Below, in pieces: positions 1 through 60,040 of a stretch of DNA of 60,040 nt (the first letter of the stretch is position 1; the number at the start of each line of letters is the position of its first letter). The stretch is from positions 1-60,040 of the IMG/VR virus record IMGVR_UViG_3300025154_000101, one strand, 5' to 3'. The translations under genes and the position numbers were made by a program. The DNA comes from a virus. Taxonomy: Duplodnaviria; Caudoviricetes. The notes beneath the pieces were generated by a model. The model was not told where the DNA came from and did not search any database. It saw only the letters and a program-made list of their open reading frames with translations.

Positions 1-612
1 TATTTGGAGGCTTGTTTAAAGCGGAAAAATCAGATCCGGTTGGAAGTGTTGGCGGCAAAGGTCACTACTTTGAAAGCATGGGCGCAATTAACCACAAATT
101 TAACGCCAGAAGCAGCCAGAGCAAGCGCAGAAAGATGGCAAGGAGAACGGCATAGGCCCATATGGGCAGAAGGGGAGAAGATGAAGATATTTGAAAAACT
201 TAAAGATCACATGGTCGTAAAAAGCCAGTACGGCAGCTGGGGCATTTTATACCGAAAAGATAATGGATGGTGGCATATAGTTTATCAAGGCGGTGGGCAA
301 GTTTTCACAGAAAAAGATTTTGCTGAATACGTATCAGAGGTATACGAGTGCAATGATAAAGGGCAATATTACGCACTTCAATTTTTAGCAAATCCCGAAA
401 TGCACATAAAAAATTACACAAAGATATATCCACCCCGGCCTGTGCCGTTTCTGGAGGCTGTCAAGGCGTACAGCGAGGGAAAGACGGTGAAGTGTGAATA
501 TAGCTCAGTAATTCACAGATATAAACAAGAGGGCAATGGATTTGTTGATGAAAATGGGGAAGCCATTACATCGTACGAGATTTTAAACGGCACCTGGACA
601 GCGGAGGGTTGA
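1..612 (+). CDS. Hypothetical protein spanning the circular junction (starts at ATG 59984; possible internal start at 181)
   Basis: GGAGG RBS before ATG 59984; 19 codons to the window end join in frame to TAT TTG GAG at position 1; second RBS (AAGGGGAG) before 181. Confidence 0.7.
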   Translation, partial: YLEACLKRKNQIRLEVLAAKVTTLKAWAQLTTNLTPEAARASAERWQGERHRPIWAEGEKMKIFEKLKDHMVVKSQYGSWGILYRKDNGWWHIVYQGGGQVFTEKDFAEYVSEVYECNDKGQYYALQFLANPEMHIKNYTKIYPPRPVPFLEAVKAYSEGKTVKCEYSSVIHRYKQEGNGFVDENGEAITSYEILNGTWTAEG

Positions 613-613
613 C

Positions 614-802
614 ATGGACAATAACATATGGTTTGCACTGCTAATCCTTGCCGCAATAATCGTAATAGGCCTGCATGAATGGCGGTATGAGCGCAGGAAG
701 CAGATAGAGACAGCAGACAGTATCAACTTTGACCGATGCAGCGAGGAAGAGTTTGAGGCTAAGGTGGCGGAGTTGAAGAGGGATATGGAGGGGAAGGGAT
801 GA
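614..802 (+). CDS. Small membrane protein
   Basis: RBS GGAGGG; N-terminal hydrophobic helix. Confidence 0.6.
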   Translation: MDNNIWFALLILAAIIVIGLHEWRYERRKQIETADSINFDRCSEEEFEAKVAELKRDMEGKG

Positions 803-1410
803 AAGTAGCAGTAATTTGTGAGTTTTCTGGCGTAGTACGGGACGCATTTACTAGGCTGGGGCATGATGCAATATCCTTTGATTTGTTGCCATCTGAAACG
901 GGGGGGCAACACAGGCAAGGTGATATATACGATTTATCAAGAGAATACTGGAAACGGTTTGACCTTGCTATTTGTCACCCACCATGCACACACTTGGCAG
1001 TATCAGGTGCCAGGTGGTTCAAGGAAAAGGAATTTGAACAATACAAAGCCTTGAAGTTTGTTGAATACCTGATGGAGTTACCCATAGAAAGAATTGCCAT
1101 AGAGAATCCGGTATCGATTATATCAAGCAAAATACGCAAGCCTGACCAAATAATCCAGCCTTACATGTTTGGACATCCGGAAACAAAAAAGACCTGCTTA
1201 TGGCTTAAGAATCTTCCGAAGCTTGTACCCACAAACATAGTTGAGCCGGTATACATTATAGGCAGGGACGGTAAAAAGTATTCGCCGGTGCATTACTGCA
1301 GTCAGTGGAAAGACAATGAAATCAGGTGGAAAATTCGCAGCCGTACATATGAAGGAATTGGAAACGCAATGGCGGCACAATGGGGCAGCAACGGTCTAGC
1401 GGAGCCGTAA
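799..1410 (+). CDS. Phage DNA cytosine methyltransferase-like protein
   Basis: N-terminal CEFSG SAM-binding-like motif, HPPC catalytic motif, ENP motif. Confidence 0.7.
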   Translation: MKVAVICEFSGVVRDAFTRLGHDAISFDLLPSETGGQHRQGDIYDLSREYWKRFDLAICHPPCTHLAVSGARWFKEKEFEQYKALKFVEYLMELPIERIAIENPVSIISSKIRKPDQIIQPYMFGHPETKKTCLWLKNLPKLVPTNIVEPVYIIGRDGKKYSPVHYCSQWKDNEIRWKIRSRTYEGIGNAMAAQWGSNGLAEP

Positions 1411-1728
1411 ATCCGCCGCAAAGCCCACATTACGGAGCGCATGGTCGGTTGCGAGGGCTAAAGAATAATAGTGTCGGAGGAAGCCCATGGAGGCAATATT
1501 CGGATTCGATTGGTTTGCTTGGCTAAGTCAAATATCAAGGCATTGCACAGTCTGCTATGCAAGCGATAAAGTCAGCAAGCCACACCGGTTGTCGGTGGTG
1601 ATCGGATATCCTACTGGATTCGTTTAGATTTAAAGACTGTGCATCTACTACAAAATTCAATATTGATAAGGGAAAGTACTAATAACCTGTTTAACAGTGG
1701 CAGAGGCCGTCGAACCTCTGCCGAATAT

Positions 1729-1801
1729 GGAGGAAGCGGTACCAATAGCACTTAGCGGAGATTGGTATACGGCTGCAAAGGTGAAAAGCCTTATTCCTCC
1801 A
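1729..1801 (+). ncRNA. tRNA-like structure lacking a canonical D arm
   Basis: GGAGGAA/TTCCTCC-A acceptor-like stem, AAGG-TGAAAAG-CCTT T-arm-like hairpin, internal TACCAAT/ATTGGTA stem. Confidence 0.4.
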
Positions 1802-1881
1802 CAAAGCCCGACACAAGCTGATAACTGGGGCTATAAAGAGGGGTGTACAGCCGTTCCCGCTTACGTTAAAGCGGGTTATAT

Positions 1882-1956
1882 GGGGAAGTAGCTCATTGGT
1901 AGAGCACCGTATACCAATTCTACGGAGGTACGTTGGTTCAAATCCCACCTTTCCCA
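1882..1956 (+). tRNA. Atypical tRNA or tRNA-like RNA with a 9-nt anticodon loop (identity unclear, CCA/CAA)
   Basis: GGGGAAG/CTTTCCC acceptor stem, TAGCTCATTGGTAGAGC D arm, CCGTA/TACGG anticodon stem around TACCAATTC, GGTTCAAATCC T loop. Confidence 0.75.
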
Positions 1957-1997
1957 CTAGCCGCAAGGCAAATAAATTTTATGGGAGGGTCTAAATT

Positions 1998-2408
1998 ATG
2001 AAAGGCATATCAAAAATCATAGTGCTTGCGCTCGTTATTTTTATTGCGCTATCACTGGTTGGGTGTCAGCGTGAGGCGGACAAGGTAAGCTACAACCTGT
2101 CAATGCAAGCTGATAATTTCAATGTAACAAGGCAGCTCACGGTAATCAACACAAGGGCGGAGGATGGCAACAATGCAGTTCTATTCCAGATGACAGGTAA
2201 CTTTTCGATTAACAAGGAATCAGATGGGGATCTAGCGGTCATAGGTGAAGAACCTGACGGCACGTACTACAAACATTTTGTATATCTCACAAGAGACATC
2301 AGCTATATTGTTGAAGATCTTGGAGGTACAAGCGTAAACAAGCATAAGTATGAAATCAACTTTAATCCCCAAATGATAATTCCAGTTAAAGCAGCAGTTA
2401 TTGACTAG
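1998..2408 (+). CDS. Phage lipoprotein
   Basis: Signal peptide with lipobox LVGC; RBS GGGAGG. Confidence 0.7.
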   Translation: MKGISKIIVLALVIFIALSLVGCQREADKVSYNLSMQADNFNVTRQLTVINTRAEDGNNAVLFQMTGNFSINKESDGDLAVIGEEPDGTYYKHFVYLTRDISYIVEDLGGTSVNKHKYEINFNPQMIIPVKAAVID

Positions 2409-2613
2409 GTCAACGCCAGCCGGAGCGATATCCGGCAGCCCTTCAGGGCAGGAGGTCACCATGTCAAAGGAATACATAATCTTACTCTGCTACCTTGCCG
2501 CAATCGTAGCCAGCTTCTATGGTGGCCGTAACTATGAGCGGTGTTACCGCAAATGGCAAGCACAGAAGGATGTGGAATCAATCAAGAATAAATACAAAGG
2601 GGGTAAATGGTAA

Positions 2614-3219
2614 ATGAAATCATTGGGGACTGGATATTCTTACGAGAAGCTTTATGGTGTATGGAAAGGTATGAGACAAAGGTGCTACAGGGAAAATTCA
2701 AAGCACTATAAGGATTACGGCGGTCGTGGAATTACAGTCTGTGACGAGTGGAGAGGAAGCTATTTATCTTTTAGAGGATGGGCTTTGGAAAACGGTTATC
2801 GGTTCGGTTTAACAATTGACAGAAGAGATAACGATAAAGGATACTACCCTGATAACTGCCACTGGATAACCCACAAACAGCAGCAATTTAACAAAAGAGA
2901 CAATCGCCTTATTGTCATTAATGGCATTACAAAAACGGCAACTGAGTGGGCTTTGTGTTCTGGTATTAACCCCAAAACCATAGATAAAAGGCTGCGCCTT
3001 GGCTGGAACGGGAAATCTTTAATCTCGCCGGTCGATCCTAGAAAAAGAAGCGATAATAGAATATTTTTCATAAATGGTGAATTTCTTGCTGCTTACGAGA
3101 TTTGTAAAAAATATGGCGTTGATGAATCAACTATACGCAACAGGATAGCGAGAGGATGGCTACCAAAAGATCTAATTAAGCCAAAGGGTTACAGAGGAAA
3201 GGAGAGAGTTAAAGGATGA
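2614..3219 (+). CDS. HNH-type homing endonuclease-like protein
   Basis: YGVWKGMRQRC...YGGRGITVCDEW...TIDRRDNDKGYYPDNC motif, C-terminal repeated HTH-like segments. Confidence 0.8.
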   Translation: MKSLGTGYSYEKLYGVWKGMRQRCYRENSKHYKDYGGRGITVCDEWRGSYLSFRGWALENGYRFGLTIDRRDNDKGYYPDNCHWITHKQQQFNKRDNRLIVINGITKTATEWALCSGINPKTIDKRLRLGWNGKSLISPVDPRKRSDNRIFFINGEFLAAYEICKKYGVDESTIRNRIARGWLPKDLIKPKGYRGKERVKG

Positions 3220-3476
3220 AAAGTTTAGGAATTGCCAGAAAAATAGATGGTATTGGAAGGGTTACGCTCCCGATGGAAGTCAGAAAAGTAAACGTATGGA
3301 ATGAAGGTGACCACATGGAATTCTTCACCGATGCCCACACGGTTATAATCCGCAAACTTGAAAGAGGTTGCACATTCTGCAAGGGCACAAGCGGTCTGAA
3401 GGAATTTGGCGGGCATGAGGTTTGCGGGCATTGCAGGGAGGATATGAGGAAGCTTTACAGAGAAGGGAAGGTGTAA
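3216..3476 (+). CDS. AbrB/MazE/SpoVT-family DNA-binding protein with C-terminal CxxC..CxxC
   Basis: MKSLGIARKIDGIGRVTLPMEVRK matches the AbrB N-terminal pattern. Confidence 0.85.
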   Translation: MKSLGIARKIDGIGRVTLPMEVRKVNVWNEGDHMEFFTDAHTVIIRKLERGCTFCKGTSGLKEFGGHEVCGHCREDMRKLYREGKV

Positions 3477-3657
3477 GTTGTGCCAAAGGTAATGTGCGAA
3501 TGGAACATGTGCCGGTTTAATTCCAACAAGGACCCGAACTCAGACGAAGCAGGAGAGTGCCAGTTTGAAGGTACTGTTGAGTTGAAAGACACAAGTAAGG
3601 AAAAGGAAGTCAACAAACTGGAGTGCCAGCAATTCGGATGGCAGGAGGCGGAGCAAG

Positions 3658-3858
3658 TTGAAGGAAAAGGTATATAGGTTTATCAAGCAGTTTATTGCGG
3701 AGAACGGTTATGCTCCGACAGTGAGGGAGATTGCCAAAGGTGTTGGATGTGTTCCTTCCACGGTTCATCATTATTTGCAGGCTTTAAGGTACGAGGGCTG
3801 TATTGATTATAAGCCGCAGATGCCCAGGATTATTGTCATTCTTAAGGAGGTGTCTTAA
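3658..3858 (+). CDS. LexA-like DNA-binding-domain-only protein
   Basis: NGYAPTVREIAKGVG..STVHHYLQAL..EG.I winged-helix motif; no peptidase domain. Confidence 0.8.
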   Translation: MKEKVYRFIKQFIAENGYAPTVREIAKGVGCVPSTVHHYLQALRYEGCIDYKPQMPRIIVILKEVS

Positions 3859-4128
3859 TGCCATACCCAGTAATCCAAAGAAATGACTATGTTGACAGCA
3901 TAGAGTCTGTGGAATCTCTGCAGGAATCGGTAACGGCGCTGATAACAGACTACATATTGCAATTGCAGAAGCAGATTCAAGAGCTGACCGCGGAGAATGA
4001 AAACCTGAGAGCGGAAAAAGAAAAAGCCCGGTAAGGGGCAGATAAAAGTATCTATAGTAAATATAACATGAGGGGAGTTAAAAAGCAAATGCAAAAGATT
4101 GAGGAAAAAGTAGACCTTTCAAAAAAAA

Positions 4129-4494
4129 GTGTTGGAAATTGACTTGGAAAGCATGATTTTCAATGCTATGAGGCAGGATCTCAACGAGGAAATCTTGCGG
4201 GGCGTGAAAAATGTGTTTGACGAAAAGTTCGAGTCTGCGGAAATATCTTTGAAAATAAATCTGGAAATACCAAATGCATACGAAACGTTCCGAAAAGTCG
4301 ACAAAGAAACAGGCGAAGAAATGAGCGAAGTGTTCAAGTACCGCAAACCAGTATTCAAGCACAACATTACCACCACGCTCAAGAAACAATTTAAGCAGGA
4401 TGGTACCTATACTGAGGCAAGAGATATTCAGTTCGAGGATGGCAGGTATATTGCGGTACCGGTTAAACAGGCACAAATGGACATGTTTGAATAG
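4129..4494 (+). CDS. Hypothetical phage protein
   Basis: ORF in the co-directional early operon; exact start uncertain. Confidence 0.55.
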   Translation: MLEIDLESMIFNAMRQDLNEEILRGVKNVFDEKFESAEISLKINLEIPNAYETFRKVDKETGEEMSEVFKYRKPVFKHNITTTLKKQFKQDGTYTEARDIQFEDGRYIAVPVKQAQMDMFE

Positions 4495-4701
4495 TCAACC
4501 ATTCCTTCGCCCCCTTCCTCTACACTACCAGCCCACCGAGCGGCGTTTGCGTGTTGAGACCTGGGCGGGGGATATACAGAAAGTGAGGTAAAAAAATGTC
4601 AGGTTGTGAACTTATAGGATGCAAGTATTATGTTGACAACAAATGCACTGAACCTTTTGACTATGTAAATAAAAATACAGGCGAAGATATGTGCAGCAGG
4701 A

Positions 4702-5469
4702 ATGATGATGCGATTCCGAGAGAGGAATACGAAAATGGACAGGTTTTGGAATGACGGTCCCGGATCACCATATGAGGATAGCAAATACTTATTTGAAAGC
4801 GAGGATGAAGAAATGAACGAACACGAACAGCAGCAACAAGCACTAACCATCACCCAAAAAGTACAGGCCTTTACTGTAAAAACGCAGCAGGATTATGACA
4901 ACGCCACCGAGGTCTGCAAGGACATAAAGGCTAAAATCAACAAGGCAGAGGAAGAATGGAAGCCATTAAAGGCCAAGGCACACGAAGCGTGGAAAGCTCT
5001 ATGCGCAAAGGAAAATGAAATGCTTGATAAATTCAGGCAGGCAGAGAAGATAATCAAAGACAAAATGACCACCTTCCAACGTCAACTGATGGAGGAACAA
5101 AGGATTCAGCGAGAGGAACAGGAACGTTTCCGCAAAGAGGAAGCAGACAGACTTATGAAAGCAGCGGAGGAAGCGCAGCAGGAAGGCATGGTGGAACATG
5201 CTGACTATTTAGTTGAGGAAGCTGCAAAAGCAGAGGTAATGAGGTTTGAGCCGATAAAGCAAGTTAAGACAGCGGGAACGGCGACACGCATAGTCTGGAA
5301 AGCAAGAGTCACCAACGATGCAATAGTCCCAGCCTACGCAAATGGCATGTGTATACGCAAGGTTGACGAGGCTGTGTTGAATAAGCTTGCAGGATTGGTA
5401 AAAGGCAAGTCAGATATACCCGGCGTGGAGTTTTACGAAGATGTCAGCATCGCAGTATCGAGGGGGTAG
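4702..5469 (+). CDS. Coiled-coil recombination-module protein (Gp157/Gam-like C-terminus); likely start 4813
   Basis: Long coiled coil ending in IPGVEFYE; directly upstream of ERF. Confidence 0.55.
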   Translation: MMMRFRERNTKMDRFWNDGPGSPYEDSKYLFESEDEEMNEHEQQQQALTITQKVQAFTVKTQQDYDNATEVCKDIKAKINKAEEEWKPLKAKAHEAWKALCAKENEMLDKFRQAEKIIKDKMTTFQRQLMEEQRIQREEQERFRKEEADRLMKAAEEAQQEGMVEHADYLVEEAAKAEVMRFEPIKQVKTAGTATRIVWKARVTNDAIVPAYANGMCIRKVDEAVLNKLAGLVKGKSDIPGVEFYEDVSIAVSRG

Positions 5470-5471
5470 TT

Positions 5472-6236
5472 ATGAATCTATATCAAAAGCTTATCGAAAC
5501 CAGGAAAGAAGTCCCGTACTTGCAAAAAGAAAATCAAGGCGAACAGTACAAATATGTTTCCAGTAGTCAGGTATTAGGCAATATTAAGGCCAAGCTTGAT
5601 GAATTAGGCATACTGCTGATTCCATCTGTTAAAAGCCATTTAGTGACAACTTCATCAATAGAATTTTTCAATGAAAAAAACAACGTCACAAAGCGCACAA
5701 ACACATACTTTACCGAACTCGACATGATTATGACATGGGTAAATGCTGAAAAGCCAGATGAAAAAATAGAGTGTTCATGGTACGGTCAAGGCGTGGACAT
5801 AGCAGGTGAAAAGGGAGTAGGCAAAGCCCTTACATATGCAGAAAAATACTTCATGTTGAAATTCTTCAACATTCCAACCGACAAAGATGATCCTGATGCT
5901 TTTCAGAAGCGCATGGACGATGAAGACCCACCGAAACAACCTCAAAAGCCACAGAATGCCCCACAACAGACTAAACCTGTCGGCAATGACAATCATGCAC
6001 CGGAACACTCACAAGCAGCCAAAAACGATCCTAGCGACCTTGAAAAGCGTGCGTCAAAAATATACTTTACCATGACAGGCAATAAAGAAGGGCAGAACGG
6101 TTGGCCTTTGGAACAATACAAGCAATGGCTGAAGGACTTCAAAGAAGCTGGCGCAATATCAACAGACTATGGTAAGAAATGGACAGAAAAAGATATAGCG
6201 TTCCTTGAGCTACAGCTTGTCGAGCTACCTTTCTGA
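5472..6236 (+). CDS. ERF-family single-strand annealing protein
   Basis: GKALTYAEKYFMLKFFNIPTDKDDPD ERF signature. Confidence 0.9.
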   Translation: MNLYQKLIETRKEVPYLQKENQGEQYKYVSSSQVLGNIKAKLDELGILLIPSVKSHLVTTSSIEFFNEKNNVTKRTNTYFTELDMIMTWVNAEKPDEKIECSWYGQGVDIAGEKGVGKALTYAEKYFMLKFFNIPTDKDDPDAFQKRMDDEDPPKQPQKPQNAPQQTKPVGNDNHAPEHSQAAKNDPSDLEKRASKIYFTMTGNKEGQNGWPLEQYKQWLKDFKEAGAISTDYGKKWTEKDIAFLELQLVELPF

Positions 6237-6459
6237 TGCAAGTACAGCAATTCCCCAAGCCGACACACAAGCGAAAAGTTGAGAAGGTACAGAAGATAAA
6301 GATGCAGGAACGCCGGGAATGTTGGGTAACGCACCAGATTACGGCGTACATTTCAATCCTGTGTTTGACTTGGAGTTGAAACAGGAGGGACAGAGGCGGT
6401 TTGAGGCGAGGTATTCAAGAGATGAATTCTACAGGATATTTGGGAGGTATTACACATGA
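6236..6459 (+). pseudogene. Frameshifted or internally deleted small phage Zn/HNH-like gene
   Basis: N-terminal frame (MQVQQFPK...RECWVT) and C-terminal frame (YGVHFNPVFDLELKQEGQRRFEARYSRDEFYRIFGRYYT) are out of frame; the central His/Cys core is absent. Confidence 0.55.
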
Positions 6460-7124
6460 GTTGCGAAATAGAACATCCAATTTTATTCAGTACAGCAATG
6501 ATAAAGGCAATTCTGGACGGTAAAAAGAGCATGACAAGAAGGATCATAAAATCTAAAACGCTAGACAAATTTATAAATCTTATCTGGAATCCAAACGAGA
6601 ATGTTTGTTATTGCCCATATGGTAAGGTTGGCGACATTCTCTGGGTTAGGGAAACGTGGGGGAATTATTCTTATGATGAACCAGAAAGCAATGTAGTATA
6701 TTTCATGTATCGTGCGGATTACCCAGATAATGCAAAAGGTTATTGGTATGAGCCGGAACAAATTAACTGGTGTGACCTTCCACGTTGGCGCCCCTCTATC
6801 CACATGCCACGTAAGGCCTGCCGTATTCGCTTAAGAATCACTGACGTTAAGGTTGAACGGTTGCAGGACATTACAAAGGAGGATGCAAAGGCGGAGGGAA
6901 TTGCTGAAACAGAAATCGTAAAAGCCTATAATTCTATTTTTAAACATAAAGGCGGTTTCGCGGATGATGTTGCAAAGCAAGAATTAACAAGGCTTTTCGG
7001 TACAGACAATGAATATATTTACACATTCAAAAACTTATGGAACTCCATAAATTATGACCGTGGCTATGGTTGGGACTTGAATCCATGGCTATGGGTAGTA
7101 AGTTTTGAGAGGGTATCTCCATGA
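6456..7124 (+). CDS. ASCH/PUA-like phage protein
   Basis: PILFSTAMIKAILDGKKSMTRR, GDILWVRETW, WRPSIHMPR, NPWLWVVSF motifs. Confidence 0.75.
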   Translation: MSCEIEHPILFSTAMIKAILDGKKSMTRRIIKSKTLDKFINLIWNPNENVCYCPYGKVGDILWVRETWGNYSYDEPESNVVYFMYRADYPDNAKGYWYEPEQINWCDLPRWRPSIHMPRKACRIRLRITDVKVERLQDITKEDAKAEGIAETEIVKAYNSIFKHKGGFADDVAKQELTRLFGTDNEYIYTFKNLWNSINYDRGYGWDLNPWLWVVSFERVSP

Positions 7125-7660
7125 AAGCACTATGCAACGCCATCCGCATCTCCTACAACGAGCACAACCATCCTGAACTCACTTTATCCCTCACCTGTTC
7201 CCGGCATGAGATAGCCACCGATCTGCAGGAACTAAAGGATGTGTTGGCAAAAGGTAAACTGCTAAGTGTGGAGATAAAGCAACACAGGGTAAAACGATCA
7301 CTAGACGCCAATGCCTACATGTGGGTCCTTCTCTCCGAACTTGCCGCAGCCCTTCACACCACCAAAGACGAACTATACCTTGTCATGCTTGAGCGGTACG
7401 GCGTATTTACTCATGTAGTAGTCAAGCCCAATGTAGTTGACAGGGTAAAGCAGGAATGGCGAACAGTCAGGGAGTTGGGAGAGGTGACAATAAAGGGGCA
7501 GACAGGGATACAGTTACAATGCTTTTTCGGTTCTTCAACCTACGACACCGCAGAAATGGCAAGGCTGATTGATGGAGTGGTCAGCGAATGCAAGGAAGTA
7601 GGCATAAACACTTTGACACCGGCAGAGCTTGCGCTGTTAAAACAGGAGTGGGGTAAGTAG
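7121..7660 (+). CDS. NinB-like recombination protein
   Basis: KRSLDANAYMWVL and GSSTYDTAEMARLIDGVVSECKEVGI motifs. Confidence 0.7.
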   Translation: MKALCNAIRISYNEHNHPELTLSLTCSRHEIATDLQELKDVLAKGKLLSVEIKQHRVKRSLDANAYMWVLLSELAAALHTTKDELYLVMLERYGVFTHVVVKPNVVDRVKQEWRTVRELGEVTIKGQTGIQLQCFFGSSTYDTAEMARLIDGVVSECKEVGINTLTPAELALLKQEWGK

Positions 7661-7686
7661 TGCGTAATTTAAAAATAATGCGAAGT
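7659..7686 (+). repeat. dif-like site a
   Basis: AGTGCGTAATT-TAAAAA-TAATGCGAAGT, overlapping the upstream stop codon. Confidence 0.65.
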
Positions 7687-7699
7687 AAAGAGGGCTGTT

Positions 7700-7846
7700 A
7701 TGAGAAATAAGTTTAAGGGAACTTGCTACAGATGCGGCAAAGAAGTTTTGCCAGGTAAAGGTCATTTTGAAAAGATCATTGGTACTAAAAATAGTTGGAG
7801 AGTCCAACACGCAGAGTGTGCAATAAAATTCAGAGGTAAAAAATAA
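7700..7846 (+). CDS. 48-aa Cys/His protein (cassette between sites a and b)
   Basis: Translated by hand: MRNKFKGTCYRCGKEV...VQHAECAIKFRGKK; RBS present. Confidence 0.7.
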   Translation: MRNKFKGTCYRCGKEVLPGKGHFEKIIGTKNSWRVQHAECAIKFRGKK

Positions 7847-7873
7847 TAGCGCGTAATAGGGATAATCCGCAGT
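7846..7873 (+). repeat. dif-like site b
   Basis: ATAGCGCGTAA-TAGGGA-TAATCCGCAGT, at the stop codon of 7700..7846. Confidence 0.65.
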
Positions 7874-8117
7874 AGCGACAATAGGGGAAAGTGAAATGGA
7901 AACTTTAGACGGTAGATTAGTTGAAGCAGACGAACCGAGATTTTTATTAGACCCCGACAGTGTATGTTATGGCTGTCAATTCTATGAATCAGGGTTATTT
8001 GATGATGAATGTACAACACCTGAACCATGCATACAAGGAAACATGAACGGTTACAGGATGGATGGATAATTTCTCATACTCCGGTGGGGCTTCGTGCCCC
8101 GCCAGTTTTAAGGCACT

Positions 8118-8157
8118 TGTGGATAATGTGGATAAAAAGGTAATTATCTGTGGATAA
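8118..8157. promoter_or_regulatory. Three perfect DnaA boxes
   Basis: TGTGGATAA (reverse complement of TTATCCACA) at 8118, 8127 and 8149, upstream of the replication initiator. Confidence 0.75.
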
Positions 8158-8246
8158 AACTTCAAGAACTCAGTAAAATCAACACTTTCAGGGCTTTATA
8201 TGATAAAATACATGCAGAACACATATTCGAGAATGGGGGTGAAAAA

Positions 8247-9110
8247 TTGCCCGGACCACAAAAAGAAAATGGATATACACCGATAGCCAATGAAATAATG
8301 GAACAGTTATACAAGCTTCCTTTCAATGGCACACAATTCAGGATTATTCTTGCGGTTTTTAGGTATACTTATGGATTCAGCCGAAAGGAGCACGAACTGT
8401 CAGAAACTTTTATTTCGTCATGTGTAAGCGCCAGTAGGCGGAATGTTCAAAGGGAGATAAAGGCTTTAATTGCTATGGATATCCTGAAAGTAACCAAACA
8501 AGCGTCATTTAATGCCACAAGGGAACTCGCTTTCAACAAGCACTATGAGGTATGGCGAATTAGTCACCTGGCGGCGAACTCGTCACCTGGTGACAAACCT
8601 GTCACCACAGGTGGCGGCGAACTCGTCATCACCCCAAGCAGCGATAAATTAAAAGAAAAAAACTTGCAGCCCAGCGGTGACAATGTTTTTGATGGGGTGG
8701 TGGCGAATCCGTCATCAGGCGGCGAACAGACCGCCCAAGATAAACAATATATTAAAACAAAATATAAAACAAAAGAGCAAAAACCTAAAAAGCAAAATCC
8801 TAACACCATATTGATAAACTTTTTTTGCGACGAGTACAAAATCAAATTTGGTAACCCGTATATGCCGAATTGGAAAAGGGATGGAGCCATAATAAAAGAT
8901 TTCCTTGACAATGAGTATACAGCAGACTACATGAAAACTTACATCACATGGTTCCTCAACTCCAACGATGAATACCTTAATAAAGTCGGGTACTCAATAC
9001 CACTACTTAAAACAAGACTAGAAAAATACCACCTAAAGCAAAAGAAAGAGTTGAGCAAATACCCAGATCAATCAAATTACTTTAAAGGAGGCAGCAATGT
9101 ACCCGAATAA
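8247..9110 (+). CDS. Phage replication initiator (lambda O-like N-terminus)
   Basis: ENGYTPIANEIME...QFRIILAVFRYTYGF motif; internal iterons; upstream of DnaB. Confidence 0.85.
   Translation: MPGPQKENGYTPIANEIMEQLYKLPFNGTQFRIILAVFRYTYGFSRKEHELSETFISSCVSASRRNVQREIKALIAMDILKVTKQASFNATRELAFNKHYEVWRISHLAANSSPGDKPVTTGGGELVITPSSDKLKEKNLQPSGDNVFDGVVANPSSGGEQTAQDKQYIKTKYKTKEQKPKKQNPNTILINFFCDEYKIKFGNPYMPNWKRDGAIIKDFLDNEYTADYMKTYITWFLNSNDEYLNKVGYSIPLLKTRLEKYHLKQKKELSKYPDQSNYFKGGSNVPE
8552..8736 (+). repeat. Iterons, putative replication origin inside the initiator gene
   Basis: GGCGGCGAACTCGTCA twice plus variants (TGGCGAATTAGTCA, TGGCGAATCCGTCA, GGCGGCGAACAG); GGTGACAAACCTGTCACC palindrome; A-rich tract follows. 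Confidence 0.7.
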
Positions 9111-10362
9111 TATTGACCTTGAAAAAAGTGTGCTAGGCTGCTTGTTGTCTGGGAAAATAGACAGAATTATTGAACTTAGCGAAAATGACTTCTTAAATGA
9201 ATCAACTAAATTCGTTTACAAAGTAATAGCTTTCATGTACGAAAAGCAGCAGCCAATAGACACTGTAACCGTGTCCGACAAAATGAGCAAGCGCCTGCCA
9301 GATTCCCTTAAATATGTGACCGACCTAGTTAACGGTATCCCAACACCAGAAAACATAAGCCACTACGTAACCGAGTTGCAAAAATACACTATGGCAAGGG
9401 AAGTCATAAAAGCGTCGGATAAAGCAAGAGAAATTGTAGAGACAGGGAATTATGAAAATGCAGTATGCCTAAAAAACGATGTGCAACAGTTGTTTGACAT
9501 AAAGACTTTCATTAAAAGGAATGACGATTACAAGATATCCAGCATAGTAAAACGGGCCAGGAGAGACATGGAGGAAAAGTCTATTGCGAAGGATAATGGG
9601 AAGCTTTTTACCGGGTACTACGACCTTGACAGGATAACCGCAGGACTTCACCCAGAGGAGTTCACATTGATTGCCGCCCGGCCCGGCGTAGGGAAAACAG
9701 CCTTTGCACTTCAACTCATGCTTAAATTGGCAGAAAAAGGAAATAACTGTTTGTTTGTATCTCGCGAAATGTCAAGCTTGCAGATAGTAAAAAGAATCCT
9801 TTCCAGTGTATCCGAAGTAGATGGGCATAAAATGAGGCTATGCAGAACCCTTGACGATGCAGATTGGCAGAAAATAGGAATAGCTGAGGATAAAATAGAA
9901 ACCCTTCCTGTCGAAATAAACGACAAGCTTTCAACCGTCCAGGAAATCCGGGCATACTGCCGAGAACTCAAAGTGCAAGATAGACTTGACTTGCTGATAG
10001 TTGACTATCTGCAGCTTTGCAAGTCAATGAAAAGAACAGAGGGACGGCGGCAGGAAGTCGAAGATATATCCCGGACATTAAAAGAAATGTCCTTGGAATT
10101 TGGAATCCCAGTTATAGCGCTCAGCCAACTTTCAAGGGAAAGTGTAAATTCAGGAGAACCAGAACTACATCACTTAAGGGAATCTGGGAGTCTCGAACAA
10201 GATGCCGACAATGTTATTTTCCTTCACGTTCCGAAAGACACTAACGAACAAGCAGAAATGTTCGAAATTAAAATTATAGTAGCAAAACAGCGTAACGGAG
10301 CCACAGGGTACATAATGCTGAGATATTATAGGAGGACATTTAGACTATGCAACTTAATGTGA
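9097..10362 (+). CDS. dnaB: Replicative DNA helicase, DnaB family
   Basis: Walker A AARPGVGKT, IVDYLQL, ALSQLSR, LRESGSLEQDAD, AKQRNG. Confidence 0.95.
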   Translation: MYPNNIDLEKSVLGCLLSGKIDRIIELSENDFLNESTKFVYKVIAFMYEKQQPIDTVTVSDKMSKRLPDSLKYVTDLVNGIPTPENISHYVTELQKYTMAREVIKASDKAREIVETGNYENAVCLKNDVQQLFDIKTFIKRNDDYKISSIVKRARRDMEEKSIAKDNGKLFTGYYDLDRITAGLHPEEFTLIAARPGVGKTAFALQLMLKLAEKGNNCLFVSREMSSLQIVKRILSSVSEVDGHKMRLCRTLDDADWQKIGIAEDKIETLPVEINDKLSTVQEIRAYCRELKVQDRLDLLIVDYLQLCKSMKRTEGRRQEVEDISRTLKEMSLEFGIPVIALSQLSRESVNSGEPELHHLRESGSLEQDADNVIFLHVPKDTNEQAEMFEIKIIVAKQRNGATGYIMLRYYRRTFRLCNLM

Positions 10363-10652
10363 TTTCCAGAGAGCAGGCCGCGCTCGAATTCATAGACAGT
10401 ACTTATACGATCGCCATTGCACAAATGAGGGATATGCCATACAAGGAGTATCTCAAAACAGCACATTGGCAACATTTCAAACAAGAGACGTTGAAGTTTT
10501 ATCGATACACATGCCAATTATGTGACGGAAAGAATAAGCAATTAGATGTGCATCACAGAAACTATAACTATCTGGGATGTGAAACTTTCAATGATGTAAT
10601 CGTGATCTGCGACGATTGCCACGGTATACATCACGGGAAGGAGGTCACATGA
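10347..10652 (+). CDS. Small HNH endonuclease
   Basis: CQLC...LDVHHRNY...CDDCHGIHH. Confidence 0.8.
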   Translation: MQLNVISREQAALEFIDSTYTIAIAQMRDMPYKEYLKTAHWQHFKQETLKFYRYTCQLCDGKNKQLDVHHRNYNYLGCETFNDVIVICDDCHGIHHGKEVT

Positions 10653-10800
10653 AAGCACTCACACCTGAACAAATAGAGCAAGTCCGGAAGGAATATGCAA
10701 GCGGCAAGACAGATATGGAACTGGCAATGAAATACCTAGTGCATTACAGGACAATACAGAATTACTGCAAGGGGATAAAGCGGAAGAGGAGGGCGGGGTA

Positions 10801-11616
10801 ATGGAATTATACAGAGATCACTTCCAGAATTACAAAAGGTACAGCATTCCCAAGGCCCAACTCATCATAGCAGACATTCCCTTCAACCTCGGCAATTGGG
10901 CTTATGCTTCAAATCCAAGCTGGTATAAAGACGGCGACAACAAAAACGGTGAAAGCGAGCTTGCAGGGAAAGCTTTCTTTGACACCGACAAAGACTTCAA
11001 GATACCAGAATTTATGCACTTTGTATCAACAATGCTGAAGAAGGAGCCCAAGGAATCAGGACAAGCAGGCTGCATGATTGTGTTTTGTGAATTTGAACAG
11101 CAGTTTATACTAATAGAAGAAGGCAAGAAATACGGCTTTAATCACTACATAAACCTTGTTTTTAGAAAGAATTATTCGGCGCAGGTCTTAAAAGCCAACA
11201 TGAAAGTAGTCGGGAACTGTGAATATGCAATGCTTTTTTACAGGGACAAGCTGCCGAAATTCCGCAACAATGGCAAAATGATATTCAACTGTGTGGATAT
11301 TCCTGAAAACCAGTGTATGGACTATGAGCGTGATACTGAAACGCCAAAATTGCATCCAACTCAGAAGAGCATTCATGTTTTGAAAAACCTTATCAACATT
11401 TTTACAGACGTTGGGGACGTAGTAATCGACCCATGCGCAGGAAGTGGCGTGACCCTACTGGCAGCGGAGCAGTTGGGCAGGAAGTCGTATGGATTTGAAA
11501 TCAAAAAGGTATTCGTTGACGGCTTCAATTCCAAGCTGGCGCAGAACGTGCAGACTACCATATTTCAGCAGGAAGCAAGGCAAAAGCAACCGCAAAATCA
11601 AACAAGTCTATTTTGA
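10801..11616 (+). CDS. DNA methyltransferase (N4/N6 type, DIPF variant motif)
   Basis: IADIPF motif IV, HPTQK, DPCAGSG motif I. Confidence 0.85.
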   Translation: MELYRDHFQNYKRYSIPKAQLIIADIPFNLGNWAYASNPSWYKDGDNKNGESELAGKAFFDTDKDFKIPEFMHFVSTMLKKEPKESGQAGCMIVFCEFEQQFILIEEGKKYGFNHYINLVFRKNYSAQVLKANMKVVGNCEYAMLFYRDKLPKFRNNGKMIFNCVDIPENQCMDYERDTETPKLHPTQKSIHVLKNLINIFTDVGDVVIDPCAGSGVTLLAAEQLGRKSYGFEIKKVFVDGFNSKLAQNVQTTIFQQEARQKQPQNQTSLF

Positions 11617-11630
11617 AAGGAGGGTTTAAA

Positions 11631-12323
11631 TTGTTAGAGGTCAACAGGATTTACAATATGGATTGTATTGAGGGAATGAAGCTTATACCTGACAGCAGTG
11701 TTGATTTGATAGTTACGGACCCTCCGTATTTAATCGGCTACAAGACAAACAGAAGGCAAAACAAGGAGCATGCTTTTTGCAGCACCATTGCAAATGACGA
11801 TAATCCCGAGTTGATTGTGAATTATATTGCAGGTTGCTACAGGATAATGAAAGACGATACAGCTATGTATATGTTTTGTAGCTTTGATAAAGTGGATTTT
11901 TTCAAGCAGGAGCTTTCTAAATTCTTCGCAATAAAAAACATGATTATATGGGTTAAGAATAGCCATACAGCAGGGGACTTAGAAGCCCAATTTGGAAAAC
12001 AGTATGAAATTATATTCCTCGTTAACAAAGGGCGGGCACAAATAAGAGGTAAGCGCATTACGGACATATGGAGGGAGGAAAGGGTTGTTGGGAATGAGCA
12101 ACTCCATCAAAATCAAAAGCCGCTATACCTTATCGAAAAGTGCATTTTAAAACACAGTGACGAGGGGGGGCTTGTGTTTGATGGATTTATGGGAAGTGGC
12201 ACAACGGCGGTTGCGGCTCATAACTTCAAGCGCAATTTCTTAGGGTTTGAATTGGACAAGGGTTATTATGACATAGCACAAAAGAGGCTTGATGCAGTAA
12301 TGGCACAAGTAAGCATGTTTTAA
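11631..12323 (+). CDS. DNA methyltransferase (beta-class N4/N6)
   Basis: TDPPY, HQNQKP, DGFMGSGTT. Confidence 0.92.
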   Translation: MLEVNRIYNMDCIEGMKLIPDSSVDLIVTDPPYLIGYKTNRRQNKEHAFCSTIANDDNPELIVNYIAGCYRIMKDDTAMYMFCSFDKVDFFKQELSKFFAIKNMIIWVKNSHTAGDLEAQFGKQYEIIFLVNKGRAQIRGKRITDIWREERVVGNEQLHQNQKPLYLIEKCILKHSDEGGLVFDGFMGSGTTAVAAHNFKRNFLGFELDKGYYDIAQKRLDAVMAQVSMF

Positions 12324-12540
12324 CTAAAACTGTAAAGGAGAGGGAGAAGGATGAAAGGTTTATTTTATTTTAGCTTTAACAAAACAGCATGGAGGCAAAA
12401 AACTTTAGCAATAGGCATCGGCAGATATGTTATAGACGGTTGTGATTATATACCTAGATATTATTTGGCGATAGGGATAAATCTTATATTTTGGTATCTG
12501 ACTTTCGCCGTGAGATTATCAAGTAAGGAGGCTGAGTAGA

Positions 12541-12897
12541 TTGAGTGAGAGTCAAGAACAGCAAGCCCTATTCCAATGGGCAGCAATAGCTGAAAGACAA
12601 CATCCAGAACTGCGCCTACTACACGCCATACCAAATAGCGGTAAACGCCACATCGTAACAGCGGTCAGGATGAAAGCAGAGGGGCAAAAGGCAGGAGTGA
12701 GCGATATATTCCTTCCGGTAGCAAGAAAAGGCTTCCATGGACTGTATATCGAGTTAAAAGTAAAGGGTGGCAGACTGACAGAGAAGCAAAAAGAATGGAT
12801 ACAGCTAACCATATTGCAAGGTTACATGTCAATTGTATGCGTAGGGTGGGAAGATGCCAAGATGGAAATCGAGGGATATTTGGAGGGTGGAAAATGA
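12541..12897 (+). CDS. VRR-NUC domain nuclease
   Basis: ESQEQ...HAIPN...AGVSDIFL...LYIELK...QKEW. Confidence 0.88.
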   Translation: MSESQEQQALFQWAAIAERQHPELRLLHAIPNSGKRHIVTAVRMKAEGQKAGVSDIFLPVARKGFHGLYIELKVKGGRLTEKQKEWIQLTILQGYMSIVCVGWEDAKMEIEGYLEGGK

Positions 12898-13177
12898 AAC
12901 CACTACAGTACATAACAGCCTTAATACTCACCATTGCTTTAATACTTGTCCTATTTGCCACAAATCACGCAAAAACGAATACAGACACGTCCAAAATAAA
13001 AATTAGCTTCACGGGGCAAATAGAGCCTGTGAAAGTGGAATACGGAGAATTGCTGGAGAGGTTGGAGGAATTGGCAAGGGAGAATCTTTTACTAGAGCAA
13101 GAGAACAACGATTTGAAACATCAAGCGGAGGCGTTTGGGTGGCTAAAGAAAAGTATGGATAAGGAGGGAGTGAACCC

Positions 13178-13564
13178 ATGAGCGATTTCGGAGATTACAA
13201 ACACGTTAAGACAAGAAAACCACATCACTGTGTGTATTGTGGCAGAACTATACCAGCAGGCACAAATGCCAGAAACTATCACGGATTATGGCAAGGAGAC
13301 TGGCAGAATTGGTACACTTGCGGATTCTGTGAAAAGTTTGTTGAGCCTCAGTATGGCGAACCTGGCGAAGGTATTTCCGGAGACGAATTCTCAGAATGGC
13401 TTCGAGACTCAGATCATTTCAGATGTAAAAAATGTGAAAACAGCCATTACAGACACCACAATGGCCACAATTGGATTGATCTGACACATATTGAAATGGC
13501 GTGTGGAGATTGTGGCAATGAATGGATTACTGAGATACCAATTGAAAGCGAGGAAAACTTATGA
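13178..13564 (+). CDS. Cys-rich (zinc-binding) hypothetical protein
   Basis: Four CxxC pairs; RBS GGAGGG. Confidence 0.6.
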   Translation: MSDFGDYKHVKTRKPHHCVYCGRTIPAGTNARNYHGLWQGDWQNWYTCGFCEKFVEPQYGEPGEGISGDEFSEWLRDSDHFRCKKCENSHYRHHNGHNWIDLTHIEMACGDCGNEWITEIPIESEENL

Positions 13565-13930
13565 AACCTAAACCAGCTAAAATATACGTCAAAATCCCTC
13601 GCAAAATAACGCACATCCTAAAGCCCGATAGCGACATAACATACTGCGACATGCGGGTATTCGTGGACGAGAAGCATATACACGCCAAGAAGCCGAGAGG
13701 GTTATTGTGTGAGATTTGTAGAGAGGAAAGCGAGGTTGATGAGATATGAAAATCCGCAGATATCAAAAAGCCCATCTATGCAAGCATATAAAGCGCACGG
13801 GCAATGTACTTGTCTTTGTAAAGCCTACGTGTCCAACAGTGCAAAAATGGCCCAGTGTTGATTATGTGGCTAAAGCGCACTGTAGAGCTTGTGAATATTT
13901 TGAATTAAAGGAAAGCGAGGTTGAGAAGGA

Positions 13931-14416
13931 ATGACAGAGGAACAGAGAAAAAACCGCAACGAAACAAGTATAAAAGTACTTACAGATATGTGCGAGGAAC
14001 AGAAAATGTATTACAAATACGACAACAACAGCCTTAACCGCAGATTTGAATACGATTTAAAAATAATGGCTTTGTCGGTAGCTATTGAATCTATAAACAC
14101 TACCGAAGCCTTACAACAGGAACTTGACAGCTTGCGGAAGTGCTATGATGTGACAAATGAGAGCTGGAAGCAACAACAGCAGGAGATAGAACAGTTGAAA
14201 GCCTTTACTCCAAAGCACGGTGAATGTATTTATGATGCTGAACAGATACGGCTGATAATGGCACAAAACAAGCGACTACAGGCACAGGCGGGAAAGGCGA
14301 TAGAGGTTTTAACCGAATGGGAAACGTTAATTGTGAGCGGGCAATTTAAACATGACAGATGCACCAATAATTTAATCCATGAAGCCCTTTCCTTCCTGAA
14401 AGCAGGTGACATATGA
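13931..14416 (+). CDS. Coiled-coil hypothetical protein
   Basis: Overlapping start/stop with neighbours in the operon. Confidence 0.55.
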   Translation: MTEEQRKNRNETSIKVLTDMCEEQKMYYKYDNNSLNRRFEYDLKIMALSVAIESINTTEALQQELDSLRKCYDVTNESWKQQQQEIEQLKAFTPKHGECIYDAEQIRLIMAQNKRLQAQAGKAIEVLTEWETLIVSGQFKHDRCTNNLIHEALSFLKAGDI

Positions 14417-14676
14417 CACCGCAACAGCAAAAAGCAATTATCACACGCCTAGTCCATAGTCAACTGATCTCTGAAAGAGTAGAGATAAACCGCCGGGCAA
14501 TCACAGCCGTAATAACGGCAGTAGCGGTATCTTTGCATGATAAATATGACTGGAAACCAGATGAAATTAACAAGCTAGTTAAACTGACGGTAAATGAGTT
14601 TGAGGCTATAAACGAGAAGTATTTGACACTGGATGAATTGCTACAAATGGCAGAGGATATGGGGATAGTGATGTAG
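14413..14676 (+). CDS. Hypothetical protein
   Basis: Overlapping start/stop; RBS present. Confidence 0.55.
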   Translation: MTPQQQKAIITRLVHSQLISERVEINRRAITAVITAVAVSLHDKYDWKPDEINKLVKLTVNEFEAINEKYLTLDELLQMAEDMGIVM

Positions 14677-14700
14677 CACAAAATATAAATAATGCGCAAT
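14673..14700 (+). repeat. dif-like site c
   Basis: GTAGCACAAAA-TATAAA-TAATGCGCAAT, overlapping the upstream stop codon. Confidence 0.6.
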
Positions 14701-14750
14701 AAATCCATGTATATTAGTGGATTATGATGTAAGGAAATGGAGATAAAAGA

Positions 14751-14930
14751 ATGGGCAAAATTACGCAAATGGCGTTCAATCGGAAAGAAGCTTCTCAGTA
14801 TCTTGGAATTTCAGAAAAGACACTTGATAAGGCGCTGCAATCCGGGGAGATAAAATTTCGAAGGATCGGCAAGGCAATGCTGATACCAAAGGTGGAACTG
14901 GATCGGTTCTTGGAGGGAGATAGGATATGA
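14751..14930 (+). CDS. Excisionase-like HTH_17 protein (59 aa, absent from the ORF track)
   Basis: Translated by hand: MGKITQMAFNRKEASQYLGISEKTLDKALQSGEIKFRRIGKAMLIPKVELDRFL. Confidence 0.8.
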   Translation: MGKITQMAFNRKEASQYLGISEKTLDKALQSGEIKFRRIGKAMLIPKVELDRFLEGDRI

Positions 14931-15220
14931 GTATATTTTTTAAGATTTCAAGTGATGCAAAGATGGGCGTTGATACCGAGACTGGAGAACCCTGCCCAGC
15001 TTATATGAAGATAGCTGGATTTGATTTTGCAGAAGGAACACCCGAAGAGGACATAAAAAAAGCAGTATTGACATTGCTTCCCAAAGACATGATTCAACCT
15101 GAACACCTAACCATAATCACTGAAAAAGATTATATGGAAAGCACCGGTGAAGATGACTCAGATCAGGATATTGAGGATGAGGACAATTATTCTGACTATG
15201 ACGAAGAATTCGAAGAATAA
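14927..15220 (+). CDS. Acidic-tailed hypothetical protein
   Basis: RBS GGAGGG; very acidic C-terminus. Confidence 0.6.
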   Translation: MSIFFKISSDAKMGVDTETGEPCPAYMKIAGFDFAEGTPEEDIKKAVLTLLPKDMIQPEHLTIITEKDYMESTGEDDSDQDIEDEDNYSDYDEEFEE

Positions 15221-15239
15221 GTAAAGACGACATGACGAT

Positions 15240-15267
15240 ATTACAGAAAATAAAAATAATGCGAAGG
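15240..15267 (+). repeat. dif-like site d
   Basis: ATTACAGAAAA-TAAAAA-TAATGCGAAGG. Confidence 0.65.
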
Positions 15268-15276
15268 AGAGAGGAT

Positions 15277-15459
15277 ATGAAAAAATACAAATTGGAATTC
15301 ATACTTAGTGAAAAGGGTCTTGCTGTTAATGGCGAAAATGAAGGATTTGAACCATTAGAGTTGTTGGGACTACTTTCGTGGAAAAAACAAGATATTGAAA
15401 ACCAACTTTTTAACGGCATCAAACCTGATATCATTTCAAGAAAAGTTATAACTGAATAA
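15277..15459 (+). CDS. 60-aa hypothetical protein (cassette between sites d and e)
   Basis: RBS GAGAGG before ATG 15277. Confidence 0.65.
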   Translation: MKKYKLEFILSEKGLAVNGENEGFEPLELLGLLSWKKQDIENQLFNGIKPDIISRKVITE

Positions 15460-15485
15460 TTCACATAATCAGGATAATGCGAAAG
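15458..15485 (+). repeat. dif-like site e (best-conserved copy)
   Basis: AATTCACATAA-TCAGGA-TAATGCGAAAG; the arms form an imperfect inverted repeat. Confidence 0.7.
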
Positions 15486-15948
15486 AGGATAAGCAGGAGG
15501 TGAGGGGTTTGGCATTGGCTGATTATAAAATTTGGTTTGAAGCAGAATATAAACATCCGCCCGGAATGAAATGTATCGAATCGTTCCTCCGGCTTTATCC
15601 GCCCAAAGAGTATGATCCGACAGTGGAAAAAGTTAGTTATATTGTGCCGGAAGAATTTTGGAGAGAAAACCCATTAGACGGGTGAGGGAGGTAATCAATT
15701 GAATTTTTGTAAGTGTGGGAGCATAACAACCTTTGGCGTATGTAGCAACAAGCATTGTCCCGAGACAAACAGAGAGGCTACGGAATTGATAATAGACGGT
15801 ACGGAGTATAGATTTAAAGAACCGGTGACACGTAAAAAGGCTGTAGAATTAAAGCAGGCAGGATCAAAACTAATAATTAAGCAGCCGACCCCGATCAAAG
15901 AAAATGAGCACAAGATATGGGTAAATACTCCAACGTGGTGAGGTAACT

Positions 15949-16659
15949 ATGGGAATGACAGAGAAGGACCCGCGCCAAATTGCATATATAGCCCTTCTGG
16001 TAGCAATTACATGGTATAAGTTGATAGATTCTGAACAAGCGTTACGAATTGCGCGTGGGAGATCATCTGCTAAACCGGGGAGGAAACTCACGCCGGAGCT
16101 TCGGGAACAGATTATGAAACTTACCGAGAATCCAAATTTCAGGACATTCAACGGGATAGAGAAGAAATTTAAGATAAATCGATTTGACATTATAGAGAGT
16201 GAGGGTAAATGGCAAATGATAAAAATAGACAGCCTTATAAACAGAATCATGGTAGCTTTAATAAATTCTACAGAGCAGACAATTAAACAAGACGTAATTC
16301 CTATTTTAAAAATTATCAAAAAGCTATGCACAGAATGCGCGGCGCTCGAATGTGAGAAATGTACGGCAAACAGAATAATGTGCGGAAAGCTTACTTTTTG
16401 CGACAAGATAATGGAAGTAGAACCAACCTTGGAAGAATCAAAAGAACTACTGGAAAACCTTAAAATAAGCATCGTGCGACAACTGTGCGACAACTGTGCG
16501 ACATATACAGATCTAGGTGGAAGGGCAGTAAAAAGAAGTGTTCGAATAGATGAAAAAGTTATAGAAAAAATTGATAAATACCTTGAATACCATCCTCAAT
16601 TAAAAAACCAGGATTTTTATAGCTTTGCATCTTTGGAATACATGGAAAGGCATAAGTAA
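15949..16659 (+). CDS. Hypothetical protein with Cys clusters and possible C-terminal ribbon-helix-helix
   Basis: C-terminal KRSVRIDEKVIEKIDKY...FASLEYM. Confidence 0.5.
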   Translation: MGMTEKDPRQIAYIALLVAITWYKLIDSEQALRIARGRSSAKPGRKLTPELREQIMKLTENPNFRTFNGIEKKFKINRFDIIESEGKWQMIKIDSLINRIMVALINSTEQTIKQDVIPILKIIKKLCTECAALECEKCTANRIMCGKLTFCDKIMEVEPTLEESKELLENLKISIVRQLCDNCATYTDLGGRAVKRSVRIDEKVIEKIDKYLEYHPQLKNQDFYSFASLEYMERHK

Positions 16660-16685
16660 TGCAGTAAATAAAAATAATGCGTAGG
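16658..16685 (+). repeat. dif-like site f
   Basis: AATGCAGTAAA-TAAAAA-TAATGCGTAGG, overlapping the upstream stop codon. Confidence 0.65.
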
Positions 16686-16695
16686 AGGGTTTTAT

Positions 16696-17004
16696 GTGAG
16701 CAAGTTTGATTATAGCACTTTTTATGGTGGGTATGACGAATTGGCAGTAAGCAAAGAAAAGTACACCAAAGAACAGGCGATAGAAATTGCAAAAGTAGAA
16801 TTAGAATCTTTTAAAAAGCCTTATTCAATAGCAGTCGGAGAAGCGTATGTAAGACATAGAGCAGGCAGAAATGAAGATGGAGAGCCCTGCGTGGGGTGGT
16901 GGCTTGAATATAAAAACAGTAATAGAAGCTGCCCTGTGTGGTGTTTTCACAAGGAGCGGAAACAGGAAAGATTCCCAAACTACGATTATATCGAAGTCAC
17001 ATAA
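16696..17004 (+). CDS. Hypothetical protein (cassette between sites f and g)
   Basis: RBS GGAGGG adjoining site f; stop codon inside site g. Confidence 0.7.
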   Translation: MSKFDYSTFYGGYDELAVSKEKYTKEQAIEIAKVELESFKKPYSIAVGEAYVRHRAGRNEDGEPCVGWWLEYKNSNRSCPVWCFHKERKQERFPNYDYIEVT

Positions 17005-17021
17005 CCAGGAAAATACGCAAA
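16994..17021 (+). repeat. dif-like site g
   Basis: AAGTCACATAA-CCAGGA-AAATACGCAAA. Confidence 0.65.
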
Positions 17022-17039
17022 AAAAGAGAGCCAGAGCAT

Positions 17040-17615
17040 TCAACTCTGACTCTCAAATTGTCTTATATACCTGTACAACTGTGACCGGCTTTTCCCGATT
17101 AACCTTGCAAACTCTTCCCCGATAATCTCACCCAGTTTGAATTGGCTGTAATACTTTTCAAATTTTTCTGGCAACTCAACCGCAGGCCGGCCGAACCAAA
17201 CACCTGTTTTGGTGCCGTTTATCTTTGCGCTGGCGACTCCTTCCCGGATGCGGTCGTTTATCAGCCCCCTTTCCATTTCAGCCACAGCGCCCAGGATGGT
17301 CAAAAGAAATTGGTACATGTGGCCGCTGGTGTCAAAGCCCTCCTTGATAAAGTGGACGGTTACGCCCTGCTCCCGGAAGTATCGGCACAGTTCCCGGAGG
17401 TCGTCAACATTACGGCCTAATCGGGAAATTGCTTCACAGTAAATGTGATCGCCTGCTTTCGCTTCAGCCTTAAGCTTAATCAGCGCTGGCCGGTCTGCAT
17501 TTTTACCGCTCAATTTATCAATGTATCTGCGGTCTAATTTGATTCCATCCATGCAAAGTTCCTGACGTTTTTCGTTCTGATGGGTAGTGGATACACGCTC
17601 ATAACTATAATTCAT
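17040..17615 (-). CDS. Small serine recombinase (resolvase/invertase)
   Basis: YERVSTTHQ catalytic Ser motif, SRLGR, AVAEMER...GRP, C-terminal HTH. Confidence 0.93.
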   Translation of the reverse strand: MNYSYERVSTTHQNEKRQELCMDGIKLDRRYIDKLSGKNADRPALIKLKAEAKAGDHIYCEAISRLGRNVDDLRELCRYFREQGVTVHFIKEGFDTSGHMYQFLLTILGAVAEMERGLINDRIREGVASAKINGTKTGVWFGRPAVELPEKFEKYYSQFKLGEIIGEEFARLIGKSRSQLYRYIRQFESQS

Positions 17616-17827
17616 TGCAATACCTTCCCTTCAAATTCCACACAAGCAGCCACTACTCCACCTGGTTTCCTTAGTGTTTCAAGTGGGCAAATTGATACTT
17701 CCATAATTCCTCCTTGACATATTTTTTATATGGGTATAAAATAAAACTGTCGGAATAACCGGGCAAGCCCCGGATTCACGTTGGATTGAAATTTAATTAT
17801 ATACTATTGCTTAAGAGCAAGGAGAGA

Positions 17828-17850
17828 GGCCGGAATACCCGGCCTTTTCT
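17828..17850. terminator. Intrinsic terminator
   Basis: GGCCGG-AATAC-CCGGCC followed by a T-rich tail. Confidence 0.7.
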
Positions 17851-18408
17851 CTATTTTAATGACCAAGTTGTAGTAGTTTCGTAGTTCATATAGTACCAGT
17901 CTTTCCATGTTTCGTGTGGCAATGTCGATACATCGTAAGCTTTTCTTTTTTCACCCGGATAACTGTCGTTGATATAGTCATAATTAGAGCATAAATTGCC
18001 ATCAAACGATACTTTATTGGACGTGTGTGTTTCAGTTTTTTGGAGCCTGCGTAATACGTTTAGGTCAAATCCTTTATCGAGACAATTTACCCAAACGTAA
18101 TCACCATCAACCGTTTCCGCGCCCATAGAAGCCTTACCCTCATGGTATGCCCGATTGACCGCCGACATTACCAACCCCAGTTCATGACCCGTCAATCTGC
18201 CTGCAAGCTCTTTACCTATAAGTTTTTTGATGTGTGCTACTGTCTGACCGCCCTTGAAGCCGTCATAAGCTGCCATTGCGCGGGATTCTTTGTTACCTTT
18301 TCGTGGATTAAAAAATTCTGGTACTGGGTTATTGGTGCAGTCCATGCCATAGTTGACGAGCGAACAAGTGGTACAATCTCCGTTGTTTTGTGTGCAGTAT
18401 GATTTCAT
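17851..18408 (-). CDS. Hypothetical protein with N-terminal Cys cluster
   Basis: RBS GGAGGT; CTQNNGDCTTCSLVNYGMDC. Confidence 0.65.
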   Translation of the reverse strand: MKSYCTQNNGDCTTCSLVNYGMDCTNNPVPEFFNPRKGNKESRAMAAYDGFKGGQTVAHIKKLIGKELAGRLTGHELGLVMSAVNRAYHEGKASMGAETVDGDYVWVNCLDKGFDLNVLRRLQKTETHTSNKVSFDGNLCSNYDYINDSYPGEKRKAYDVSTLPHETWKDWYYMNYETTTTWSLK

Positions 18409-18523
18409 AAGGCACCTCCAAGATATATTCGGCTATATTCCCCGCCGTGGTTCAAGTGTGCGCTTTACCCTGCCACACCTAGCAGCAATATTAATAATTC
18501 GCCATTTTCCTGTAGATTCCTGC

Positions 18524-18673
18524 CTATTCAATATTCCTGATATCGATCTCGCCGTACTTCTCGTACCATTTCTCGTACAGCTGTTTATAGTCTGTATTTC
18601 CGGTCCGTGCATATTCATTCCATAATGCCTGCTGGATAAGTGATTTCAGGTATTCGTGGCGTTCTTGTGGCAT
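18524..18673 (-). CDS. 49-aa hypothetical protein just downstream of the ribozyme
   Basis: RBS AAGGAG; MPQERHEYLKSLIQQALW... Confidence 0.6.
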   Translation of the reverse strand: MPQERHEYLKSLIQQALWNEYARTGNTDYKQLYEKWYEKYGEIDIRNIE

Positions 18674-18690
18674 GGGATCAACTCCTTTTT

Positions 18691-18760
18691 TCCGGACTTG
18701 TGACCGAACCCCTTCGGGTGTGCATTACCGGGCAGTCCTCCATGCTGCCGTCACTCTGCA
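18691..18760 (-). ncRNA. Twister ribozyme, circularly permuted
   Basis: Minus strand TGCAGAGTGAC-GGCAG..CTGCC-CGGTAATGCA-CACCCGAAGGGGT-TCGGTCACAAGTCCGG; conserved UAA cleavage loop, GAGUG, UCACAAG loop and GUGA/UCAC pseudoknot. Confidence 0.8.
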
Positions 18761-18906
18761 TTATTTCAAACCTGCCATTATGGATCTGTTTACCGCAATG
18801 ATCCGCATGAATTTAATTTTAAGCTCGTAGTCCTTGCGGTACTGCTCATTGGTAGCCATTTTTACAAGGTGGATAAGTTTAGGCATATGAGGAAACCTCC
18901 ATTCTT

Positions 18907-19182
18907 TTAATATTCGCTTGGTAATAATACCGTTGTATAAGACCTGTCTGCTTCTGTGATAATCCAAACCTTTTCGCCTGAAATACTCTTATAACTTGAT
19001 AAAAGCCTGTCGCCATCTTGAAGTGCTTCCTCGTTTACTTGTGCATCATCCGGGCAAATATCGCCCCAGTCCCCGAAGCTATGGCGCATGATTAAAGTGT
19101 CAATCTCAAGATGCCCCAATAAATTGATTGCTGCCGGTGTGGCCACAACTCTACCGAGTGGAAATTTCGACTTGACCTGCAT
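18907..19182 (-). CDS. Conserved mobile-element small protein
   Basis: FPLGRVVATPAA...RH..GDWG...N..A...G.R.LS.Y...VWIITEADRS.TTVLLP.EY, a pattern I recall from plasmids/ICEs. Confidence 0.7.
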   Translation of the reverse strand: MQVKSKFPLGRVVATPAAINLLGHLEIDTLIMRHSFGDWGDICPDDAQVNEEALQDGDRLLSSYKSISGEKVWIITEADRSYTTVLLPSEY

Positions 19183-19197
19183 ATAAACCCCTCACTT

Positions 19198-19449
19198 TCA
19201 TACTTTTTGAGTACGGGCTGCCTGAGATATCTTGTATGCTGTCTCAACTATAAAAGCCATAAAATCGTTTGTCATAAATGCTCTGGGATTCTCTTCCTTT
19301 GCCTTGATTTTCAAACGTGTTTCCTTTACACTTTCTTCCGTCATGCTCCTATAGCCCACATCAAGCAAATGACTTACTGCCATTATAAAATACGGCAGTC
19401 CGACATCATTAAGGATACCTTCCAACTTTGGATTATTGACTTTTTTCAT
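19198..19449 (-). CDS. Hypothetical protein
   Basis: RBS GGAGGT. Confidence 0.6.
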   Translation of the reverse strand: MKKVNNPKLEGILNDVGLPYFIMAVSHLLDVGYRSMTEESVKETRLKIKAKEENPRAFMTNDFMAFIVETAYKISQAARTQKV

Positions 19450-19521
19450 ATAAATACCTCCATAAATTTATTTGTTCTGGCTTAAAACCATTATCCGGCC
19501 TGCAATTGTGGGGGATTGTTT

Positions 19522-19794
19522 TCATCTCTCAAATATCGTTACACATGCTCTGTTAAGTTCAAACGCTATTGACGTAATGCCGTAATCTGTAATGCTATGC
19601 TCTTTAATGTTCTTGGCCATTTCAATTATGTCTTTTGTACTCAAATTTTCTATTCTGTCGAATTTCATAAGATATTCATATTCTTCATTAGTTCCGCAAG
19701 TATACCAATTTTTCTCTACGCATAAGGCTCTAATAAGTTCCCTTGTGATAGTTCTTTTTTCAACATATATCATATCTGTCACGCTCCTATTCAT
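19522..19794 (-). CDS. Hypothetical protein
   Basis: ORF in the minus-strand operon. Confidence 0.55.
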   Translation of the reverse strand: MNRSVTDMIYVEKRTITRELIRALCVEKNWYTCGTNEEYEYLMKFDRIENLSTKDIIEMAKNIKEHSITDYGITSIAFELNRACVTIFER

Positions 19795-20022
19795 ATTTTT
19801 GTTTTTGCAGGCTCGATAATGGTCTTAAGATTCAAGCTTCTCCGTCCCGCTCCGCCTATACTGTGCTATGCACTTCGGCGTATATCCTGCTATCAGGTTC
19901 ATCGGGAGAAACTTTTAAGTTGTCAATGTGCTGCGTTCGATAGCTTTATGATACACCCACATTACACCCAATACAACCGCAAAATAAAACCGCTACGGTT
20001 AAATAGCGGCAATTTGGATTAA

Positions 20023-20271
20023 TTATTTCGGGTTTAACTCGCTCAATCTCAAAATATCTCCGTTTTTTAAGTTTTTTCGGAATTCTGCAATTTCTTCTTT
20101 CCGGCTCCGATACTCTGCATTTATCAGGTTTGTAACGGTTTGAGATAACGTTAATGAATCTAAATCAGCCAAGTCGACAAGTTTATTTTTTATTGCTGGC
20201 GGAAATCGAAAAGTTGTTTTCGGCGTTTCCTTTGGTATTTGTAAGTATTCGTTTTTGTTTGTTCGTTTCAT
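20023..20271 (-). CDS. Ribbon-helix-helix-type regulator
   Basis: TTFRFPPAIKNKLVDLA..DSLTLSQTVTNLI; RBS GGAGGG; promoter TTGACC-17-TACAAT. Confidence 0.6.
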   Translation of the reverse strand: MKRTNKNEYLQIPKETPKTTFRFPPAIKNKLVDLADLDSLTLSQTVTNLINAEYRSRKEEIAEFRKNLKNGDILRLSELNPK

Positions 20272-20392
20272 AAGCGCCCTCCTTTGTAATACATTGTACA
20301 CCCAACAGCATATATGGTCAAGAGGGAAACAGCAGAGCGGGAAAACAAGGTAAAATTATAGTAGGATACAAATAATGTAGGAGAGTGATAAC

Positions 20393-20926
20393 ATGGCAAG
20401 ACCGCCTAAATATACAGATGCAGATATTGATGAGGTACAAAGATTGATAGATCAATATTTTATTGATTGTGACGGCAAGCCGATTATGGTAAAAGACCCT
20501 GACACCGGTGAGGATATACCCTATTTAGATAAGTATGGACAGCCTGTAATGATTGGCGTAAGACCAGCAACGGTAACGGGATTATGTATCGCGCTGGGAT
20601 TTACTACCAGGCAAGCGCTAATTAATTATGAGGATGAGGGTAGAGATAATCCGTTGTTAGTAGACGCTATTACACGCGCAAAGCTTAGATGTCACCAGTA
20701 TGCGGAGGCTAGGCTCTATGACAAGGATGGCGCAAATGGTGCAAAATTCAGCCTTGCAAATAATTTTGGTTGGGTTGATCGCTCTGAAGTAATACAACAC
20801 AATGACATATTACTGGAATCATCAGAGGAAAGACGGAATCGGATTCTTGACTACCTGCAACGCCCGATCATTGAAGGTGTGAAAGCGGAATACCAGGTAT
20901 TGCCCGAGCCAGATCAAGATGAATAA
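20393..20926 (+). CDS. terS: Terminase small subunit (P22 gp3-like DNA-packaging protein)
   Basis: MARPPKY...PATVTGLCIALGF...GAKFSLANNFGWVDR. Confidence 0.85.
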   Translation: MARPPKYTDADIDEVQRLIDQYFIDCDGKPIMVKDPDTGEDIPYLDKYGQPVMIGVRPATVTGLCIALGFTTRQALINYEDEGRDNPLLVDAITRAKLRCHQYAEARLYDKDGANGAKFSLANNFGWVDRSEVIQHNDILLESSEERRNRILDYLQRPIIEGVKAEYQVLPEPDQDE

Positions 20927-20947
20927 AAAAGGGGCTTTTTAGCCCCT
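20926..20947. terminator. Terminator hairpin between convergent genes
   Basis: AAAAA-GGGGCT-TTTT-AGCCCC. Confidence 0.6.
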
Positions 20948-21237
20948 CATATTTCTATATTGTGTATTTGCTCACCCTTATCATTAGTTATTCCCTTGCC
21001 GGATATCTTTATATTAAATTTTCTCTCCAAACCCTTTATGTCCAAACCGAGCAGTTTATAGTATAGTGTTAAAAGTCTGCTAGATATTTCATATTCCGTC
21101 ATGCCTTTATTGTCTGCGTATTTTATCCCCACGCTGTTAGCAAATCCTACAGATATGCGAATATTTGTTAAGTTGTATTCGATGCCGAGCGTGAATTTTT
21201 CTCCCCTGTAGTCCCATGTTTTGTTTCTTATGCTCAT
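20947..21237 (-). CDS. Hypothetical protein
   Basis: RBS GGAGGA; co-directional with the recombinase. Confidence 0.6.
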   Translation of the reverse strand: MSIRNKTWDYRGEKFTLGIEYNLTNIRISVGFANSVGIKYADNKGMTEYEISSRLLTLYYKLLGLDIKGLERKFNIKISGKGITNDKGEQIHNIEI

Positions 21238-21248
21238 TTTAAATCCTC

Positions 21249-21794
21249 CTATAAATTCAAATTAATATAGATGTTTTTGATATCGTCCTGGGTAATACCG
21301 ATGTACCGCAAAGTTATGGATGGCGCGCTGTGATTAAACGCCTGCTGCAATAATGTAATGTCAATACCCTGTTTGTAAGCCCAATAACCGAAAGTCTTTC
21401 TTAATGTATGGGTTCCAATGTTGATATCAAGCCTTGCTTTTTTTGCGGCATCATTAAGTATTGTCCATGCTTGAACTCTTGATATAGGTTGATTGACCCC
21501 CTTCCGGCTGTAGAATATAAAATCATTGTCTTTCAGTTTTCCATTGCCCAAATAGGTTTTTACCGCTTTGCAGGTTGTGTCATTAAGTGTTATGATTCTT
21601 TGCTTGCCTGTCTTAGATTCTTTCAACTTAATAGATTGTCCTGCAACATCTTTCACTCTTAAACCCAACAGATCAGATATTCTAAGCCCTGTATTAATGC
21701 CCAGTGTAAATAAAAGCAAGTCTCTCTCATTTGTAAAGCTCTTTTTCATTTTCTCAATCTGTCTCTTATCCTTGATTGCTCCGACCTCATTCAT
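21249..21794 (-). CDS. Small catalytic-domain-only tyrosine recombinase
   Basis: TGLRISD (R), K, HTLRKTF (HxxR), NHS, TLRYIG (Y). Confidence 0.92.
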   Translation of the reverse strand: MNEVGAIKDKRQIEKMKKSFTNERDLLLFTLGINTGLRISDLLGLRVKDVAGQSIKLKESKTGKQRIITLNDTTCKAVKTYLGNGKLKDNDFIFYSRKGVNQPISRVQAWTILNDAAKKARLDINIGTHTLRKTFGYWAYKQGIDITLLQQAFNHSAPSITLRYIGITQDDIKNIYINLNL

Positions 21795-21931
21795 TTCCTC
21801 GCCTCCTTTCAATATAACTTAACCTTATCTTATTGTATGCTATTGTGTTAGATTCGTAAAGCCTTGAAACAAATGATTGCACTTGATAATAGCCGTTAAT
21901 GCCTTGATAATGCGGCATTATCTTCTGTTTT

Positions 21932-21966
21932 CTCAATCTAACTCATTCTTATTGTGTTAGATTGAG
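21932..21966. other. Putative recombination site of the adjacent tyrosine recombinase
   Basis: CTCAATCTAACTCA-TTCTTAT-TGTGTTAGATTGAG inverted repeat; a second right arm TATTGTGTTAGATT at 21841. Confidence 0.6.
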
Positions 21967-22381
21967 TTTGCTACAGTGTACCAGTCCCGGCATAGGGGGG
22001 GTAGGTCTGTTTTGGCTGGAGAGGCGGAAGGCTTCGAGGGGTGGGGTTTGTTCGACGGTGGTAGGTATAGGTACCCGCTTGACGCTATGCTTCTTCACCA
22101 ATGTCAAAAAAGTTTCCTGCTTTTCCCCTTTCGACTATTCTTGCTCGGTAAAATCAGTGCCCGTCTTTTCGGTGATAAAATTGAGGTGTGGGAGATAAGT
22201 TCGCGTGGGGTTTTCAATCCAGACTAAGAGGAAAGTCCATAGCCACGATTAGCCCGGCAGTAGAGATTGAGTCAAAAGATATGTCCATATTTCGGTATAT
22301 ATAATGCCTTTTTTGTATCGTTTTCTGGACATATGAAGCTGGAGGCATTGAAAATAAAAGGTTTAAAGGAGATTTCTATAT

Positions 22382-22951
22382 ATGAGCCAAGCTAAAGAAC
22401 CAAAAGCGCACGTTGTGAGTAAGGCGACCGGGGAAATAGTAACCGATCTGTATGAGGGTGATAGTATCCTACGAAAAGAAAGCAAGGAAGCGCATAGAAA
22501 AAATGAGGACTCTAAGAATGAATCTAAAAAAGCCTCTGAAACATTAGTCTGGAGTATGCAGAACTTTATGAAAATGAACACGGTTGAAGTCCGATTGTGG
22601 ATGGATGAATTAAGTCAAGCTGAAAAAGCCTTTTTGTTCTCAATAGTCCCATGCGTTTCCTTTGATGATTGCCATTTGCAGACCCATTCAGGGGAAGATA
22701 TCGGAACAGAAGATCTTATCAAAATTGCTAACATGTCACGTGGCCTTCTCTATGAAACCATTAAATCGCTGGCCAAAAAAGACATTATTTATCGGGGTAA
22801 AAACTCTAAAAACCGTCAGTATTTTGTGAATCCATGGCTTTTCTGTAAAGGAAATCGTATCAATAAGGTGCTTAAAACAATGTTCAAAAACTATAGAATC
22901 AAAATTCTTGGTGGGAAGCAATGGAAATACGTAAAAGACGGCAAGGAGTAA
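22382..22951 (+). CDS. RepL-like replication/maintenance (wHTH) protein
   Basis: GEIV N-terminus, HTH, YFVNPWLFCKG motif resembling the Firmicute RepL family. Confidence 0.65.
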   Translation: MSQAKEPKAHVVSKATGEIVTDLYEGDSILRKESKEAHRKNEDSKNESKKASETLVWSMQNFMKMNTVEVRLWMDELSQAEKAFLFSIVPCVSFDDCHLQTHSGEDIGTEDLIKIANMSRGLLYETIKSLAKKDIIYRGKNSKNRQYFVNPWLFCKGNRINKVLKTMFKNYRIKILGGKQWKYVKDGKE

Positions 22952-22955
22952 CCTT

Positions 22956-23249
22956 ATGATCGACATAACCGCCCACTCCCACAGTCGCATAAAACAACGC
23001 TGCGGAAAGTCCATGGACAGAATCGCCACAATAGCCTTTAACCGTGGCCTGACCCATTCTGAGACAAGCAGAATCCTGCGGCAGTATATATCGTCTCTAT
23101 GCGATTACAATGGTGAGGCGAACAATATACGGCTGTATGGCGACAAGACTTATATATTTTGCAACGAGGTGCTTGTGACCGTTTACAATACACCGAAAAA
23201 GTACCTTCCCATAGTCAGGAAATTAATGAATCGGAGGGAATATGGCTGA
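22956..23249 (+). CDS. Hypothetical protein, possible RelE/DUF4258-like fold
   Basis: TAHSHSRIKQR N-terminus and LVTVY C-terminus. Confidence 0.45.
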   Translation: MIDITAHSHSRIKQRCGKSMDRIATIAFNRGLTHSETSRILRQYISSLCDYNGEANNIRLYGDKTYIFCNEVLVTVYNTPKKYLPIVRKLMNRREYG

Positions 23250-24834
23250 AAATTCACAATATTTAACCCAAGAAGAAAGACTCCACCTACTGAAGCTGAT
23301 TGAAAATAAGCAGGTGACGGAGGAAGAAGAAAAAAACATATTGGCGGTCCTTGAAGCCGAAGAAAAGGACCATTGTAAAAACAGTTGTGAATATTTCATC
23401 GACAGTCTGGTTTACATTGAGGATAAGGACGTGCCCGGAACTGTAGTAAAGTTCTCGATGTGGCCGGGACAGCGCAATGTCATATCTGCTTTTATTGTCC
23501 AAAGACTTAGTATCATTCTTAAAGCCCGACAATTAGGATTAACATGGCTTGCACTCGCTTATGCGGTATGGTGCATGATATACCGCGCTGGTTTTGCGGT
23601 GGTTGGTCTTTCCCGCGGCGATACCGAAGCAATGGAAATGGTTGAACGTGTAGCTTTTATTCTTAGATACTTGCCAAAGTGGTTAATCAGGGACAAAAAA
23701 GAGGTTCCCAAAAGTTACAGAGGGCTTACATACGAAATTACGGCACATTTAATTACCATAAATCATCCTGGTTCAGAAGCGGCGACATTTAAAGCGTTTG
23801 CAGCCTCTCCTGATAGTGGACGTTCCTTCACGGCTAACCTTGTCATAATCGATGAATGGGCATTCCAAGCTTTTGCAGAAGCTATTTGGACTTCTGCATA
23901 CCCCACAATTAACCGTCCTACTGGCGGTCAAGTAATAGGGCTTTCTTCAGGCAAAAGAAATACATGGTTTGAATTCTTGTGGAACCAAGCCAAGTCAGGT
24001 AAAAACTCATTCTTTCCTATTTTCCTCAATTGGCGAACAGATCCCCGAAGGGACGATAGGTGGTATGCGGACACGAAGTCCAACCTTCCAAATACTTATA
24101 AGCAAGAGTATCCTTCCACTGAATCGGAAGCTTTTGCTGTTGGCCAAGGCGCATTCTTTGAAGAATTCAGCGATGAAATCCATGTGCCCGAAAAACATTG
24201 GGAACCTCCACATGACAGAAGATGGCCTATCATGGGAAGTTATGACCCTGGATTCAGTTCAAATGCCTGTTTCAAGTGGTATACTGTTTCACCTGATGGA
24301 TGGGCAAGGTGTTTCCGTGAATATTATCCCCACAGGACTACCGATATGGAGCAGGTTAAAGAGATTCTTAAGCGGTCAGTTTATGCAGATGGTTCCAATA
24401 TGGACTTTTATTACATTGTAGCCGATTCCGATGCGTGGACACCTTCTAGGGATTCAGGAAAAAGCACAGCAACTATATTTGCCGAAAATGGATTATCAAT
24501 GCGACAGGCCGACAAAGACCTTTCTAATGGTTGGAGAAGGCTTCATGAATGGTTACGGCCTTTTGTTGGCAAAGATGGGAAAACCATGGAAGCATTATTG
24601 ACCTTTACATATGACTGTGCAAATACAATTCGGTGCTATCCCGCGGCAGAACAATCAAAAACTAATCCAGAGGACATAAGCAACGCAAGTGAGCATCATG
24701 CCATTGACTGTGACAGATATTTTGTAATGTCCCGGCCATTGCCAATTGCTGATGAAGCCGAAAGAGCAAGGCGTAACTTTGACGAAGATACCGAACGCAG
24801 GAACGATTCAGACGATGATAGCCCGTTTAATTAG
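23242..24834 (+). CDS. terL: Terminase large subunit
   Basis: LKARQLGLTW Walker A variant, VIIDEWAF Walker B, QEYP, nuclease motifs YDPG and HAIDCDRY. Confidence 0.93.
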   Translation: MAENSQYLTQEERLHLLKLIENKQVTEEEEKNILAVLEAEEKDHCKNSCEYFIDSLVYIEDKDVPGTVVKFSMWPGQRNVISAFIVQRLSIILKARQLGLTWLALAYAVWCMIYRAGFAVVGLSRGDTEAMEMVERVAFILRYLPKWLIRDKKEVPKSYRGLTYEITAHLITINHPGSEAATFKAFAASPDSGRSFTANLVIIDEWAFQAFAEAIWTSAYPTINRPTGGQVIGLSSGKRNTWFEFLWNQAKSGKNSFFPIFLNWRTDPRRDDRWYADTKSNLPNTYKQEYPSTESEAFAVGQGAFFEEFSDEIHVPEKHWEPPHDRRWPIMGSYDPGFSSNACFKWYTVSPDGWARCFREYYPHRTTDMEQVKEILKRSVYADGSNMDFYYIVADSDAWTPSRDSGKSTATIFAENGLSMRQADKDLSNGWRRLHEWLRPFVGKDGKTMEALLTFTYDCANTIRCYPAAEQSKTNPEDISNASEHHAIDCDRYFVMSRPLPIADEAERARRNFDEDTERRNDSDDDSPFN

Positions 24835-27272
24835 GCGAAGATAGCAGCGCAAAATTCCGTGATACAATTATTTTGAAGGGAGATGTCTGAGAGATGTCCA
24901 AAACCAATACAATAAATCAAAACAGTTCATTTGAATTAAGATTCAATCATGCCACAGGTCTATTTTCATTTAAGGAACTCAATTTCACATTTGAAGATGC
25001 AATTTGCTTATGCCGTTTTATACCCCAAATGGCATTTAAAATTGCTGAAGAAAATCCAGAAAAGTACGGTTGGATGATTGGTAAGAATTTTTCAGGCAAT
25101 AGCATTGGAAGTGTTGGCAAGGAGGCATCCCATGAAGCGTAGAATTTCCGTAGAGGATTTAAACCAACTCACAGAGGAACAGAAGCAGAAACTAAGGGAA
25201 TGGTGGAAACCTGCTGATGGCGATTGGTTTTATGGTTGTCATGGCGACTGCAAAGAGGATGAATGTCCTTGTTCTTTTTATAGAGCAAAAGAGTTTATAC
25301 TTAGCCCGTATATTGTTGATAGCGGTCATTACGGTGCAAGTTTAAGCGAATCTCCACATTCAAAAGATGCACTTCCCCTACTTGACATATCTCAAATGAT
25401 TGAACTGCTTTTTGAAAAAGAACCAAGACATGGTTTTGACATCGACTTCGATCATTGCAACTTCACAAAAGAGGATGAAATATGTGACCGACTGTGGGGG
25501 GAGGTAATAAAAGTACTATGATGTGGCACATCAAGATTACCTTATGGCAAAGAATCAAGCACATATTTGGAATCCATGTACGGATGCAATGGGTAGACGG
25601 AAGAGTGACCTGCCTTATATGCAAAAAGACCCTGCATAATCCGAACATAAAGACTTACGAGGCAGGAGAGCACTTGTGTTATGGCGACCTTGTAACGTTC
25701 GGTCGAGACGGTAAAGTATATAAAGCAAATTTAAAGGAGGACTTATGAGCGAAATAAGGCGCAATGTATTTGAATGCAATGTATGTGGTGCGAGACGCAG
25801 CGTAGGGCTTGACAGTACAGCAAGTAAAAAAATCATTAAGCAATTTGACAAAGGGTTTTACAATGAAGGTTGGAAAGAACAGAACGGAAAGCAATATTGC
25901 CCCGAACATGCGAAGGAGGATTTATGAGCGTAATTAACTTATCCAAACTAGCTGAAAACAAAGCACTATTCGAGGACGAAATCAGAACCCCGGCACGAGC
26001 AGAAATGGTTGACAAAATTTGTTCCAAGTGCAAAGTTGGCAGGATGAATCAAACCGGCAGGGCAGCACAGCCAGACCCACAACAACCGCCAATATTTGAA
26101 CATATTTGCAGTAAGTGCCGCCATAAAGAGGCATACGGCAAACAGTACCCGAGGGTGGAGTTTATTAAAGTTGAAGCGGAGGAAGGCAATGAAAGTTAAG
26201 TTTGAGTTTGAGAAACCTGAAGATTGTTGCTGGTGTCCGTGCAGCAGCGGGGACATGCTTTGCCAATTATTAGACCACATACACAATACGGAAGGGCTAT
26301 ACCCGTCACCAAAAGAAGAAGGCGGCATAAGGCCCGATTGCCCATTGGTGGTGATGGAGCCGTGATTAACACAATCGCAATCGTAGCAATCCTTATCCTC
26401 TCCAACTGTCTCATGCTCAACTGGGGCATCCGTATCGGCAAAGCTCTGCAGAAGGACATTCCACCCGTGCCATTAGCCGAACCTGTCGAGAAGGCCGCCG
26501 GAATTGTCAAGAAGATAGGCAAGCGTACGGTAAAGCTGATTAACAGCATATCGGAATTGAAGGTAGTCAAGAAAGCGCAGGACAAAGAAACGCCAGATGT
26601 GTGGAACTAAAAGGCCAATGAGCCTATAAGGAGGATTTATCATGTTAAGCGACAAGTTTAAAGGAACAGTATCATACGGCAACTACAAAAAGCTTTGCAA
26701 TTCTACTTATACAAAAGACGATGGGGCATTTACGTTTGAATGCGATAACTTCTCGGTGAAATTTACAATAGCAGAAGCAGTGGCATTCGCCGATATGGTT
26801 GTGTCCCAATTAACAGACTTAGGCAGTATGTGTATACAGCAGCACATGAAACCCGAACTTATAGACTTATATCATAAATCATTAGACGGAAAGTAACTTG
26901 ATACCCACTATCCCCACAACCGAAGTTTGTTTGTGAACGATTTTGAAAGATACAGAAAACCAGTATAAATAAATAGTCTACCGGACTTAAAACAGGAGGA
27001 TTTATTATGCAATGTAAAGACTGTACCCATCAAACAGTATGTATGCACAAAGGCGAATTTGAAAGGCTTGAAGGGCAGCTTCCGGTAACGAGCCTTCCGT
27101 TCAGATCAGCAGTAACATGTTATCTCTACAGGCAGGAACAACCTCAGGCGAGAAGCGGAATACTTGACCAGTTCAAGCAAAAGTAACTCGATGCCTCGGC
27201 ATTTCAGACACCCGAAGTTTGGTTGTTTGGTAGGGGAAAGAATCAAAGAAACAACCGGAAAGGATTGGAGTT

Positions 27273-27584
27273 ATGCAATTACTCATAGCTCACCTTGTAG
27301 GTGATTACCTGTTTCAAAATCGCTGGATGGCGTTGAATAAGCATAAAAACTGGCTTATCTGCCTATTACATTCGTTCATATATGCTTTGTCAGTAATGCT
27401 TATTTGTAACTTTGATTACGGTTGGAAGGTTGGGATTGTATTTTTAAGTCACTTTTATATTGACTACTTCCGCATTGGTGCAAAATGGCGACAATTCTTC
27501 AGCGGTGAAACAGAATTACCTTGGACAATTTTGAGCGACAACACTATGCACTTGCTGATTTTATGGGTATTAAGTTTGATTTAA
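27273..27584 (+). CDS. DUF3307-family membrane protein
   Basis: AHLVGDYLFQ...K...H...H...D...DN..H motif. Confidence 0.8.
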   Translation: MQLLIAHLVGDYLFQNRWMALNKHKNWLICLLHSFIYALSVMLICNFDYGWKVGIVFLSHFYIDYFRIGAKWRQFFSGETELPWTILSDNTMHLLILWVLSLI

Positions 27585-29515
27585 GGGAGGAAAGAAATTT
27601 ATGAGCGATAACGGATGCACGGCAAATTGGCCGGAAGCTGAAAAACTGCAAATATTAGACGAAACACCAAGCCGGACATATGCTGAGTTAAAATTTGAAC
27701 CTGACCCAAACAGCAGTTTACTTGGCATTTTTACAAAAGAGGATAGTCTAAAATTTCTTTACAATGGTACGGTTTTGCATAATGACAGAGAAATTGGCAA
27801 GAATCAGGAGCTTATTGACGAAATGTTGATTTTCTTCAAGAAGGCAAATGCTTAAAGGCTTGAACAGAACATCGAATTCTTTTCCAAGCATGTCCATAAC
27901 GCCGAACTTCCCGAACACATCAAGGATTACGACAGGGTGACGGTCAAGACGGTGCTAAAAGCGATACGGAAGATGGAGAAAGTATGAATAAAATACCGGT
28001 ATGGCTGGCTATTGTAGCTTGTTTTGGGAGTTTTGCATCAGGCGGAATAGTAATGGCTTCGTTTTATAAAATATATAATTTCAAACACAAATAAGGAGAT
28101 CTTATGACCAGAGAACAAATCCTTAAAACCGAATGGAATCCCGAAATAGATGAGCTCTGCAAAAACCGAATGGTTCAGGGATTCTACTCATACGGCCCGA
28201 GAGCAGAGAACTATGGTGGCGGTCTGGTAAATGCCAGGAAGCAAGCTGATGCATACCTTGACATGTACGACAAGACCGGGAACAAGGAAAAGCTGCTTGA
28301 TGCAATTAACCTGCTACGGTGCGAATACGACTTTCCTTCTCACAAGAATCCGCACTTTGATGCTACGAGTGACAGAGGCATATCGGAAATGACTTATAGG
28401 GATTTAGAGGGGTTGTAATTGAAAGGAGAAATTATATGTCAATGTTAATACATAATAGCAATAGCAAACCAGACCTCATGAAACAGAGAAGTATTCAGAT
28501 AAAAGATAGCAATGCAAATGAAATAATAAAAGAAATGCAAGAAGAAGGCTTTTTGGAGGTTATACGAGATTATCAAACCAATGAAATTTTATTTCTCTGC
28601 AGCTATGATATTTGGCACAAAATTATGATTGGAGATGTTCATATTGAAATCAAAAGAAATAACACTTAACTGGAAAGTTATTGATAAAATGGACGAAAAA
28701 GTGCTTAAATGGGGCATTACATTGGATGATAATTTTGGTGCGTTTCTACTAGGAGCAAACATAAATATTGGCGATAATCACTGTTATTTGTGTATATATC
28801 TTGGATTCAAGACTTTGGTTATCGGAAAAGATTATTTTGAAGCGGAGGTAACCAATGCCAACAAAAGAACAGATTGACAAATGGGACAAAAGAAGTATTG
28901 CAGTCGGAATCATCGGAGTGATTGCAATAATATTGGCAGAAGTATTTATAAGATAAACTGGAGGAAACCAATGCAAGGACGTAAAAAGCCATATACAGCA
29001 ATTGGAATCAAACGGTGTAAATGTGTCCGCTGCGGTAAACCAGCTCATGCAGAATGGCAGGCTTGCGCCGATGATAGGCTACACAGACCGTTCTGTAAAC
29101 AGTGCGATATTGAACTAAACGAGCTTGTTTTGAAATGGGTAGGCTTCCCGGATTGGGAAGAGAAGATAAAGCGGTATAGAATGAAGATGGAGGGATGAAA
29201 TGCTACCTAGAGAATTACTTGAACAATTTAGCAAACCGAATGCGTGGGTTGAAATTAATAACCCAGAAGATATAAAAGTTCTTTCGTTTAATCCTGCCAG
29301 GTACGCAATAAACCATTCTCTTATGAAGCCGCACGAAGGAACAGCAAGACAGGAGATTATCAACAATGTTCACAAGAGCATGCAACTGATTCGATTTGAC
29401 TTTGAGTATGAGACTGTTAGGAAATTCGTTAATAACTACTTGGACAAAGTCGGATTCAAAGAAAATATTTGTAATGACATTAATCCTAACTATATTGGGT
29501 TTGTGGAGGTTTAAC

Positions 29516-29767
29516 ATGTTCCAAGAGATAAGATGCCCGAACTGCAACAAATTTATATGCGAATCAAGCGGCGGTGAGATAAAGAGGGAGTGCGAGCGGT
29601 GCAAAAACCCCGTTCACGCTTTAGTGTCGCAGACTTTCGGCGTGGTGTATTTTGACGGAACATTGCCGCCAAAGGAACTACATTTCAGGATAGATGGGAA
29701 GATGGTAGGGAAGATGGTTGTAGATTTGAGCAAAAAAAATAAAGGAACGGAGAAATTAGAGATATGA
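29516..29767 (+). CDS. Mu Com-like zinc-ribbon protein
   Basis: EIRCPNCNKFI...ECERCK. Confidence 0.7.
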   Translation: MFQEIRCPNCNKFICESSGGEIKRECERCKNPVHALVSQTFGVVYFDGTLPPKELHFRIDGKMVGKMVVDLSKKNKGTEKLEI

Positions 29768-29976
29768 AAAAGCAATGGAATGACTATAGCGATATAATGA
29801 ACAGTGCAGAAGTACAGGAAGTTCTTGGGGTTTCGAAAGAAACTTTTCTAAAGATAATTCACCAACCCGGTTTCCCTAAAATGCGTCCTCCTGGTGGCAG
29901 AAAATATCTTTATCCAAAATCTGCTTTGCAAGAATATTTTTACAAACAAGCTACAGGCATAACCATGATAAAATAA
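29764..29976 (+). CDS. HTH_17 excisionase-like DNA-binding protein
   Basis: IMNSAEVQEVLGVSKETFLKII...FP. Confidence 0.75.
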   Translation: MKKQWNDYSDIMNSAEVQEVLGVSKETFLKIIHQPGFPKMRPPGGRKYLYPKSALQEYFYKQATGITMIK

Positions 29977-30384
29977 AGAAGGAGGAAAGAAAGTATGTTG
30001 AATGAAACTGAAAAAGAAAAACTGTTAAGCTTGCTTAAAGAATCTAAGCTAACCGAAAAGGAAGAAATTGAATTATTGTCTATTCTTGAGAACGAGAAAA
30101 AGGCTCAGGATAGAAGGGCAAGAATCATAGAATTAGTAAAGCTTAGAGAAGCAAAAGAAACGATGTGGAAAACATTAATTGAATCCGGGCTTACAACTTT
30201 TGTAGCACAGAATTTACTGCAGGAACTACAGGATAGATTAAAATTTCACATTGAAGATTTAAAGATTTAATATCATATCGCTCACTCGGGCGAAATGATA
30301 ACATACATAAACATAGCAGCCCTAGCGGCTCATTCAGTAGAAATACTGTTTTGAGTCGCTTTTTTTATTATAGGAGGGTACAAA

Positions 30385-32472
30385 ATGGCGTGGTTTAAGA
30401 AGAAGGAAGAAGAAGAAAAGAAACCAACTGTTTCAAAACACAACACACAGGCTGAAAATGACCTGCTAAATAAGATTGACAACGCCCAGCAGTACGCAGA
30501 GGGCGGTAAACGTGCTGAGATTGAAACAGACTGGGATGATGAATATAAAATCTATCAGGGCGGCGGTAAACAGTGGGACACTTCCAAAGGCCGCAGGAAC
30601 GAAAGAGGCAGGAAGCGAAACTTCAACAGTGAAGATAACCTTGTATTCCCCATGGTTCAGAATATGCACTCCGCTTTAACTTCCTCTGTTCCTGAATGCG
30701 AAGTGTCGGGAATAGAACCAGAGGACAATACCGCCGCAAAAGTCTTAAACGACCTCATACCATCCATTCTTGACCGCAATAAATTCCGAAATCAATGGAA
30801 AAAAATCGTACTTCAGGGGCTTCAATATGGCCCATTCATCGGCTATGTTCCGTGGAATCAACATTGGATAGGCGGAAGCGGTCCGAATAGGTGGGTAGGC
30901 GAAATACAAACCTTGTTTATGAAGAAAAGTAAATTCTATCCTGATCCAGCCATACTCGACCTCGAAGAACGGATGCAGGAATGCTCATATATCAACCTGA
31001 AGGAGCGCAAAAAGATTGATTGGTTCAAGGAAGTATGGCCGTCAAAAGGTGCATTTGTAATTGAAGATGCGCTTGATATTCCCGATGGACAAGAGGATGA
31101 AGGTACAGATCCGCAGCAAGCAACTTTGATTACACATTTCCACAAAGGCGTTCCATATTTTGTGCCTGATGAATGGGAAAAACGATTCCTTGAAAAAGCC
31201 CATGAAGCCGAATCGGAATCAAGCCTGCCTTACTATGCCAAAGACTTGAGGGATATGGCAGCAGGTACTTTGAAGGGTGTCCACTGTGCATATAAAGCCG
31301 GGACTATCCTTTTAGATTATGTTCCTTATATATACGACGATGGCTTATATCCCTTTGTTTACAAAGTGCTGTATGCCGACGAACAACAGCCGTGGGGCAT
31401 GGGCGAAGAAAGAAATGTTGTCATACCGCAGATTCTTCATAACAAAGCTGACGAAATCGAACTTGGTGCAATGCTCGGGCAGGGATTGGGTGGAGGTTGG
31501 TACAACAAGGGCGCATTGTCAAATACTCAAAGAGACGAACTTCTTGACAATATCGCAAAGCCGAATAGTTGGCATGAAGTCAATGATAAAAATGGTATAC
31601 AGGAAAAGCGAGCCGTTCAGGTACCAGCAAACATTTCACAGTACAAAGAATATAAACGGAACATGATTGATGTTACCAGTCAGAACACGGACATTCAGAA
31701 GGGAATTTCTCCTGGTGCGAACGTACCCTATGCCACCGTGCAGGAACTTGGAGCAAGGGGAGATATCCGGACCAAGGCCAAAGTTGATGTTCTTGAGGAT
31801 TTTCTTGTCGAGTTTTTCCAGCTTATCATAAATCGAATTGCCCAGTTTTACACAACCGAAAGAACCTACCGCATATTGGGCGATAGGCAGATTACAAACG
31901 TCCAGCGTGAAGCGTATAAAACTTTGCAGCAGATAGCCAGCCTGCCACAAGGTACACCTCCAGAAGCTTATTTAGAGCAGATTATACCACTCCTGATGTT
32001 TGTAAAGCAGCAGGAGGAAAAGCCGAAACAAGCCATATTTAAGCGCAATATGCTTATTAGAACATGGGACAGGGACACTGGTGAAGATGGGCAGGTAATG
32101 AAAGAAGAATTCCTTCCTGAGTTTGATTTAAAGATCAGAGTTCAGGACGAGAGGCCGACAGATCGTAATTACTACTCGTCAATGGCGCTGCAATTGTTTG
32201 GCAAAGCAATGGGGCTGAAAGCATTGTGGCATACCCTCGATAATGGGAAATTCCCCCCAATTGACCAGATAATCGAAGAGGTTGAGGCAATGCAACAAGC
32301 CCAAATACAAGCCCAAATGTCGGCAGTTCAAGCACAGGCACAGGCTGAACAGCAGGAGAATGAAAAGGACAGGCAGGTTAAGATGATGGCACAACAGGCG
32401 ACCAACGCTTCACAGGAAAGAATGACAATGGTTGCGGCTCAAGCAAAGGCAGGTGTGAGGAATGGACGTTAA
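30385..32472 (+). CDS. Portal protein (P22-like, Q/A-rich C-terminal barrel)
   Basis: 695 aa, between terL and scaffold, helical Q/A-rich tail. Confidence 0.85.
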   Translation: MAWFKKKEEEEKKPTVSKHNTQAENDLLNKIDNAQQYAEGGKRAEIETDWDDEYKIYQGGGKQWDTSKGRRNERGRKRNFNSEDNLVFPMVQNMHSALTSSVPECEVSGIEPEDNTAAKVLNDLIPSILDRNKFRNQWKKIVLQGLQYGPFIGYVPWNQHWIGGSGPNRWVGEIQTLFMKKSKFYPDPAILDLEERMQECSYINLKERKKIDWFKEVWPSKGAFVIEDALDIPDGQEDEGTDPQQATLITHFHKGVPYFVPDEWEKRFLEKAHEAESESSLPYYAKDLRDMAAGTLKGVHCAYKAGTILLDYVPYIYDDGLYPFVYKVLYADEQQPWGMGEERNVVIPQILHNKADEIELGAMLGQGLGGGWYNKGALSNTQRDELLDNIAKPNSWHEVNDKNGIQEKRAVQVPANISQYKEYKRNMIDVTSQNTDIQKGISPGANVPYATVQELGARGDIRTKAKVDVLEDFLVEFFQLIINRIAQFYTTERTYRILGDRQITNVQREAYKTLQQIASLPQGTPPEAYLEQIIPLLMFVKQQEEKPKQAIFKRNMLIRTWDRDTGEDGQVMKEEFLPEFDLKIRVQDERPTDRNYYSSMALQLFGKAMGLKALWHTLDNGKFPPIDQIIEEVEAMQQAQIQAQMSAVQAQAQAEQQENEKDRQVKMMAQQATNASQERMTMVAAQAKAGVRNGR

Positions 32473-32986
32473 CAAAAAGTATCAAGCCGCCGTCTATTGT
32501 TCTACGGAAGATATGATTGCCCAAAGCCCCCATGAAGAATCCAGACCGGCAATTGCAGACCATGAGTGGGTAAGGTGCTGGAAATGCGGCACAAAGCTTG
32601 GAAGAAAGATTGAACCGCACGGAATAGGCGAGTTTACCGGAGAATCAGCTACGGCATACATGAGACAGCAAGAACCGAGATTCACAAAGAGAGTTTCTTC
32701 CCACTCGAACGCATTTGAAATGAAGTGCAAGAGTAGACCAGACAGAGCCAAATATTGCAATGCAGTAAATGTTATTTCACTGTAGATAAAAGAAGTTAAG
32801 AGGAAAACGGCAGAACGAAAAATTGTGATATGATGAAAGTAAGAACTAAATAAGTAAAAGAGTTGTCCACATGAGATGACCGTTTCGAGAAGTTTAACCA
32901 CTTCTAGGGGCGGTCTTTTCTTTTGAAATGAATCTTACCGGGACACCACCGGATGATTAATATACTGCCGAAACCAGGCAGAGAGG

Positions 32987-33961
32987 ATGTTGACCATGCC
33001 AGAACCTATCAAACCAGAAGAAACCAATCTGGATAAGAAGGAAGAACAGAACCTTGACAATAGGCCGGAGGTAAAAAGCGAATTTGGCTCAGCCATACGC
33101 AATGCCTTTGGACTAAAGAGCAAGGAACAGCCAAAGGAACCTGACAAAAAGATTGACAAAAAACCGGATGAAAAAGCCCCGGAAAAACCAAATGAAGCCG
33201 TTAAGGAACCTGACAAAACCAATGACAAGGAACCTGACAAAGAACCGGAATTTGATGAAATTCTTTACAACAAAGAAAAAGTCAAGATACCGGTTACTGA
33301 ACGGCAGACATACCTCCAGAAGGGCTACAACTACGACAAGGTAAAGACTGACGCCGAACAAGCCAAAGCAACCCTGCAGAGAGTTGCCAAGCTGGAAGGC
33401 TTCGACACAGTTGACAAGTACCTTGCCGAACTCGACAACCGGGAGAAAGCAAAGTTGGCTGAAAAGATCGAAGAAGCAGCAGGCGACCCGGACAAGATTG
33501 ATGAGATAGTGAAAAATCATCCGGAAGTACAGCGAACCAAAGAGGAACGGCGCAAGTTGGATTATTCCAATGCCAAAGCGAAATTGAGTGAAGATTCATT
33601 CTTTAAGAAGCTTGAACCCGAACTTGACGACCTGATGGCAAAGAATCCAGCAGCTGACACCAACCTTGTTTATTCGGTGCTTGTAGGCAATTACGTTCGT
33701 TCAGATGCTTACAAAGCTGAATTGGCAAAGGAAAAGGAAGCAGCCGCAAAAGAGAAACAGACAGCGAAGGAATCAGCAGAAAAGAAAGTTATTGCTGATG
33801 TACACGACAAGGAGAGAAGGGCGGCTCCGACAGGCGGAGATACCGGAGAGGGCAAGGACTTAGTCCAGCCTTCCGCATTTGCAAGTAAGCTTTCAAGTGT
33901 ATTTGGAGTATCAGCCGCGAAAATAGCCCAAAGATCACACGAAAAAATGAAAAGGAGTTGA
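32987..33961 (+). CDS. Capsid scaffolding protein
   Basis: Charged KEPD repeats, QKGYNYDK motif, coiled coil, position. Confidence 0.8.
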   Translation: MLTMPEPIKPEETNLDKKEEQNLDNRPEVKSEFGSAIRNAFGLKSKEQPKEPDKKIDKKPDEKAPEKPNEAVKEPDKTNDKEPDKEPEFDEILYNKEKVKIPVTERQTYLQKGYNYDKVKTDAEQAKATLQRVAKLEGFDTVDKYLAELDNREKAKLAEKIEEAAGDPDKIDEIVKNHPEVQRTKEERRKLDYSNAKAKLSEDSFFKKLEPELDDLMAKNPAADTNLVYSVLVGNYVRSDAYKAELAKEKEAAAKEKQTAKESAEKKVIADVHDKERRAAPTGGDTGEGKDLVQPSAFASKLSSVFGVSAAKIAQRSHEKMKRS

Positions 33962-33966
33962 TTTAG

Positions 33967-35528
33967 ATGCCAGGATTTTTCTACGCATATAGCTTGGACG
34001 GCTCAAAAGAATTAAATAAGCCGTTTTACATTCCTACGGCAACAGTAATTGAACAAGGCGAAATGGTGCTGTTCACACCCGGTACGGGGATTGCAGTGGT
34101 GGCGGGTAAATAATGTGCCCCTGTATACAGAAATGTATATAGCAAACCATTTTAATTGCAAGAAACCTAAATCTATTCATCAGTAGACATGGCAACTTGC
34201 AGCCAAGGTTAATTAACGAGCGTCATACTTTGAAGGAGATGCGACATGGAGAATTGGAAAGATGTTAAGGGTTTTAAAGGGTTATATCAAGTGAGCGATT
34301 TAGGAAGGGTTAGAAGCTTAGATCGGGTGGTCAGCCAGAGAGATATGCTTAGTAATTGTGTGGACAGAACGTATTACGGTCAAATTCTCAAATTGAATAA
34401 AAAGCGTAATGGCTATTTGCAAGTATGTTTGAGAGATAGACAAATTTCAAAACACATAGGCGTTCACAGGCTAGTGGCAGAAGCGTTTATAGAAAACCCA
34501 CACAACAAACCTTTGACAAACCACAAGAACGGCATAAAGACGGACAACCGCATGAGTAATTTAGAATGGTGTACATGCAAAGAAAACTCTGAGCATGCAC
34601 GCAGAACCGGGTTACACAATCCCAAAATAACACCGCAATGTAAACAGGCATCCGTGATTCTCCAAAGCAAAGCTGTTAAATGTAATGAAAACGAAATGAT
34701 CTTTTCATCTTCATATGAAGCAGCTTTATGGATAAACAATAGCTTGTTTTCCAATACAAAGAAAAACCATTGCATTGCGGCAAAAGTGAGAAATGTCTGT
34801 GCCGGCGAAAGAAATAAATGCTACGGGTATTCTTTCCAACACGTTAGTTAACAAGGTTCAACGACTATCCCTTATGGGAGTAGGGTTTAAGTAAGCCCGA
34901 AATGGATGGCGTCTTTCACAGACGATGACATAGTCTAACCTTACGGGAAACCGTAAGCAGTTTATAAAACGGAGCAAGAATAACGAACTTGCTTGAATAT
35001 CAAATGACAGATTTCGACGACCCCGCAATGGGACCCGCTATCAACGCACATGCGGCCAGCAGCGGAACAGAGCTAAAGGTTTCAGCAGCCCCGGCTTCCG
35101 TGTTCAGACACGTATCTAGCAACATTATAACCGCAACAGGTGGTTCAACAACTACGTTTGTTGTTGCGGGACTTCTGCCACAGACAGATGACCTTTGGAT
35201 AGACGGTTATCTGGAAGTAGTAACCTGCGCAGCCGACAGTTCGTTAATTGGCAAGAGAATCAAGATCACTGATTCCACCGGCAACACCGGAACAATCACA
35301 TTTGCAGCACAGACAGCAGCGTTTGCTTCGGGCGACACTGCAAAACTGTGTCCGGGACCGAGAGCAATCGGCGAGTACGGTTGGGACTTGGACGGGGACG
35401 GAATGAACGTGGACTGGGATACCTCCGGTGGAGAAGCATTGGAATTGGTCGATACCGATGCCGTCAACATGGCTTCCTTCTGGAAACTTAGATTACACCA
35501 GTTCGGAAATGGCCCGGCAGCCCTGTAA
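33967..35528 (+). CDS. Intron-split head protein: exon 1 33967-34107, exon 2 35007-35528, 220 aa spliced
   Basis: RBS AAAGGAG; 47 codons MPGFFYAY...VVAG join in frame to TDFDDPAMG...; between scaffold and capsid. Confidence 0.8.
34108..35006 (+). ncRNA. Group I intron (IA-like)
   Basis: 5' exon ends in U pairing with IGS GCCC; P AATTGCAAGAAA (34154), Q ACTTGCAGC (about 34195), R GTTCAACGACTA (34856), S GACATAGTCT (about 34927); terminal G 35006; P10 UGU/ACA. Confidence 0.88.
34246..34851 (+). CDS. Intron-encoded NUMOD4-HNH homing endonuclease
   Basis: ENWKDVKGFKGLYQVSDLGRVRS; VHRLVAEAFI; NHKNGIKTDNRMSNLEW. Confidence 0.92.
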   Translation: MENWKDVKGFKGLYQVSDLGRVRSLDRVVSQRDMLSNCVDRTYYGQILKLNKKRNGYLQVCLRDRQISKHIGVHRLVAEAFIENPHNKPLTNHKNGIKTDNRMSNLEWCTCKENSEHARRTGLHNPKITPQCKQASVILQSKAVKCNENEMIFSSSYEAALWINNSLFSNTKKNHCIAAKVRNVCAGERNKCYGYSFQHVS

Positions 35529-35559
35529 TTCAGGAATAAACGATAAGGAGTGAATTTAA

Positions 35560-36456
35560 ATGCCAATCACTAGAGAACAATGGATAGATGTTGAATCCGC
35601 AACCTACGAATATTGGGAGCAGCAGGCCAAAAAGAGAACTGACTTTAACGCCTTGCTTTACAATGTTCAAGAATCAGAAAAGTCAGAGGAACACCACATC
35701 GGCATAGGCTCATTAGGGCAAATGTCACCGTGGACAGGTTCGGTTTCGTATCAGGAATTCAAAAAGGGTTACGAGAAGGGTTACAGGCACGCTAAATACA
35801 GTTCGGGTATTCAGTTCGAGGAAGAACTTTTCCTGTTTAAAGAATACAACGAAATGAAAAAGCGTTCAAGGGAACTCAATACCGCAGTATACAAAACTCT
35901 GCAGGCTCATGGCGTATCAACATTCAACAATGCATTTGATGCAACTTTTGCTGGTCCCGATGCAGTGGCTTTGTGTTCTGCAAGCCATCCGTATTCACCT
36001 TCGGACGCAACTTTGCAGAGCAATACCAACACTCTCGATCTGACAATACCCAACTTGACGACCGCATTCAATGCTATGGCAGATTTCAAGGATGACAAGG
36101 GCGACATGTTGTTCACAATGCCTAATATCCTATTGACCGGCATTCATTACCGTGCAGAAGCACAGAAGATTTGCGGATCCAAAGCTGGCGACAAAGAACC
36201 GTTCAGCGCCGACAATGATGCCAACATCTGGAAGGGTGACCTGGTACACATCTATCATCCGATGATTACCGGTAAAAAGTGGTTCTTGATAGACAGAGAC
36301 TTGATGGAAAATGCCCTGTACTGGTACAACGCTATGATTCCCGATATCCGCACAGAAGTGGACTTTGATACAAGCGTACAGAAGTTTAAAACAGTGGGGA
36401 TGTGGAGTTACGGCTTCAGCAATTGGACATGGATCTATGGAAACACGTACGATTAA
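35560..36456 (+). CDS. Major capsid protein (Mu gpT-like)
   Basis: 298 aa; GPDAVALCSASHP and WFLID motifs; followed by a terminator; position. Confidence 0.8.
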   Translation: MPITREQWIDVESATYEYWEQQAKKRTDFNALLYNVQESEKSEEHHIGIGSLGQMSPWTGSVSYQEFKKGYEKGYRHAKYSSGIQFEEELFLFKEYNEMKKRSRELNTAVYKTLQAHGVSTFNNAFDATFAGPDAVALCSASHPYSPSDATLQSNTNTLDLTIPNLTTAFNAMADFKDDKGDMLFTMPNILLTGIHYRAEAQKICGSKAGDKEPFSADNDANIWKGDLVHIYHPMITGKKWFLIDRDLMENALYWYNAMIPDIRTEVDFDTSVQKFKTVGMWSYGFSNWTWIYGNTYD

Positions 36457-36536
36457 TAATTAATGGGGGGAGCAATCCCCCTGTTTACCCAAATCTTGAG
36501 GGCGAAAGCCCTATCACTTGAAAGGAGTGAAAAGAT

Positions 36537-38042
36537 ATGGCAAGAGCTAGGCATTTTGGCGCAGGCTACTCCTACTTTGGAGAGGACTACTCGGCTGGCC
36601 CAACCGGCGCAAAAGGTATGGATGTAAAGGCGTTCGGCGACAGTTCCGGCAAATATGTCTTTTGGGACGCTTCAGCGGACACATTGTATGTAGTAGGTTC
36701 GTTAAGCCTTGACGGTACATTTGCAGCCGACAACATAGCCTTTGCTGACGCTGAAACTTTAACGTTTGGCACGGGTTCGGATGTTGTTATGCAATGGGAT
36801 GGTACAAACTTTATAATTGCAGCTGCAGCGGACGACAGTTTGATTGAAATAGGTGATTCAGCGGCTACCCAAAAGTCATTTGATGTGAAGTGGTACGCCA
36901 ACGAAGCAAATGGAGCAAGCTATCTGTATTTTGATGCTGGCTCAAATTTGATATACACCACCGGTGTTGACCTTCAATTTAAAGACAATGATTACCTTGT
37001 TTTCGGTACCGGCTCAGGGGCTTCTGGCGACATAAATATGGTGTGGAACGGTTCAAGTTTTCTGATAGCAGGAGTTGCTGCATCATCAACAACAATATTC
37101 GGCGGTTCAGCAAACATAATTGACCTTAACCATTACGGTGATCTGTCTGGTTTCAACAACGAAGCGGACGCCACGGGCTACACGATTACCGCCAGAAAAT
37201 CCAGAGGACCAGCAGACACAGCACTAAACGATAATGACGTTGTGTTCCAGATTACAGGCGAAGGATTAAATGACAACGCTACACCTGCAGCTAAAACACT
37301 GGCGAACATAAAAATACTAATGACAGATGCTTCCGACACCACGGAGGACGGAGCAATAGTATTTGAGGTAATGGTGGCTGGTGCAGCTGCAGCCGAAAAA
37401 CTCCGTATAGCTGACATTATAACAGCAAGTGCAGTATTGCAACTTGGTTCTACTGCGACAGCAGCCTTGACAATGGGAGGCGGAATATCAGGGACGCCTT
37501 TAACCACTGCAACAGCCGATAAGAACTTCCTTGGTTTTTGGACTGAATCCACTGCGACGTCGGGCGACAGCAGGGGATTGTACCTGCGTCATTATCTTGG
37601 TGGAACAATAGCCGCTACCGGATATGGCGATGCAATAAGGGCATTTTGTACCGTTACTGGGACAGGGTATTCATACGCTTCAGGTTTGCATGGTACAATG
37701 CAGATTAATGCGGATGCTACAGTAACAGGCTCTGGTTCTGGTATAAGGGCAACATTGGCAGCCGCTGCAGACACAAGGACACTTGATGGTGCTTTATCAG
37801 CCCTTCATTTGTGTTCAGACATTGCAACCGGAAACACTGTGCCGACAGTGCATGGATTCCTTAGATGTACAGATGATGGGGCGGTAAGGTTCGGAAACTT
37901 TGCGGTTATTCCGAATGTTGAAAATGGTACTATTTTCGCAGCACATACCACGCAAGGACTTACCCATTCAATTAAAATCATCAGTGAAGATGGAACGGCT
38001 TATTACATTATGTGTACTGATGCCGCTACCAACAGATCGTAA
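36537..38042 (+). CDS. Virion structural protein (head fibre/decoration)
   Basis: G/A/T/S-rich, beta-rich sequence with repeated FGTG..D..M.W.G motif. Confidence 0.6.
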   Translation: MARARHFGAGYSYFGEDYSAGPTGAKGMDVKAFGDSSGKYVFWDASADTLYVVGSLSLDGTFAADNIAFADAETLTFGTGSDVVMQWDGTNFIIAAAADDSLIEIGDSAATQKSFDVKWYANEANGASYLYFDAGSNLIYTTGVDLQFKDNDYLVFGTGSGASGDINMVWNGSSFLIAGVAASSTTIFGGSANIIDLNHYGDLSGFNNEADATGYTITARKSRGPADTALNDNDVVFQITGEGLNDNATPAAKTLANIKILMTDASDTTEDGAIVFEVMVAGAAAAEKLRIADIITASAVLQLGSTATAALTMGGGISGTPLTTATADKNFLGFWTESTATSGDSRGLYLRHYLGGTIAATGYGDAIRAFCTVTGTGYSYASGLHGTMQINADATVTGSGSGIRATLAAAADTRTLDGALSALHLCSDIATGNTVPTVHGFLRCTDDGAVRFGNFAVIPNVENGTIFAAHTTQGLTHSIKIISEDGTAYYIMCTDAATNRS

Positions 38043-38211
38043 GGAGGATTAGCATGAGTAAGAATTGCCCCGTATGTGATAAGAGCCTTGAAACCAAAGC
38101 TGTTAAATGCGATTGTGGTTATACGTATGAAGCAGAAAAGGCAAAGCCAAAAAAGAAGGTATAATGATAGTAGGGGGTTTCCCCTACTATTTTAATTTAC
38201 GGAGGGTTATT

Positions 38212-38586
38212 ATGATAAAAATTAAACTTGGAGAATTGAAATCGTTAGTATCCGGAGTAAACGAGATTATGGGAGAAAAACTGCCCATAAAAGCAGCTTA
38301 TGCGTTTACAAAATTTGCAAAAAAGCTTCAAAAGGAAGTACAGACATATGAGGAAAATAGGAGGAAACTTATTGACACATATGGTCTGAGGGATGAAAAC
38401 GGAAAACTCGTTATCAATAATGGCATATACGAAATAGCAGACAAGGAAAATTTTAATAAGGAATTTGTTGAATTGAGCGACATAGAAACAGAAATAGACT
38501 TTGACCCTATTTCGTTAGGCGCTTTGGGCGATATTTCTTTATCTCCATTATCAATAATGGCATTGGAAAAGGTAATCAGGGAATAG
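38212..38586 (+). CDS. Phage protein (DUF1617-like)
   Basis: KLPIKAAY...RRKLIDTYG..DENG; RBS GGAGGG. Confidence 0.55.
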   Translation: MIKIKLGELKSLVSGVNEIMGEKLPIKAAYAFTKFAKKLQKEVQTYEENRRKLIDTYGLRDENGKLVINNGIYEIADKENFNKEFVELSDIETEIDFDPISLGALGDISLSPLSIMALEKVIRE

Positions 38587-38593
38587 GTGGATT

Positions 38594-38929
38594 ATGGAAT
38601 ACAAAGGTTATAACATAAGCGACATAGAAACTCTTTTGCTCCATGACATATTGCAGGAGCTGAAAGAACTCAGGTTGGAAGTAACGGAGTTAAAAAGAAA
38701 TTTTAACATTCCGACTGATAATACGAGAGACGTAGTTATAGTTCCGCCTTATGGAGAAACATTACTACTTACCCAAAAACCCCAAGAGACAGAGCGAGAA
38801 GATGTAAAACCTGTTGAAGTATTGCCCAAGGGAAAGCCACAGGAAGCACAAGAGATACCCAAAAAGCCAGTAACAAAAAAGCCTGCTAAGAAGCGTAAAA
38901 CGGCAAAGAAAGGCAAGGTGACAAAATGA
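38594..38929 (+). CDS. Hypothetical protein with basic tail
   Basis: ORF in the late operon. Confidence 0.55.
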   Translation: MEYKGYNISDIETLLLHDILQELKELRLEVTELKRNFNIPTDNTRDVVIVPPYGETLLLTQKPQETEREDVKPVEVLPKGKPQEAQEIPKKPVTKKPAKKRKTAKKGKVTK

Positions 38930-39291
38930 ACGGAATAGTTGACATTGAATATATAAATAAAGGTTCGCCAATAGCGGCAATTAGTGCGGCAGAGGCAACG
39001 ACCACATCCATCCCCATAGATGCAAGGGGGAAAAATGCGGCATTGCTTAAGATCGCTCTATCCGGTGCAGCAAACTGGACAATAAAACTGACTGGTTGTT
39101 TTACTAGAAACGGAACCTATGTAGACTTGTACGAATTAGCCAACACAGGCGTAATGACCCAAATGTCACATCAGACAAATACTAGTAGGATGATTTTATT
39201 CAAGGGGATTCCGGACTGGATTAAAGTTGTCGCCACTGAGGATGTAGACGGTCAGACCTGTTCTGTCGACGTTCAATTGCTCAATATGTAA
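38926..39291 (+). CDS. Structural beta-sandwich protein
   Basis: Late-operon position, beta-rich. Confidence 0.55.
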   Translation: MNGIVDIEYINKGSPIAAISAAEATTTSIPIDARGKNAALLKIALSGAANWTIKLTGCFTRNGTYVDLYELANTGVMTQMSHQTNTSRMILFKGIPDWIKVVATEDVDGQTCSVDVQLLNM

Positions 39292-39311
39292 AAAAAAGGG
39301 GGGCGATATTA

Positions 39312-39653
39312 ATGAAAAACGATGTTAAGGACCACATATTTCATAATGCTTCAAATTCAGCAAATAATGGAATATTTTTAGAAGTCGAATATTTCAAGAC
39401 GTTAACTGTTGAAATATATGGTTCAATTGACAATTCTGCCAGAACGGTTCTTTTTTACGCAATGGGGCCAAGCAAGATTCTTAGGGATTTTGTGGGCGTA
39501 AAATTAAGCGCAGCCCCTTTGGCTACAGCAGTAAGCACTACAGGTATATCAGAAATTTGGCAATTTGATATAACTGGTCTGACAAGAATTTACATGGTAT
39601 TGTCCTCGATTACCGATGGGACAGTTACTATAAAAGGAAGGGCGGTATCGTAA
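39312..39653 (+). CDS. Structural beta-sandwich protein (fibre adaptor-like)
   Basis: Directly upstream of the tailspike. Confidence 0.55.
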   Translation: MKNDVKDHIFHNASNSANNGIFLEVEYFKTLTVEIYGSIDNSARTVLFYAMGPSKILRDFVGVKLSAAPLATAVSTTGISEIWQFDITGLTRIYMVLSSITDGTVTIKGRAVS

Positions 39654-41357
39654 ATGGCTACATTTGCACAACTTTTATCACAATACAGTCAATCTGCAGT
39701 AAGCTTTGCGAAGCACTTATCTGAAAATGCTGCTTATGTTGCAGACACCGGTACGGCTGACGCTTTAGTTGTTACGCTTTCAACAGCGCCAGCGGTTTAT
39801 AGTACAAGCATGTTGCTGATAGTTAAGAAGTCGGCCAGTGCCAACACTGGGGCGTCAACGATTAATGTCAGTGCGTTGGGCATAAAATCTATTGTAAAAG
39901 ATGTAGATACAACATTAGAATCTGGCGACATGCCCGCTAATGGTTTGTGTTTTTTGCAATATGACGGCACAAATTTCTTGCTTTTGAACCCTGCCAAATC
40001 TGCCGCTCTTAGTACACATATGGCTGATTATATGACATTGTTAATAAATGCAAAGTATCCTCCAACTCCGCTTGTTGGTGCGTCTGCTTCTGTTGGGGTT
40101 GATGATACCGCAGTTTTACAAGCAATAATTGATTATGCTGCTGCAAACAATAAACAGGTATTTGTCCCGCCTGGAACGTATGAATTTACAACCCTGGTTA
40201 TACCACAAGATTTTAAACTATTTGGTATAGCGGGGGAATATAAAGGCACTGTATTTAATCATACTGGCACAGGGGTTGGGTTTGATTTGAGCGGATCTTT
40301 CAAAAAAACGGTGCTTGAAGGATTTACAATTATTGGCGGTGGGGCTGCATCTGTTGGTATTAACATTATGCGTCCCGAAACACAGATTCGCAATGTAGAA
40401 TTTAGAAGCTATTTAGGAACGGCTTTTTTGCTTGATGATGACCCTTTATCAACAAGTGGAGCATGGATGTCAACACTTGAACATGTTAAAATCAATGGTG
40501 CAACAGTCGGAATAGATTGTGTAAATAACGTAAATGAAGTTACAATAAAAGATTTTCAAATTCACAATTGCACAACAGCCGGAATACGCTCATCAGGAAG
40601 TAACAGCAGTTTGCATATTATAGATGGAAATTTGTCTGAAAATGATAATGGGACTAATACATCTCATGCAATAGATATTTCTGGGGGCGTTGATATATCT
40701 ATTAAAAACTGCTACATTGAAAATAATGATCAGGGAATCTATGTTTCCAGTGTGGACAATCTCACTATTCAAGACTGCTTTATAAACGGAGTAAATGTTC
40801 AGGGTAATGGTATCTATTTGACAAGTGCAAATGTAAAACAGGTAAATATATTAAACTGTCACTTAATACAGCATTTCACTGCGGACATTAACCTAAATAC
40901 AAGCCCTGCAAATGTATTTATAATTAATTGCCACTATACCACATTGACAAATAGCTCAAATTCTACAGTTTTGGAGGTAACAGGATCTACAATTGTCGGT
41001 CGTGGGCTTGGTGTTATCACTAACGGATTAGTGCGGAAATCACAAAACAAAACAGCAGACTATACCGTTACATATGAGGACTCTGAAACAACTATGACAA
41101 ATATCGGTGCAGGAGCAAATGTGGCGTTTACTCTTCCGGCAACTAGACCCGGTGTTAAATTTACATTTATAAAAAGGCAACTATATCAGGCGATTACGCT
41201 TGTTCCTGTAGCTGGTGATAAATTTGTGTATAGAGGTTCTGTAAAAACTGACGGACAAACGTTTGTGGCGAGTGAATCCGGACATTATGCTTCTATAACA
41301 ATCGAAGGTATTGACGAGGGTTGGTATGTCCATGTAAATGACGGCACGTGGGCTTAG
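39654..41357 (+). CDS. Tailspike / receptor-binding protein with pectate-lyase-like beta-helix
   Basis: GVDDTAVLQAIID...VFVPPGTY beta-helix cap followed by Asn/Ile-rich parallel beta-helix repeats. Confidence 0.85.
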   Translation: MATFAQLLSQYSQSAVSFAKHLSENAAYVADTGTADALVVTLSTAPAVYSTSMLLIVKKSASANTGASTINVSALGIKSIVKDVDTTLESGDMPANGLCFLQYDGTNFLLLNPAKSAALSTHMADYMTLLINAKYPPTPLVGASASVGVDDTAVLQAIIDYAAANNKQVFVPPGTYEFTTLVIPQDFKLFGIAGEYKGTVFNHTGTGVGFDLSGSFKKTVLEGFTIIGGGAASVGINIMRPETQIRNVEFRSYLGTAFLLDDDPLSTSGAWMSTLEHVKINGATVGIDCVNNVNEVTIKDFQIHNCTTAGIRSSGSNSSLHIIDGNLSENDNGTNTSHAIDISGGVDISIKNCYIENNDQGIYVSSVDNLTIQDCFINGVNVQGNGIYLTSANVKQVNILNCHLIQHFTADINLNTSPANVFIINCHYTTLTNSSNSTVLEVTGSTIVGRGLGVITNGLVRKSQNKTADYTVTYEDSETTMTNIGAGANVAFTLPATRPGVKFTFIKRQLYQAITLVPVAGDKFVYRGSVKTDGQTFVASESGHYASITIEGIDEGWYVHVNDGTWA

Positions 41358-41396
41358 TTCACATAAGGAATAAATAGTTCATAATAAACGGCTATT

Positions 41397-41421
41397 AGCC
41401 CTTCCGAAAGGTGGGGCTTTT
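41397..41421 (+). terminator. Intrinsic terminator
   Basis: AGCCCTTCC-GAAA-GGTGGGGCT-TTT. Confidence 0.6.
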
Positions 41422-41466
41422 ATCATGTTAAAATATAGATATAGAGATAATTCAAGGAGGTAAGTT

Positions 41467-42096
41467 ATGTTAGTCTCGGAATTAATTACTTTTATCGATA
41501 GGAAATACAGCAATTCGGAATCTTCGGCAAATAAGATCCTCGACATTGATGCAATTCATAAGCGGACTTTTATGAAGTTAAGCCGGTTGTCAAACAACTA
41601 TACCAAACATACTGATGTTACCATAGCAGATCAGTTAGTATGCAATTTTCCTGCCGACTGTTCACCTGAAAATGTTATATCAATCCAGGTATCTGATTTG
41701 GCGGGAGAGGAATGGACCGAATACAAATATGCAGGACTGAAGGATTACATTTCAAGCGGATATTATTGGACTACGGACACGGCTGGCACGTACGCCCTAC
41801 TTGATTACGGCGAGGTTATTGCAACCAATGACTTGGGTATTATCATTTATTATTACAAGACTCCTGCGACAATAAGCCTTACTACTGACACACCAGAACT
41901 AGATCCGCTTTACCATCTTATAATTGCTTACCAGGAAATTTCAGACATTGCAAGCCAGGGACATAATCCGGATGCGGAAATAGCCGACTTCTGGCAAAGA
42001 AAAGCCGATGAACTGTTTGCTGAAGCCAAGGACGATTTGTACGAGAAGAATAATTCGAAGCCGAAAAGGTCATGTCAGGCTACGGAGGATTGGTAG
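41467..42096 (+). CDS. Head-tail adaptor (tubular protein A-like)
   Basis: Size, position, DTPELDPLYHLII motif. Confidence 0.65.
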   Translation: MLVSELITFIDRKYSNSESSANKILDIDAIHKRTFMKLSRLSNNYTKHTDVTIADQLVCNFPADCSPENVISIQVSDLAGEEWTEYKYAGLKDYISSGYYWTTDTAGTYALLDYGEVIATNDLGIIIYYYKTPATISLTTDTPELDPLYHLIIAYQEISDIASQGHNPDAEIADFWQRKADELFAEAKDDLYEKNNSKPKRSCQATEDW

Positions 42097-42097
42097 G

Positions 42098-43468
42098 ATG
42101 GGTGTGTATTGGAATAAAAGAAAGTTAAGTCATTCTCAAGAGCCTTCGCCGATTAGGTTAGGTGATGGTGAAAACAAGGCTGTTTCTATCTTTGAAATAA
42201 AGCAAAGCGAGGCTTCTTACAGCAGGAACACATCAAGTCGTAATTATCCTGCCTTGTCCGTATGTCCCGGGAGAGCCAATGTATTTTCCGCAATCACAAC
42301 TCCAAATGCTGCCGGGAAAAGAACTAATACATATATGCATGTCCATGATGGTACAGTTTGGAAAGCTTGGAATGGTTCAGCATGGGCGAATATTCAAACA
42401 GGCTTGACCAGCGCAAGAGGCAGATTTGTCGATTTCTCAACAGAGGCGGCAACTTATACCATCCTGGCGAACGGTACAGAAAAATACTCATGGAATGGTT
42501 CCGCAGCTGCAGCAATAGCGGATATGCCGGCAACAAGGTTGATTTGTGTTGACGATTACCGGGTATATGCGCTACTTGGGAACAAACTGTCCTGCTCTGC
42601 CGCTGGTTCGGTCACAGATTGGACTACAGCAGACGATGCCGACAGTATCATGATTGCTTCGGCCAATGGTGTAGGAACGGCTGTGGCGGCTTACAGTGAC
42701 ATTGTAATATGTTGGTTTGATCAAAGTATGCACCAACTATTCGGGGATGATCCGTATAATTTCCAATGGGGCCCAGTCTATGACGATGGCTGCATATCGG
42801 ATTATTCCGTCATTGAGCATAGAGGTATACTCTATTTCCTCGATTTTGGTGCATTCAAGGCATTTACAGGAGGCAAGCCGCAGGAAATAAGCCAAAGAGT
42901 CAGACCGTATCTGGAGGGCATACCAGCGGCGTACAAGACTAAGTGTGTTGCGGGGGCTTCGGGCAAATATATTTATCTTTCCATCCCATATGGAGCGGTC
43001 ACGGAAAATAATTTAATTCTGGAATATGATACTGAACTTGACAGATGGTATCCGCAAACCGGTGATGTTGTCGATTTCGTCACGATTGGTGAGACTTTGT
43101 ATGGAATTTCTTCAACTGGCCAGCCGATACAGTTTGGTTCCGGTACTACTTTTAGCGGTACGGCGATTTCGTGGAGTCACATAACTGGAGTCTACCACGG
43201 TGGAACGTATACAAAGAAATGTCTGAATGAATTGGATATGATAGTTGACCTGCCTATAGGTTCGACAATGACTGTATCTTATTCAACTACGGTTGATGGT
43301 GACGATTTTGTTTTGGCTTATACTTTTGCAGCTTCAGCAGTTGAACAGAATGTAAGGGTTCCTCTTGTGGTGGAAAATGTTGATTATTACCGTTTGGAAT
43401 TCAGTGGAACCGGTCCGTCTACGATTCATTTTGCCTATAAAGGCAGAGAAAGGATTAAGGTGAGATAG
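42098..43468 (+). CDS. Tail nozzle / stabilisation protein (P22 gp10-like)
   Basis: Beta-propeller-like repeats, position after the adaptor; likely start ATG 42098. Confidence 0.65.
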   Translation: MGVYWNKRKLSHSQEPSPIRLGDGENKAVSIFEIKQSEASYSRNTSSRNYPALSVCPGRANVFSAITTPNAAGKRTNTYMHVHDGTVWKAWNGSAWANIQTGLTSARGRFVDFSTEAATYTILANGTEKYSWNGSAAAAIADMPATRLICVDDYRVYALLGNKLSCSAAGSVTDWTTADDADSIMIASANGVGTAVAAYSDIVICWFDQSMHQLFGDDPYNFQWGPVYDDGCISDYSVIEHRGILYFLDFGAFKAFTGGKPQEISQRVRPYLEGIPAAYKTKCVAGASGKYIYLSIPYGAVTENNLILEYDTELDRWYPQTGDVVDFVTIGETLYGISSTGQPIQFGSGTTFSGTAISWSHITGVYHGGTYTKKCLNELDMIVDLPIGSTMTVSYSTTVDGDDFVLAYTFAASAVEQNVRVPLVVENVDYYRLEFSGTGPSTIHFAYKGRERIKVR

Positions 43469-44514
43469 TGCAACCAAGATTTACATATGACAGTAATTTA
43501 ACCCCACAACAGAATATGGAGGCTTTGATACCAAGACTAAATCATTTGCTGGCCTTCTTGGATTCAAAAAATGTCAAGCGGATTGACACCAACGAAACAG
43601 TAGTGAAGTCAGCTGATGGCGAAACTCGGATAAACGGCCCGCTCATTCAAATGTACGACAAACAGGGAACGCCGATATTAAGGCTACAGGCAGGTTATGA
43701 TGCTGCTACTCTTGATTTTGTATTTCAGTTATTAAACTCCGCTGGCGACATCACTGTTAGCATGGATTCATCTACTGGTAACATAATAGTTGAACGCGGT
43801 ACATTTAAAGGCAGCATTACAATAGGTACCGGAAACAATGTTTTCAAGGCAGACAGTAACGGTATATATTTAGGCAATGCCTTATTTGCCAGCGCACCAT
43901 TTAGAGTGACAATGACTGGTGCTGCCACAGCCTCAAATTTGACCATTGAGGGCGGAACAATAACAGGTGTAACTATTTCTATTGGCACGGGGAATAACGT
44001 GTTTAAGGTTGATAGCAATGGTGTCTGGTTGGGACATGCGGACTATGCAAGCGCTCCGTTTAAAGTAAGTATGGCGGGAGCGGCAGAAGCAACGAATTTG
44101 ACGGTTACAGGCGGCAGCATTAACGTTGATACAGATTTATATGTCGGGAATAATATCTACTTAGGAAGCCTTAATTTGACCGCACTAAAAAATATGGTAT
44201 TTAATGGTCAAGTTGAAATTGGGATTTATGAAGATGATTTAGGGAGCCCGCCTGTAGGGTTTTACATTTCCGCGAACACTCTTAAATTAAGTGATGTTTC
44301 AAAAATTGTTCATGATGCGACTTTGGAATTTTACGGCACTTATGGCTTTTCAGGTGCAACAGTGTCGGGATTGGACAGTTCCGATTACGCTACTCAGACA
44401 TGGGTTAATGCGCAAGGATTTTTAACTGGGACAACTGGCGCAACTGGCTCTTTTACTTCTGCTGATGGGAAAACAATATCGGTTTCCAACGGCTTAATAA
44501 CAAGCATCGTATAA
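43468..44514 (+). CDS. Tail needle/fibre-like protein with internal duplication
   Basis: IGTGNNVFK.DSNG..LG.A..ASAPF.V.M.GAA.A.NLT..GG present twice. Confidence 0.6.
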   Translation: MQPRFTYDSNLTPQQNMEALIPRLNHLLAFLDSKNVKRIDTNETVVKSADGETRINGPLIQMYDKQGTPILRLQAGYDAATLDFVFQLLNSAGDITVSMDSSTGNIIVERGTFKGSITIGTGNNVFKADSNGIYLGNALFASAPFRVTMTGAATASNLTIEGGTITGVTISIGTGNNVFKVDSNGVWLGHADYASAPFKVSMAGAAEATNLTVTGGSINVDTDLYVGNNIYLGSLNLTALKNMVFNGQVEIGIYEDDLGSPPVGFYISANTLKLSDVSKIVHDATLEFYGTYGFSGATVSGLDSSDYATQTWVNAQGFLTGTTGATGSFTSADGKTISVSNGLITSIV

Positions 44515-44581
44515 TTATTTTGAAAAATATGTATTATTTTTTGAATGTTATGGTATAATTTACCCAAGAGGTGAATACAAT

Positions 44582-44890
44582 ATGAAAAAAATTTTACTAG
44601 GTTTAATTATTGGTTTAATGATCGGTTCCAGTGTTTCAGTTTTTGCACTGGACAAGTTCGACATTATGAGACTTGACACATATGATAACTGGCAAGCTGT
44701 TTTGGTAGGTAGTCAAAGTACGGGCCCGATATTAGACATAGGCACCCTTGAGAAAGACGAAACAGATGCCCATAAAATTAGCGACTTGGAACGAGTAACC
44801 ATTCATGCTGATGAACTAAGGTTGAAAGGCGAAAGAGTTTTAACGGAATCACAAGTAAGAGATTTGATCCTGGAACTGACAAAAGAATAA
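44582..44890 (+). CDS. Secreted protein (moron) with its own promoter and terminator
   Basis: Signal peptide; TGGTATAAT extended -10 upstream; AAGAATCC-GAAA-GGGTTCTT terminator downstream. Confidence 0.65.
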   Translation: MKKILLGLIIGLMIGSSVSVFALDKFDIMRLDTYDNWQAVLVGSQSTGPILDIGTLEKDETDAHKISDLERVTIHADELRLKGERVLTESQVRDLILELTKE

Positions 44891-45004
44891 TTTGATTTCC
44901 ACACAAGAATCCGAAAGGGTTCTTCTTTTTTGCCTCAAATCACCCAACTCTATTTCCGTGATAAAATTAAGTCAGGAAACAATTTCCGCAAGGAGGGAAT
45001 GTAA

Positions 45005-46633
45005 ATGGCTGTATATAAGGTAGGTTCTTCCGGTGATGATGTAAAAGCTCTTCAAACTCAATTAAAGAATGCTGGCTTTGATCCTGGAGGAATTGATGGT
45101 CAATACGGTTCCAACACCGCCGCTGCGGTTTTGGCTTATCAGAAAGCAAATAATTTAACTCCGGATTCTATTGCAGGTCCGCAAACTTTAGGCAGCCTCA
45201 CTCGAACCGCACAAAGTGCAACACCTGCTTCAACCGTTCAATCTCCTATTGACAAAATTGCCAGTGAGGAATACCAGTGGGGTAAACTTGATCCGGCATA
45301 TAAAAATGCTATTCAGACCGGGACGGAAGATAATTTTTACGCCGGACTAAACAAAATGATGCAGCAGCCTGTCGCGCCTCAAGCGCCATCAGGAACCGGA
45401 ATGAATCTGAGTGGCTTAAGCAATATCAACTTTGGTGCTCCTGTTGCTCCTGAACCGTACAAAGACCCTTATGCGGATAAAATAAATTCCCTGCTTGACA
45501 AGTATTTGGGCATGGGCAGTTTTTCTTACGACCCTTCATCTGATGCCGGATTAGAAGCGGCTCAGGGTGATGCAATGGCAGCAGTGGATAGAAACGCTGC
45601 AAGGCGAGGAATGATTTACAGTGATTCGAATAAGTCTCAGCTTGGCAAATCGGCTTTGTCGTTGATTCCGCAGTTTAGGGATGCGGCTCGAAGCGAATAT
45701 CAATCCGGACTCGGTAATATCATTAACCAGCTTCAAACACTTCAGGGATTATCTAATACAGGGAGAAGCACATTTGAATCGGACAGGAATTTCAATTATG
45801 ATGCACTCAGAGACACCGTACAAGATACTGGTATGTCGAATGGCCAATATACCCAGTCCGGTAAAATCAATCAGCAGAGTATCGAACAGAATAATCAGGA
45901 ATTACTGGCAGGTAAGGCCGCTACTATCGCAGCAGCTAATTATGATAACATTCAGGCTTACATTGATAAATTGCCAGCAAACGACCCATTAAGACCATTT
46001 TTACAGGCAATTTATCAGAAAAAGATTGAAGCGCAGAAGGTTGAAAGGACTAAAGCCGAACAAGAGGCTTATGACAGAGCAACGGGACAGGAGAAATTTG
46101 AACTGGACAAGAAGTATACTAATGCCCAGATAAGTAACCTTGCTGCGGATAATGCAAGACAGGCTGAAGCGGCTGCAGAAAAGAAGGCTTCGTCTGACGC
46201 TGTTTCTTCTGCTACTCCTGAACAGTTGAACTATTTCAACAATGCTTTTAATTACCTTTTAAATCAGAACGGTGGAGATGGGTATAAGGCTTATCAGCAG
46301 CTTTTGAGAGAAGGGAAGGACTATAACGCTTCGATGGGAACAAAACTGTTTACAGAGCTTGGTAAGCAGTTACAGGGATATGGAAAGAGTCAGGGTAGCG
46401 CAACAAGCATGAATAAACCGGAAGTGTACAAATACGAAGAAGATACAGGGTACAAATCAGACTTGGCAGGAATTTATGCAAACCCCAGTATTGCCTTACA
46501 AACCGTAAAGGATAATGCAGCAGCATTGATCGACAAGTATGGGCCCGATGGTTACAATGCATTACTTGCGGCAGCAAAGGGTGAAACTCCTAAAAAGGCA
46601 GAAACATCGGCATGGCAAGAATACACGAAATAA
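45005..46633 (+). CDS. Ejection/internal virion protein with N-terminal peptidoglycan-binding domain
   Basis: GSSGDDVKALQTQL..AGF....DG.YG..T..AV..YQ....L..D.IAGPQT (PG_binding_1). Confidence 0.75.
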   Translation: MAVYKVGSSGDDVKALQTQLKNAGFDPGGIDGQYGSNTAAAVLAYQKANNLTPDSIAGPQTLGSLTRTAQSATPASTVQSPIDKIASEEYQWGKLDPAYKNAIQTGTEDNFYAGLNKMMQQPVAPQAPSGTGMNLSGLSNINFGAPVAPEPYKDPYADKINSLLDKYLGMGSFSYDPSSDAGLEAAQGDAMAAVDRNAARRGMIYSDSNKSQLGKSALSLIPQFRDAARSEYQSGLGNIINQLQTLQGLSNTGRSTFESDRNFNYDALRDTVQDTGMSNGQYTQSGKINQQSIEQNNQELLAGKAATIAAANYDNIQAYIDKLPANDPLRPFLQAIYQKKIEAQKVERTKAEQEAYDRATGQEKFELDKKYTNAQISNLAADNARQAEAAAEKKASSDAVSSATPEQLNYFNNAFNYLLNQNGGDGYKAYQQLLREGKDYNASMGTKLFTELGKQLQGYGKSQGSATSMNKPEVYKYEEDTGYKSDLAGIYANPSIALQTVKDNAAALIDKYGPDGYNALLAAAKGETPKKAETSAWQEYTK

Positions 46634-46645
46634 CGGAGGCATGAA

Positions 46646-49600
46646 ATGGCAGGAATATTATGGGGAAGTAGTTCAGATTCAAAACCTTCCACTGCAGGCA
46701 AAGGTATTTTGTGGAACAAACCTGATATTGAAAAAGATTCCTCCAATGACAGCAATGAGCTTCGCAAGGAAACTTTGCCGGCAAAAAGGCAGCAAGCAAT
46801 AGACACTGCAAAAAGCGCAAAGCCTGTTGTTCAGCAGGAAACAAAAAGACCTTGGGTGGAATCTGCCTTCAATAGAATAAGTGAGGTTGCCAGCGAGATA
46901 CCTCTTGTTAAAACAATTCGTTCTGCCGCTAAAGACACACAGAAAGCAAGGGAAATGCCTGTTGCGGAAATAGCACAAACCGATTCATCCAGAAGGCAAG
47001 AGCTATTCGGTCAACCGGCGGCATATCTTGCAAGCAATGTTGACAAGGGCTTATTAAACTTTAATCAAGGTTTATCGAATGCTGCCGCTGTAGCCGTTGA
47101 AAATACGCCTTTAAAATTTATTCCTGGCGTAGTGGATTACGTCAAAGAACCACAGAATCGATTTGAGGAATATTCTCAGGAAATAGACAAAGCAAACCAG
47201 CCTGTCAGCAAGGGACAGAAATTCCTTGGTGATGTTGTATCCGCTGGGGCGCAAATGGCTCCATCTATTTTACTGGCTTCAATCAATCCCGCTGTCGGCA
47301 TGGCTGCGTTCGGCGTTCCGGCTTTTGGCCAATATGCAAGGCAGGCAGAACTTGGAGAGGCGACACCTTCACAGCAATTAGGCGTAGGTGTAATTGGTGG
47401 AACGGCAGAAGCATTCCTGCAGACCTCGTTATTTGTTAAACCTTTGTTGAAACTATTCCCCCAAAAAGTAATATCCGACGTTGCTAAATCCGGCACGGCT
47501 AATCTTATAAAAAACTTTGCAAACATAGGCAAAAACGTTGTAAAAACTGCCGCAGGCGAAGCTTTTGAAGAAGCAGCGATTGACCCTGTAATCGGACTTG
47601 CTGAAAAAGCCACTTACAATCCAGATAAGAAATGGCTTGGCGAAGGTGGAGCAATCGACCCTAAACAAATGGGTTACGATGCTTTACTTGGTGCCGTTAT
47701 GGGTGGCGGTATTGCTTCAACATCAATTCCGTTCAGCGTAGCAGATGCGATTGAAGTCAAGAAATATATCGAGCAGAATTATGATGACACTCTTGTCATG
47801 GCACAAGGACTTCCCGAGAATTACGCTTCACGCAAGAAGTCAATCGAATATGCTGAAAATGCCCATCCGATAAGTTACAATGAGCTTATTGAATTTCAGC
47901 AGCAGACCGTAAAAGATTTACAGGATTATGCGGCAAAGAATCCAGTCAAGGAAGCCGCACAGCCTAAAATAGAACCTGAGAATATCCAAACACCTCCAGT
48001 TGGAAACAAGCCTGCAAAAGCTGTACAGAAGGTTGAAGCGTTGAAGAAAATCCGTATGTCGGTCAAGCAAGGTACACCGGAATATGAGGCAATTGACGAA
48101 ACTATTAAAAGCGTTGAAGCCCAATTACAGGACGAAATTACCACAGCTAATCCGCAGCAGTCAGAACAGATCGCAGAGGAATTGAGACAGATAACAGGTG
48201 ACAAAACACAGCCTATTCCTGCCAATGTTGTACCTGAGAATGTCGAAATACCTGCTACTGGCAAAATGGATTCTACGGGTTTACAGGGTACAACAATGAC
48301 CGAAAGAAACACAGCAAATGCAGCCGGTACAAATAATTTAATAACTAATCCAAAAACCAAAGCATACCAATTTGAAAATCCGGAAGTGAAAGACTACTAC
48401 CAGACTTATGCCAAATATATCCTTGATGATGAATTCGTACCAAACGCACAAGAGGGCAGAGTAACCGAAGTCATGGCAAAGTTAAAGTCTGACACTGGAT
48501 TGCAGCCAGGCGAGGTTAAAGATGCACTGGAACGGCTTATAAAGAATCAAGGTCAGGAGAATGTCGCAGCCGCCAAAAAGGTTGAAATTGTCATAGACGA
48601 CATGCTGTCCAATGGCTTTGAATCTGTCAGGGGCGAGAAGGTAAAGCCGATAGACGATTATTTGCAGATTAAGTCAGATATTGAGGGTAGAGAGATTAAA
48701 GCTGGCAAAGATGCTACATTGGATGATGTTCCGGCAGAGACAAGTTATGCGAAGCCGACTAAGAACAAAAAAGCTCCCGATGTTCAAGGCTATGCCGTTC
48801 AAGAACTCACGGGCAGAACTGATGAATTGCCAAAGGGTGACGATTCAAGCACAGAATCCAAGACGGTTGACGATATTATTGAAATCATTGAAAAGACCAT
48901 AGGCGTTCCGATCAGAACAGGCAAGTTCAGGCAAAAAGCATTGGGCATATTTAAAATCAAGCCTGAAGTTATCCGCACAAAAGTAAGGGGTGACATACCA
49001 GTTATATCCCATGAATTAGGGCATTACTTTGACAAGAAATACAACTTGTCTACAAGCAAACAATTTAAGAGTGAACTTGATGCGTTGGGTAAAAAGACTT
49101 CCAAACCAAGCTATACACTCGCCCAAATAAGAGCGGAGGGCGTGGCTGAATTTGTCAGTCTTTACTTGACTAACCCAAATAAGGCGCATTCACTTGCTCC
49201 GAAATTCCTTGCGCAATTTGAAAAAACAGTTAATGCAGATACGGTAAAATTCCTTGCTGAGATAAGAAAGGATATTTCAAACATTATAAATCTGCCGCAG
49301 AATAAGAAAATTTACAATGATGTGTCGGACTTTGAAACAAGGAAATCAACTACCCAACAGGTAGGATTTATTCAGAAATTATATGACTCCTGGATAAACG
49401 ATAAAGGGCCGTTCAAGAGGATGCAGAAGTACGCAGAAGGCAAAGGATGGACAGGAAAGGACATTGACCTGCTTACTCAAAACTATAGCGGATTTGAAGC
49501 CAAGGCGCTTTACATGATGTTTGACAAGCAGAGAGATTTAAAAGGCGACATTATAGGCAATTCATTTATGGAAATATTGGCGCCGATATCCAAAAAGGAA

Positions 49601-52015
49601 GTCAAGAAGGCTGGCGAAGATCCGTTGCAGATTAGGAAGGACTTTATATCTTATCTTATCTCCCGCCGTGCCATGGACTATAAAGACCGTGGACTTGTCA
49701 TGCCACAGCCGTTCTATCTGTACGAGGATAACATAACAGCCATGGAGCAAAAACATTCTGAATTTGTTGGAGTGTTCGACAATTTGAGAAAATGGGAAGA
49801 TAACAACTTGCAGCTTTTGGTTGATTCCGGTATTAAAACAAAGGAGCAGATAGATAATATTAGGATTGCAAATGCCAACCACGTCCCTCTGTATAGGATA
49901 AGGGAAGCTGCAACAGCAATAAAGGCAGGAAGTGGAAATACTTTAGGACAATCAAAGAAGGTCATTAAGAAGGCCATAGGTTCGGGAGCTTCCATAATTG
50001 ACCCACTTGAAAGCATGATAGCTGATTCCTTCATAATCCGGAGAGCAGCAGAGTCCAACGACATACTTAAAGAGCTCAAAAAAATGGCAACAACTGTTGA
50101 AGGTATTGGGATGATGGTTGAGAAGGTCAATATAAAGGGCGAAGTGACAAAATTTAACTTGGACGAAGTTAAAGGACAGCTTAAGAAAATGGCTGAACTG
50201 ATAGAATCACAGACAGGCGACACTACTTTCAAAGATGCTTTGGATAATATGGATGAAAAGTATCTTGAAACTATGATGTCAATATATAAGCCTCTATATA
50301 AGGAAGGCGACAACGAGGTTACGGTTTACGATAATGGCAAGGCTGAATTGTACCAAGTTGACCCCGAGTTATATAAGGCTATTAAGGGATTAAACAAGGA
50401 ACAAAGTAATTTTATAATGAGAATGCTTAATGTTCCAAAAAGAATCTTGCAATTTGGAGCTGTAACCACGGTTAATTTTGTTATGCGAAACATGGCAAGA
50501 GACACCGGATCTTCTTCTATTCAATCAGAAGCAGGAATAAACCCGATAGACATTTTTAAAGGCTATGTCAGTTCAATTAAAAAAGATAAGTGGTTTAAGG
50601 AATGGATTGCCTCTGGCGGGGCAAGTGAATATCTGAATGTCAACGACAGGGCACAGGCTCAAAAGATTGAGGATGATGTTTTTAAATACGGCATTTCAGA
50701 AAAGTGGCAGAGGTTGACAGATGCTATCGGAGAAATGAAAAAAAACAACAATGATCGCACCCAAGATAAAGTAAAAAACGCTGCAAAACAATTCCTCATA
50801 ATTCCGTTTGACAAAATACGTGATGCGGTACAATTTTCAGAGGCAGGCCCGAGGGTAGCAGAATTCAGAAAAGCAACCGAAAAAGGAGAGAGCAGAGATA
50901 CTGCGGCTGCATGGAGCAGACAAGTATCACAGGATTTTTTACGGCACGGGTATTACGGAAAGGAACTAAATAAAGTTACGGCATTTTTTAACGCAGGCGT
51001 TCAGGGCGTTACCAGAATAGCAGAATCTCTTGACCCGAGAAACCCAAAAAAAATGCTTAGAACTATGATCCGTGGGCTTACTTATGTCACTCTTCCAAAT
51101 ATGTTACTGTACTTTTTTAACCACGACGACGAAAACTATCAGAATTTACCGGAATGGAAGAAGTCATTGTACTTTAATGTTCCGATCGGCGGAGGTAAAT
51201 TTTTGTCTATACCGAAGCCTTACGGATACGGATTCATATTTGGATCTCTTCCTGAGATAGCTATGGATAAGATATTTAAAGATGATCCCAAAACATGGAA
51301 AAGAATAGCTGAATCATTTTTACTTCATTTTTCCATACCTTTTGTTCCAGCAGCAGTCAAACCGGCCATAGACGTATTTGCTAATTTAAGTTGGAACAAA
51401 ACGCCGATAGAAGGACCGTATGAAAGAAAGAACAATTCGGCTTATTTAATAAGGGATGATAGTACAAGTGCTGTTGCTAATTTAATAGGCGATATATTAA
51501 AAAATGAAAGAGGTTTATCTCCTAAACAAATAGATTATATTGTTAAAGGGTACACTGGCAGCGTAGGAAAGTTTTTTTGGCAGCTACCCGATGCGGTTAA
51601 AAAAGGCATTGAGAATCCCACAGACGTAACGCAGTATCCGGTTATAAAGGCTTTTATGACCGATTCCGCTTATTCAACATCATCCATTAATGATCTTTAT
51701 GGTTATGGCGAAGAACTAAGTACCAGACTGGGCGACTTAAAAGATACCGGCAAATACAGAGCTATGGAACAGTTGCCAAAAGAAAAACAGGCTGAACTAT
51801 TTGAAATACTGGAAGGTGCAAGGCTTGCTTATAACGATCTTGCGGAACAATTCAGCGAAGCGAGAAAAGCCATTAAGGAGGTCAACACAAGCAAAACATT
51901 TACACCTGGACAAAAAGAACAAAAAGAACGGCAGATACATATTGCAATGAATAAGATGGCAGAGGGTTTCAATAAAGCGTACGAGAAGTTCAAGCAGAAT
52001 AATGATATAAAATAA
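46646..52015 (+). CDS. Large polyvalent ejection protein (zincin-like HExxH; LPD38-like C-terminus)
   Basis: 1789 aa; SHELGHYFD; C-terminal YQNLPEWKKSLYFNVP...IPKP...SPKQIDY.VKGYTG pattern. Confidence 0.7.
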   Translation: MAGILWGSSSDSKPSTAGKGILWNKPDIEKDSSNDSNELRKETLPAKRQQAIDTAKSAKPVVQQETKRPWVESAFNRISEVASEIPLVKTIRSAAKDTQKAREMPVAEIAQTDSSRRQELFGQPAAYLASNVDKGLLNFNQGLSNAAAVAVENTPLKFIPGVVDYVKEPQNRFEEYSQEIDKANQPVSKGQKFLGDVVSAGAQMAPSILLASINPAVGMAAFGVPAFGQYARQAELGEATPSQQLGVGVIGGTAEAFLQTSLFVKPLLKLFPQKVISDVAKSGTANLIKNFANIGKNVVKTAAGEAFEEAAIDPVIGLAEKATYNPDKKWLGEGGAIDPKQMGYDALLGAVMGGGIASTSIPFSVADAIEVKKYIEQNYDDTLVMAQGLPENYASRKKSIEYAENAHPISYNELIEFQQQTVKDLQDYAAKNPVKEAAQPKIEPENIQTPPVGNKPAKAVQKVEALKKIRMSVKQGTPEYEAIDETIKSVEAQLQDEITTANPQQSEQIAEELRQITGDKTQPIPANVVPENVEIPATGKMDSTGLQGTTMTERNTANAAGTNNLITNPKTKAYQFENPEVKDYYQTYAKYILDDEFVPNAQEGRVTEVMAKLKSDTGLQPGEVKDALERLIKNQGQENVAAAKKVEIVIDDMLSNGFESVRGEKVKPIDDYLQIKSDIEGREIKAGKDATLDDVPAETSYAKPTKNKKAPDVQGYAVQELTGRTDELPKGDDSSTESKTVDDIIEIIEKTIGVPIRTGKFRQKALGIFKIKPEVIRTKVRGDIPVISHELGHYFDKKYNLSTSKQFKSELDALGKKTSKPSYTLAQIRAEGVAEFVSLYLTNPNKAHSLAPKFLAQFEKTVNADTVKFLAEIRKDISNIINLPQNKKIYNDVSDFETRKSTTQQVGFIQKLYDSWINDKGPFKRMQKYAEGKGWTGKDIDLLTQNYSGFEAKALYMMFDKQRDLKGDIIGNSFMEILAPISKKEVKKAGEDPLQIRKDFISYLISRRAMDYKDRGLVMPQPFYLYEDNITAMEQKHSEFVGVFDNLRKWEDNNLQLLVDSGIKTKEQIDNIRIANANHVPLYRIREAATAIKAGSGNTLGQSKKVIKKAIGSGASIIDPLESMIADSFIIRRAAESNDILKELKKMATTVEGIGMMVEKVNIKGEVTKFNLDEVKGQLKKMAELIESQTGDTTFKDALDNMDEKYLETMMSIYKPLYKEGDNEVTVYDNGKAELYQVDPELYKAIKGLNKEQSNFIMRMLNVPKRILQFGAVTTVNFVMRNMARDTGSSSIQSEAGINPIDIFKGYVSSIKKDKWFKEWIASGGASEYLNVNDRAQAQKIEDDVFKYGISEKWQRLTDAIGEMKKNNNDRTQDKVKNAAKQFLIIPFDKIRDAVQFSEAGPRVAEFRKATEKGESRDTAAAWSRQVSQDFLRHGYYGKELNKVTAFFNAGVQGVTRIAESLDPRNPKKMLRTMIRGLTYVTLPNMLLYFFNHDDENYQNLPEWKKSLYFNVPIGGGKFLSIPKPYGYGFIFGSLPEIAMDKIFKDDPKTWKRIAESFLLHFSIPFVPAAVKPAIDVFANLSWNKTPIEGPYERKNNSAYLIRDDSTSAVANLIGDILKNERGLSPKQIDYIVKGYTGSVGKFFWQLPDAVKKGIENPTDVTQYPVIKAFMTDSAYSTSSINDLYGYGEELSTRLGDLKDTGKYRAMEQLPKEKQAELFEILEGARLAYNDLAEQFSEARKAIKEVNTSKTFTPGQKEQKERQIHIAMNKMAEGFNKAYEKFKQNNDIK

Positions 52016-52186
52016 GCCGGAAACGGCTTTTCTTTTTGCCCATTTCAGGCGAGAACAGTACCCCAAAAATCCGTGATACAATTTTATCAACAAGGGATAG
52101 AGATTGCAACTCGATACGGGCAGTTAAACCATCCGACTGCCTTTCCCGTAAACTAAAGGATGGAGTATCGAAAGGATGGTATTTAT

Positions 52187-52864
52187 ATGAATGAGTTAGT
52201 AATTGTAAAAGGCAATGACATTTTTACCGACAGTTTAACCGTAGCAATCGGAACTGAATTCGAACATCACACGATAACCAGGAAGATCAGAGACTACATA
52301 AAAGACTTTGAGGAAATGGGTAAGGTTGGATACCACAACCAATCTTTGGAGAGTGGGCAGACCCAAAAATTGTATCTTCTCAATGAACCACAAGCCACAT
52401 ATTTAATAACACTTCTTGAGAATAATCAATCGGTAAGAAAATTCAAGCTTGCATTAGTAAAAGAGTTTTTCCGTATGCGTCAATTCATACTTGAAAAACA
52501 ATCCTCTGAATGGCAGCAATCAAGATTAACAAGCAAACAGACTCGCAAAAATGAAACTGACATAATTCTTACAAAGCTTATTCCTCTTGCAGAAAAACAA
52601 GGAAGTAAAAATTCCGGCAAACTTTATATGACTTATTCCAAATTGGTCAATATGGTTATTGGGATAGACGCTGGACAAAGAGATAACCTTCCTGCGGCTT
52701 ACAATGATGCAATTCGGTTTCTTGAAAGAGCCATTGAAAACATAATTTCTATCGAGGTTGACAAAGGAACTTATTACAAGGAAATTTACCAAGTTTGCAA
52801 GGCTAAGTGCAACATAATAAAAGAACTGGCATTTCTGCCATCAATAAAAATGATAGGAGCTTAA
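52187..52864 (+). CDS. Rha-family regulatory protein
   Basis: TDSLTVA...H...YLLNEPQATYLITLL.N...VRKFKLALVKEF. Confidence 0.8.
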   Translation: MNELVIVKGNDIFTDSLTVAIGTEFEHHTITRKIRDYIKDFEEMGKVGYHNQSLESGQTQKLYLLNEPQATYLITLLENNQSVRKFKLALVKEFFRMRQFILEKQSSEWQQSRLTSKQTRKNETDIILTKLIPLAEKQGSKNSGKLYMTYSKLVNMVIGIDAGQRDNLPAAYNDAIRFLERAIENIISIEVDKGTYYKEIYQVCKAKCNIIKELAFLPSIKMIGA

Positions 52865-53013
52865 CCAAAACAAGCACTTACAAATTCTGTGATAAACTTA
52901 AATTGTAAACAAGGACCGGCAGCCGACTAAAACTAACCGGCCCTCATCCCTTCCAAATCCTTGCGGAAATAAGGAAGGTAAAACCATAATAACACTTGCG
53001 GGGGTATTTGGCA

Positions 53014-53343
53014 ATGGAACAGTCTGAAAACATTAAGATTCACGAAAGACTTACCACATTAGAGGGCAGCATGAAAACTGTATACAACAGGGTAGATGAT
53101 GCTGAAATCGAAATAAAGGAAATTCGATCAGACAATAAGATTCTTCACGAAATGAATACCAATATCGGCATTCTGGCTACGGAATTTAAACATCAAGGGA
53201 AGCGGATAGAATCAATTGAGAGTGACGTAAAGGAATTAAAAGATAAGCCATCAAAACGTATGAACGCACTTGAAACAATAATAATTACAGTTGTAGCAAC
53301 AGGGATAGTTACATACGCGTTGAGTAAGATATTTGGAGGCTAA
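53014..53343 (+). CDS. XhlA-like lysis protein
   Basis: Coiled coil plus C-terminal TM helix, upstream of the endolysin. Confidence 0.65.
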   Translation: MEQSENIKIHERLTTLEGSMKTVYNRVDDAEIEIKEIRSDNKILHEMNTNIGILATEFKHQGKRIESIESDVKELKDKPSKRMNALETIIITVVATGIVTYALSKIFGG

Positions 53344-53344
53344 A

Positions 53345-54616
53345 ATGATTTTCGAATTCGATCCAACAAAATACCGTTTCGCCGTAGAAATCGGAATACC
53401 CGGCAAACTTGAACGCTTGGACAAAATTCCCCGGCCACGTCCAAATGAAACCATAGCCTGTGCCATCAACATTAATGTATTTGATTGGGTGGGGGGCTCC
53501 GATGGTTACGGTGAAATTGAACAGGACGGCGTACAATATAAGCCTGAATCAAAAGGGTTTCCTTCTATATCTTTCAAAGACGGCAAACTTACTTTAGGTG
53601 ATTTACCGGGCGCACAGGTAGGAGTTGGAATTCCCATTACTTTGGTTATTGATGGCAAAATAGACATACGTAACCCGTCCAAACTGGCAACCGGATTTAC
53701 AAGCAGGACAGCAGTAGGACAAAAGTCCAACGGCAACATTGTATTTGTCACTCAAGAATATATGACCACTTCTGAGCTTGCTGAGTATATGAAATCATTG
53801 GGCTGCATCAACGCATTTCAAGGCGACAGTGGCGGCAGCACAGGAATGTACCTTAACGGCAAACTATATGATCAGGGCAGGGCCATTGCAGCAGCGTTGG
53901 TGGCATATAAAAAGAAACTCATTGCCATTGATGATGGACATGGGATGGAAACGGCAGGGAAGCGCACACCGATATTCCCGGGAACTAATACTTTTATGCA
54001 TGAAAACGAATTCAACAATGCGGTTGCCCAACTCCTGAAAATTAATCTTGAAAAATCCGGATTTGATACTTTAATGGTTGCGCCGGACAACTTCGATACG
54101 CCGCTTAAAACTCGTACAGACAGAGCTAACGCAGCTAAAGCAGACTTCTATATCTCCATTCACGCAAACGCTTTGACAGGCGAATGGGGCACACAGAACG
54201 GCATAAGTACATATCATTATTCCGGTTCGGTTGAAGGGAAAAAGGCGGCTGAAATAATCCACAGAAACATGCTTCAAGGTACAAAGCTCCAAGATAAGAA
54301 GGTTCAGACAGCAAACTTCCACGTGCTGAAATATACTAAAATGACATCTGTGCTTTGTGAATGTGCTTTCATGGATAATCTGGCTGAAGCAAAACTTCTT
54401 TTGACCGGAGCTTATCGCCAGGAATGTGCGGATGAAATTTGCCGGGGCATATGTGAATATTACGGTGTGGAAGTGCCGAAACCATCAACAGCTGTTGGGT
54501 TAATCGAATACGCTCTAAGTAAAGGGTATATCACAAATGAAGCCTATTGGCTTAAAAAGGTTTTATTAGATAAGGATCTGATAGATTTATTTACAAATAT
54601 TAAAAAGAAAGGATGA
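53345..54616 (+). CDS. Endolysin: phosphodiester-glycosidase-like domain plus Amidase_3
   Basis: RTAVG...A...DSGGS (NAGPA-like); IDDGHG, E, SIHAN, LCECAFMDN (amidase). Confidence 0.88.
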   Translation: MIFEFDPTKYRFAVEIGIPGKLERLDKIPRPRPNETIACAININVFDWVGGSDGYGEIEQDGVQYKPESKGFPSISFKDGKLTLGDLPGAQVGVGIPITLVIDGKIDIRNPSKLATGFTSRTAVGQKSNGNIVFVTQEYMTTSELAEYMKSLGCINAFQGDSGGSTGMYLNGKLYDQGRAIAAALVAYKKKLIAIDDGHGMETAGKRTPIFPGTNTFMHENEFNNAVAQLLKINLEKSGFDTLMVAPDNFDTPLKTRTDRANAAKADFYISIHANALTGEWGTQNGISTYHYSGSVEGKKAAEIIHRNMLQGTKLQDKKVQTANFHVLKYTKMTSVLCECAFMDNLAEAKLLLTGAYRQECADEICRGICEYYGVEVPKPSTAVGLIEYALSKGYITNEAYWLKKVLLDKDLIDLFTNIKKKG

Positions 54617-54819
54617 TTACAATGAAACAAAACAGGTTTAAAAGCCCAGTTTTCTGGGGCGCAGTAGTAGCACAGATACTTTCCATTGGGCAGATAACCG
54701 GTATATGGGCAAAGTACGGTGTTGACACTGGCGTTGTTGGCGATGTTGTGGCCGCTGTATTGCAACTAGGTGTATTGTTCGGCCTGCTTAATAATCCGAG
54801 TGACAAAGAAAATTTTTAA
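54613..54819 (+). CDS. Holin
   Basis: KQNRFKSPVFW...two TM helices...GLLNNP. Confidence 0.85.
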   Translation: MITMKQNRFKSPVFWGAVVAQILSIGQITGIWAKYGVDTGVVGDVVAAVLQLGVLFGLLNNPSDKENF

Positions 54820-55070
54820 CTCTTTTCTATTCCTGGAGGCCCCTGCTGAAAAGTGGGGGCTTTATTTTTCTTTGGAACATATTCTATCAAATCGGATATT
54901 TGGCAATCCAACTCTTTGCACATGGAATGTAGGTCTTTTATCCTAGCCTCTTTAACTTTGCCGTGTGCATAATTCCATACGGTAGCAACGCGCATATCAC
55001 AGCGCCGGGATAATTCGCTTTGGGAAATGTTTTTCTCTTTTAGAATTCGTTTAAGATGCCATTTAAACAT
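54816..55070 (-). CDS. Cro/C1-type HTH regulator
   Basis: LKRILKEKNISQSELSR...LDCQISDLIEY. Confidence 0.8.
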   Translation of the reverse strand: MFKWHLKRILKEKNISQSELSRRCDMRVATVWNYAHGKVKEARIKDLHSMCKELDCQISDLIEYVPKKNKAPTFQQGPPGIEKS

Positions 55071-55337
55071 AACTTCCTCCCAAAAGCATTTTACCATATT
55101 CGACCATCATTTTACTTGTACGCGTAAAACGGCTTTGAAATAGGCACATATGCCTATATCGTAGGACAATATACTTTATTACAATTCAGTGACAATCATT
55201 GTATTTCATTACTGTAAACCATATAATGTGATTATGTAAATCATGGAAGGAAAGGAAGTGTGTAGAAAATTGTCGAATAATAGCGGAATTAGGATTACGA
55301 AATTTATTGCATTATGGCGGTAATGGTAGTAAAATAG

Positions 55338-55349
55338 GAACACATGTTC
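55338..55349. promoter_or_regulatory. Gram-positive LexA (SOS) box
   Basis: GAAC-ACAT-GTTC. Confidence 0.7.
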
Positions 55350-55382
55350 GCTGTATAAAAGGACGAAGGAGAGTGACAGTTA

Positions 55383-55656
55383 ATGGAAATTTTCTGAATG
55401 CATTAACGAACTTATTGAGAAAAGAATTGAATCTACTAACGATGACATCGCAAAAACCGAATGGTACAATAATCTCCAGGATAAGTTGATAGAAATTCAA
55501 AACAGGTCACCGGAAAATAAAAAGCTCCTTTCTGAATACAATCCTATCTCTGAAGAAATTTTCAGAGAGACAATGGCAGCAATTTACCGCCAGGCTTTCC
55601 TGGACGGCATGGAATCCGCTGCGATCATGACACCTATTTTGGCACCTAAACGATAA
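55383..55656 (+). pseudogene. SOS-box-preceded small gene with a frameshift near its start
   Basis: RBS, then ATG GAA ATT TTC TGA; the +1 frame stays open about 87 codons (SECINELIEK...IYRQAFLDGM...KR) with no upstream start of its own. Confidence 0.55.
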
Positions 55657-55793
55657 TTCACATTTGAAAGTTATCCTGTTTGGGATGAAACAAAAAATTG
55701 CTAAAATATAACAAGGTTTGAAATGCACGAATGACAATAATCCTGCAAACGCAGTAAAATAGCACGTTCCCGAATGGGATAAAAAAATCATAA

Positions 55794-55855
55794 CACAGGA
55801 CTTAAAATCCTGCGGTAGCAATATCGTACGAGTTCAATTCTCGTCTTCGGCACCA
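55794..55855 (+). other. attP core: 3' part of tRNA-Leu(TAA)
   Basis: CAGGA-CTTAAAA-TCCTG anticodon arm, long variable arm, GAGTTCAATTCTC T arm and CCA end, with no 5' half; next to the integrase; TGRCACCT direct-repeat pairs at about 55628 and 55895 (arm-type sites). Confidence 0.9.
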
Positions 55856-55886
55856 AGGTTTTCAGGGATTTTCCCGAAACCTATTT

Positions 55887-57101
55887 TTATGCCTTGGCAC
55901 CTACTTTGGCACCTGTTTTCTTGTTTTTCTTCTTCATAACATTATTAAGCTTATTGGCAGACTTTTTATCCATTTCTTTTAAGACATGCTGATATTTTTT
56001 TACCATGGATGCAGTCGTCCATCCACCGCGCTCCATGATTTCTTTTTCGGAAACTCCATGCTTCAGCATCATAGTACCGTTAAAATGACGCATGTCATGT
56101 AGGCGAATGTGTGGAAGTTCATTCCTTTTCAAAAAATCGCTGAATGCGCTGCTGACACTTCCTGGGTGGTATTGTTCTCCGTCGATCCTCACATAAAGCT
56201 TTCCTATGCCATGGCACCTTCTAAGGATTGGCATGATCACGCTGGGTATTGAAAATGAACGTTTGCTCTTTTTGGTTTTGGGTTCCTTTTCAATTACGCC
56301 CTCAGAACTAGTAGGGACACGATTCCTTTGTACATTGATTATCTCGTTTTCAAAGTCAATGTCTTCCCAGCACAGTCCCAATAATTCACCCCGGCGCAAT
56401 CCGCACATACCGGCAATTAAAATAAGGGCTTCTAGTTTATGCCCTTCAAGCTTGTCCAGCAATAAGGCAAATTGCTCCTCTGTATAAACAGTCGGCTCAT
56501 ATTCCTCTGGACTGGGAGCATCCACGCCATCACAAGGGTTCTTTGCAAGTTTTTCATCGCCTACTGCTTTTTTAAATGCCTTGTGTAATATTCTATGGAT
56601 TTGTAGGAGAGTTTTTTCAGAATAGCCAATAATTGCATTCCCTTTCTTGTCTTTTCCTCTTTTATTTTCCTCTCCGTCTTTATTTATGCTTCTGTCTACC
56701 TTACGCAATATATTGTAAAGGTTTTCAATGTGCATCGGCTTCAGGTCGCACAACCTAACCTTCCCGATATACGGGTTAATGTGCATGCCCACATATCTTT
56801 TATAGCCTTCTAGTGTCGTAGTTGCGCGCTTAGTGCAGTATATTTCAAAATATCTTTCCATCCATCCACTCACTGTCATAGTGTCAATACTGGACAAATC
56901 GCCCTCTCTCAATCTCTTTAAGAGCGCATCTAATTTCCTTTTAACTTCCTGTTTTCCTTTGTTTCCTTTTATAGTGCTCGTCAGGAATTTAGGCTTTCTC
57001 TGTTCGCCAGTGATGGGGTCTGGATGGAAATCAATTCTGGCTACATGCTGACCGTCTTTGTTTTTCCCGCGCTGATATACTGTGAATCTGAAATTATCCA
57101 T
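55887..57101 (-). CDS. int: Tyrosine integrase
   Basis: GLRRGELLGL, RLHDMRH, YQH; N-terminal core-binding region. Confidence 0.95.
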   Translation of the reverse strand: MDNFRFTVYQRGKNKDGQHVARIDFHPDPITGEQRKPKFLTSTIKGNKGKQEVKRKLDALLKRLREGDLSSIDTMTVSGWMERYFEIYCTKRATTTLEGYKRYVGMHINPYIGKVRLCDLKPMHIENLYNILRKVDRSINKDGEENKRGKDKKGNAIIGYSEKTLLQIHRILHKAFKKAVGDEKLAKNPCDGVDAPSPEEYEPTVYTEEQFALLLDKLEGHKLEALILIAGMCGLRRGELLGLCWEDIDFENEIINVQRNRVPTSSEGVIEKEPKTKKSKRSFSIPSVIMPILRRCHGIGKLYVRIDGEQYHPGSVSSAFSDFLKRNELPHIRLHDMRHFNGTMMLKHGVSEKEIMERGGWTTASMVKKYQHVLKEMDKKSANKLNNVMKKKNKKTGAKVGAKA

Positions 57102-57438
57102 TGCCCTTTTCCTTTCCTCTTACATACATGGCAAAACTAAATAATTCCTTTTTCCCCGCTTCAGATAAACTATCATATATTTCCGCCAGTGCATTGGTTG
57201 TGTTGTCCCTGTATCTGGCAGCCCCTTCGTTTCCTACAAGCCAATCGAGGCTTACATTGAATCGTTCACATATTTTTAGCGCAAGAGGCGTGGGTATTTC
57301 TCTTTGTTCTTTCTTGTTTGCCCCTGTGTAGCGATATACAGATGTTTTATTTATGTCGAACATTTTTGCAAATTCCTCTGCCGATAAATCCATTGAGTCG
57401 ATCAATTCCTTTAATCTGTTCACTTTCAATTCCTCCAT
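57094..57438 (-). CDS. CI-like repressor (HTH only, no S24 peptidase)
   Basis: HTH with FNVSLDWLVG; divergent from the Cro-like gene. Confidence 0.85.
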   Translation of the reverse strand: MEELKVNRLKELIDSMDLSAEEFAKMFDINKTSVYRYTGANKKEQREIPTPLALKICERFNVSLDWLVGNEGAARYRDNTTNALAEIYDSLSEAGKKELFSFAMYVRGKEKGNG

Positions 57439-57498
57439 GAATGTTTTTATTTCAATACTTGCAATTATAAACTATATTATATCATTAGTAAATAAAAA

Positions 57499-57576
57499 TA
57501 TTCCCAAATAGGAATAAAAACTCTTGACAAGCATAAGGTAATAGTTTAGACTTAAATTATTCCCAAACAGGATAAA
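57499..57576. promoter_or_regulatory. Lysis/lysogeny switch: promoter TTGACA-17-TAGACT flanked by operators
   Basis: TTGACA 57524, TAGACT 57547; TCCCAAATAGGA (57502) and TCCCAAACAGGA (57561). Confidence 0.75.
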
Positions 57577-57603
57577 TTTTATACATAACGAAGGAGGACT
57601 TTT

Positions 57604-57858
57604 ATGAGCAAACCGAAAACCAAGCCACACGAACGAGTAAGAGCGGCTATGGAGTTGGCGGGTTACAGCAATTACGAAAGCCTTGCAAATGCTATCGGCA
57701 TGTCTATTTCAGCATTTACAGCCAAGATAAACGGGAAAAGATCTTTCACTTTGCCTGAATGTAATCTTATTGCAAATGTGCTGGAAACGACACTAGACGG
57801 TATTTTTTTTGCTCCCATTTCTCCCAAACGGGATAAAAATAACAAAAGGGTGGGCTGA
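57604..57858 (+). CDS. Cro-like HTH regulator
   Basis: LANAIGMSISAFTAKINGKRSFTLPE..IANVL. Confidence 0.85.
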   Translation: MSKPKTKPHERVRAAMELAGYSNYESLANAIGMSISAFTAKINGKRSFTLPECNLIANVLETTLDGIFFAPISPKRDKNNKRVG

Positions 57859-57859
57859 T

Positions 57860-58618
57860 ATGGACAAGCTAATCACAATACAAGGAGTAAGAGCCTATAT
57901 CGATCAAAACGGCACAGCGCAATTGCATCAGGAAGATGTTGCCAGAGGGCTAGGCTTTGTTGAAAGAAAAGGCGAGGCCGAATACATCAGATGGGGAAGA
58001 TTGAATGGTTATATGGCAGAATTTGGTTTCGCCACAAGTGGAGAAAATGAATTTATCCCTGAACACATCTTCTATCTACTGGCTATGAAAGCTAATAACG
58101 AAACGGCCATATCGTTTCAAAAGAAAGTAGCTTGCGAAATCCTTCCCTCCATCCGCAAACACGGCATGTACGCCAAGGATGAATTACTTGACAATCCCGA
58201 TCTGCTTATTGAAGTCATAACCCAACTCAAAAAGGAGAGGGAAGAAAAGAAACTGCTGCAGGAAACTATCAATTTAAAGCAAAAGGAACTCGAATACAAA
58301 GAGGATGTCATAATCGGGCTTGTAGATGAAGTTGAACTTGCAGAGAAGCGGCAAATACTCAATCGGGTAGTCCGCCACAATAACGCCAATTTCCAAGAAC
58401 GCTGGAAGGAGTTGTACAAGCAATTCGATATGAAATATCACATCAACGTAAAACAGCGTATGGAGTCTTACAACAAGGACCATAAGCCCAAAATGAAAAG
58501 CTATCTCGATTATGTTGATGTGGTCATGGGCAAGGTTCCTGAATTGTATGAGATAGCAGCAAAGCTTTATGAATCAGATGTGAAGGAACTGGCGGAACAA
58601 ATTTATTCTTTGAACTAA
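57860..58618 (+). CDS. Antirepressor (BRO-N-like)
   Basis: EDVARGLGF...IPEHIFYLLAMKANN..A..FQ..V..EILPSIRKHGMY. Confidence 0.85.
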   Translation: MDKLITIQGVRAYIDQNGTAQLHQEDVARGLGFVERKGEAEYIRWGRLNGYMAEFGFATSGENEFIPEHIFYLLAMKANNETAISFQKKVACEILPSIRKHGMYAKDELLDNPDLLIEVITQLKKEREEKKLLQETINLKQKELEYKEDVIIGLVDEVELAEKRQILNRVVRHNNANFQERWKELYKQFDMKYHINVKQRMESYNKDHKPKMKSYLDYVDVVMGKVPELYEIAAKLYESDVKELAEQIYSLN

Positions 58619-58628
58619 GGAGGCACGC

Positions 58629-58910
58629 ATGCCAAAGCAAATAATACGCTACAAATGCAACTACTGCAAAAAGGCATATGCCAGCAAATCCGCTGCAAAT
58701 AAGCATGAAAACCGTTGTTTTCACAATGAAGCCGTAAAATCATGTGTTACCTGCAACAATCAAAGTTTTAAGCAAGATTGCAACGATGATCCAATCTCAT
58801 ACTGCCACAAGATGGGCAGAGTTATTTTTCGCAAAGGTTATCCGGTTAGCAAATGTTATAGGTGGGAACCCATCGAGATCATTGACGAAGAAACGCAAGA
58901 TGATTTTTAA
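58629..58910 (+). CDS. C2H2/Cys-rich zinc protein
   Basis: YKCNYCKK.Y......HE..C. Confidence 0.6.
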   Translation: MPKQIIRYKCNYCKKAYASKSAANKHENRCFHNEAVKSCVTCNNQSFKQDCNDDPISYCHKMGRVIFRKGYPVSKCYRWEPIEIIDEETQDDF

Positions 58911-58983
58911 ATCCGCCTAACCTCGGCTTAATTTGTACAAGCCTTGGTATCGTATTCGCAAAAATCAGGGAGGAGAGTAGAAA

Positions 58984-59865
58984 ATGTTTAAAAACCACAC
59001 AAGAATGGACAGTTCTGAAGGGAACGTATGGAAATACGTTTTCGAATCGGATGATGTTATAGCCGAAGCAGTATTGTACCGATATGAAACTTTTGAAAAA
59101 AGAACGGTTATATGTTGTTCGGTGCAATCTGGGTGCCCAGTAGGCTGTTTGTTCTGCGGAACCGGAAAAAGGTTTATTAGAAACCTCGGCCCGGTCGAAA
59201 TAGTACAACAGATCAAGGACATCATAGAGGATATTAAAATAGATACAGAAAAATGCCACAAGTTTCAAATCATGTTCATGAGCATGGGAGAGCCAATGCT
59301 GAATTGGGCTTCCGTGTCAGGAGCTATCAAAACATTGAATTGGTTATACCCGAACGCACAATTGCTTTTATCAACAGTCGGAATATTAAACGGGGAAGCT
59401 GAATCTGGGATAATTAATATCTCGAAGCATATTGACAAAGTAGGCTTGCAATTTTCAATACATGAAGCAATGGATCATATGAGGGATAAATTAATTCCCT
59501 ACCCGAATAAAATGTCTCTCAGAATGATAAGAGATTACGGGATGGTATGGAAGCAAGAAACGGGTCGTAAACCATTCTTAAATTACTGCGTGACAAGAAA
59601 GAACACATCAGAATTCGAAATAAACAGACTAAAGGATTTGTTTTCACCGTTGCATTTCAATTTTACTTTCAGTGTCGTATGTAGTTCAAATGAAACCATG
59701 AAGCAGGCTGGGTTCAGGGAATACGATTATATTGAAAATGTCATGGATAAATTTTCGGCCGATGGGTACGACTGCAGAATGTTTGATCCGGCAGGCCAGG
59801 ACGACATAGGCGGTGGATGCGGTCAACTCTGGTATGTACAAAAGTGGCTAGAAGAACATAAGTGA
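58984..59865 (+). CDS. RlmN/Cfr-like class A radical SAM methyltransferase, N-terminally short
   Basis: ICCSVQSGCPVGCLFCGTG, MSMGEPMLN, LLLST.G, LQFSIH, DIGGGCGQL. Confidence 0.85.
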   Translation: MFKNHTRMDSSEGNVWKYVFESDDVIAEAVLYRYETFEKRTVICCSVQSGCPVGCLFCGTGKRFIRNLGPVEIVQQIKDIIEDIKIDTEKCHKFQIMFMSMGEPMLNWASVSGAIKTLNWLYPNAQLLLSTVGILNGEAESGIINISKHIDKVGLQFSIHEAMDHMRDKLIPYPNKMSLRMIRDYGMVWKQETGRKPFLNYCVTRKNTSEFEINRLKDLFSPLHFNFTFSVVCSSNETMKQAGFREYDYIENVMDKFSADGYDCRMFDPAGQDDIGGGCGQLWYVQKWLEEHK

Positions 59866-60040
59866 TAATGCCAAGGATCAGTATTTTGCACCTTGAAAAC
59901 TACACATAGAAGGCCACATCCCTTGACACCATTACGGAGAACGAAGGGGATGTGAGGGAGATAATTTGAAGGAGGAAAAATATATGCAGACATCATCAAA
60001 AGTAACAAGCGCAAAGAAAGTCGGTTTACTTGCAAGCCTA

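What the first reader, a model, noticed from the sequence alone, without database searches (positions are those of the whole stretch)
7659..17021. Family of dif/Xer-like sites bracketing single small genes: candidate phage gene-cassette system
Seen: seven 28-bp sites share an 11-6-11 layout: a 7659 AGTGCGTAATT-TAAAAA-TAATGCGAAGT; b 7846 ATAGCGCGTAA-TAGGGA-TAATCCGCAGT; c 14673 GTAGCACAAAA-TATAAA-TAATGCGCAAT; d 15240 ATTACAGAAAA-TAAAAA-TAATGCGAAGG; e 15458 AATTCACATAA-TCAGGA-TAATGCGAAAG; f 16658 AATGCAGTAAA-TAAAAA-TAATGCGTAGG; g 16994 AAGTCACATAA-CCAGGA-AAATACGCAAA. All face the same way and sit at gene junctions, six of them overlapping a stop codon. Pairs a-b, d-e and f-g each enclose exactly one short RBS+ORF with no room for its own promoter. 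Opening sites have spacer TAAAAA and a conserved gene-side right arm; closing sites have a spacer ending in GGA and a conserved gene-side left arm. Established: the left arm resembles the E. coli dif XerC arm (GGTGCGCATAA), and 11-6-11 is tyrosine-recombinase geometry, as in pdif modules. Inference: these genes are mobile cassettes inserted by a Xer-like recombinase, giving an integron-like way to shuffle phage accessory genes. The enzyme could be host Xer or the phage recombinase at 21249-21794.
Basis: partly seen in the sequence, partly recalled or inferred. Interest (0 to 1): 0.88.

Follow-up and report, generated by a model that had tools for sequence, protein, structure and literature searches.

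The report
Dif-like sites bounding phage gene cassettes
A few uncultured temperate phages mark the borders of small accessory genes with a shared 28-base symmetric DNA site that resembles the bacterial dif site; it looks like a portable gene-boundary element for shuffling genes, but the enzyme and mechanism are not proven.

Summary
Six (a-f) form a real family; g is a weak member. The window is a whole virus record, a temperate phage. Two other IMG/VR phages share only its integrase/CI/Cro module, and I found eight more sites in them, laid out the same way. An 'opening' form has spacer TAAAAA and right arm TAATGCGAAGG, 9-14 nt before a start codon. A 'closing' form has left arm AGTTCACATAA and spacer TCAGGA, at a stop codon. 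Six opening/closing pairs each enclose one small ORF. The 11-6-11 dyad is real, and the left arm matches published dif XerC arms in up to 10 of 11 bases.

The Xer-insertion mechanism is not supported. In 2 of 2 informative allele comparisons the alternative allele has no hybrid site, and site-gene-site comes and goes as a block with imprecise ends. Opening and closing spacers differ. The 100%-complete relative has no tyrosine recombinase except its tRNA-Leu integrase.

My best reading, at 0.4, is PeSL-like portable junction elements shuffled by short-homology and illegitimate recombination, with an unknown dimeric protein binding the dyad core. Xer-type cassette exchange remains possible at about 0.25.

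The parts
7659..7686 (+). site a, opening type (AGTGCGTAATT TAAAAA TAATGCGAAGT)
   Evidence: It starts on the stop codon of the NinB-like gene and ends 13 nt before the ATG at 7700.
7700..7846 (+). enclosed 48-aa ORF with CxxC...HxxC, no family hit
7846..7873 (+). site b, closing type, degenerate (spacer TAGGGA)
   Evidence: (3 of 100 simulations reach its leave-one-out score). It is not retrieved by the closing-site model trained on the other phages.
14673..14700 (+). site c, opening type (spacer TATAAA), 50 nt before the HTH_17 gene at 14751-14930
14751..15220 (+). two ORFs between c and d: an HTH_17 protein of 59 aa and a 97-aa acidic protein
15240..15267 (+). site d, opening type. Contigs from the source sample break inside it.
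   Evidence: In one search, table 8, the left contig ends at 15257 in runs X1 and X3, and the right contig starts at 15234 or 15248.
15277..15459 (+). enclosed 60-aa ORF, no family hit
15458..15485 (+). site e, closing-type left arm and spacer with an opening-type right arm; the most dif-like site in the window
   Evidence: (16 of 22, rank 2). One search shows loose ends at 15457, 15493 and 15450.
15509..16659 (+). three ORFs between e and f: 15500/15509-15685, 15699-15941 and 15949-16659
16658..16685 (+). site f, opening type
16696..17004 (+). enclosed 102-aa ORF (phrog_13489, function unknown)
16994..17021 (+). site g, weak closing-type member. Its right arm runs into the A-tract of the terminator.
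   Evidence: 91 of 100 simulations reach its score; 9.0 bits; rank 3, 12.7 bits
17026..17054 (.). bidirectional terminator-like hairpin that ends the early operon
   Evidence: 12 pairs; z = -3.15
4702..7660 (+). the phage's own recombination genes: exonuclease 4702-5469, Erf-like annealing protein 5472-6236, NinB/Orf-like 7121-7660
21249..21794 (-). 181-aa Xer-like tyrosine recombinase with the catalytic domain only.

Best explanation
The sites are conserved, dyad-symmetric 28-bp boundary elements of small accessory-gene units. They sit in the early operons of a few temperate phages that share one integrase/CI/Cro module.

There are two forms. The opening form has spacer TAAAAA and right arm TAATGCGAAGG and ends 9-14 nt before a start codon. 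The closing form has left arm AGTTCACATAA and spacer TCAGGA and sits at the stop codon. Where units abut, one site serves both.

Between relatives, the thing gained, lost or replaced is site-gene-site as a block, with imprecise outer ends at Shine-Dalgarno-like sequences. Where both genomes keep the sites, the gene between them differs.

I therefore read them as PeSL-like portable junction elements. They travel with accessory genes and give short shared homology at which the phage's own Exo/Erf/NinB system, plus occasional illegitimate joins at ribosome-binding sites, can swap or insert genes.

Shown: the family, its position, its dyad, and the block-wise presence or absence.
Inferred: homologous and illegitimate recombination as the motor.
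Unknown: which dimeric protein binds the dyad core and what the core does for expression. A Xer-type recombinase is one candidate.
For: Family and position:
- There are 15 sites in 3 phages. All lie on the coding strand of early operons, and six opening/closing pairs each enclose one ORF.
- In opening sites the spacer (0.93 mean pairwise identity) and right arm (0.77) are conserved more than the left arm (0.51). In closing sites the left arm (0.62) and spacer (0.72) are conserved more than the right arm (0.52).
- Seven of eight opening sites end 9-14 nt before the likely start codon (plus my reading of the sequence).

Block-wise gain and loss:
- At the SSB junction, G002 has the SSB stop codon, one base, then the ATG of the 97-aa gene, with no site. 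G001 has opening site, 78-aa ORF and closing site there, flanked by a perfect 16-nt direct repeat (0 of 300 shuffles reach it). The flanking genes are orthologous (E 6e-24 and 4e-40).
- On a backbone that is 76-83% identical, G002 has O3, a 99-aa ORF and C3, where G001 has an unrelated 109-aa ORF and no site. Homology stops at column 6 of O3 and resumes at column 24 of C3.
- At the helicase/SSB junction both phages keep opening-like and closing-like sites, but the ORF between them does not align.

Other support:
- The phage encodes an exonuclease, an Erf-like protein and a NinB-like protein.
- In the source-sample contigs a record matches only 15457-15493 (site e) with unlike flanks, and the phage's own contigs break inside site d in both runs.
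- There is a precedent: PeSL motifs flank small ORFs in T4-type phages and mediate shuffling (PMC2839356, abstract).
Against: - This reading does not explain the dyad symmetry or the dif-likeness. Some dimeric protein should bind the sites.
- Unlike PeSLs, the sites hold no sigma-70-type promoter. There is no -35 element, the first base of the -10-like hexamer is never T in the window's sites, and the promoter scan found 44 sites against 43.7 expected. They also hold no stem-loop: fold z-scores run from -0.7 to +1.4.
- Exact identity between sites within the window is only 16 nt, which is short for homologous recombination.
- Only two allele comparisons were informative, and they are between distant relatives.
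- The evidence rests on contigs laid at 80% likeness. A 37-nt partial match can come from another organism, as the tool itself warns.
- No recombination product was seen directly.
Confidence: 0.4

Rival explanations
1. The sites are core sites for a Xer-type tyrosine recombinase, either host XerC/D or a Xer-like enzyme. Cassettes are exchanged by site-specific crossover in the spacer. Because the two spacer classes are incompatible with each other, exchange would run opening-with-opening and closing-with-closing between genomes, which amounts to recombinase-mediated cassette exchange.
For: - The sites have two imperfect inverted 11-bp arms around 6 bp, and the dyad axis is the best of 37 centres tried. 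This is the structure described for tyrosine-recombinase targets (PMC1914069, section 6).
- The left arms of e and of G1-s2 match the XerC arm of the Bordetella pertussis dif printed in PMC2731167 Table 1 in 10 of 11 bases.
- The sites rank 1-2 for dif-likeness in each of the three genomes.
- The gene-side arms are the conserved ones, as in hybrid att sites.
- The two spacer classes are conserved across phages: TAAAAA in 6 of 8 opening sites.
- Contigs end at columns 18 and 9 of site d.
- The window encodes a Xer-like recombinase.
Against: - The alternative alleles hold no hybrid site in 2 of 2 comparisons. The unit's ends fall at column -4 or 7 on the left and column 30 or 23 on the right, so they are imprecise.
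- The right arm starts TAATG in 13 of 15 sites. Every dif 28-mer that I read has TTATG there, in what that paper calls the best-conserved inner part.
- Column 25 is variable here but is a conserved A in dif.
- No single site exceeds the best dif-likeness found in simulated sequence: mean maximum 15.9 of 22, against 16-17 for the best sites.
- G001 has sites but no recombinase other than Int, and the attP core of Int is a tRNA-Leu segment unlike the sites.
- Three or four directly repeated sites with identical spacers (a, d, f) bracket the replication genes, so an active recombinase would delete them.
- The opening-site right arm doubles as, or abuts, the ribosome-binding site.
Confidence: 0.25
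2. The sites are operators for a dimeric regulator, which could be phage-encoded and shared by the three phages or could be a host protein. It would control transcription read-through or translation of accessory genes, in the manner of stoperators or start-associated sequences. Under this reading the sites have no role in recombination.
For: - The sites share one orientation relative to transcription and sit in short gaps between a stop and a start codon.
- They have dyad symmetry.
- The three phages share CI, Cro and a MazE/AbrB-like DNA-binding protein at 3216-3476.
- Stoperators are many repressor sites spread across a phage genome (PMC9283540, start of the abstract in the search listing).
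Against: - The candidate CI/Cro operators (CCCAAAYRGGATAA at 57562, 57823 and 55684(-), with a variant at 57503) differ from the sites apart from a shared CAGGATAA in e.
- Two discrete spacer classes tied to the opening and closing roles are not expected for a single operator type.
- The sites move with the genes and lie at mosaic breakpoints.
- No regulator has been tied to them.
Confidence: 0.2
3. The opening sites are promoters, with a -10-like element NATAAT followed by GCG. They would drive the enclosed genes as in morons or PeSLs.
For: - Columns 16-21 read [AG]A[TA]AAT in all seven window sites.
- The simple promoter scan flags site d, as ATGACG-17-AATAAT with 9 of 12 matches.
Against: - There is no -35 element at the other sites.
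- The first base of the hexamer is never T.
- In G002 the hexamer reads AAGAAT, AACTAT or AACAAT.
- The scan as a whole is at chance level: 44 found against 43.7 expected.
- The phage has canonical TTGACA/TATAAT-type promoters elsewhere, for example at 17714-17742.
- No RNA data could be had.
Confidence: 0.05

Closest known systems
PeSL mobile regulatory cassettes of T4-type phages (PMC2839356, abstract read; PMC4122927, search listing only)
   Same: Short conserved motifs sit in intergenic junctions and flank small genes of unknown function. Insertions, deletions and replacements between related phages occur at or next to them. The phage's own recombination is the proposed motor.
   Different: PeSLs are a strong sigma-70-like promoter plus a terminator stem-loop. 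These sites have neither. They are instead a 28-bp dif-like dyad in two forms. In PeSL exchange an empty locus keeps one motif, whereas here 2 of 2 alternative alleles have none.
Chromosomal dif and the Xer recombinases (PMC2731167, passages read; PMC1914069, section 6 read)
   Same: The sites are 28 bp in an 11-6-11 layout with imperfect inverted arms. The left arm matches published XerC arms in up to 10 of 11 bases.
   Different: There are many copies per genome, all inside an operon. The right arm begins TAATG instead of TTATG. The spacers fall into two conserved classes. No cognate enzyme has been shown.
dif (pdif) modules of Acinetobacter plasmids (PMC13141974, abstract read)
   Same: Accessory genes are bounded by dif-like sites, and modules are shuffled between replicons.
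   Different: From recall, pdif modules are bounded by sites in inverse orientation. Here all sites are direct. [quoted passage not shown] The replicon here is a tailed phage, not a plasmid.
IMEX elements integrated at dif (search-listing abstracts: 10.64898/2026.06.12.731946 and PMC6744903)
   Same: A unit is flanked by direct dif-like hybrid sites in which the inward-facing arms belong to the element.
   Different: IMEXs integrate into the host chromosome's dif site. Here the alleles without the unit have no site.
Integron gene cassettes
   Same: Promoterless single genes sit in one orientation, separated by recombination-type sites.
   Different: There is no integron integrase: NCBIfam integron-integrase hits are far below cut-off. 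From recall, attC sites are longer and fold into hairpins, and these sites do not fold.
Stoperators and start-associated sequences of mycobacteriophages (PMC9283540 and PMC3203893, search listings only)
   Same: Many copies of a short oriented motif lie at gene junctions or just before start codons.
   Different: From recall, stoperators match the repressor's operator and are asymmetric. Here the candidate CI operators differ from the sites, and the sites are dyads.
Morons (recalled from the lambdoid-phage literature; no paper read)
   Same: An extra gene inserted between two genes of an operon is gained and lost as a block.
   Different: From recall, morons bring their own promoter and terminator. 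These units bring two dyad sites instead.

Membership tests
Xer/dif-type tyrosine-recombinase core site | Two roughly 11-bp imperfect inverted repeats around a 6-8 bp central region | tested here: met
   The dyad axis at column 14.5 is the best of 37 centres, with 40 of 84 pairs. Arm complementarity is 32 of 66 against 16.6-18.4, and 40 of 88 in the 8 new sites. The definition is taken from PMC1914069, section 6.
Xer/dif-type tyrosine-recombinase core site | Arms resemble the XerC and XerD binding arms of chromosomal dif | tested here: inconclusive
   Against the Bordetella dif printed, e scores 16 of 22 (rank 2), G1-s2 17 of 22 (rank 1) and G2-O2 16 of 22 (rank 1). Other sites score 11-13 of 22, and the simulated maximum averages 15.9. 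The right arm's inner TAATG differs from the TTATG of every dif 28-mer that I read. The dif of the unknown host was not available.
Xer/dif-type tyrosine-recombinase core site | Partner sites share the central region | tested here: not met
   Opening spacers are TAAAAA or TATAAA. Closing spacers are TCAGGA, TAGGGA, CCAGGA, TCAGAA, TGAGGA or TCAAGA. The condition is met only within a class.
Xer/dif-type tyrosine-recombinase core site | An allele without the insert keeps one (hybrid) site | tested here: not met
   This failed in 2 of 2 informative comparisons: the SSB/97-aa junction of G002, and the G001 allele at the O3-C3 locus.
Xer/dif-type tyrosine-recombinase core site | A cognate recombinase is present and acts on the site | not testable with these tools
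   The host is unknown. The window has a 181-aa Xer-like catalytic domain. G001, which is 100% complete and carries sites, has only Int.
PeSL-type mobile regulatory cassette | Sigma-70-like early promoter in the motif | tested here: not met
   The promoter scan is at chance level, and only site d is flagged weakly. There is no -35 element, and the first base of the hexamer is never T.
PeSL-type mobile regulatory cassette | Terminator stem-loop in the motif | tested here: not met
   Fold z-scores for a-f run from -0.68 to +1.38. Only the terminator after g folds.
PeSL-type mobile regulatory cassette | Motifs flank small accessory ORFs, and indels or replacements between relatives map to them | tested here: met
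   There are six pairs in three phages. Breakpoints lie at the site edges.
Integron cassette array | Integron integrase with attI, and hairpin-forming attC sites | tested here: not met
   The integron-integrase models score 46 and 28 bits against cut-offs of 265 and 435. The sites do not fold.
Stoperator-type repressor sites | Sites match the immunity repressor's operator | tested here: not met
   The repeats in the cI-cro region (CCCAAAYRGGATAA) are a different sequence. Calling them operators is my inference.

The most novel reading that the evidence does not exclude
A tailed phage lineage uses dif-like sites with two mutually incompatible spacers as a natural recombinase-mediated cassette-exchange system. 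A Xer-type enzyme, from the host or carried by a phage, crosses opening sites with opening sites and closing sites with closing sites between co-resident genomes. Single accessory genes are swapped precisely while the rest of the operon stays intact.
Probability: 0.2. Interest if true: 0.9.

Novelty: new variant of a known kind. Interest (0 to 1): 0.62.

Why it matters
It is well known that phage accessory genes turn over quickly at gene junctions, but the signals that mark those junctions are described for very few phage groups. Here a defined 28-bp element with tyrosine-recombinase geometry and two forms marks the borders of single genes in at least three otherwise different phages. That gives a concrete, searchable handle for three tasks:
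- finding accessory-gene hot spots in uncultured temperate phages;
- testing whether Xer-type enzymes act on tailed-phage genomes;
- asking how a gene can be dropped into a tightly coupled operon without breaking it.

If the Xer reading holds, it would be a new kind of cassette system in phages.

Tried and rejected
Searches for relatives that found little or nothing:
- DNA of 7000-17100 and of 12300-17100 against cultured phages gave no match.
- The DnaB protein matched cultured phages at 35% identity or less.
- A 236-aa protein and the 530-aa late-region protein (23242-24834) found nothing in IMG/VR.
- DnaB found one 4.4-kb contig in IMG/VR, one distant MAG in GTDB and one 2.8-kb metagenome contig. 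None of them holds a site.
- Exact site e and an exact 32-mer of 12894-12925 gave 0 hits in IMG/VR.
- BLAST of site e and of G1-s1 against cultured phages gave only chance-level hits, with E of 0.09 or more.
- Of the 84 IMG/VR stretches that hold TAAAAATAATGCGNAG (80 listed), only L004 is a true relative. L016 and L035 score well, but by their third-position differences they lie in coding sequence.
- My pattern left out two columns, so its 26 hits are meaningless and the last viral scan was wasted (checked).

Ideas rejected:
- RNA element: no fold and no Rfam match.
- Sites as integrase core sites: the attP core is a tRNA-Leu-like segment.
- The 48-aa ORF of the window and the 78-aa ORF of G001 as homologues: BLASTP E = 0.19, so not shown.
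- No cassette ORF of one phage has a homologue in another.
- Flanking direct repeats are significant only for the G001 unit. The other seven tests gave P = 0.01 to 1.0.
- The look-alike at 4665 lies inside an ORF.
- No N-terminal SAM-like domain lies upstream of the 181-aa recombinase.

Other points:
- No RNA holder was listed among the sequencing runs.
- Runs X5 and X6 hold only short pieces.
- Complex prediction, the structure tools and the large protein searches were not used, because no claim here rests on them.
- Supplements were not opened. Table S2 of PMC2731167 and the body of Table 1 of PMC1914069 (dif sites of Firmicutes, not held in the text) might allow a comparison with dif sites closer to the host's.
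- PMC94974 is not held.

Full report
**What the window is.** The 60,040 bases are a whole IMG/VR-type virus record, rated 74% complete by CheckV. It is a temperate phage.
- A 404-aa tyrosine integrase lies at 55887-57101(-), a CI-like repressor at 57094-57438(-) and a Cro-like gene at 57604-57858.
- The early operon runs rightward from cro, across the record's ends, to a bidirectional terminator at 17026-17054.
- That operon holds an exonuclease, an Erf-like annealing protein, a NinB-like protein, a replication O-like protein, DnaB, two DNA methyltransferase-like genes (my reading of the sequence; no family search was run on them) and many small ORFs.

**The observation.** All seven 28-mers read as quoted.
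- A PWM built from a-f scores those six at 30.0-34.4 bits. The next best of about 120,000 positions scores 12.4. The maximum in simulated windows averages 12.5.
- In leave-one-out tests, c, d, e and f beat all 100 simulated windows. Three simulations reach the score of b, 15 reach that of a, and 91 reach that of g. Site a shares an exact 16-mer with d.
- TAAAAATAATGCG is one of only five 13-mers that occur three times in the window.
- The heptamer TAATGCG alone is not enriched.
- Six of the seven sites touch the upstream stop codon. Pairs a-b, d-e and f-g each enclose one ORF.

**The layout is a real dyad.** I first thought the arms lacked symmetry, but the test says otherwise.
- Complementary positions between the arms sum to 32 of 66 for a-f, against 16.6-18.4 (sd about 3.5) when the left arms are drawn from the genome, from intergenic DNA or from positions after stop codons.
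- The sites do not fold as RNA (z from -0.7 to +1.4), match no Rfam family and are not sigma-70-type promoters.

**Relatives.** Most searches found nothing close.
- The way in was a PWM scan of the 84 IMG/VR stretches that hold the 16-mer pattern. One of them, L004, has two full sites 280 nt apart on one strand.
- Its record, G001, is 63,335 bp and 100% complete. It shares with the window only the lysogeny module (window 55390-57839 at 81.6% nucleotide identity; Int 87%, CI 83%) and a few small early genes.
- An integrase-based search then gave G002 (42.7 kb) and G003 (11.6 kb, a lysogeny fragment with no sites).
- G001 has three sites and G002 has five, all on the coding strand of the early operon.
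- Models trained only on those eight sites return d, a, f, c as the top four hits of the window. The closing-site model ranks e first and g third, but does not retrieve b.
- The dyad replicates in the eight new sites: 40 of 88 against 2.74 expected per site.

**Two forms.**
- Opening sites (8): left arm variable (0.51 mean pairwise identity), spacer TAAAAA or TATAAA (0.93), right arm TAATGCGAAGG (0.77). Seven of the eight end 9-14 nt before the likely start codon.
- Closing sites (7): left arm AGTTCACATAA (0.62), spacer TCAGGA-like (0.72), right arm variable (0.52). The stop codon of the enclosed ORF lies in or just before the left arm.
- Six opening/closing pairs enclose exactly one ORF of 48-102 aa: three in the window, one in G001 and two in G002.
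- Sites e and G1-s1 combine a closing-type left arm with an opening-type right arm, so abutting units share one site.
- Two sites lie partly in coding sequence. G1-s0 sits in the last codons of a 59-aa ORF, and an ORF reads through G2-O1.

**Likeness to dif.** I compared the sites only with dif sequences printed by a tool (PMC2731167, Table 1).
- Against the Bordetella pertussis dif, e scores 16 of 22 arm positions (rank 2 of all positions in the window), G1-s2 scores 17 (rank 1 in G001) and G2-O2 scores 16 (rank 1 in G002). The left arms of e and G1-s2 match in 10 of 11 bases.
- No single score exceeds what simulated sequence can give (mean maximum 15.9). Other sites score only 11-13.
- The signal is that a family defined without reference to dif supplies the most dif-like 28-mers in three genomes.
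- The right arm differs from dif where dif is best conserved. It begins TAATG in 13 of 15 sites, whereas all the dif sites I read have TTATG. Column 25, a conserved A in dif, is variable here.

**Do the genes move at the sites?** There are three comparisons between G001 and G002.
1. *SSB junction.* In G002 the SSB stop codon is followed after one base by the ATG of a 97-aa gene, with no site. G001 has an opening site, a 78-aa ORF and a closing site between the orthologous genes (SSB 49-52% identity, E 4e-40; 95/97-aa gene 43%, E 6e-24). The insert is flanked by a perfect 16-nt direct repeat that covers the last SSB codons, the stop and the first bases of the next gene (0 of 300 shuffles reach it).
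2. *O3-C3 locus.* On a backbone that is 76-83% identical, G002 has O3, a 99-aa ORF and C3. G001 has an unrelated 109-aa ORF and no site there. Homology stops at column 6 of O3, just after a resident Shine-Dalgarno-like AAGGAG, and resumes at column 24 of C3, at the next AAAGGAGG.
3. *Helicase/SSB junction.* Both phages keep an opening-like and a closing-like site, but the small Cys-rich ORF between them does not align.

So the sites belong to the variable unit. In 2 of 2 informative cases the alternative allele holds no hybrid site. The unit's outer ends fall at different site columns. Where both genomes keep the sites, the content between them differs.

**The source metagenome.** Contigs from the source metagenome add weaker evidence (at 80% likeness).
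- A record matches only 15457-15493 (site e) with unlike sequence on both sides, and another starts matching at 15450.
- A joint links 14409 to 15486.
- The phage's own contigs break inside site d in both runs, while they run straight through a, b, c, e, f and g.
- The tool warns that such partial matches can come from other organisms. Only 24 of 180 loose ends were printed.

**Enzymes.**
- The ORF at 21249-21794 is a 181-aa protein that matches the catalytic halves of the XerA, XerD and XerC models (E 3e-30 to 1e-18, all below cut-off). No N-terminal domain lies upstream.
- It is absent from G001 and G002. G001, which is complete and carries sites, has one tyrosine recombinase only.
- That integrase targets a tRNA-Leu(UAA)-like segment at about 55794-55855, which is conserved in all four phages and unlike the sites.
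- A phage-encoded dedicated recombinase is therefore unlikely. A host Xer enzyme stays possible but untestable, because the host is unknown. The nearest cultured integrases are from Bacillus, Brevibacillus, Paenibacillus and Clostridium phages at about 30% identity.

**Reading.**
- The family, its dyad, its two forms and its link to the borders of small accessory units are shown.
Published pdif reactions involve identical or nearly identical spacers (PMC13141974, abstract).
- The best-supported account (0.4) is that these are portable junction elements that travel with accessory genes, like the PeSL motifs of T4-type phages (PMC2839356, abstract). Genes are swapped by short-homology recombination between sites, for which the phage has Exo, Erf and NinB. 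Whole units are occasionally dropped into new junctions by illegitimate joins at ribosome-binding sites.
- This account leaves the dif-like dyad unexplained. Some dimeric protein should bind it.
- For that reason I keep a Xer-type reading at about 0.25 and a pure regulator-site reading at about 0.2. In the Xer-type reading, exchange would run only between sites of the same spacer class.

**Novelty.** My literature searches for dif-like sites with phage and gene-cassette terms, for pdif modules and for dif consensus papers listed only IMEX elements, plasmid dif modules and chromosomal dif. I saw no report of dif-like sites bounding genes inside tailed-phage operons. This rests on those three searches only. 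I rate the finding a new variant of a known kind, namely phage junction motifs that mediate modular shuffling.

Noticed in passing
window 8118-8157: Three exact copies of TGTGGATAA lie at 8118, 8127 and 8149 in the 177-nt gap upstream of the replication O-like gene (8247-9110). From recall this is the DnaA-box nonamer, so the gap may be the phage origin.
   Followed up: no
window 55794-55855: The segment next to int reads like the 3' half of a tRNA-Leu(UAA) gene, with an anticodon loop, a long variable arm, a T arm and CCA. It is conserved in the window, G001, G002 and G003, and is the likely attP core. ARAGORN finds no whole tRNA in the window.
   Followed up: partly
window 57499-57834 and 55671-55684(-): Repeats of TTCCCAAAYRGGAWAA occur in the cI-cro gap, inside the 3' end of cro and next to attP. 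They are candidate CI/Cro operators. Site e shares CAGGATAA with them.
   Followed up: partly
window 20895-22160: The segment that holds the 181-aa Xer-like recombinase has about three times the contig depth of the rest of the phage in the source runs (58-67 against about 20). Upstream of the gene are 14-nt inverted arms, 93% complementary and 7 nt apart, at 21932-21966, a third copy at 21842-21855, and a perfect palindrome GATAATGC-G-GCATTATC at 21904-21920. This may be a small mobile or invertible module.
   Followed up: partly
window 10787-12302: A contig joint in both source runs skips 1,514 nt that hold the two DNA methyltransferase-like genes (10801-12323). A co-occurring variant appears to lack or replace them.
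   Followed up: no
window 17040-17615 (-): A 191-aa serine recombinase (Resolvase domain, E 1e-31) lies just past the early-operon terminator. Its best NCBIfam hit is the Mpi-type DNA invertase model, far below cut-off.
   Followed up: no
window 33134-33243: A 14-mer, AAGGAACCTGACAA, is repeated three times (33134, 33203, 33227) inside the ORF 32987-33961.
   Followed up: no
window 14701-14750: Between site c and the HTH_17 gene lies a 7-bp inverted repeat with an 8-nt loop (AATCCAT ... GTGGATT region). It may be an operator for that gene.
   Followed up: no
G002 36949-36975 (L106) and G001 (reverse strand) 58476-58503: The same G+C-rich hairpin (GGGAGGGGCAAAGTCCCCTCTC-like) precedes the variable locus in both phages, with or without an opening site after it.
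   Followed up: no

Follow-up and report, generated by a model that had tools for sequence, protein, structure and literature searches.

The tailspike gene analysed here is very likely an ordinary modular one, whose enzyme-bearing half forms a cassette exchanged by homologous recombination, and in which two of three candidate recombination sites are the codons of a recurring protein linker motif. The gene belongs to an uncultured, temperate, podovirus-like phage from groundwater; by the window we mean the whole stretch of its DNA that was analysed (60,040 nucleotides). An earlier note had described the gene as an anchor, a fibre domain and a depolymerase, each followed by a related, dif-like 28-nt site, and had proposed that host-range modules could be swapped between these sites in frame. 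The modular plan and the boundaries near the first two sites have held up, as has the exchange of the C-terminal enzyme module at the second one; the dif nature of all three and a site-specific mechanism have found no support, and of the 3' junctions only one adjoins the third site.

A Modular Tailspike Gene

The gene is found in the tail-gene block of the virus record, its surroundings including a P22-like portal, head proteins, lysis genes and an integrase, and its neighbour resembles the SU10 adaptor (26.3 bits, just under the cut-off of 27). The gene and the parts of its product, P0001, are the following:

39654..41357, + strand: tailspike/tail-fibre gene P0001 (567 aa; ORF call)
39690..39728, + strand: predicted helix with the pre-domain linker motif SFAKHLSE (residues 13-25; model with low pLDDT)
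39735..39992, + strand: tail-fibre beta-domain (residues 28-113; from tblastn HSP ends and a model with pLDDT 80-93)
40002..40055, + strand: predicted neck helix with the post-domain linker motif THMADY (residues 117-134; monomer model with pLDDT 44-51)
40068..40982, + strand: right-handed beta-helix, probable polysaccharide depolymerase (residues about 139-443; from PF13229, model and fold matches)
40983..41354, + strand: C-terminal region (residues 444-567; pLDDT < 50; homologues are the C-termini of P0066 and P0157)

Sequence and predicted structure characterize P0001 as a modular beta-helix tailspike, made of an anchor and an exchangeable part that is probably a depolymerase. Residues 286-429 match PF13229 (Beta_helix) with E 1.8e-8 and 34.6 bits (cut-off 25.9), and residues 26-98 match the tail protein phrog_4900. 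In the predicted model, helices within residues 1-25 are followed by the beta-domain (residues 27-110 by the model, 28-113 when the HSP ends are included), a helix at residues 117-134 and a beta-helix extending to about residue 443, with pLDDT 80-96 across about residues 150-440. A search of solved structures with the P0001 sequence gave no match, its single chance result having an E value of 0.25. By fold, P0001 matches the tailspikes of Sf6, HK620, CBA120 (TSP3) and Dettilon, phi29 gp12 and also AlgE4; the matches of the beta-helix to the tailspike group have E values of 1e-4 to 1e-3, at 9-17% identity to any solved chain. Homologues of the beta-helix occur with other N-termini in P0072, P0123, P0138, P0066 and P0157. 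On the strength of family, model and fold, the beta-helix of P0001 is a probable polysaccharide depolymerase.

A Widespread Beta-Domain and Its Linker Motif

The beta-domain that precedes the beta-helix is a mobile protein module, found in tandem copies in many fibres. A relative of it is encoded in 427 viral stretches, and the C-termini joined to it in homologues are diverse. The whole 567-aa P0001 query is matched by 9462 proteins at E<=0.001, and among the 150 of these matches that were listed, nearly all are made through the beta-domain, a single protein having as many as 12 matched stretches. The limits of the module can be read from 92 tblastn HSPs, 29 of which begin at residue 28 and 53 of which finish at residues 110-113. 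Among solved structures it comes closest to the tail fibre of Pseudomonas phage Pa193 (PDB 9b45 chain 2, 9b45_2; E 2e-4, 34% identity over 95 columns), the fold of which is like that of the N-domain of P0001, just as the beta-helix is like those of Sf6, HK620, CBA120 and phi29 gp12.

On either side of this domain, and again behind the gene, lie the three strings at issue, each drawn as two 11-nt arms around a 6-nt central region:

39708..39735, + strand: site 1, codons 19-28 (AKHLSENAA); string present; arm complementarity 7/11
40011..40038, + strand: site 2, codons 120-129 (STHMADYMT); string present; arm complementarity 6/11
41356..41383, + strand: site 3, its first base being the A of the TAG stop (41355-41357); arm complementarity 3/11

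All three strings, at 39708, 40011 and 41356, are exactly as first described, and sites 1 and 2 are indeed in-frame codons, read in one frame with H-[LM]-[SA]-[ED] in common. They are the codons of a single recurring linker motif, (S-F-x-x-)H-[LM]-[SA]-[ED], that stands on both sides of the beta-domain, and it is because both encode this motif that they resemble each other and share a frame. According to the model, the two copies would sit in predicted helices that flank the domain. In all six frames of the window (120,076 codons), H[LM][SA][ED] occurs five times, twice inside the tailspike gene. For the slightly wider pattern H[LMIV][SA][ED] there are 16 hits, in 9 of the 162 family proteins, where composition would give 2.3, and these almost always adjoin a domain boundary. 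SFAKHLSE itself aligns with SFNTHL[AS]DY, found ahead of domain copies in P0019 and P0030. Six further instances of the motif in distant relatives are written in differing codons (CAC/CAT; GCT/GCG/GCC/GCA; GAT/GAC). Note also that at 80 distant viral loci the similarity stops at residues 110-113, short of the linker motif, and that, judged by eye, none of these 80 carries the motif straight after the beta-domain.

The Three Strings as DNA Sites

Considered as DNA sites, the three strings are, on the sequence comparisons that follow, best regarded as chance look-alikes: arm symmetry, likeness among the sites and pattern counts are all at the level of chance. In an 11-6-11 layout, 0.8%, 3.5% and 54% of window positions reach the 7, 6 and 3 of 11 complementary arm bases of sites 1, 2 and 3, so that by our arithmetic some 60 positions in the 1.7-kb gene are expected to do as well as site 2. 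Pairwise identity among the sites amounts to 12, 13 and 8 of 28, values attained by 4.7%, 2.0% and 46% of 28-mer pairs in the gene (67,706 of 1,430,586 non-overlapping pairs reach 12 identical bases, and 29,253 reach 13). The left arms of sites 2 and 3 do match at 9 of 11 bases, as had been claimed, and 451 pairs of 11-mers in the gene match at 9/11 or better. The pattern ACATAW-N6-WTATGT with up to two mismatches was observed 14 times against 14.9 expected from shuffles, and the left arm of site 2, also with up to two mismatches, 15 times against 16.6. The potential of sites 1 and 2 to form single-strand hairpins or cruciforms is weaker than in shuffled sequence (z +0.99 and +0.97).

Conservation of synonymous positions within the motif had been proposed as a check, with free synonymous variation there taken as the mark of a mere protein motif. 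Compared with the closest relative, L082, site 1 shows synonymous change in 4 of its 9 conserved codons (36 of 88 elsewhere), and nucleotide identity is 85% in site 1, 70% in site 2 and 78% in the remainder of codons 1-129. Synonymous change in site 1 is therefore free, and site 2 falls below its flanks in conservation, which identifies the sites as a protein motif.

Site 3, for its part, is intergenic DNA unrelated to the other two, situated between the stop codon and a hairpin that resembles a terminator:

41397..41424, + strand: hairpin with a trailing U run, terminator-like (fold of 41350-41440, -20.5 kcal/mol, z -1.76)

A promoter-like match overlaps site 3 (TTCACA-16-CATAAT at 41358-41385, 10/12). 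The earlier note had also connected site 3 with sites e and g of the early region. The 8-mer in its left arm, TCACATAA, is indeed common to them (7 occurrences observed against 3.0 expected, 3 of 100 shuffles reaching 7); membership of site 3 in this repeat family was rejected, overall identity being 15/27 and that to site e outside the 8-mer only 7/19, whereas e and g are identical at 22/27.

Exchange of the Cassette in Relatives

Site 2 is the junction between the conserved N-terminal module and a variable cassette. Over residues 1-129 L082 has 78% identity, and beyond them it is unrelated (best E 0.11 for the remainder), its nucleotide homology stopping at codons 126-129. In P0003 identity falls off after HMADY (Y126), and P0008 matches P0001 from residue 118, and clearly from about residue 130. 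P0049 breaks at residue 118, two codons ahead of site 2, and has its own THLAED 10 residues further along. The junctions of L082, P0003 and of the second allele described below lie within about five codons of one another, directly after H-x-A-[DE]; these three are the only relatives with informative junctions, and in no relative is the 3' end of the gene spanned by available DNA. The proposal that identity should break at the HLSE and HMAD codons and after the stop was borne out at site 2; at site 1 no homology break is present in L082 or in the second allele. Further searches added no relatives: blastn of 38000-44600 against the phage collection gave no match, scans of viral contigs with P0001, P0003 and the downstream neighbour protein no usable one, and a scan of genome contigs with a protein alignment 51 pattern matches with no relative among them.

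A Second Allele in the Same Community

Contigs of a groundwater metagenome indicate that two tailspike alleles coexist in one community. The evidence consists of assembled contigs, not reads, from two samples of one study, which is possibly the source of the window itself. The segment replaced in the co-occurring allele is:

40028..41353, + strand: variable cassette (end of the neck, beta-helix and C-terminal domain; delimited by loose ends of contigs)

In both samples the second allele diverges after 40027, that is, after codon 124 plus two nucleotides, and its continuation past the junction is open in the frame of the gene. The variant contig aligns over 69 nt (39959-40027), starting at a graph node (39959) that it has in common with the contig of the window allele. 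Upstream contig depths of 16.6 and 18.1 are close to the sums of the two branches, 10.3+4.1 and 11.3+4.8 (window allele plus variant). Rejoining in frame at 41354, at the TAG stop, is seen in one contig of one sample, and the 5' and 3' junctions are unlinked; when the 30 letters that precede 41354 are read by hand in all three forward frames, stops are absent only from the frame that leads into the shared TAG.

From 38900 to 39988 both alleles are collapsed into a single unbranched contig, of total length 3,363 nt. In the last 39 shared bases the second allele then shows two synonymous differences (39989 and 39995), 33-39 nt before the divergence. They follow at least 1,089 nt of identity, and if differences were evenly spread, such a placement would by our arithmetic have a probability of (39/1128)^2, or about 0.001. 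On the evidence of these two differences, the exchanged tract begins upstream of site 2.

The point of divergence falls right after the last base of the central region of site 2 (40022-40027). The 11 bases that come next in the second allele, AAGTGCGTACT (a consensus of loose ends), are by hand count complementary to the left arm of site 2 at 8 of 11 positions, a level reached by 0.13% of window positions, and the equivalent of site 2 in L082 has an arm complementarity of 7/11. Part of the symmetry of site 2 can be traced to its codons for His (CAT) and Tyr-Val/Met (TAT-RTG), and that of the second allele cannot. Comparison of the right arm of site 2 between window and second allele gives 3 identical bases out of 11, again counted by hand.

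Other contig junctions lie at 39570, 41397, 41439, 41441 and 41511, all away from the sites, the one at 41397 coinciding with the first base of the terminator-like hairpin. The contig layout shows no joints, a result that, with rare variants being lost from contigs, carries no information on deletion between the sites. For site 3 as an exchange boundary, the junction at 41354 does adjoin it, but the four other 3' ends lie 14-128 nt beyond.

Recombination Genes and a Test for Inversion

Three genes of the phage were considered for a possible part in moving the cassette:

5472..6236, + strand: Erf-like single-strand annealing protein (PF04404 ERF, E 2e-22; phrog_155, E 2.7e-34)
21249-21812, - strand: Xer-like tyrosine recombinase, 187 aa (XerA/XerD catalytic domains, E 3e-30 and 6e-23)
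17040-17615, - strand: small serine DNA invertase, 191 aa (PF00239, E 1.3e-31; phrog_125, Gin/Hin family, E 8.5e-47)

The tyrosine recombinase scores 106 and 82 bits against curated XerA/XerD cut-offs of 220 and 330. The recombinase genes are located about 18-22 kb from the tailspike gene (the invertase 22 kb off), beside a repeat-rich region of their own, and the phage also has a separate integrase. Inversion of the fibre C-terminus of the Gin/Cin type was considered in view of the invertase and rejected: all six frames of the record contain one P0001-like match only, with no second cassette, and among 233 pairs of repeats no inverted partner for the gene was found above chance, those touching the gene being 70-72% complementary with partners 14-34 kb away. 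Downstream, every gene listed as far as 54616 reads in the + direction.

How the Cassette May Be Exchanged

The account that we consider very probable is exchange by homologous recombination of a cassette within an ordinary modular tailspike, the sites being linker codons. In this account 40028-41353, comprising the beta-helix and the C-terminal domain, would be a host-range cassette, variable among close relatives as well as among strains found together. The N-terminal module would provide the left homology arm, and the stop codon, the intergenic region and the adaptor gene the right one; recombination in this conserved DNA would swap the enzyme half of the protein, and the Erf protein of the phage may assist in it. 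The reading frame would be preserved because the left arm is itself coding and its end coincides with a domain boundary. The donor-type differences upstream of the junction, the scattered positions of the junctions and the presence of an Erf gene fit homologous rather than Xer-type exchange.

That the strings are dif/Xer-type or phage-recombinase sites, where strand exchange in the central regions would swap fibre and depolymerase domains in frame, is very improbable, even though several observations are of the kind that such sites would produce. The second allele departs at the last base of the central region of site 2, and the contig that rejoins does so 2 nt ahead of site 3. In L082 and P0003 homology runs out inside site 2 or at its margin, the unrelated right flank of the second allele is still 8/11 complementary (background 0.13%), and the phage encodes both a DNA invertase and the 187-aa XerA/XerD-like recombinase, the latter far below the cut-offs. 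However, exchange partners that match at 3/11 in the right arm have no right arm, and hence no site, in common, and donor-type synonymous differences occur 33-39 nt upstream of the junction. Arm symmetry of 7, 6 and 3 of 11, inter-site identity of 8-13/28 and pattern counts equal to shuffle expectation, together with freely varying synonymous positions and a site 2 less conserved than its flanks, also speak against it, as do the unbroken homology at site 1 in L082 and the second allele and the four 3'-side contig ends 14-128 nt past site 3. The recombinase genes are moreover about 18-22 kb distant, and a separate integrase is present for lysogeny. A looser version, in which the linker DNA (codons 120-129) keeps a dyad across three alleles (6, 7 and 8 of 11) and would act as a recognition or cruciform-prone site that starts in-frame exchange through the phage recombinase, the invertase or a structure-specific nuclease, strikes us as similarly far-fetched.

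Rather more plausible, though still unlikely, is that the linker is purely structural, a trimer neck of no help to recombination, and that new spike chimeras come from rare illegitimate joins at any position. Only chimeras joined at the domain boundary would fold, so that selection by itself would set the junctions at site 2 and the stop codon, existing cassettes then spreading by homologous recombination in the flanks. The position of the motif in predicted helices at domain borders and the conservation of its DNA, no better than that of its surroundings, agree with this, as do the 80 distant loci that end at residues 110-113 with the motif directly after the domain in none, and P0049, which breaks at residue 118 with THLAED 10 residues later. 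On the other hand, three independent junctions fall within about five codons, directly after H-x-A-[DE], and in many fibres the motif stands ahead of domain copies too; this recurrence would make an in-frame patch of about 12-20 nt available as micro-homology. As to how the junction first arose, the data are equally compatible with such illegitimate joins and with the favoured account. One might finally suspect that the second allele is an artefact of the assembly graph, a short stretch shared with an unrelated organism, and that no exchange between strains took place, since the evidence is contigs only, the aligned part of the variant measures 69 nt and its two junctions are unlinked. We find this scarcely credible, given the common graph node at 39959, an upstream depth close to the sum of the branches, a variant present in both samples with a continuation open in the frame of the gene, letters before 41354 that are stop-free only in the phase of the TAG, and the same junction shown independently by L082 and P0003.

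Known Systems and Significance

The closest parallel to cassette exchange by homologous recombination is the proposal that conserved sequences flanking the receptor-binding domains of tailspikes are hotspots of homologous recombination (Virol J 2023, PMC10408124). As described there, a conserved N-terminal anchor is combined with an exchangeable beta-helix domain, and conserved sequence lies directly upstream and downstream; one of the downstream motifs is a predicted terminator, and in the present gene a terminator-like hairpin has a junction at its first base. The two cases, compared by description, differ in phage group and habitat, and here the 5' junction is the in-frame linker of a repeated fibre domain. 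The motif DNA in those phages is described as more conserved than its surroundings, whereas here it is not (70% in site 2 and 85% in site 1 against 78%), and the conserved arm is the whole N-terminal module, not the linker motif alone. Exchanges in the fibre genes of T-even phages are likewise reported to occur within or near conserved motifs (Tetart 1998 via PMC3157838; also PMC10408124, PMC12529663), short in-frame protein motifs bracketing variable segments of chimeric adhesins. Differently from these accounts, the motif here is H-[LM]-[SA]-[ED], located in a predicted helix and in another fibre architecture.

Site-specific systems offer more limited parallels. With dif/Xer sites and the elements that exploit Xer, as characterized in PMC5357621, the gene has in common that an 11-6-11 layout can be drawn and that the phage carries a small Xer-like recombinase gene; unlike them, its dyad is not above chance, is not conserved among copies or relatives and has no shared right arm. 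The Vibrio filamentous phages that use XerC/XerD are described as mostly doing so without an integrase (PMC4246890), whereas the present phage is tailed and has its own. In Mu (Gin, G segment) and P1 (Cin, C segment), invertible tail-fibre segments (PMC12529663) change the C-terminal host-range part in frame by site-specific recombination, and a homologue of the Gin/Hin family is encoded here too; the present gene, by contrast, has a single cassette with no inverted partner above chance, and the invertase gene is 22 kb away.

Had the dif-like reading been right, it would have meant a dedicated site-specific system for host-range swapping; this does not hold. The dyad in the linker DNA would, if it were a true site, likewise represent a dedicated host-range swapping device in tailed phages. 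The linker motif is of practical use as a landmark for annotating module boundaries in unannotated tail-fibre genes, and it helps to pick junctions for the comparison of receptor-binding modules. What remains is a natural example of a known principle, a conserved attachment module with interchangeable depolymerase cassettes, of which two alleles coexist.

The tailspike gene and its repeated fibre domain

The linear virus record (60,040 bases, estimated to be 74% complete) encodes a P22-like portal, head proteins, an SU10-adaptor-like protein, lysis genes and a 1,789-aa LPD38 protein, together with an integrase, a repressor, an Erf-like annealing protein, a replication module and two methylases. 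The LPD38-domain protein (large polyvalent protein family; 46646-52015), upstream of which lies a PG_binding_1 protein, probably belongs to the virion as an ejected or internal component. An HNH/NUMOD4 homing-endonuclease-like gene (34246-34851) lies among the head genes, with a portal-proximal gene on one side and the major head protein gene on the other. The gene considered here is the following:

39654..41357, + strand: tailspike ORF P0001, 567 aa

P0001 contains a right-handed beta-helix (PF13229 over residues 286-429, E 1.8e-8), and its predicted structure matches the tailspikes of Sf6, HK620, CBA120 and Dettilon as well as phi29 gp12, polysaccharide epimerases/lyases also being among the fold matches. 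Sequence and model thus predict a tailspike-type receptor-binding protein. Homologues match P0001 almost solely over residues ~28-113, and their C-terminal domains are many and different. Among viral contigs, 427 stretches encode a relative; in the 80 of these that were kept, 29/92 HSPs begin at residue 28 and 53/92 end at 110-113. An exhaustive protein search gave 9,462 hits at E<=0.001, in which the domain stands in as many as 12 tandem copies. In the model this fibre domain is a confident beta-sandwich (pLDDT 80-93), whose sole solved match at E<=0.001 is the Pseudomonas phage Pa193 tail fibre (9b45 chain 2; 34% identity).

The earlier note had proposed that three 28-nt dif-like strings (11-nt arm, 6-nt core, 11-nt arm) at 39708, 40011 and 41356, here sites 1, 2 and 3, allow in-frame exchange of receptor domains by site-specific recombination. 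The strings are present exactly as it gave them, sites 1 and 2 are read in one frame (codons 19-28 and 120-129), and the domain boundaries that it placed near them are real. The modelled fibre domain is bordered by helices 13-25 and 117-134, inside which the two sites lie. The linkers of P0001 read SFAKHLSE ahead of the domain and STHMADY behind it; in the multi-repeat fibres P0019 and P0030, SFNTHL[AS]DY[VI]RQPGY stands ahead of every domain copy, and the same motif precedes the domain in five viral loci. Among 162 family proteins, 9 carry it, with 16 occurrences in all where 2.3 are expected. H-[LM]-[SA]-[ED] is a genuine protein motif, and sites 1 and 2 resemble each other and share a frame because each is one copy of the linker between modules of a repeated fibre domain.

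DNA-level properties of the three sites

None of the DNA resemblances among the three sites exceeds chance. Arm complementarity is 7/11, 6/11 and 3/11 in sites 1, 2 and 3, levels reached by 0.8%, 3.5% and 54% of window positions, respectively; the inner-arm palindrome pattern has 14 matches (14.9 expected), and folding of sites 1 and 2 gave no unusual hairpin at either. The reported 9/11 left-arm match between sites 2 and 3 is correct; 451 11-mer pairs within the tailspike gene are at this level, and the left arm of site 2 has 15 matches with at most two mismatches (16.6 expected). Pairwise identities among the sites (12/28, 13/28 and 8/28) are equalled by tens of thousands of 28-mer pairs inside the gene. 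The start of site 3 falls within the TAG stop codon of the gene; a promoter-like match (10/12) overlaps the site, and a terminator-like hairpin with a U run lies 3' of it (41397-41418). Early-region sites e and g do form a related pair (22/27 identical). Of their proposed kinship with site 3, the common 8-mer TCACATAA stands (7 occurrences, 3.0 expected), but elsewhere only 7/19 positions agree.

As the reference for DNA-level constraint served the closest relative, L082, a 2,547-nt metagenome contig 78% identical to P0001 over residues 1-129 (the N-module). At site 1 all 9 amino acids are kept with 4 synonymous third-position differences, the rate found elsewhere (4/9 vs 36/88 conserved codons), and site 2 has 70% DNA identity, vs 78% for the rest; the His, Ala and Asp codons differ among six further motif instances. 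Synonymous positions thus vary freely at site 1, and DNA identity at site 2 is below that of the surroundings; free synonymous variation is the outcome that the earlier note itself had named as speaking against its reading.

Two recombinase genes are found in the window:

17040-17615, - strand: Gin/Hin-family DNA invertase, 191 aa (phrog_125, E 8.5e-47)
21249-21812, - strand: Xer-like tyrosine recombinase, 187 aa (XerA/XerD-like catalytic domain)

The latter has a length like that of Fim-type invertases. The two genes bracket a block of minus-strand ORFs (17040-21812) between the early and terminase genes, in which the GC skew is reversed (-0.154 at 18-20 kb), and which might represent either an inserted element or a module for phase variation. 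Between them, a 25-nt inverted repeat (19481-19505 / 19805-19829, 88% complementary) encloses 299 nt holding a complete 90-aa minus-strand ORF (19522-19794) with a ribosome-binding site; this unit (19481-19829) is a candidate for an invertible switch or for a small inserted element. When the record was searched for P0001 matches and inverted repeats, neither an inverted second cassette nor a partner site for the tailspike gene turned up. The 3' end of the invertase gene has sites e (15458) and g (16994) next to it. Both belong to a family of 27-31 nt direct repeats (...ATAAAAATAATGCGAAGGAG-like; 7658, 14672, 15239, 15457, 16657, 16994) that are apparently intergenic, judging from the copies compared with ORFs, often end in a ribosome-binding site and are probably a regulatory or gene-start cassette.

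Exchange junctions in relatives and in a groundwater population

Three relatives are informative for the 5' junction, and the DNA of all relatives stops short of the 3' end of the gene. Nucleotide homology with L082 begins at the ATG, crosses site 1 unbroken and stops at codons 126-129, in the interior or at the edge of site 2. Beyond, L082 is different, weakly beta-helix-like and apparently frameshifted, its remainder not resembling P0001 130-567 significantly (best E 0.11). Its beta-helix part is divided between frames 949-1407 and 1343-2545, which overlap; this points to a frameshift or deletion or else to faulty assembly. Within L082 (1-2547) the N-module homologue lies directly 3' of a bacterial-type SLH-domain trypsin-like peptidase gene, not of phage tail genes. 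Similarity of the homologous protein P0003 is high from residue 22 to Y126 and much lower past HMADY, and P0049 (71% identity over 21-118) has its own THLAED ten residues on. P0008 matches from 118, clearly from INAKYPP (~130), and further proteins match only in the beta-helix and C-terminus, starting at 142-184.

A second allele is found in metagenome contigs (four runs, two samples, one groundwater study that is possibly the source of the window and probably not independent of it). An unbranched contig spans 38900-39988 (part of 3,363 nt) at depths of 16.6 and 18.1 in the two samples, and the assembly splits in two at 39959, one branch being the window allele (39959-41391 or 39959-41537; depths 10.3 and 11.3) and the other the second allele (4.1 and 4.8). 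The latter follows the window to 40027 save for 39989 C>T (N112) and 39995 C>A (A114), both synonymous by hand reading, and continues with at least 255 unlike letters, open in frame (H-M-A-E-S-A-Y-Y..., by hand). At 41354 the window is joined, in one sample, by a contig whose unlike part is at least 255 letters long; when its last 30 letters are read in all three forward frames, the one phased with the shared TAG is alone in lacking a stop codon (hand reading). Around the gene (39570 and 41397-41895), other contig ends or junctions fall at 39570, 41397, 41439, 41441 and 41511, and the adaptor-like gene is covered by several variant contigs with 20-31 differences per ~185-205 nt. Several related strains thus coexist, the whole tailspike neighbourhood being mosaic.

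Together, the relatives and the contigs indicate that a cassette of ~40028-41353 is swapped between co-occurring strains, with its 5' edge at site 2 and one 3' edge at the stop codon; site 1 is no junction, and the 3' flank is mosaic at several further places. The proposed swapping of receptor modules, with breakpoints at the motif codons and behind the stop, is therefore supported at site 2 and the stop codon but not at site 1.

Homologous versus site-specific exchange

If the exchange at site 2 were site-specific, the left flank should be that of the backbone, unchanged, and both partners would have to possess like sites. Some features stay odd. The second allele diverges exactly after the 6-nt core of site 2, and the 11 unrelated bases that follow can pair with the left arm at 8/11 (hand count), a level reached by 0.13% of window positions; the equivalent figure for L082 is 7/11. 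Three to four of the complementary pairs stem from motif codons (CAT opposite TAT-RTG), the symmetry in the second allele coming instead from AGTAC opposite GTACT, and its 8/11 may be chance. The presence of the invertase and Xer-like recombinase genes is a further oddity. Against site-specific exchange, two donor-type synonymous differences lie upstream of the junction, both within the final 39 bases that the alleles share and behind a stretch of at least 1,089 nt of identity (chance of such clustering ~0.001 under an even spread, by our arithmetic), and to the right of the junction the two alleles agree at 3/11 (hand count). The dif-like, site-specific mechanism is not supported, and we consider a dedicated recombination role of the linker DNA very improbable.

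The junction pattern is that which homologous recombination inside the conserved N-module would leave. The sharp 5' edge would then be the place where homology between two module families ends, and recombination within the N-module would swap the cassette, perhaps aided by the Erf annealing protein that the phage itself encodes. PMC10408124 describes tailspikes with conserved N-terminal anchors and exchangeable receptor-binding domains, and proposes as hotspots of homologous recombination the conserved motifs on their flanks, which include a terminator; PMC3157838 (citing Tetart 1998) places T-even fibre-gene exchanges within or near conserved motifs. The exchange suggested here would follow the same logic as that described for both systems, and P0001 is a further example of the well-known modular kind of tailspike.
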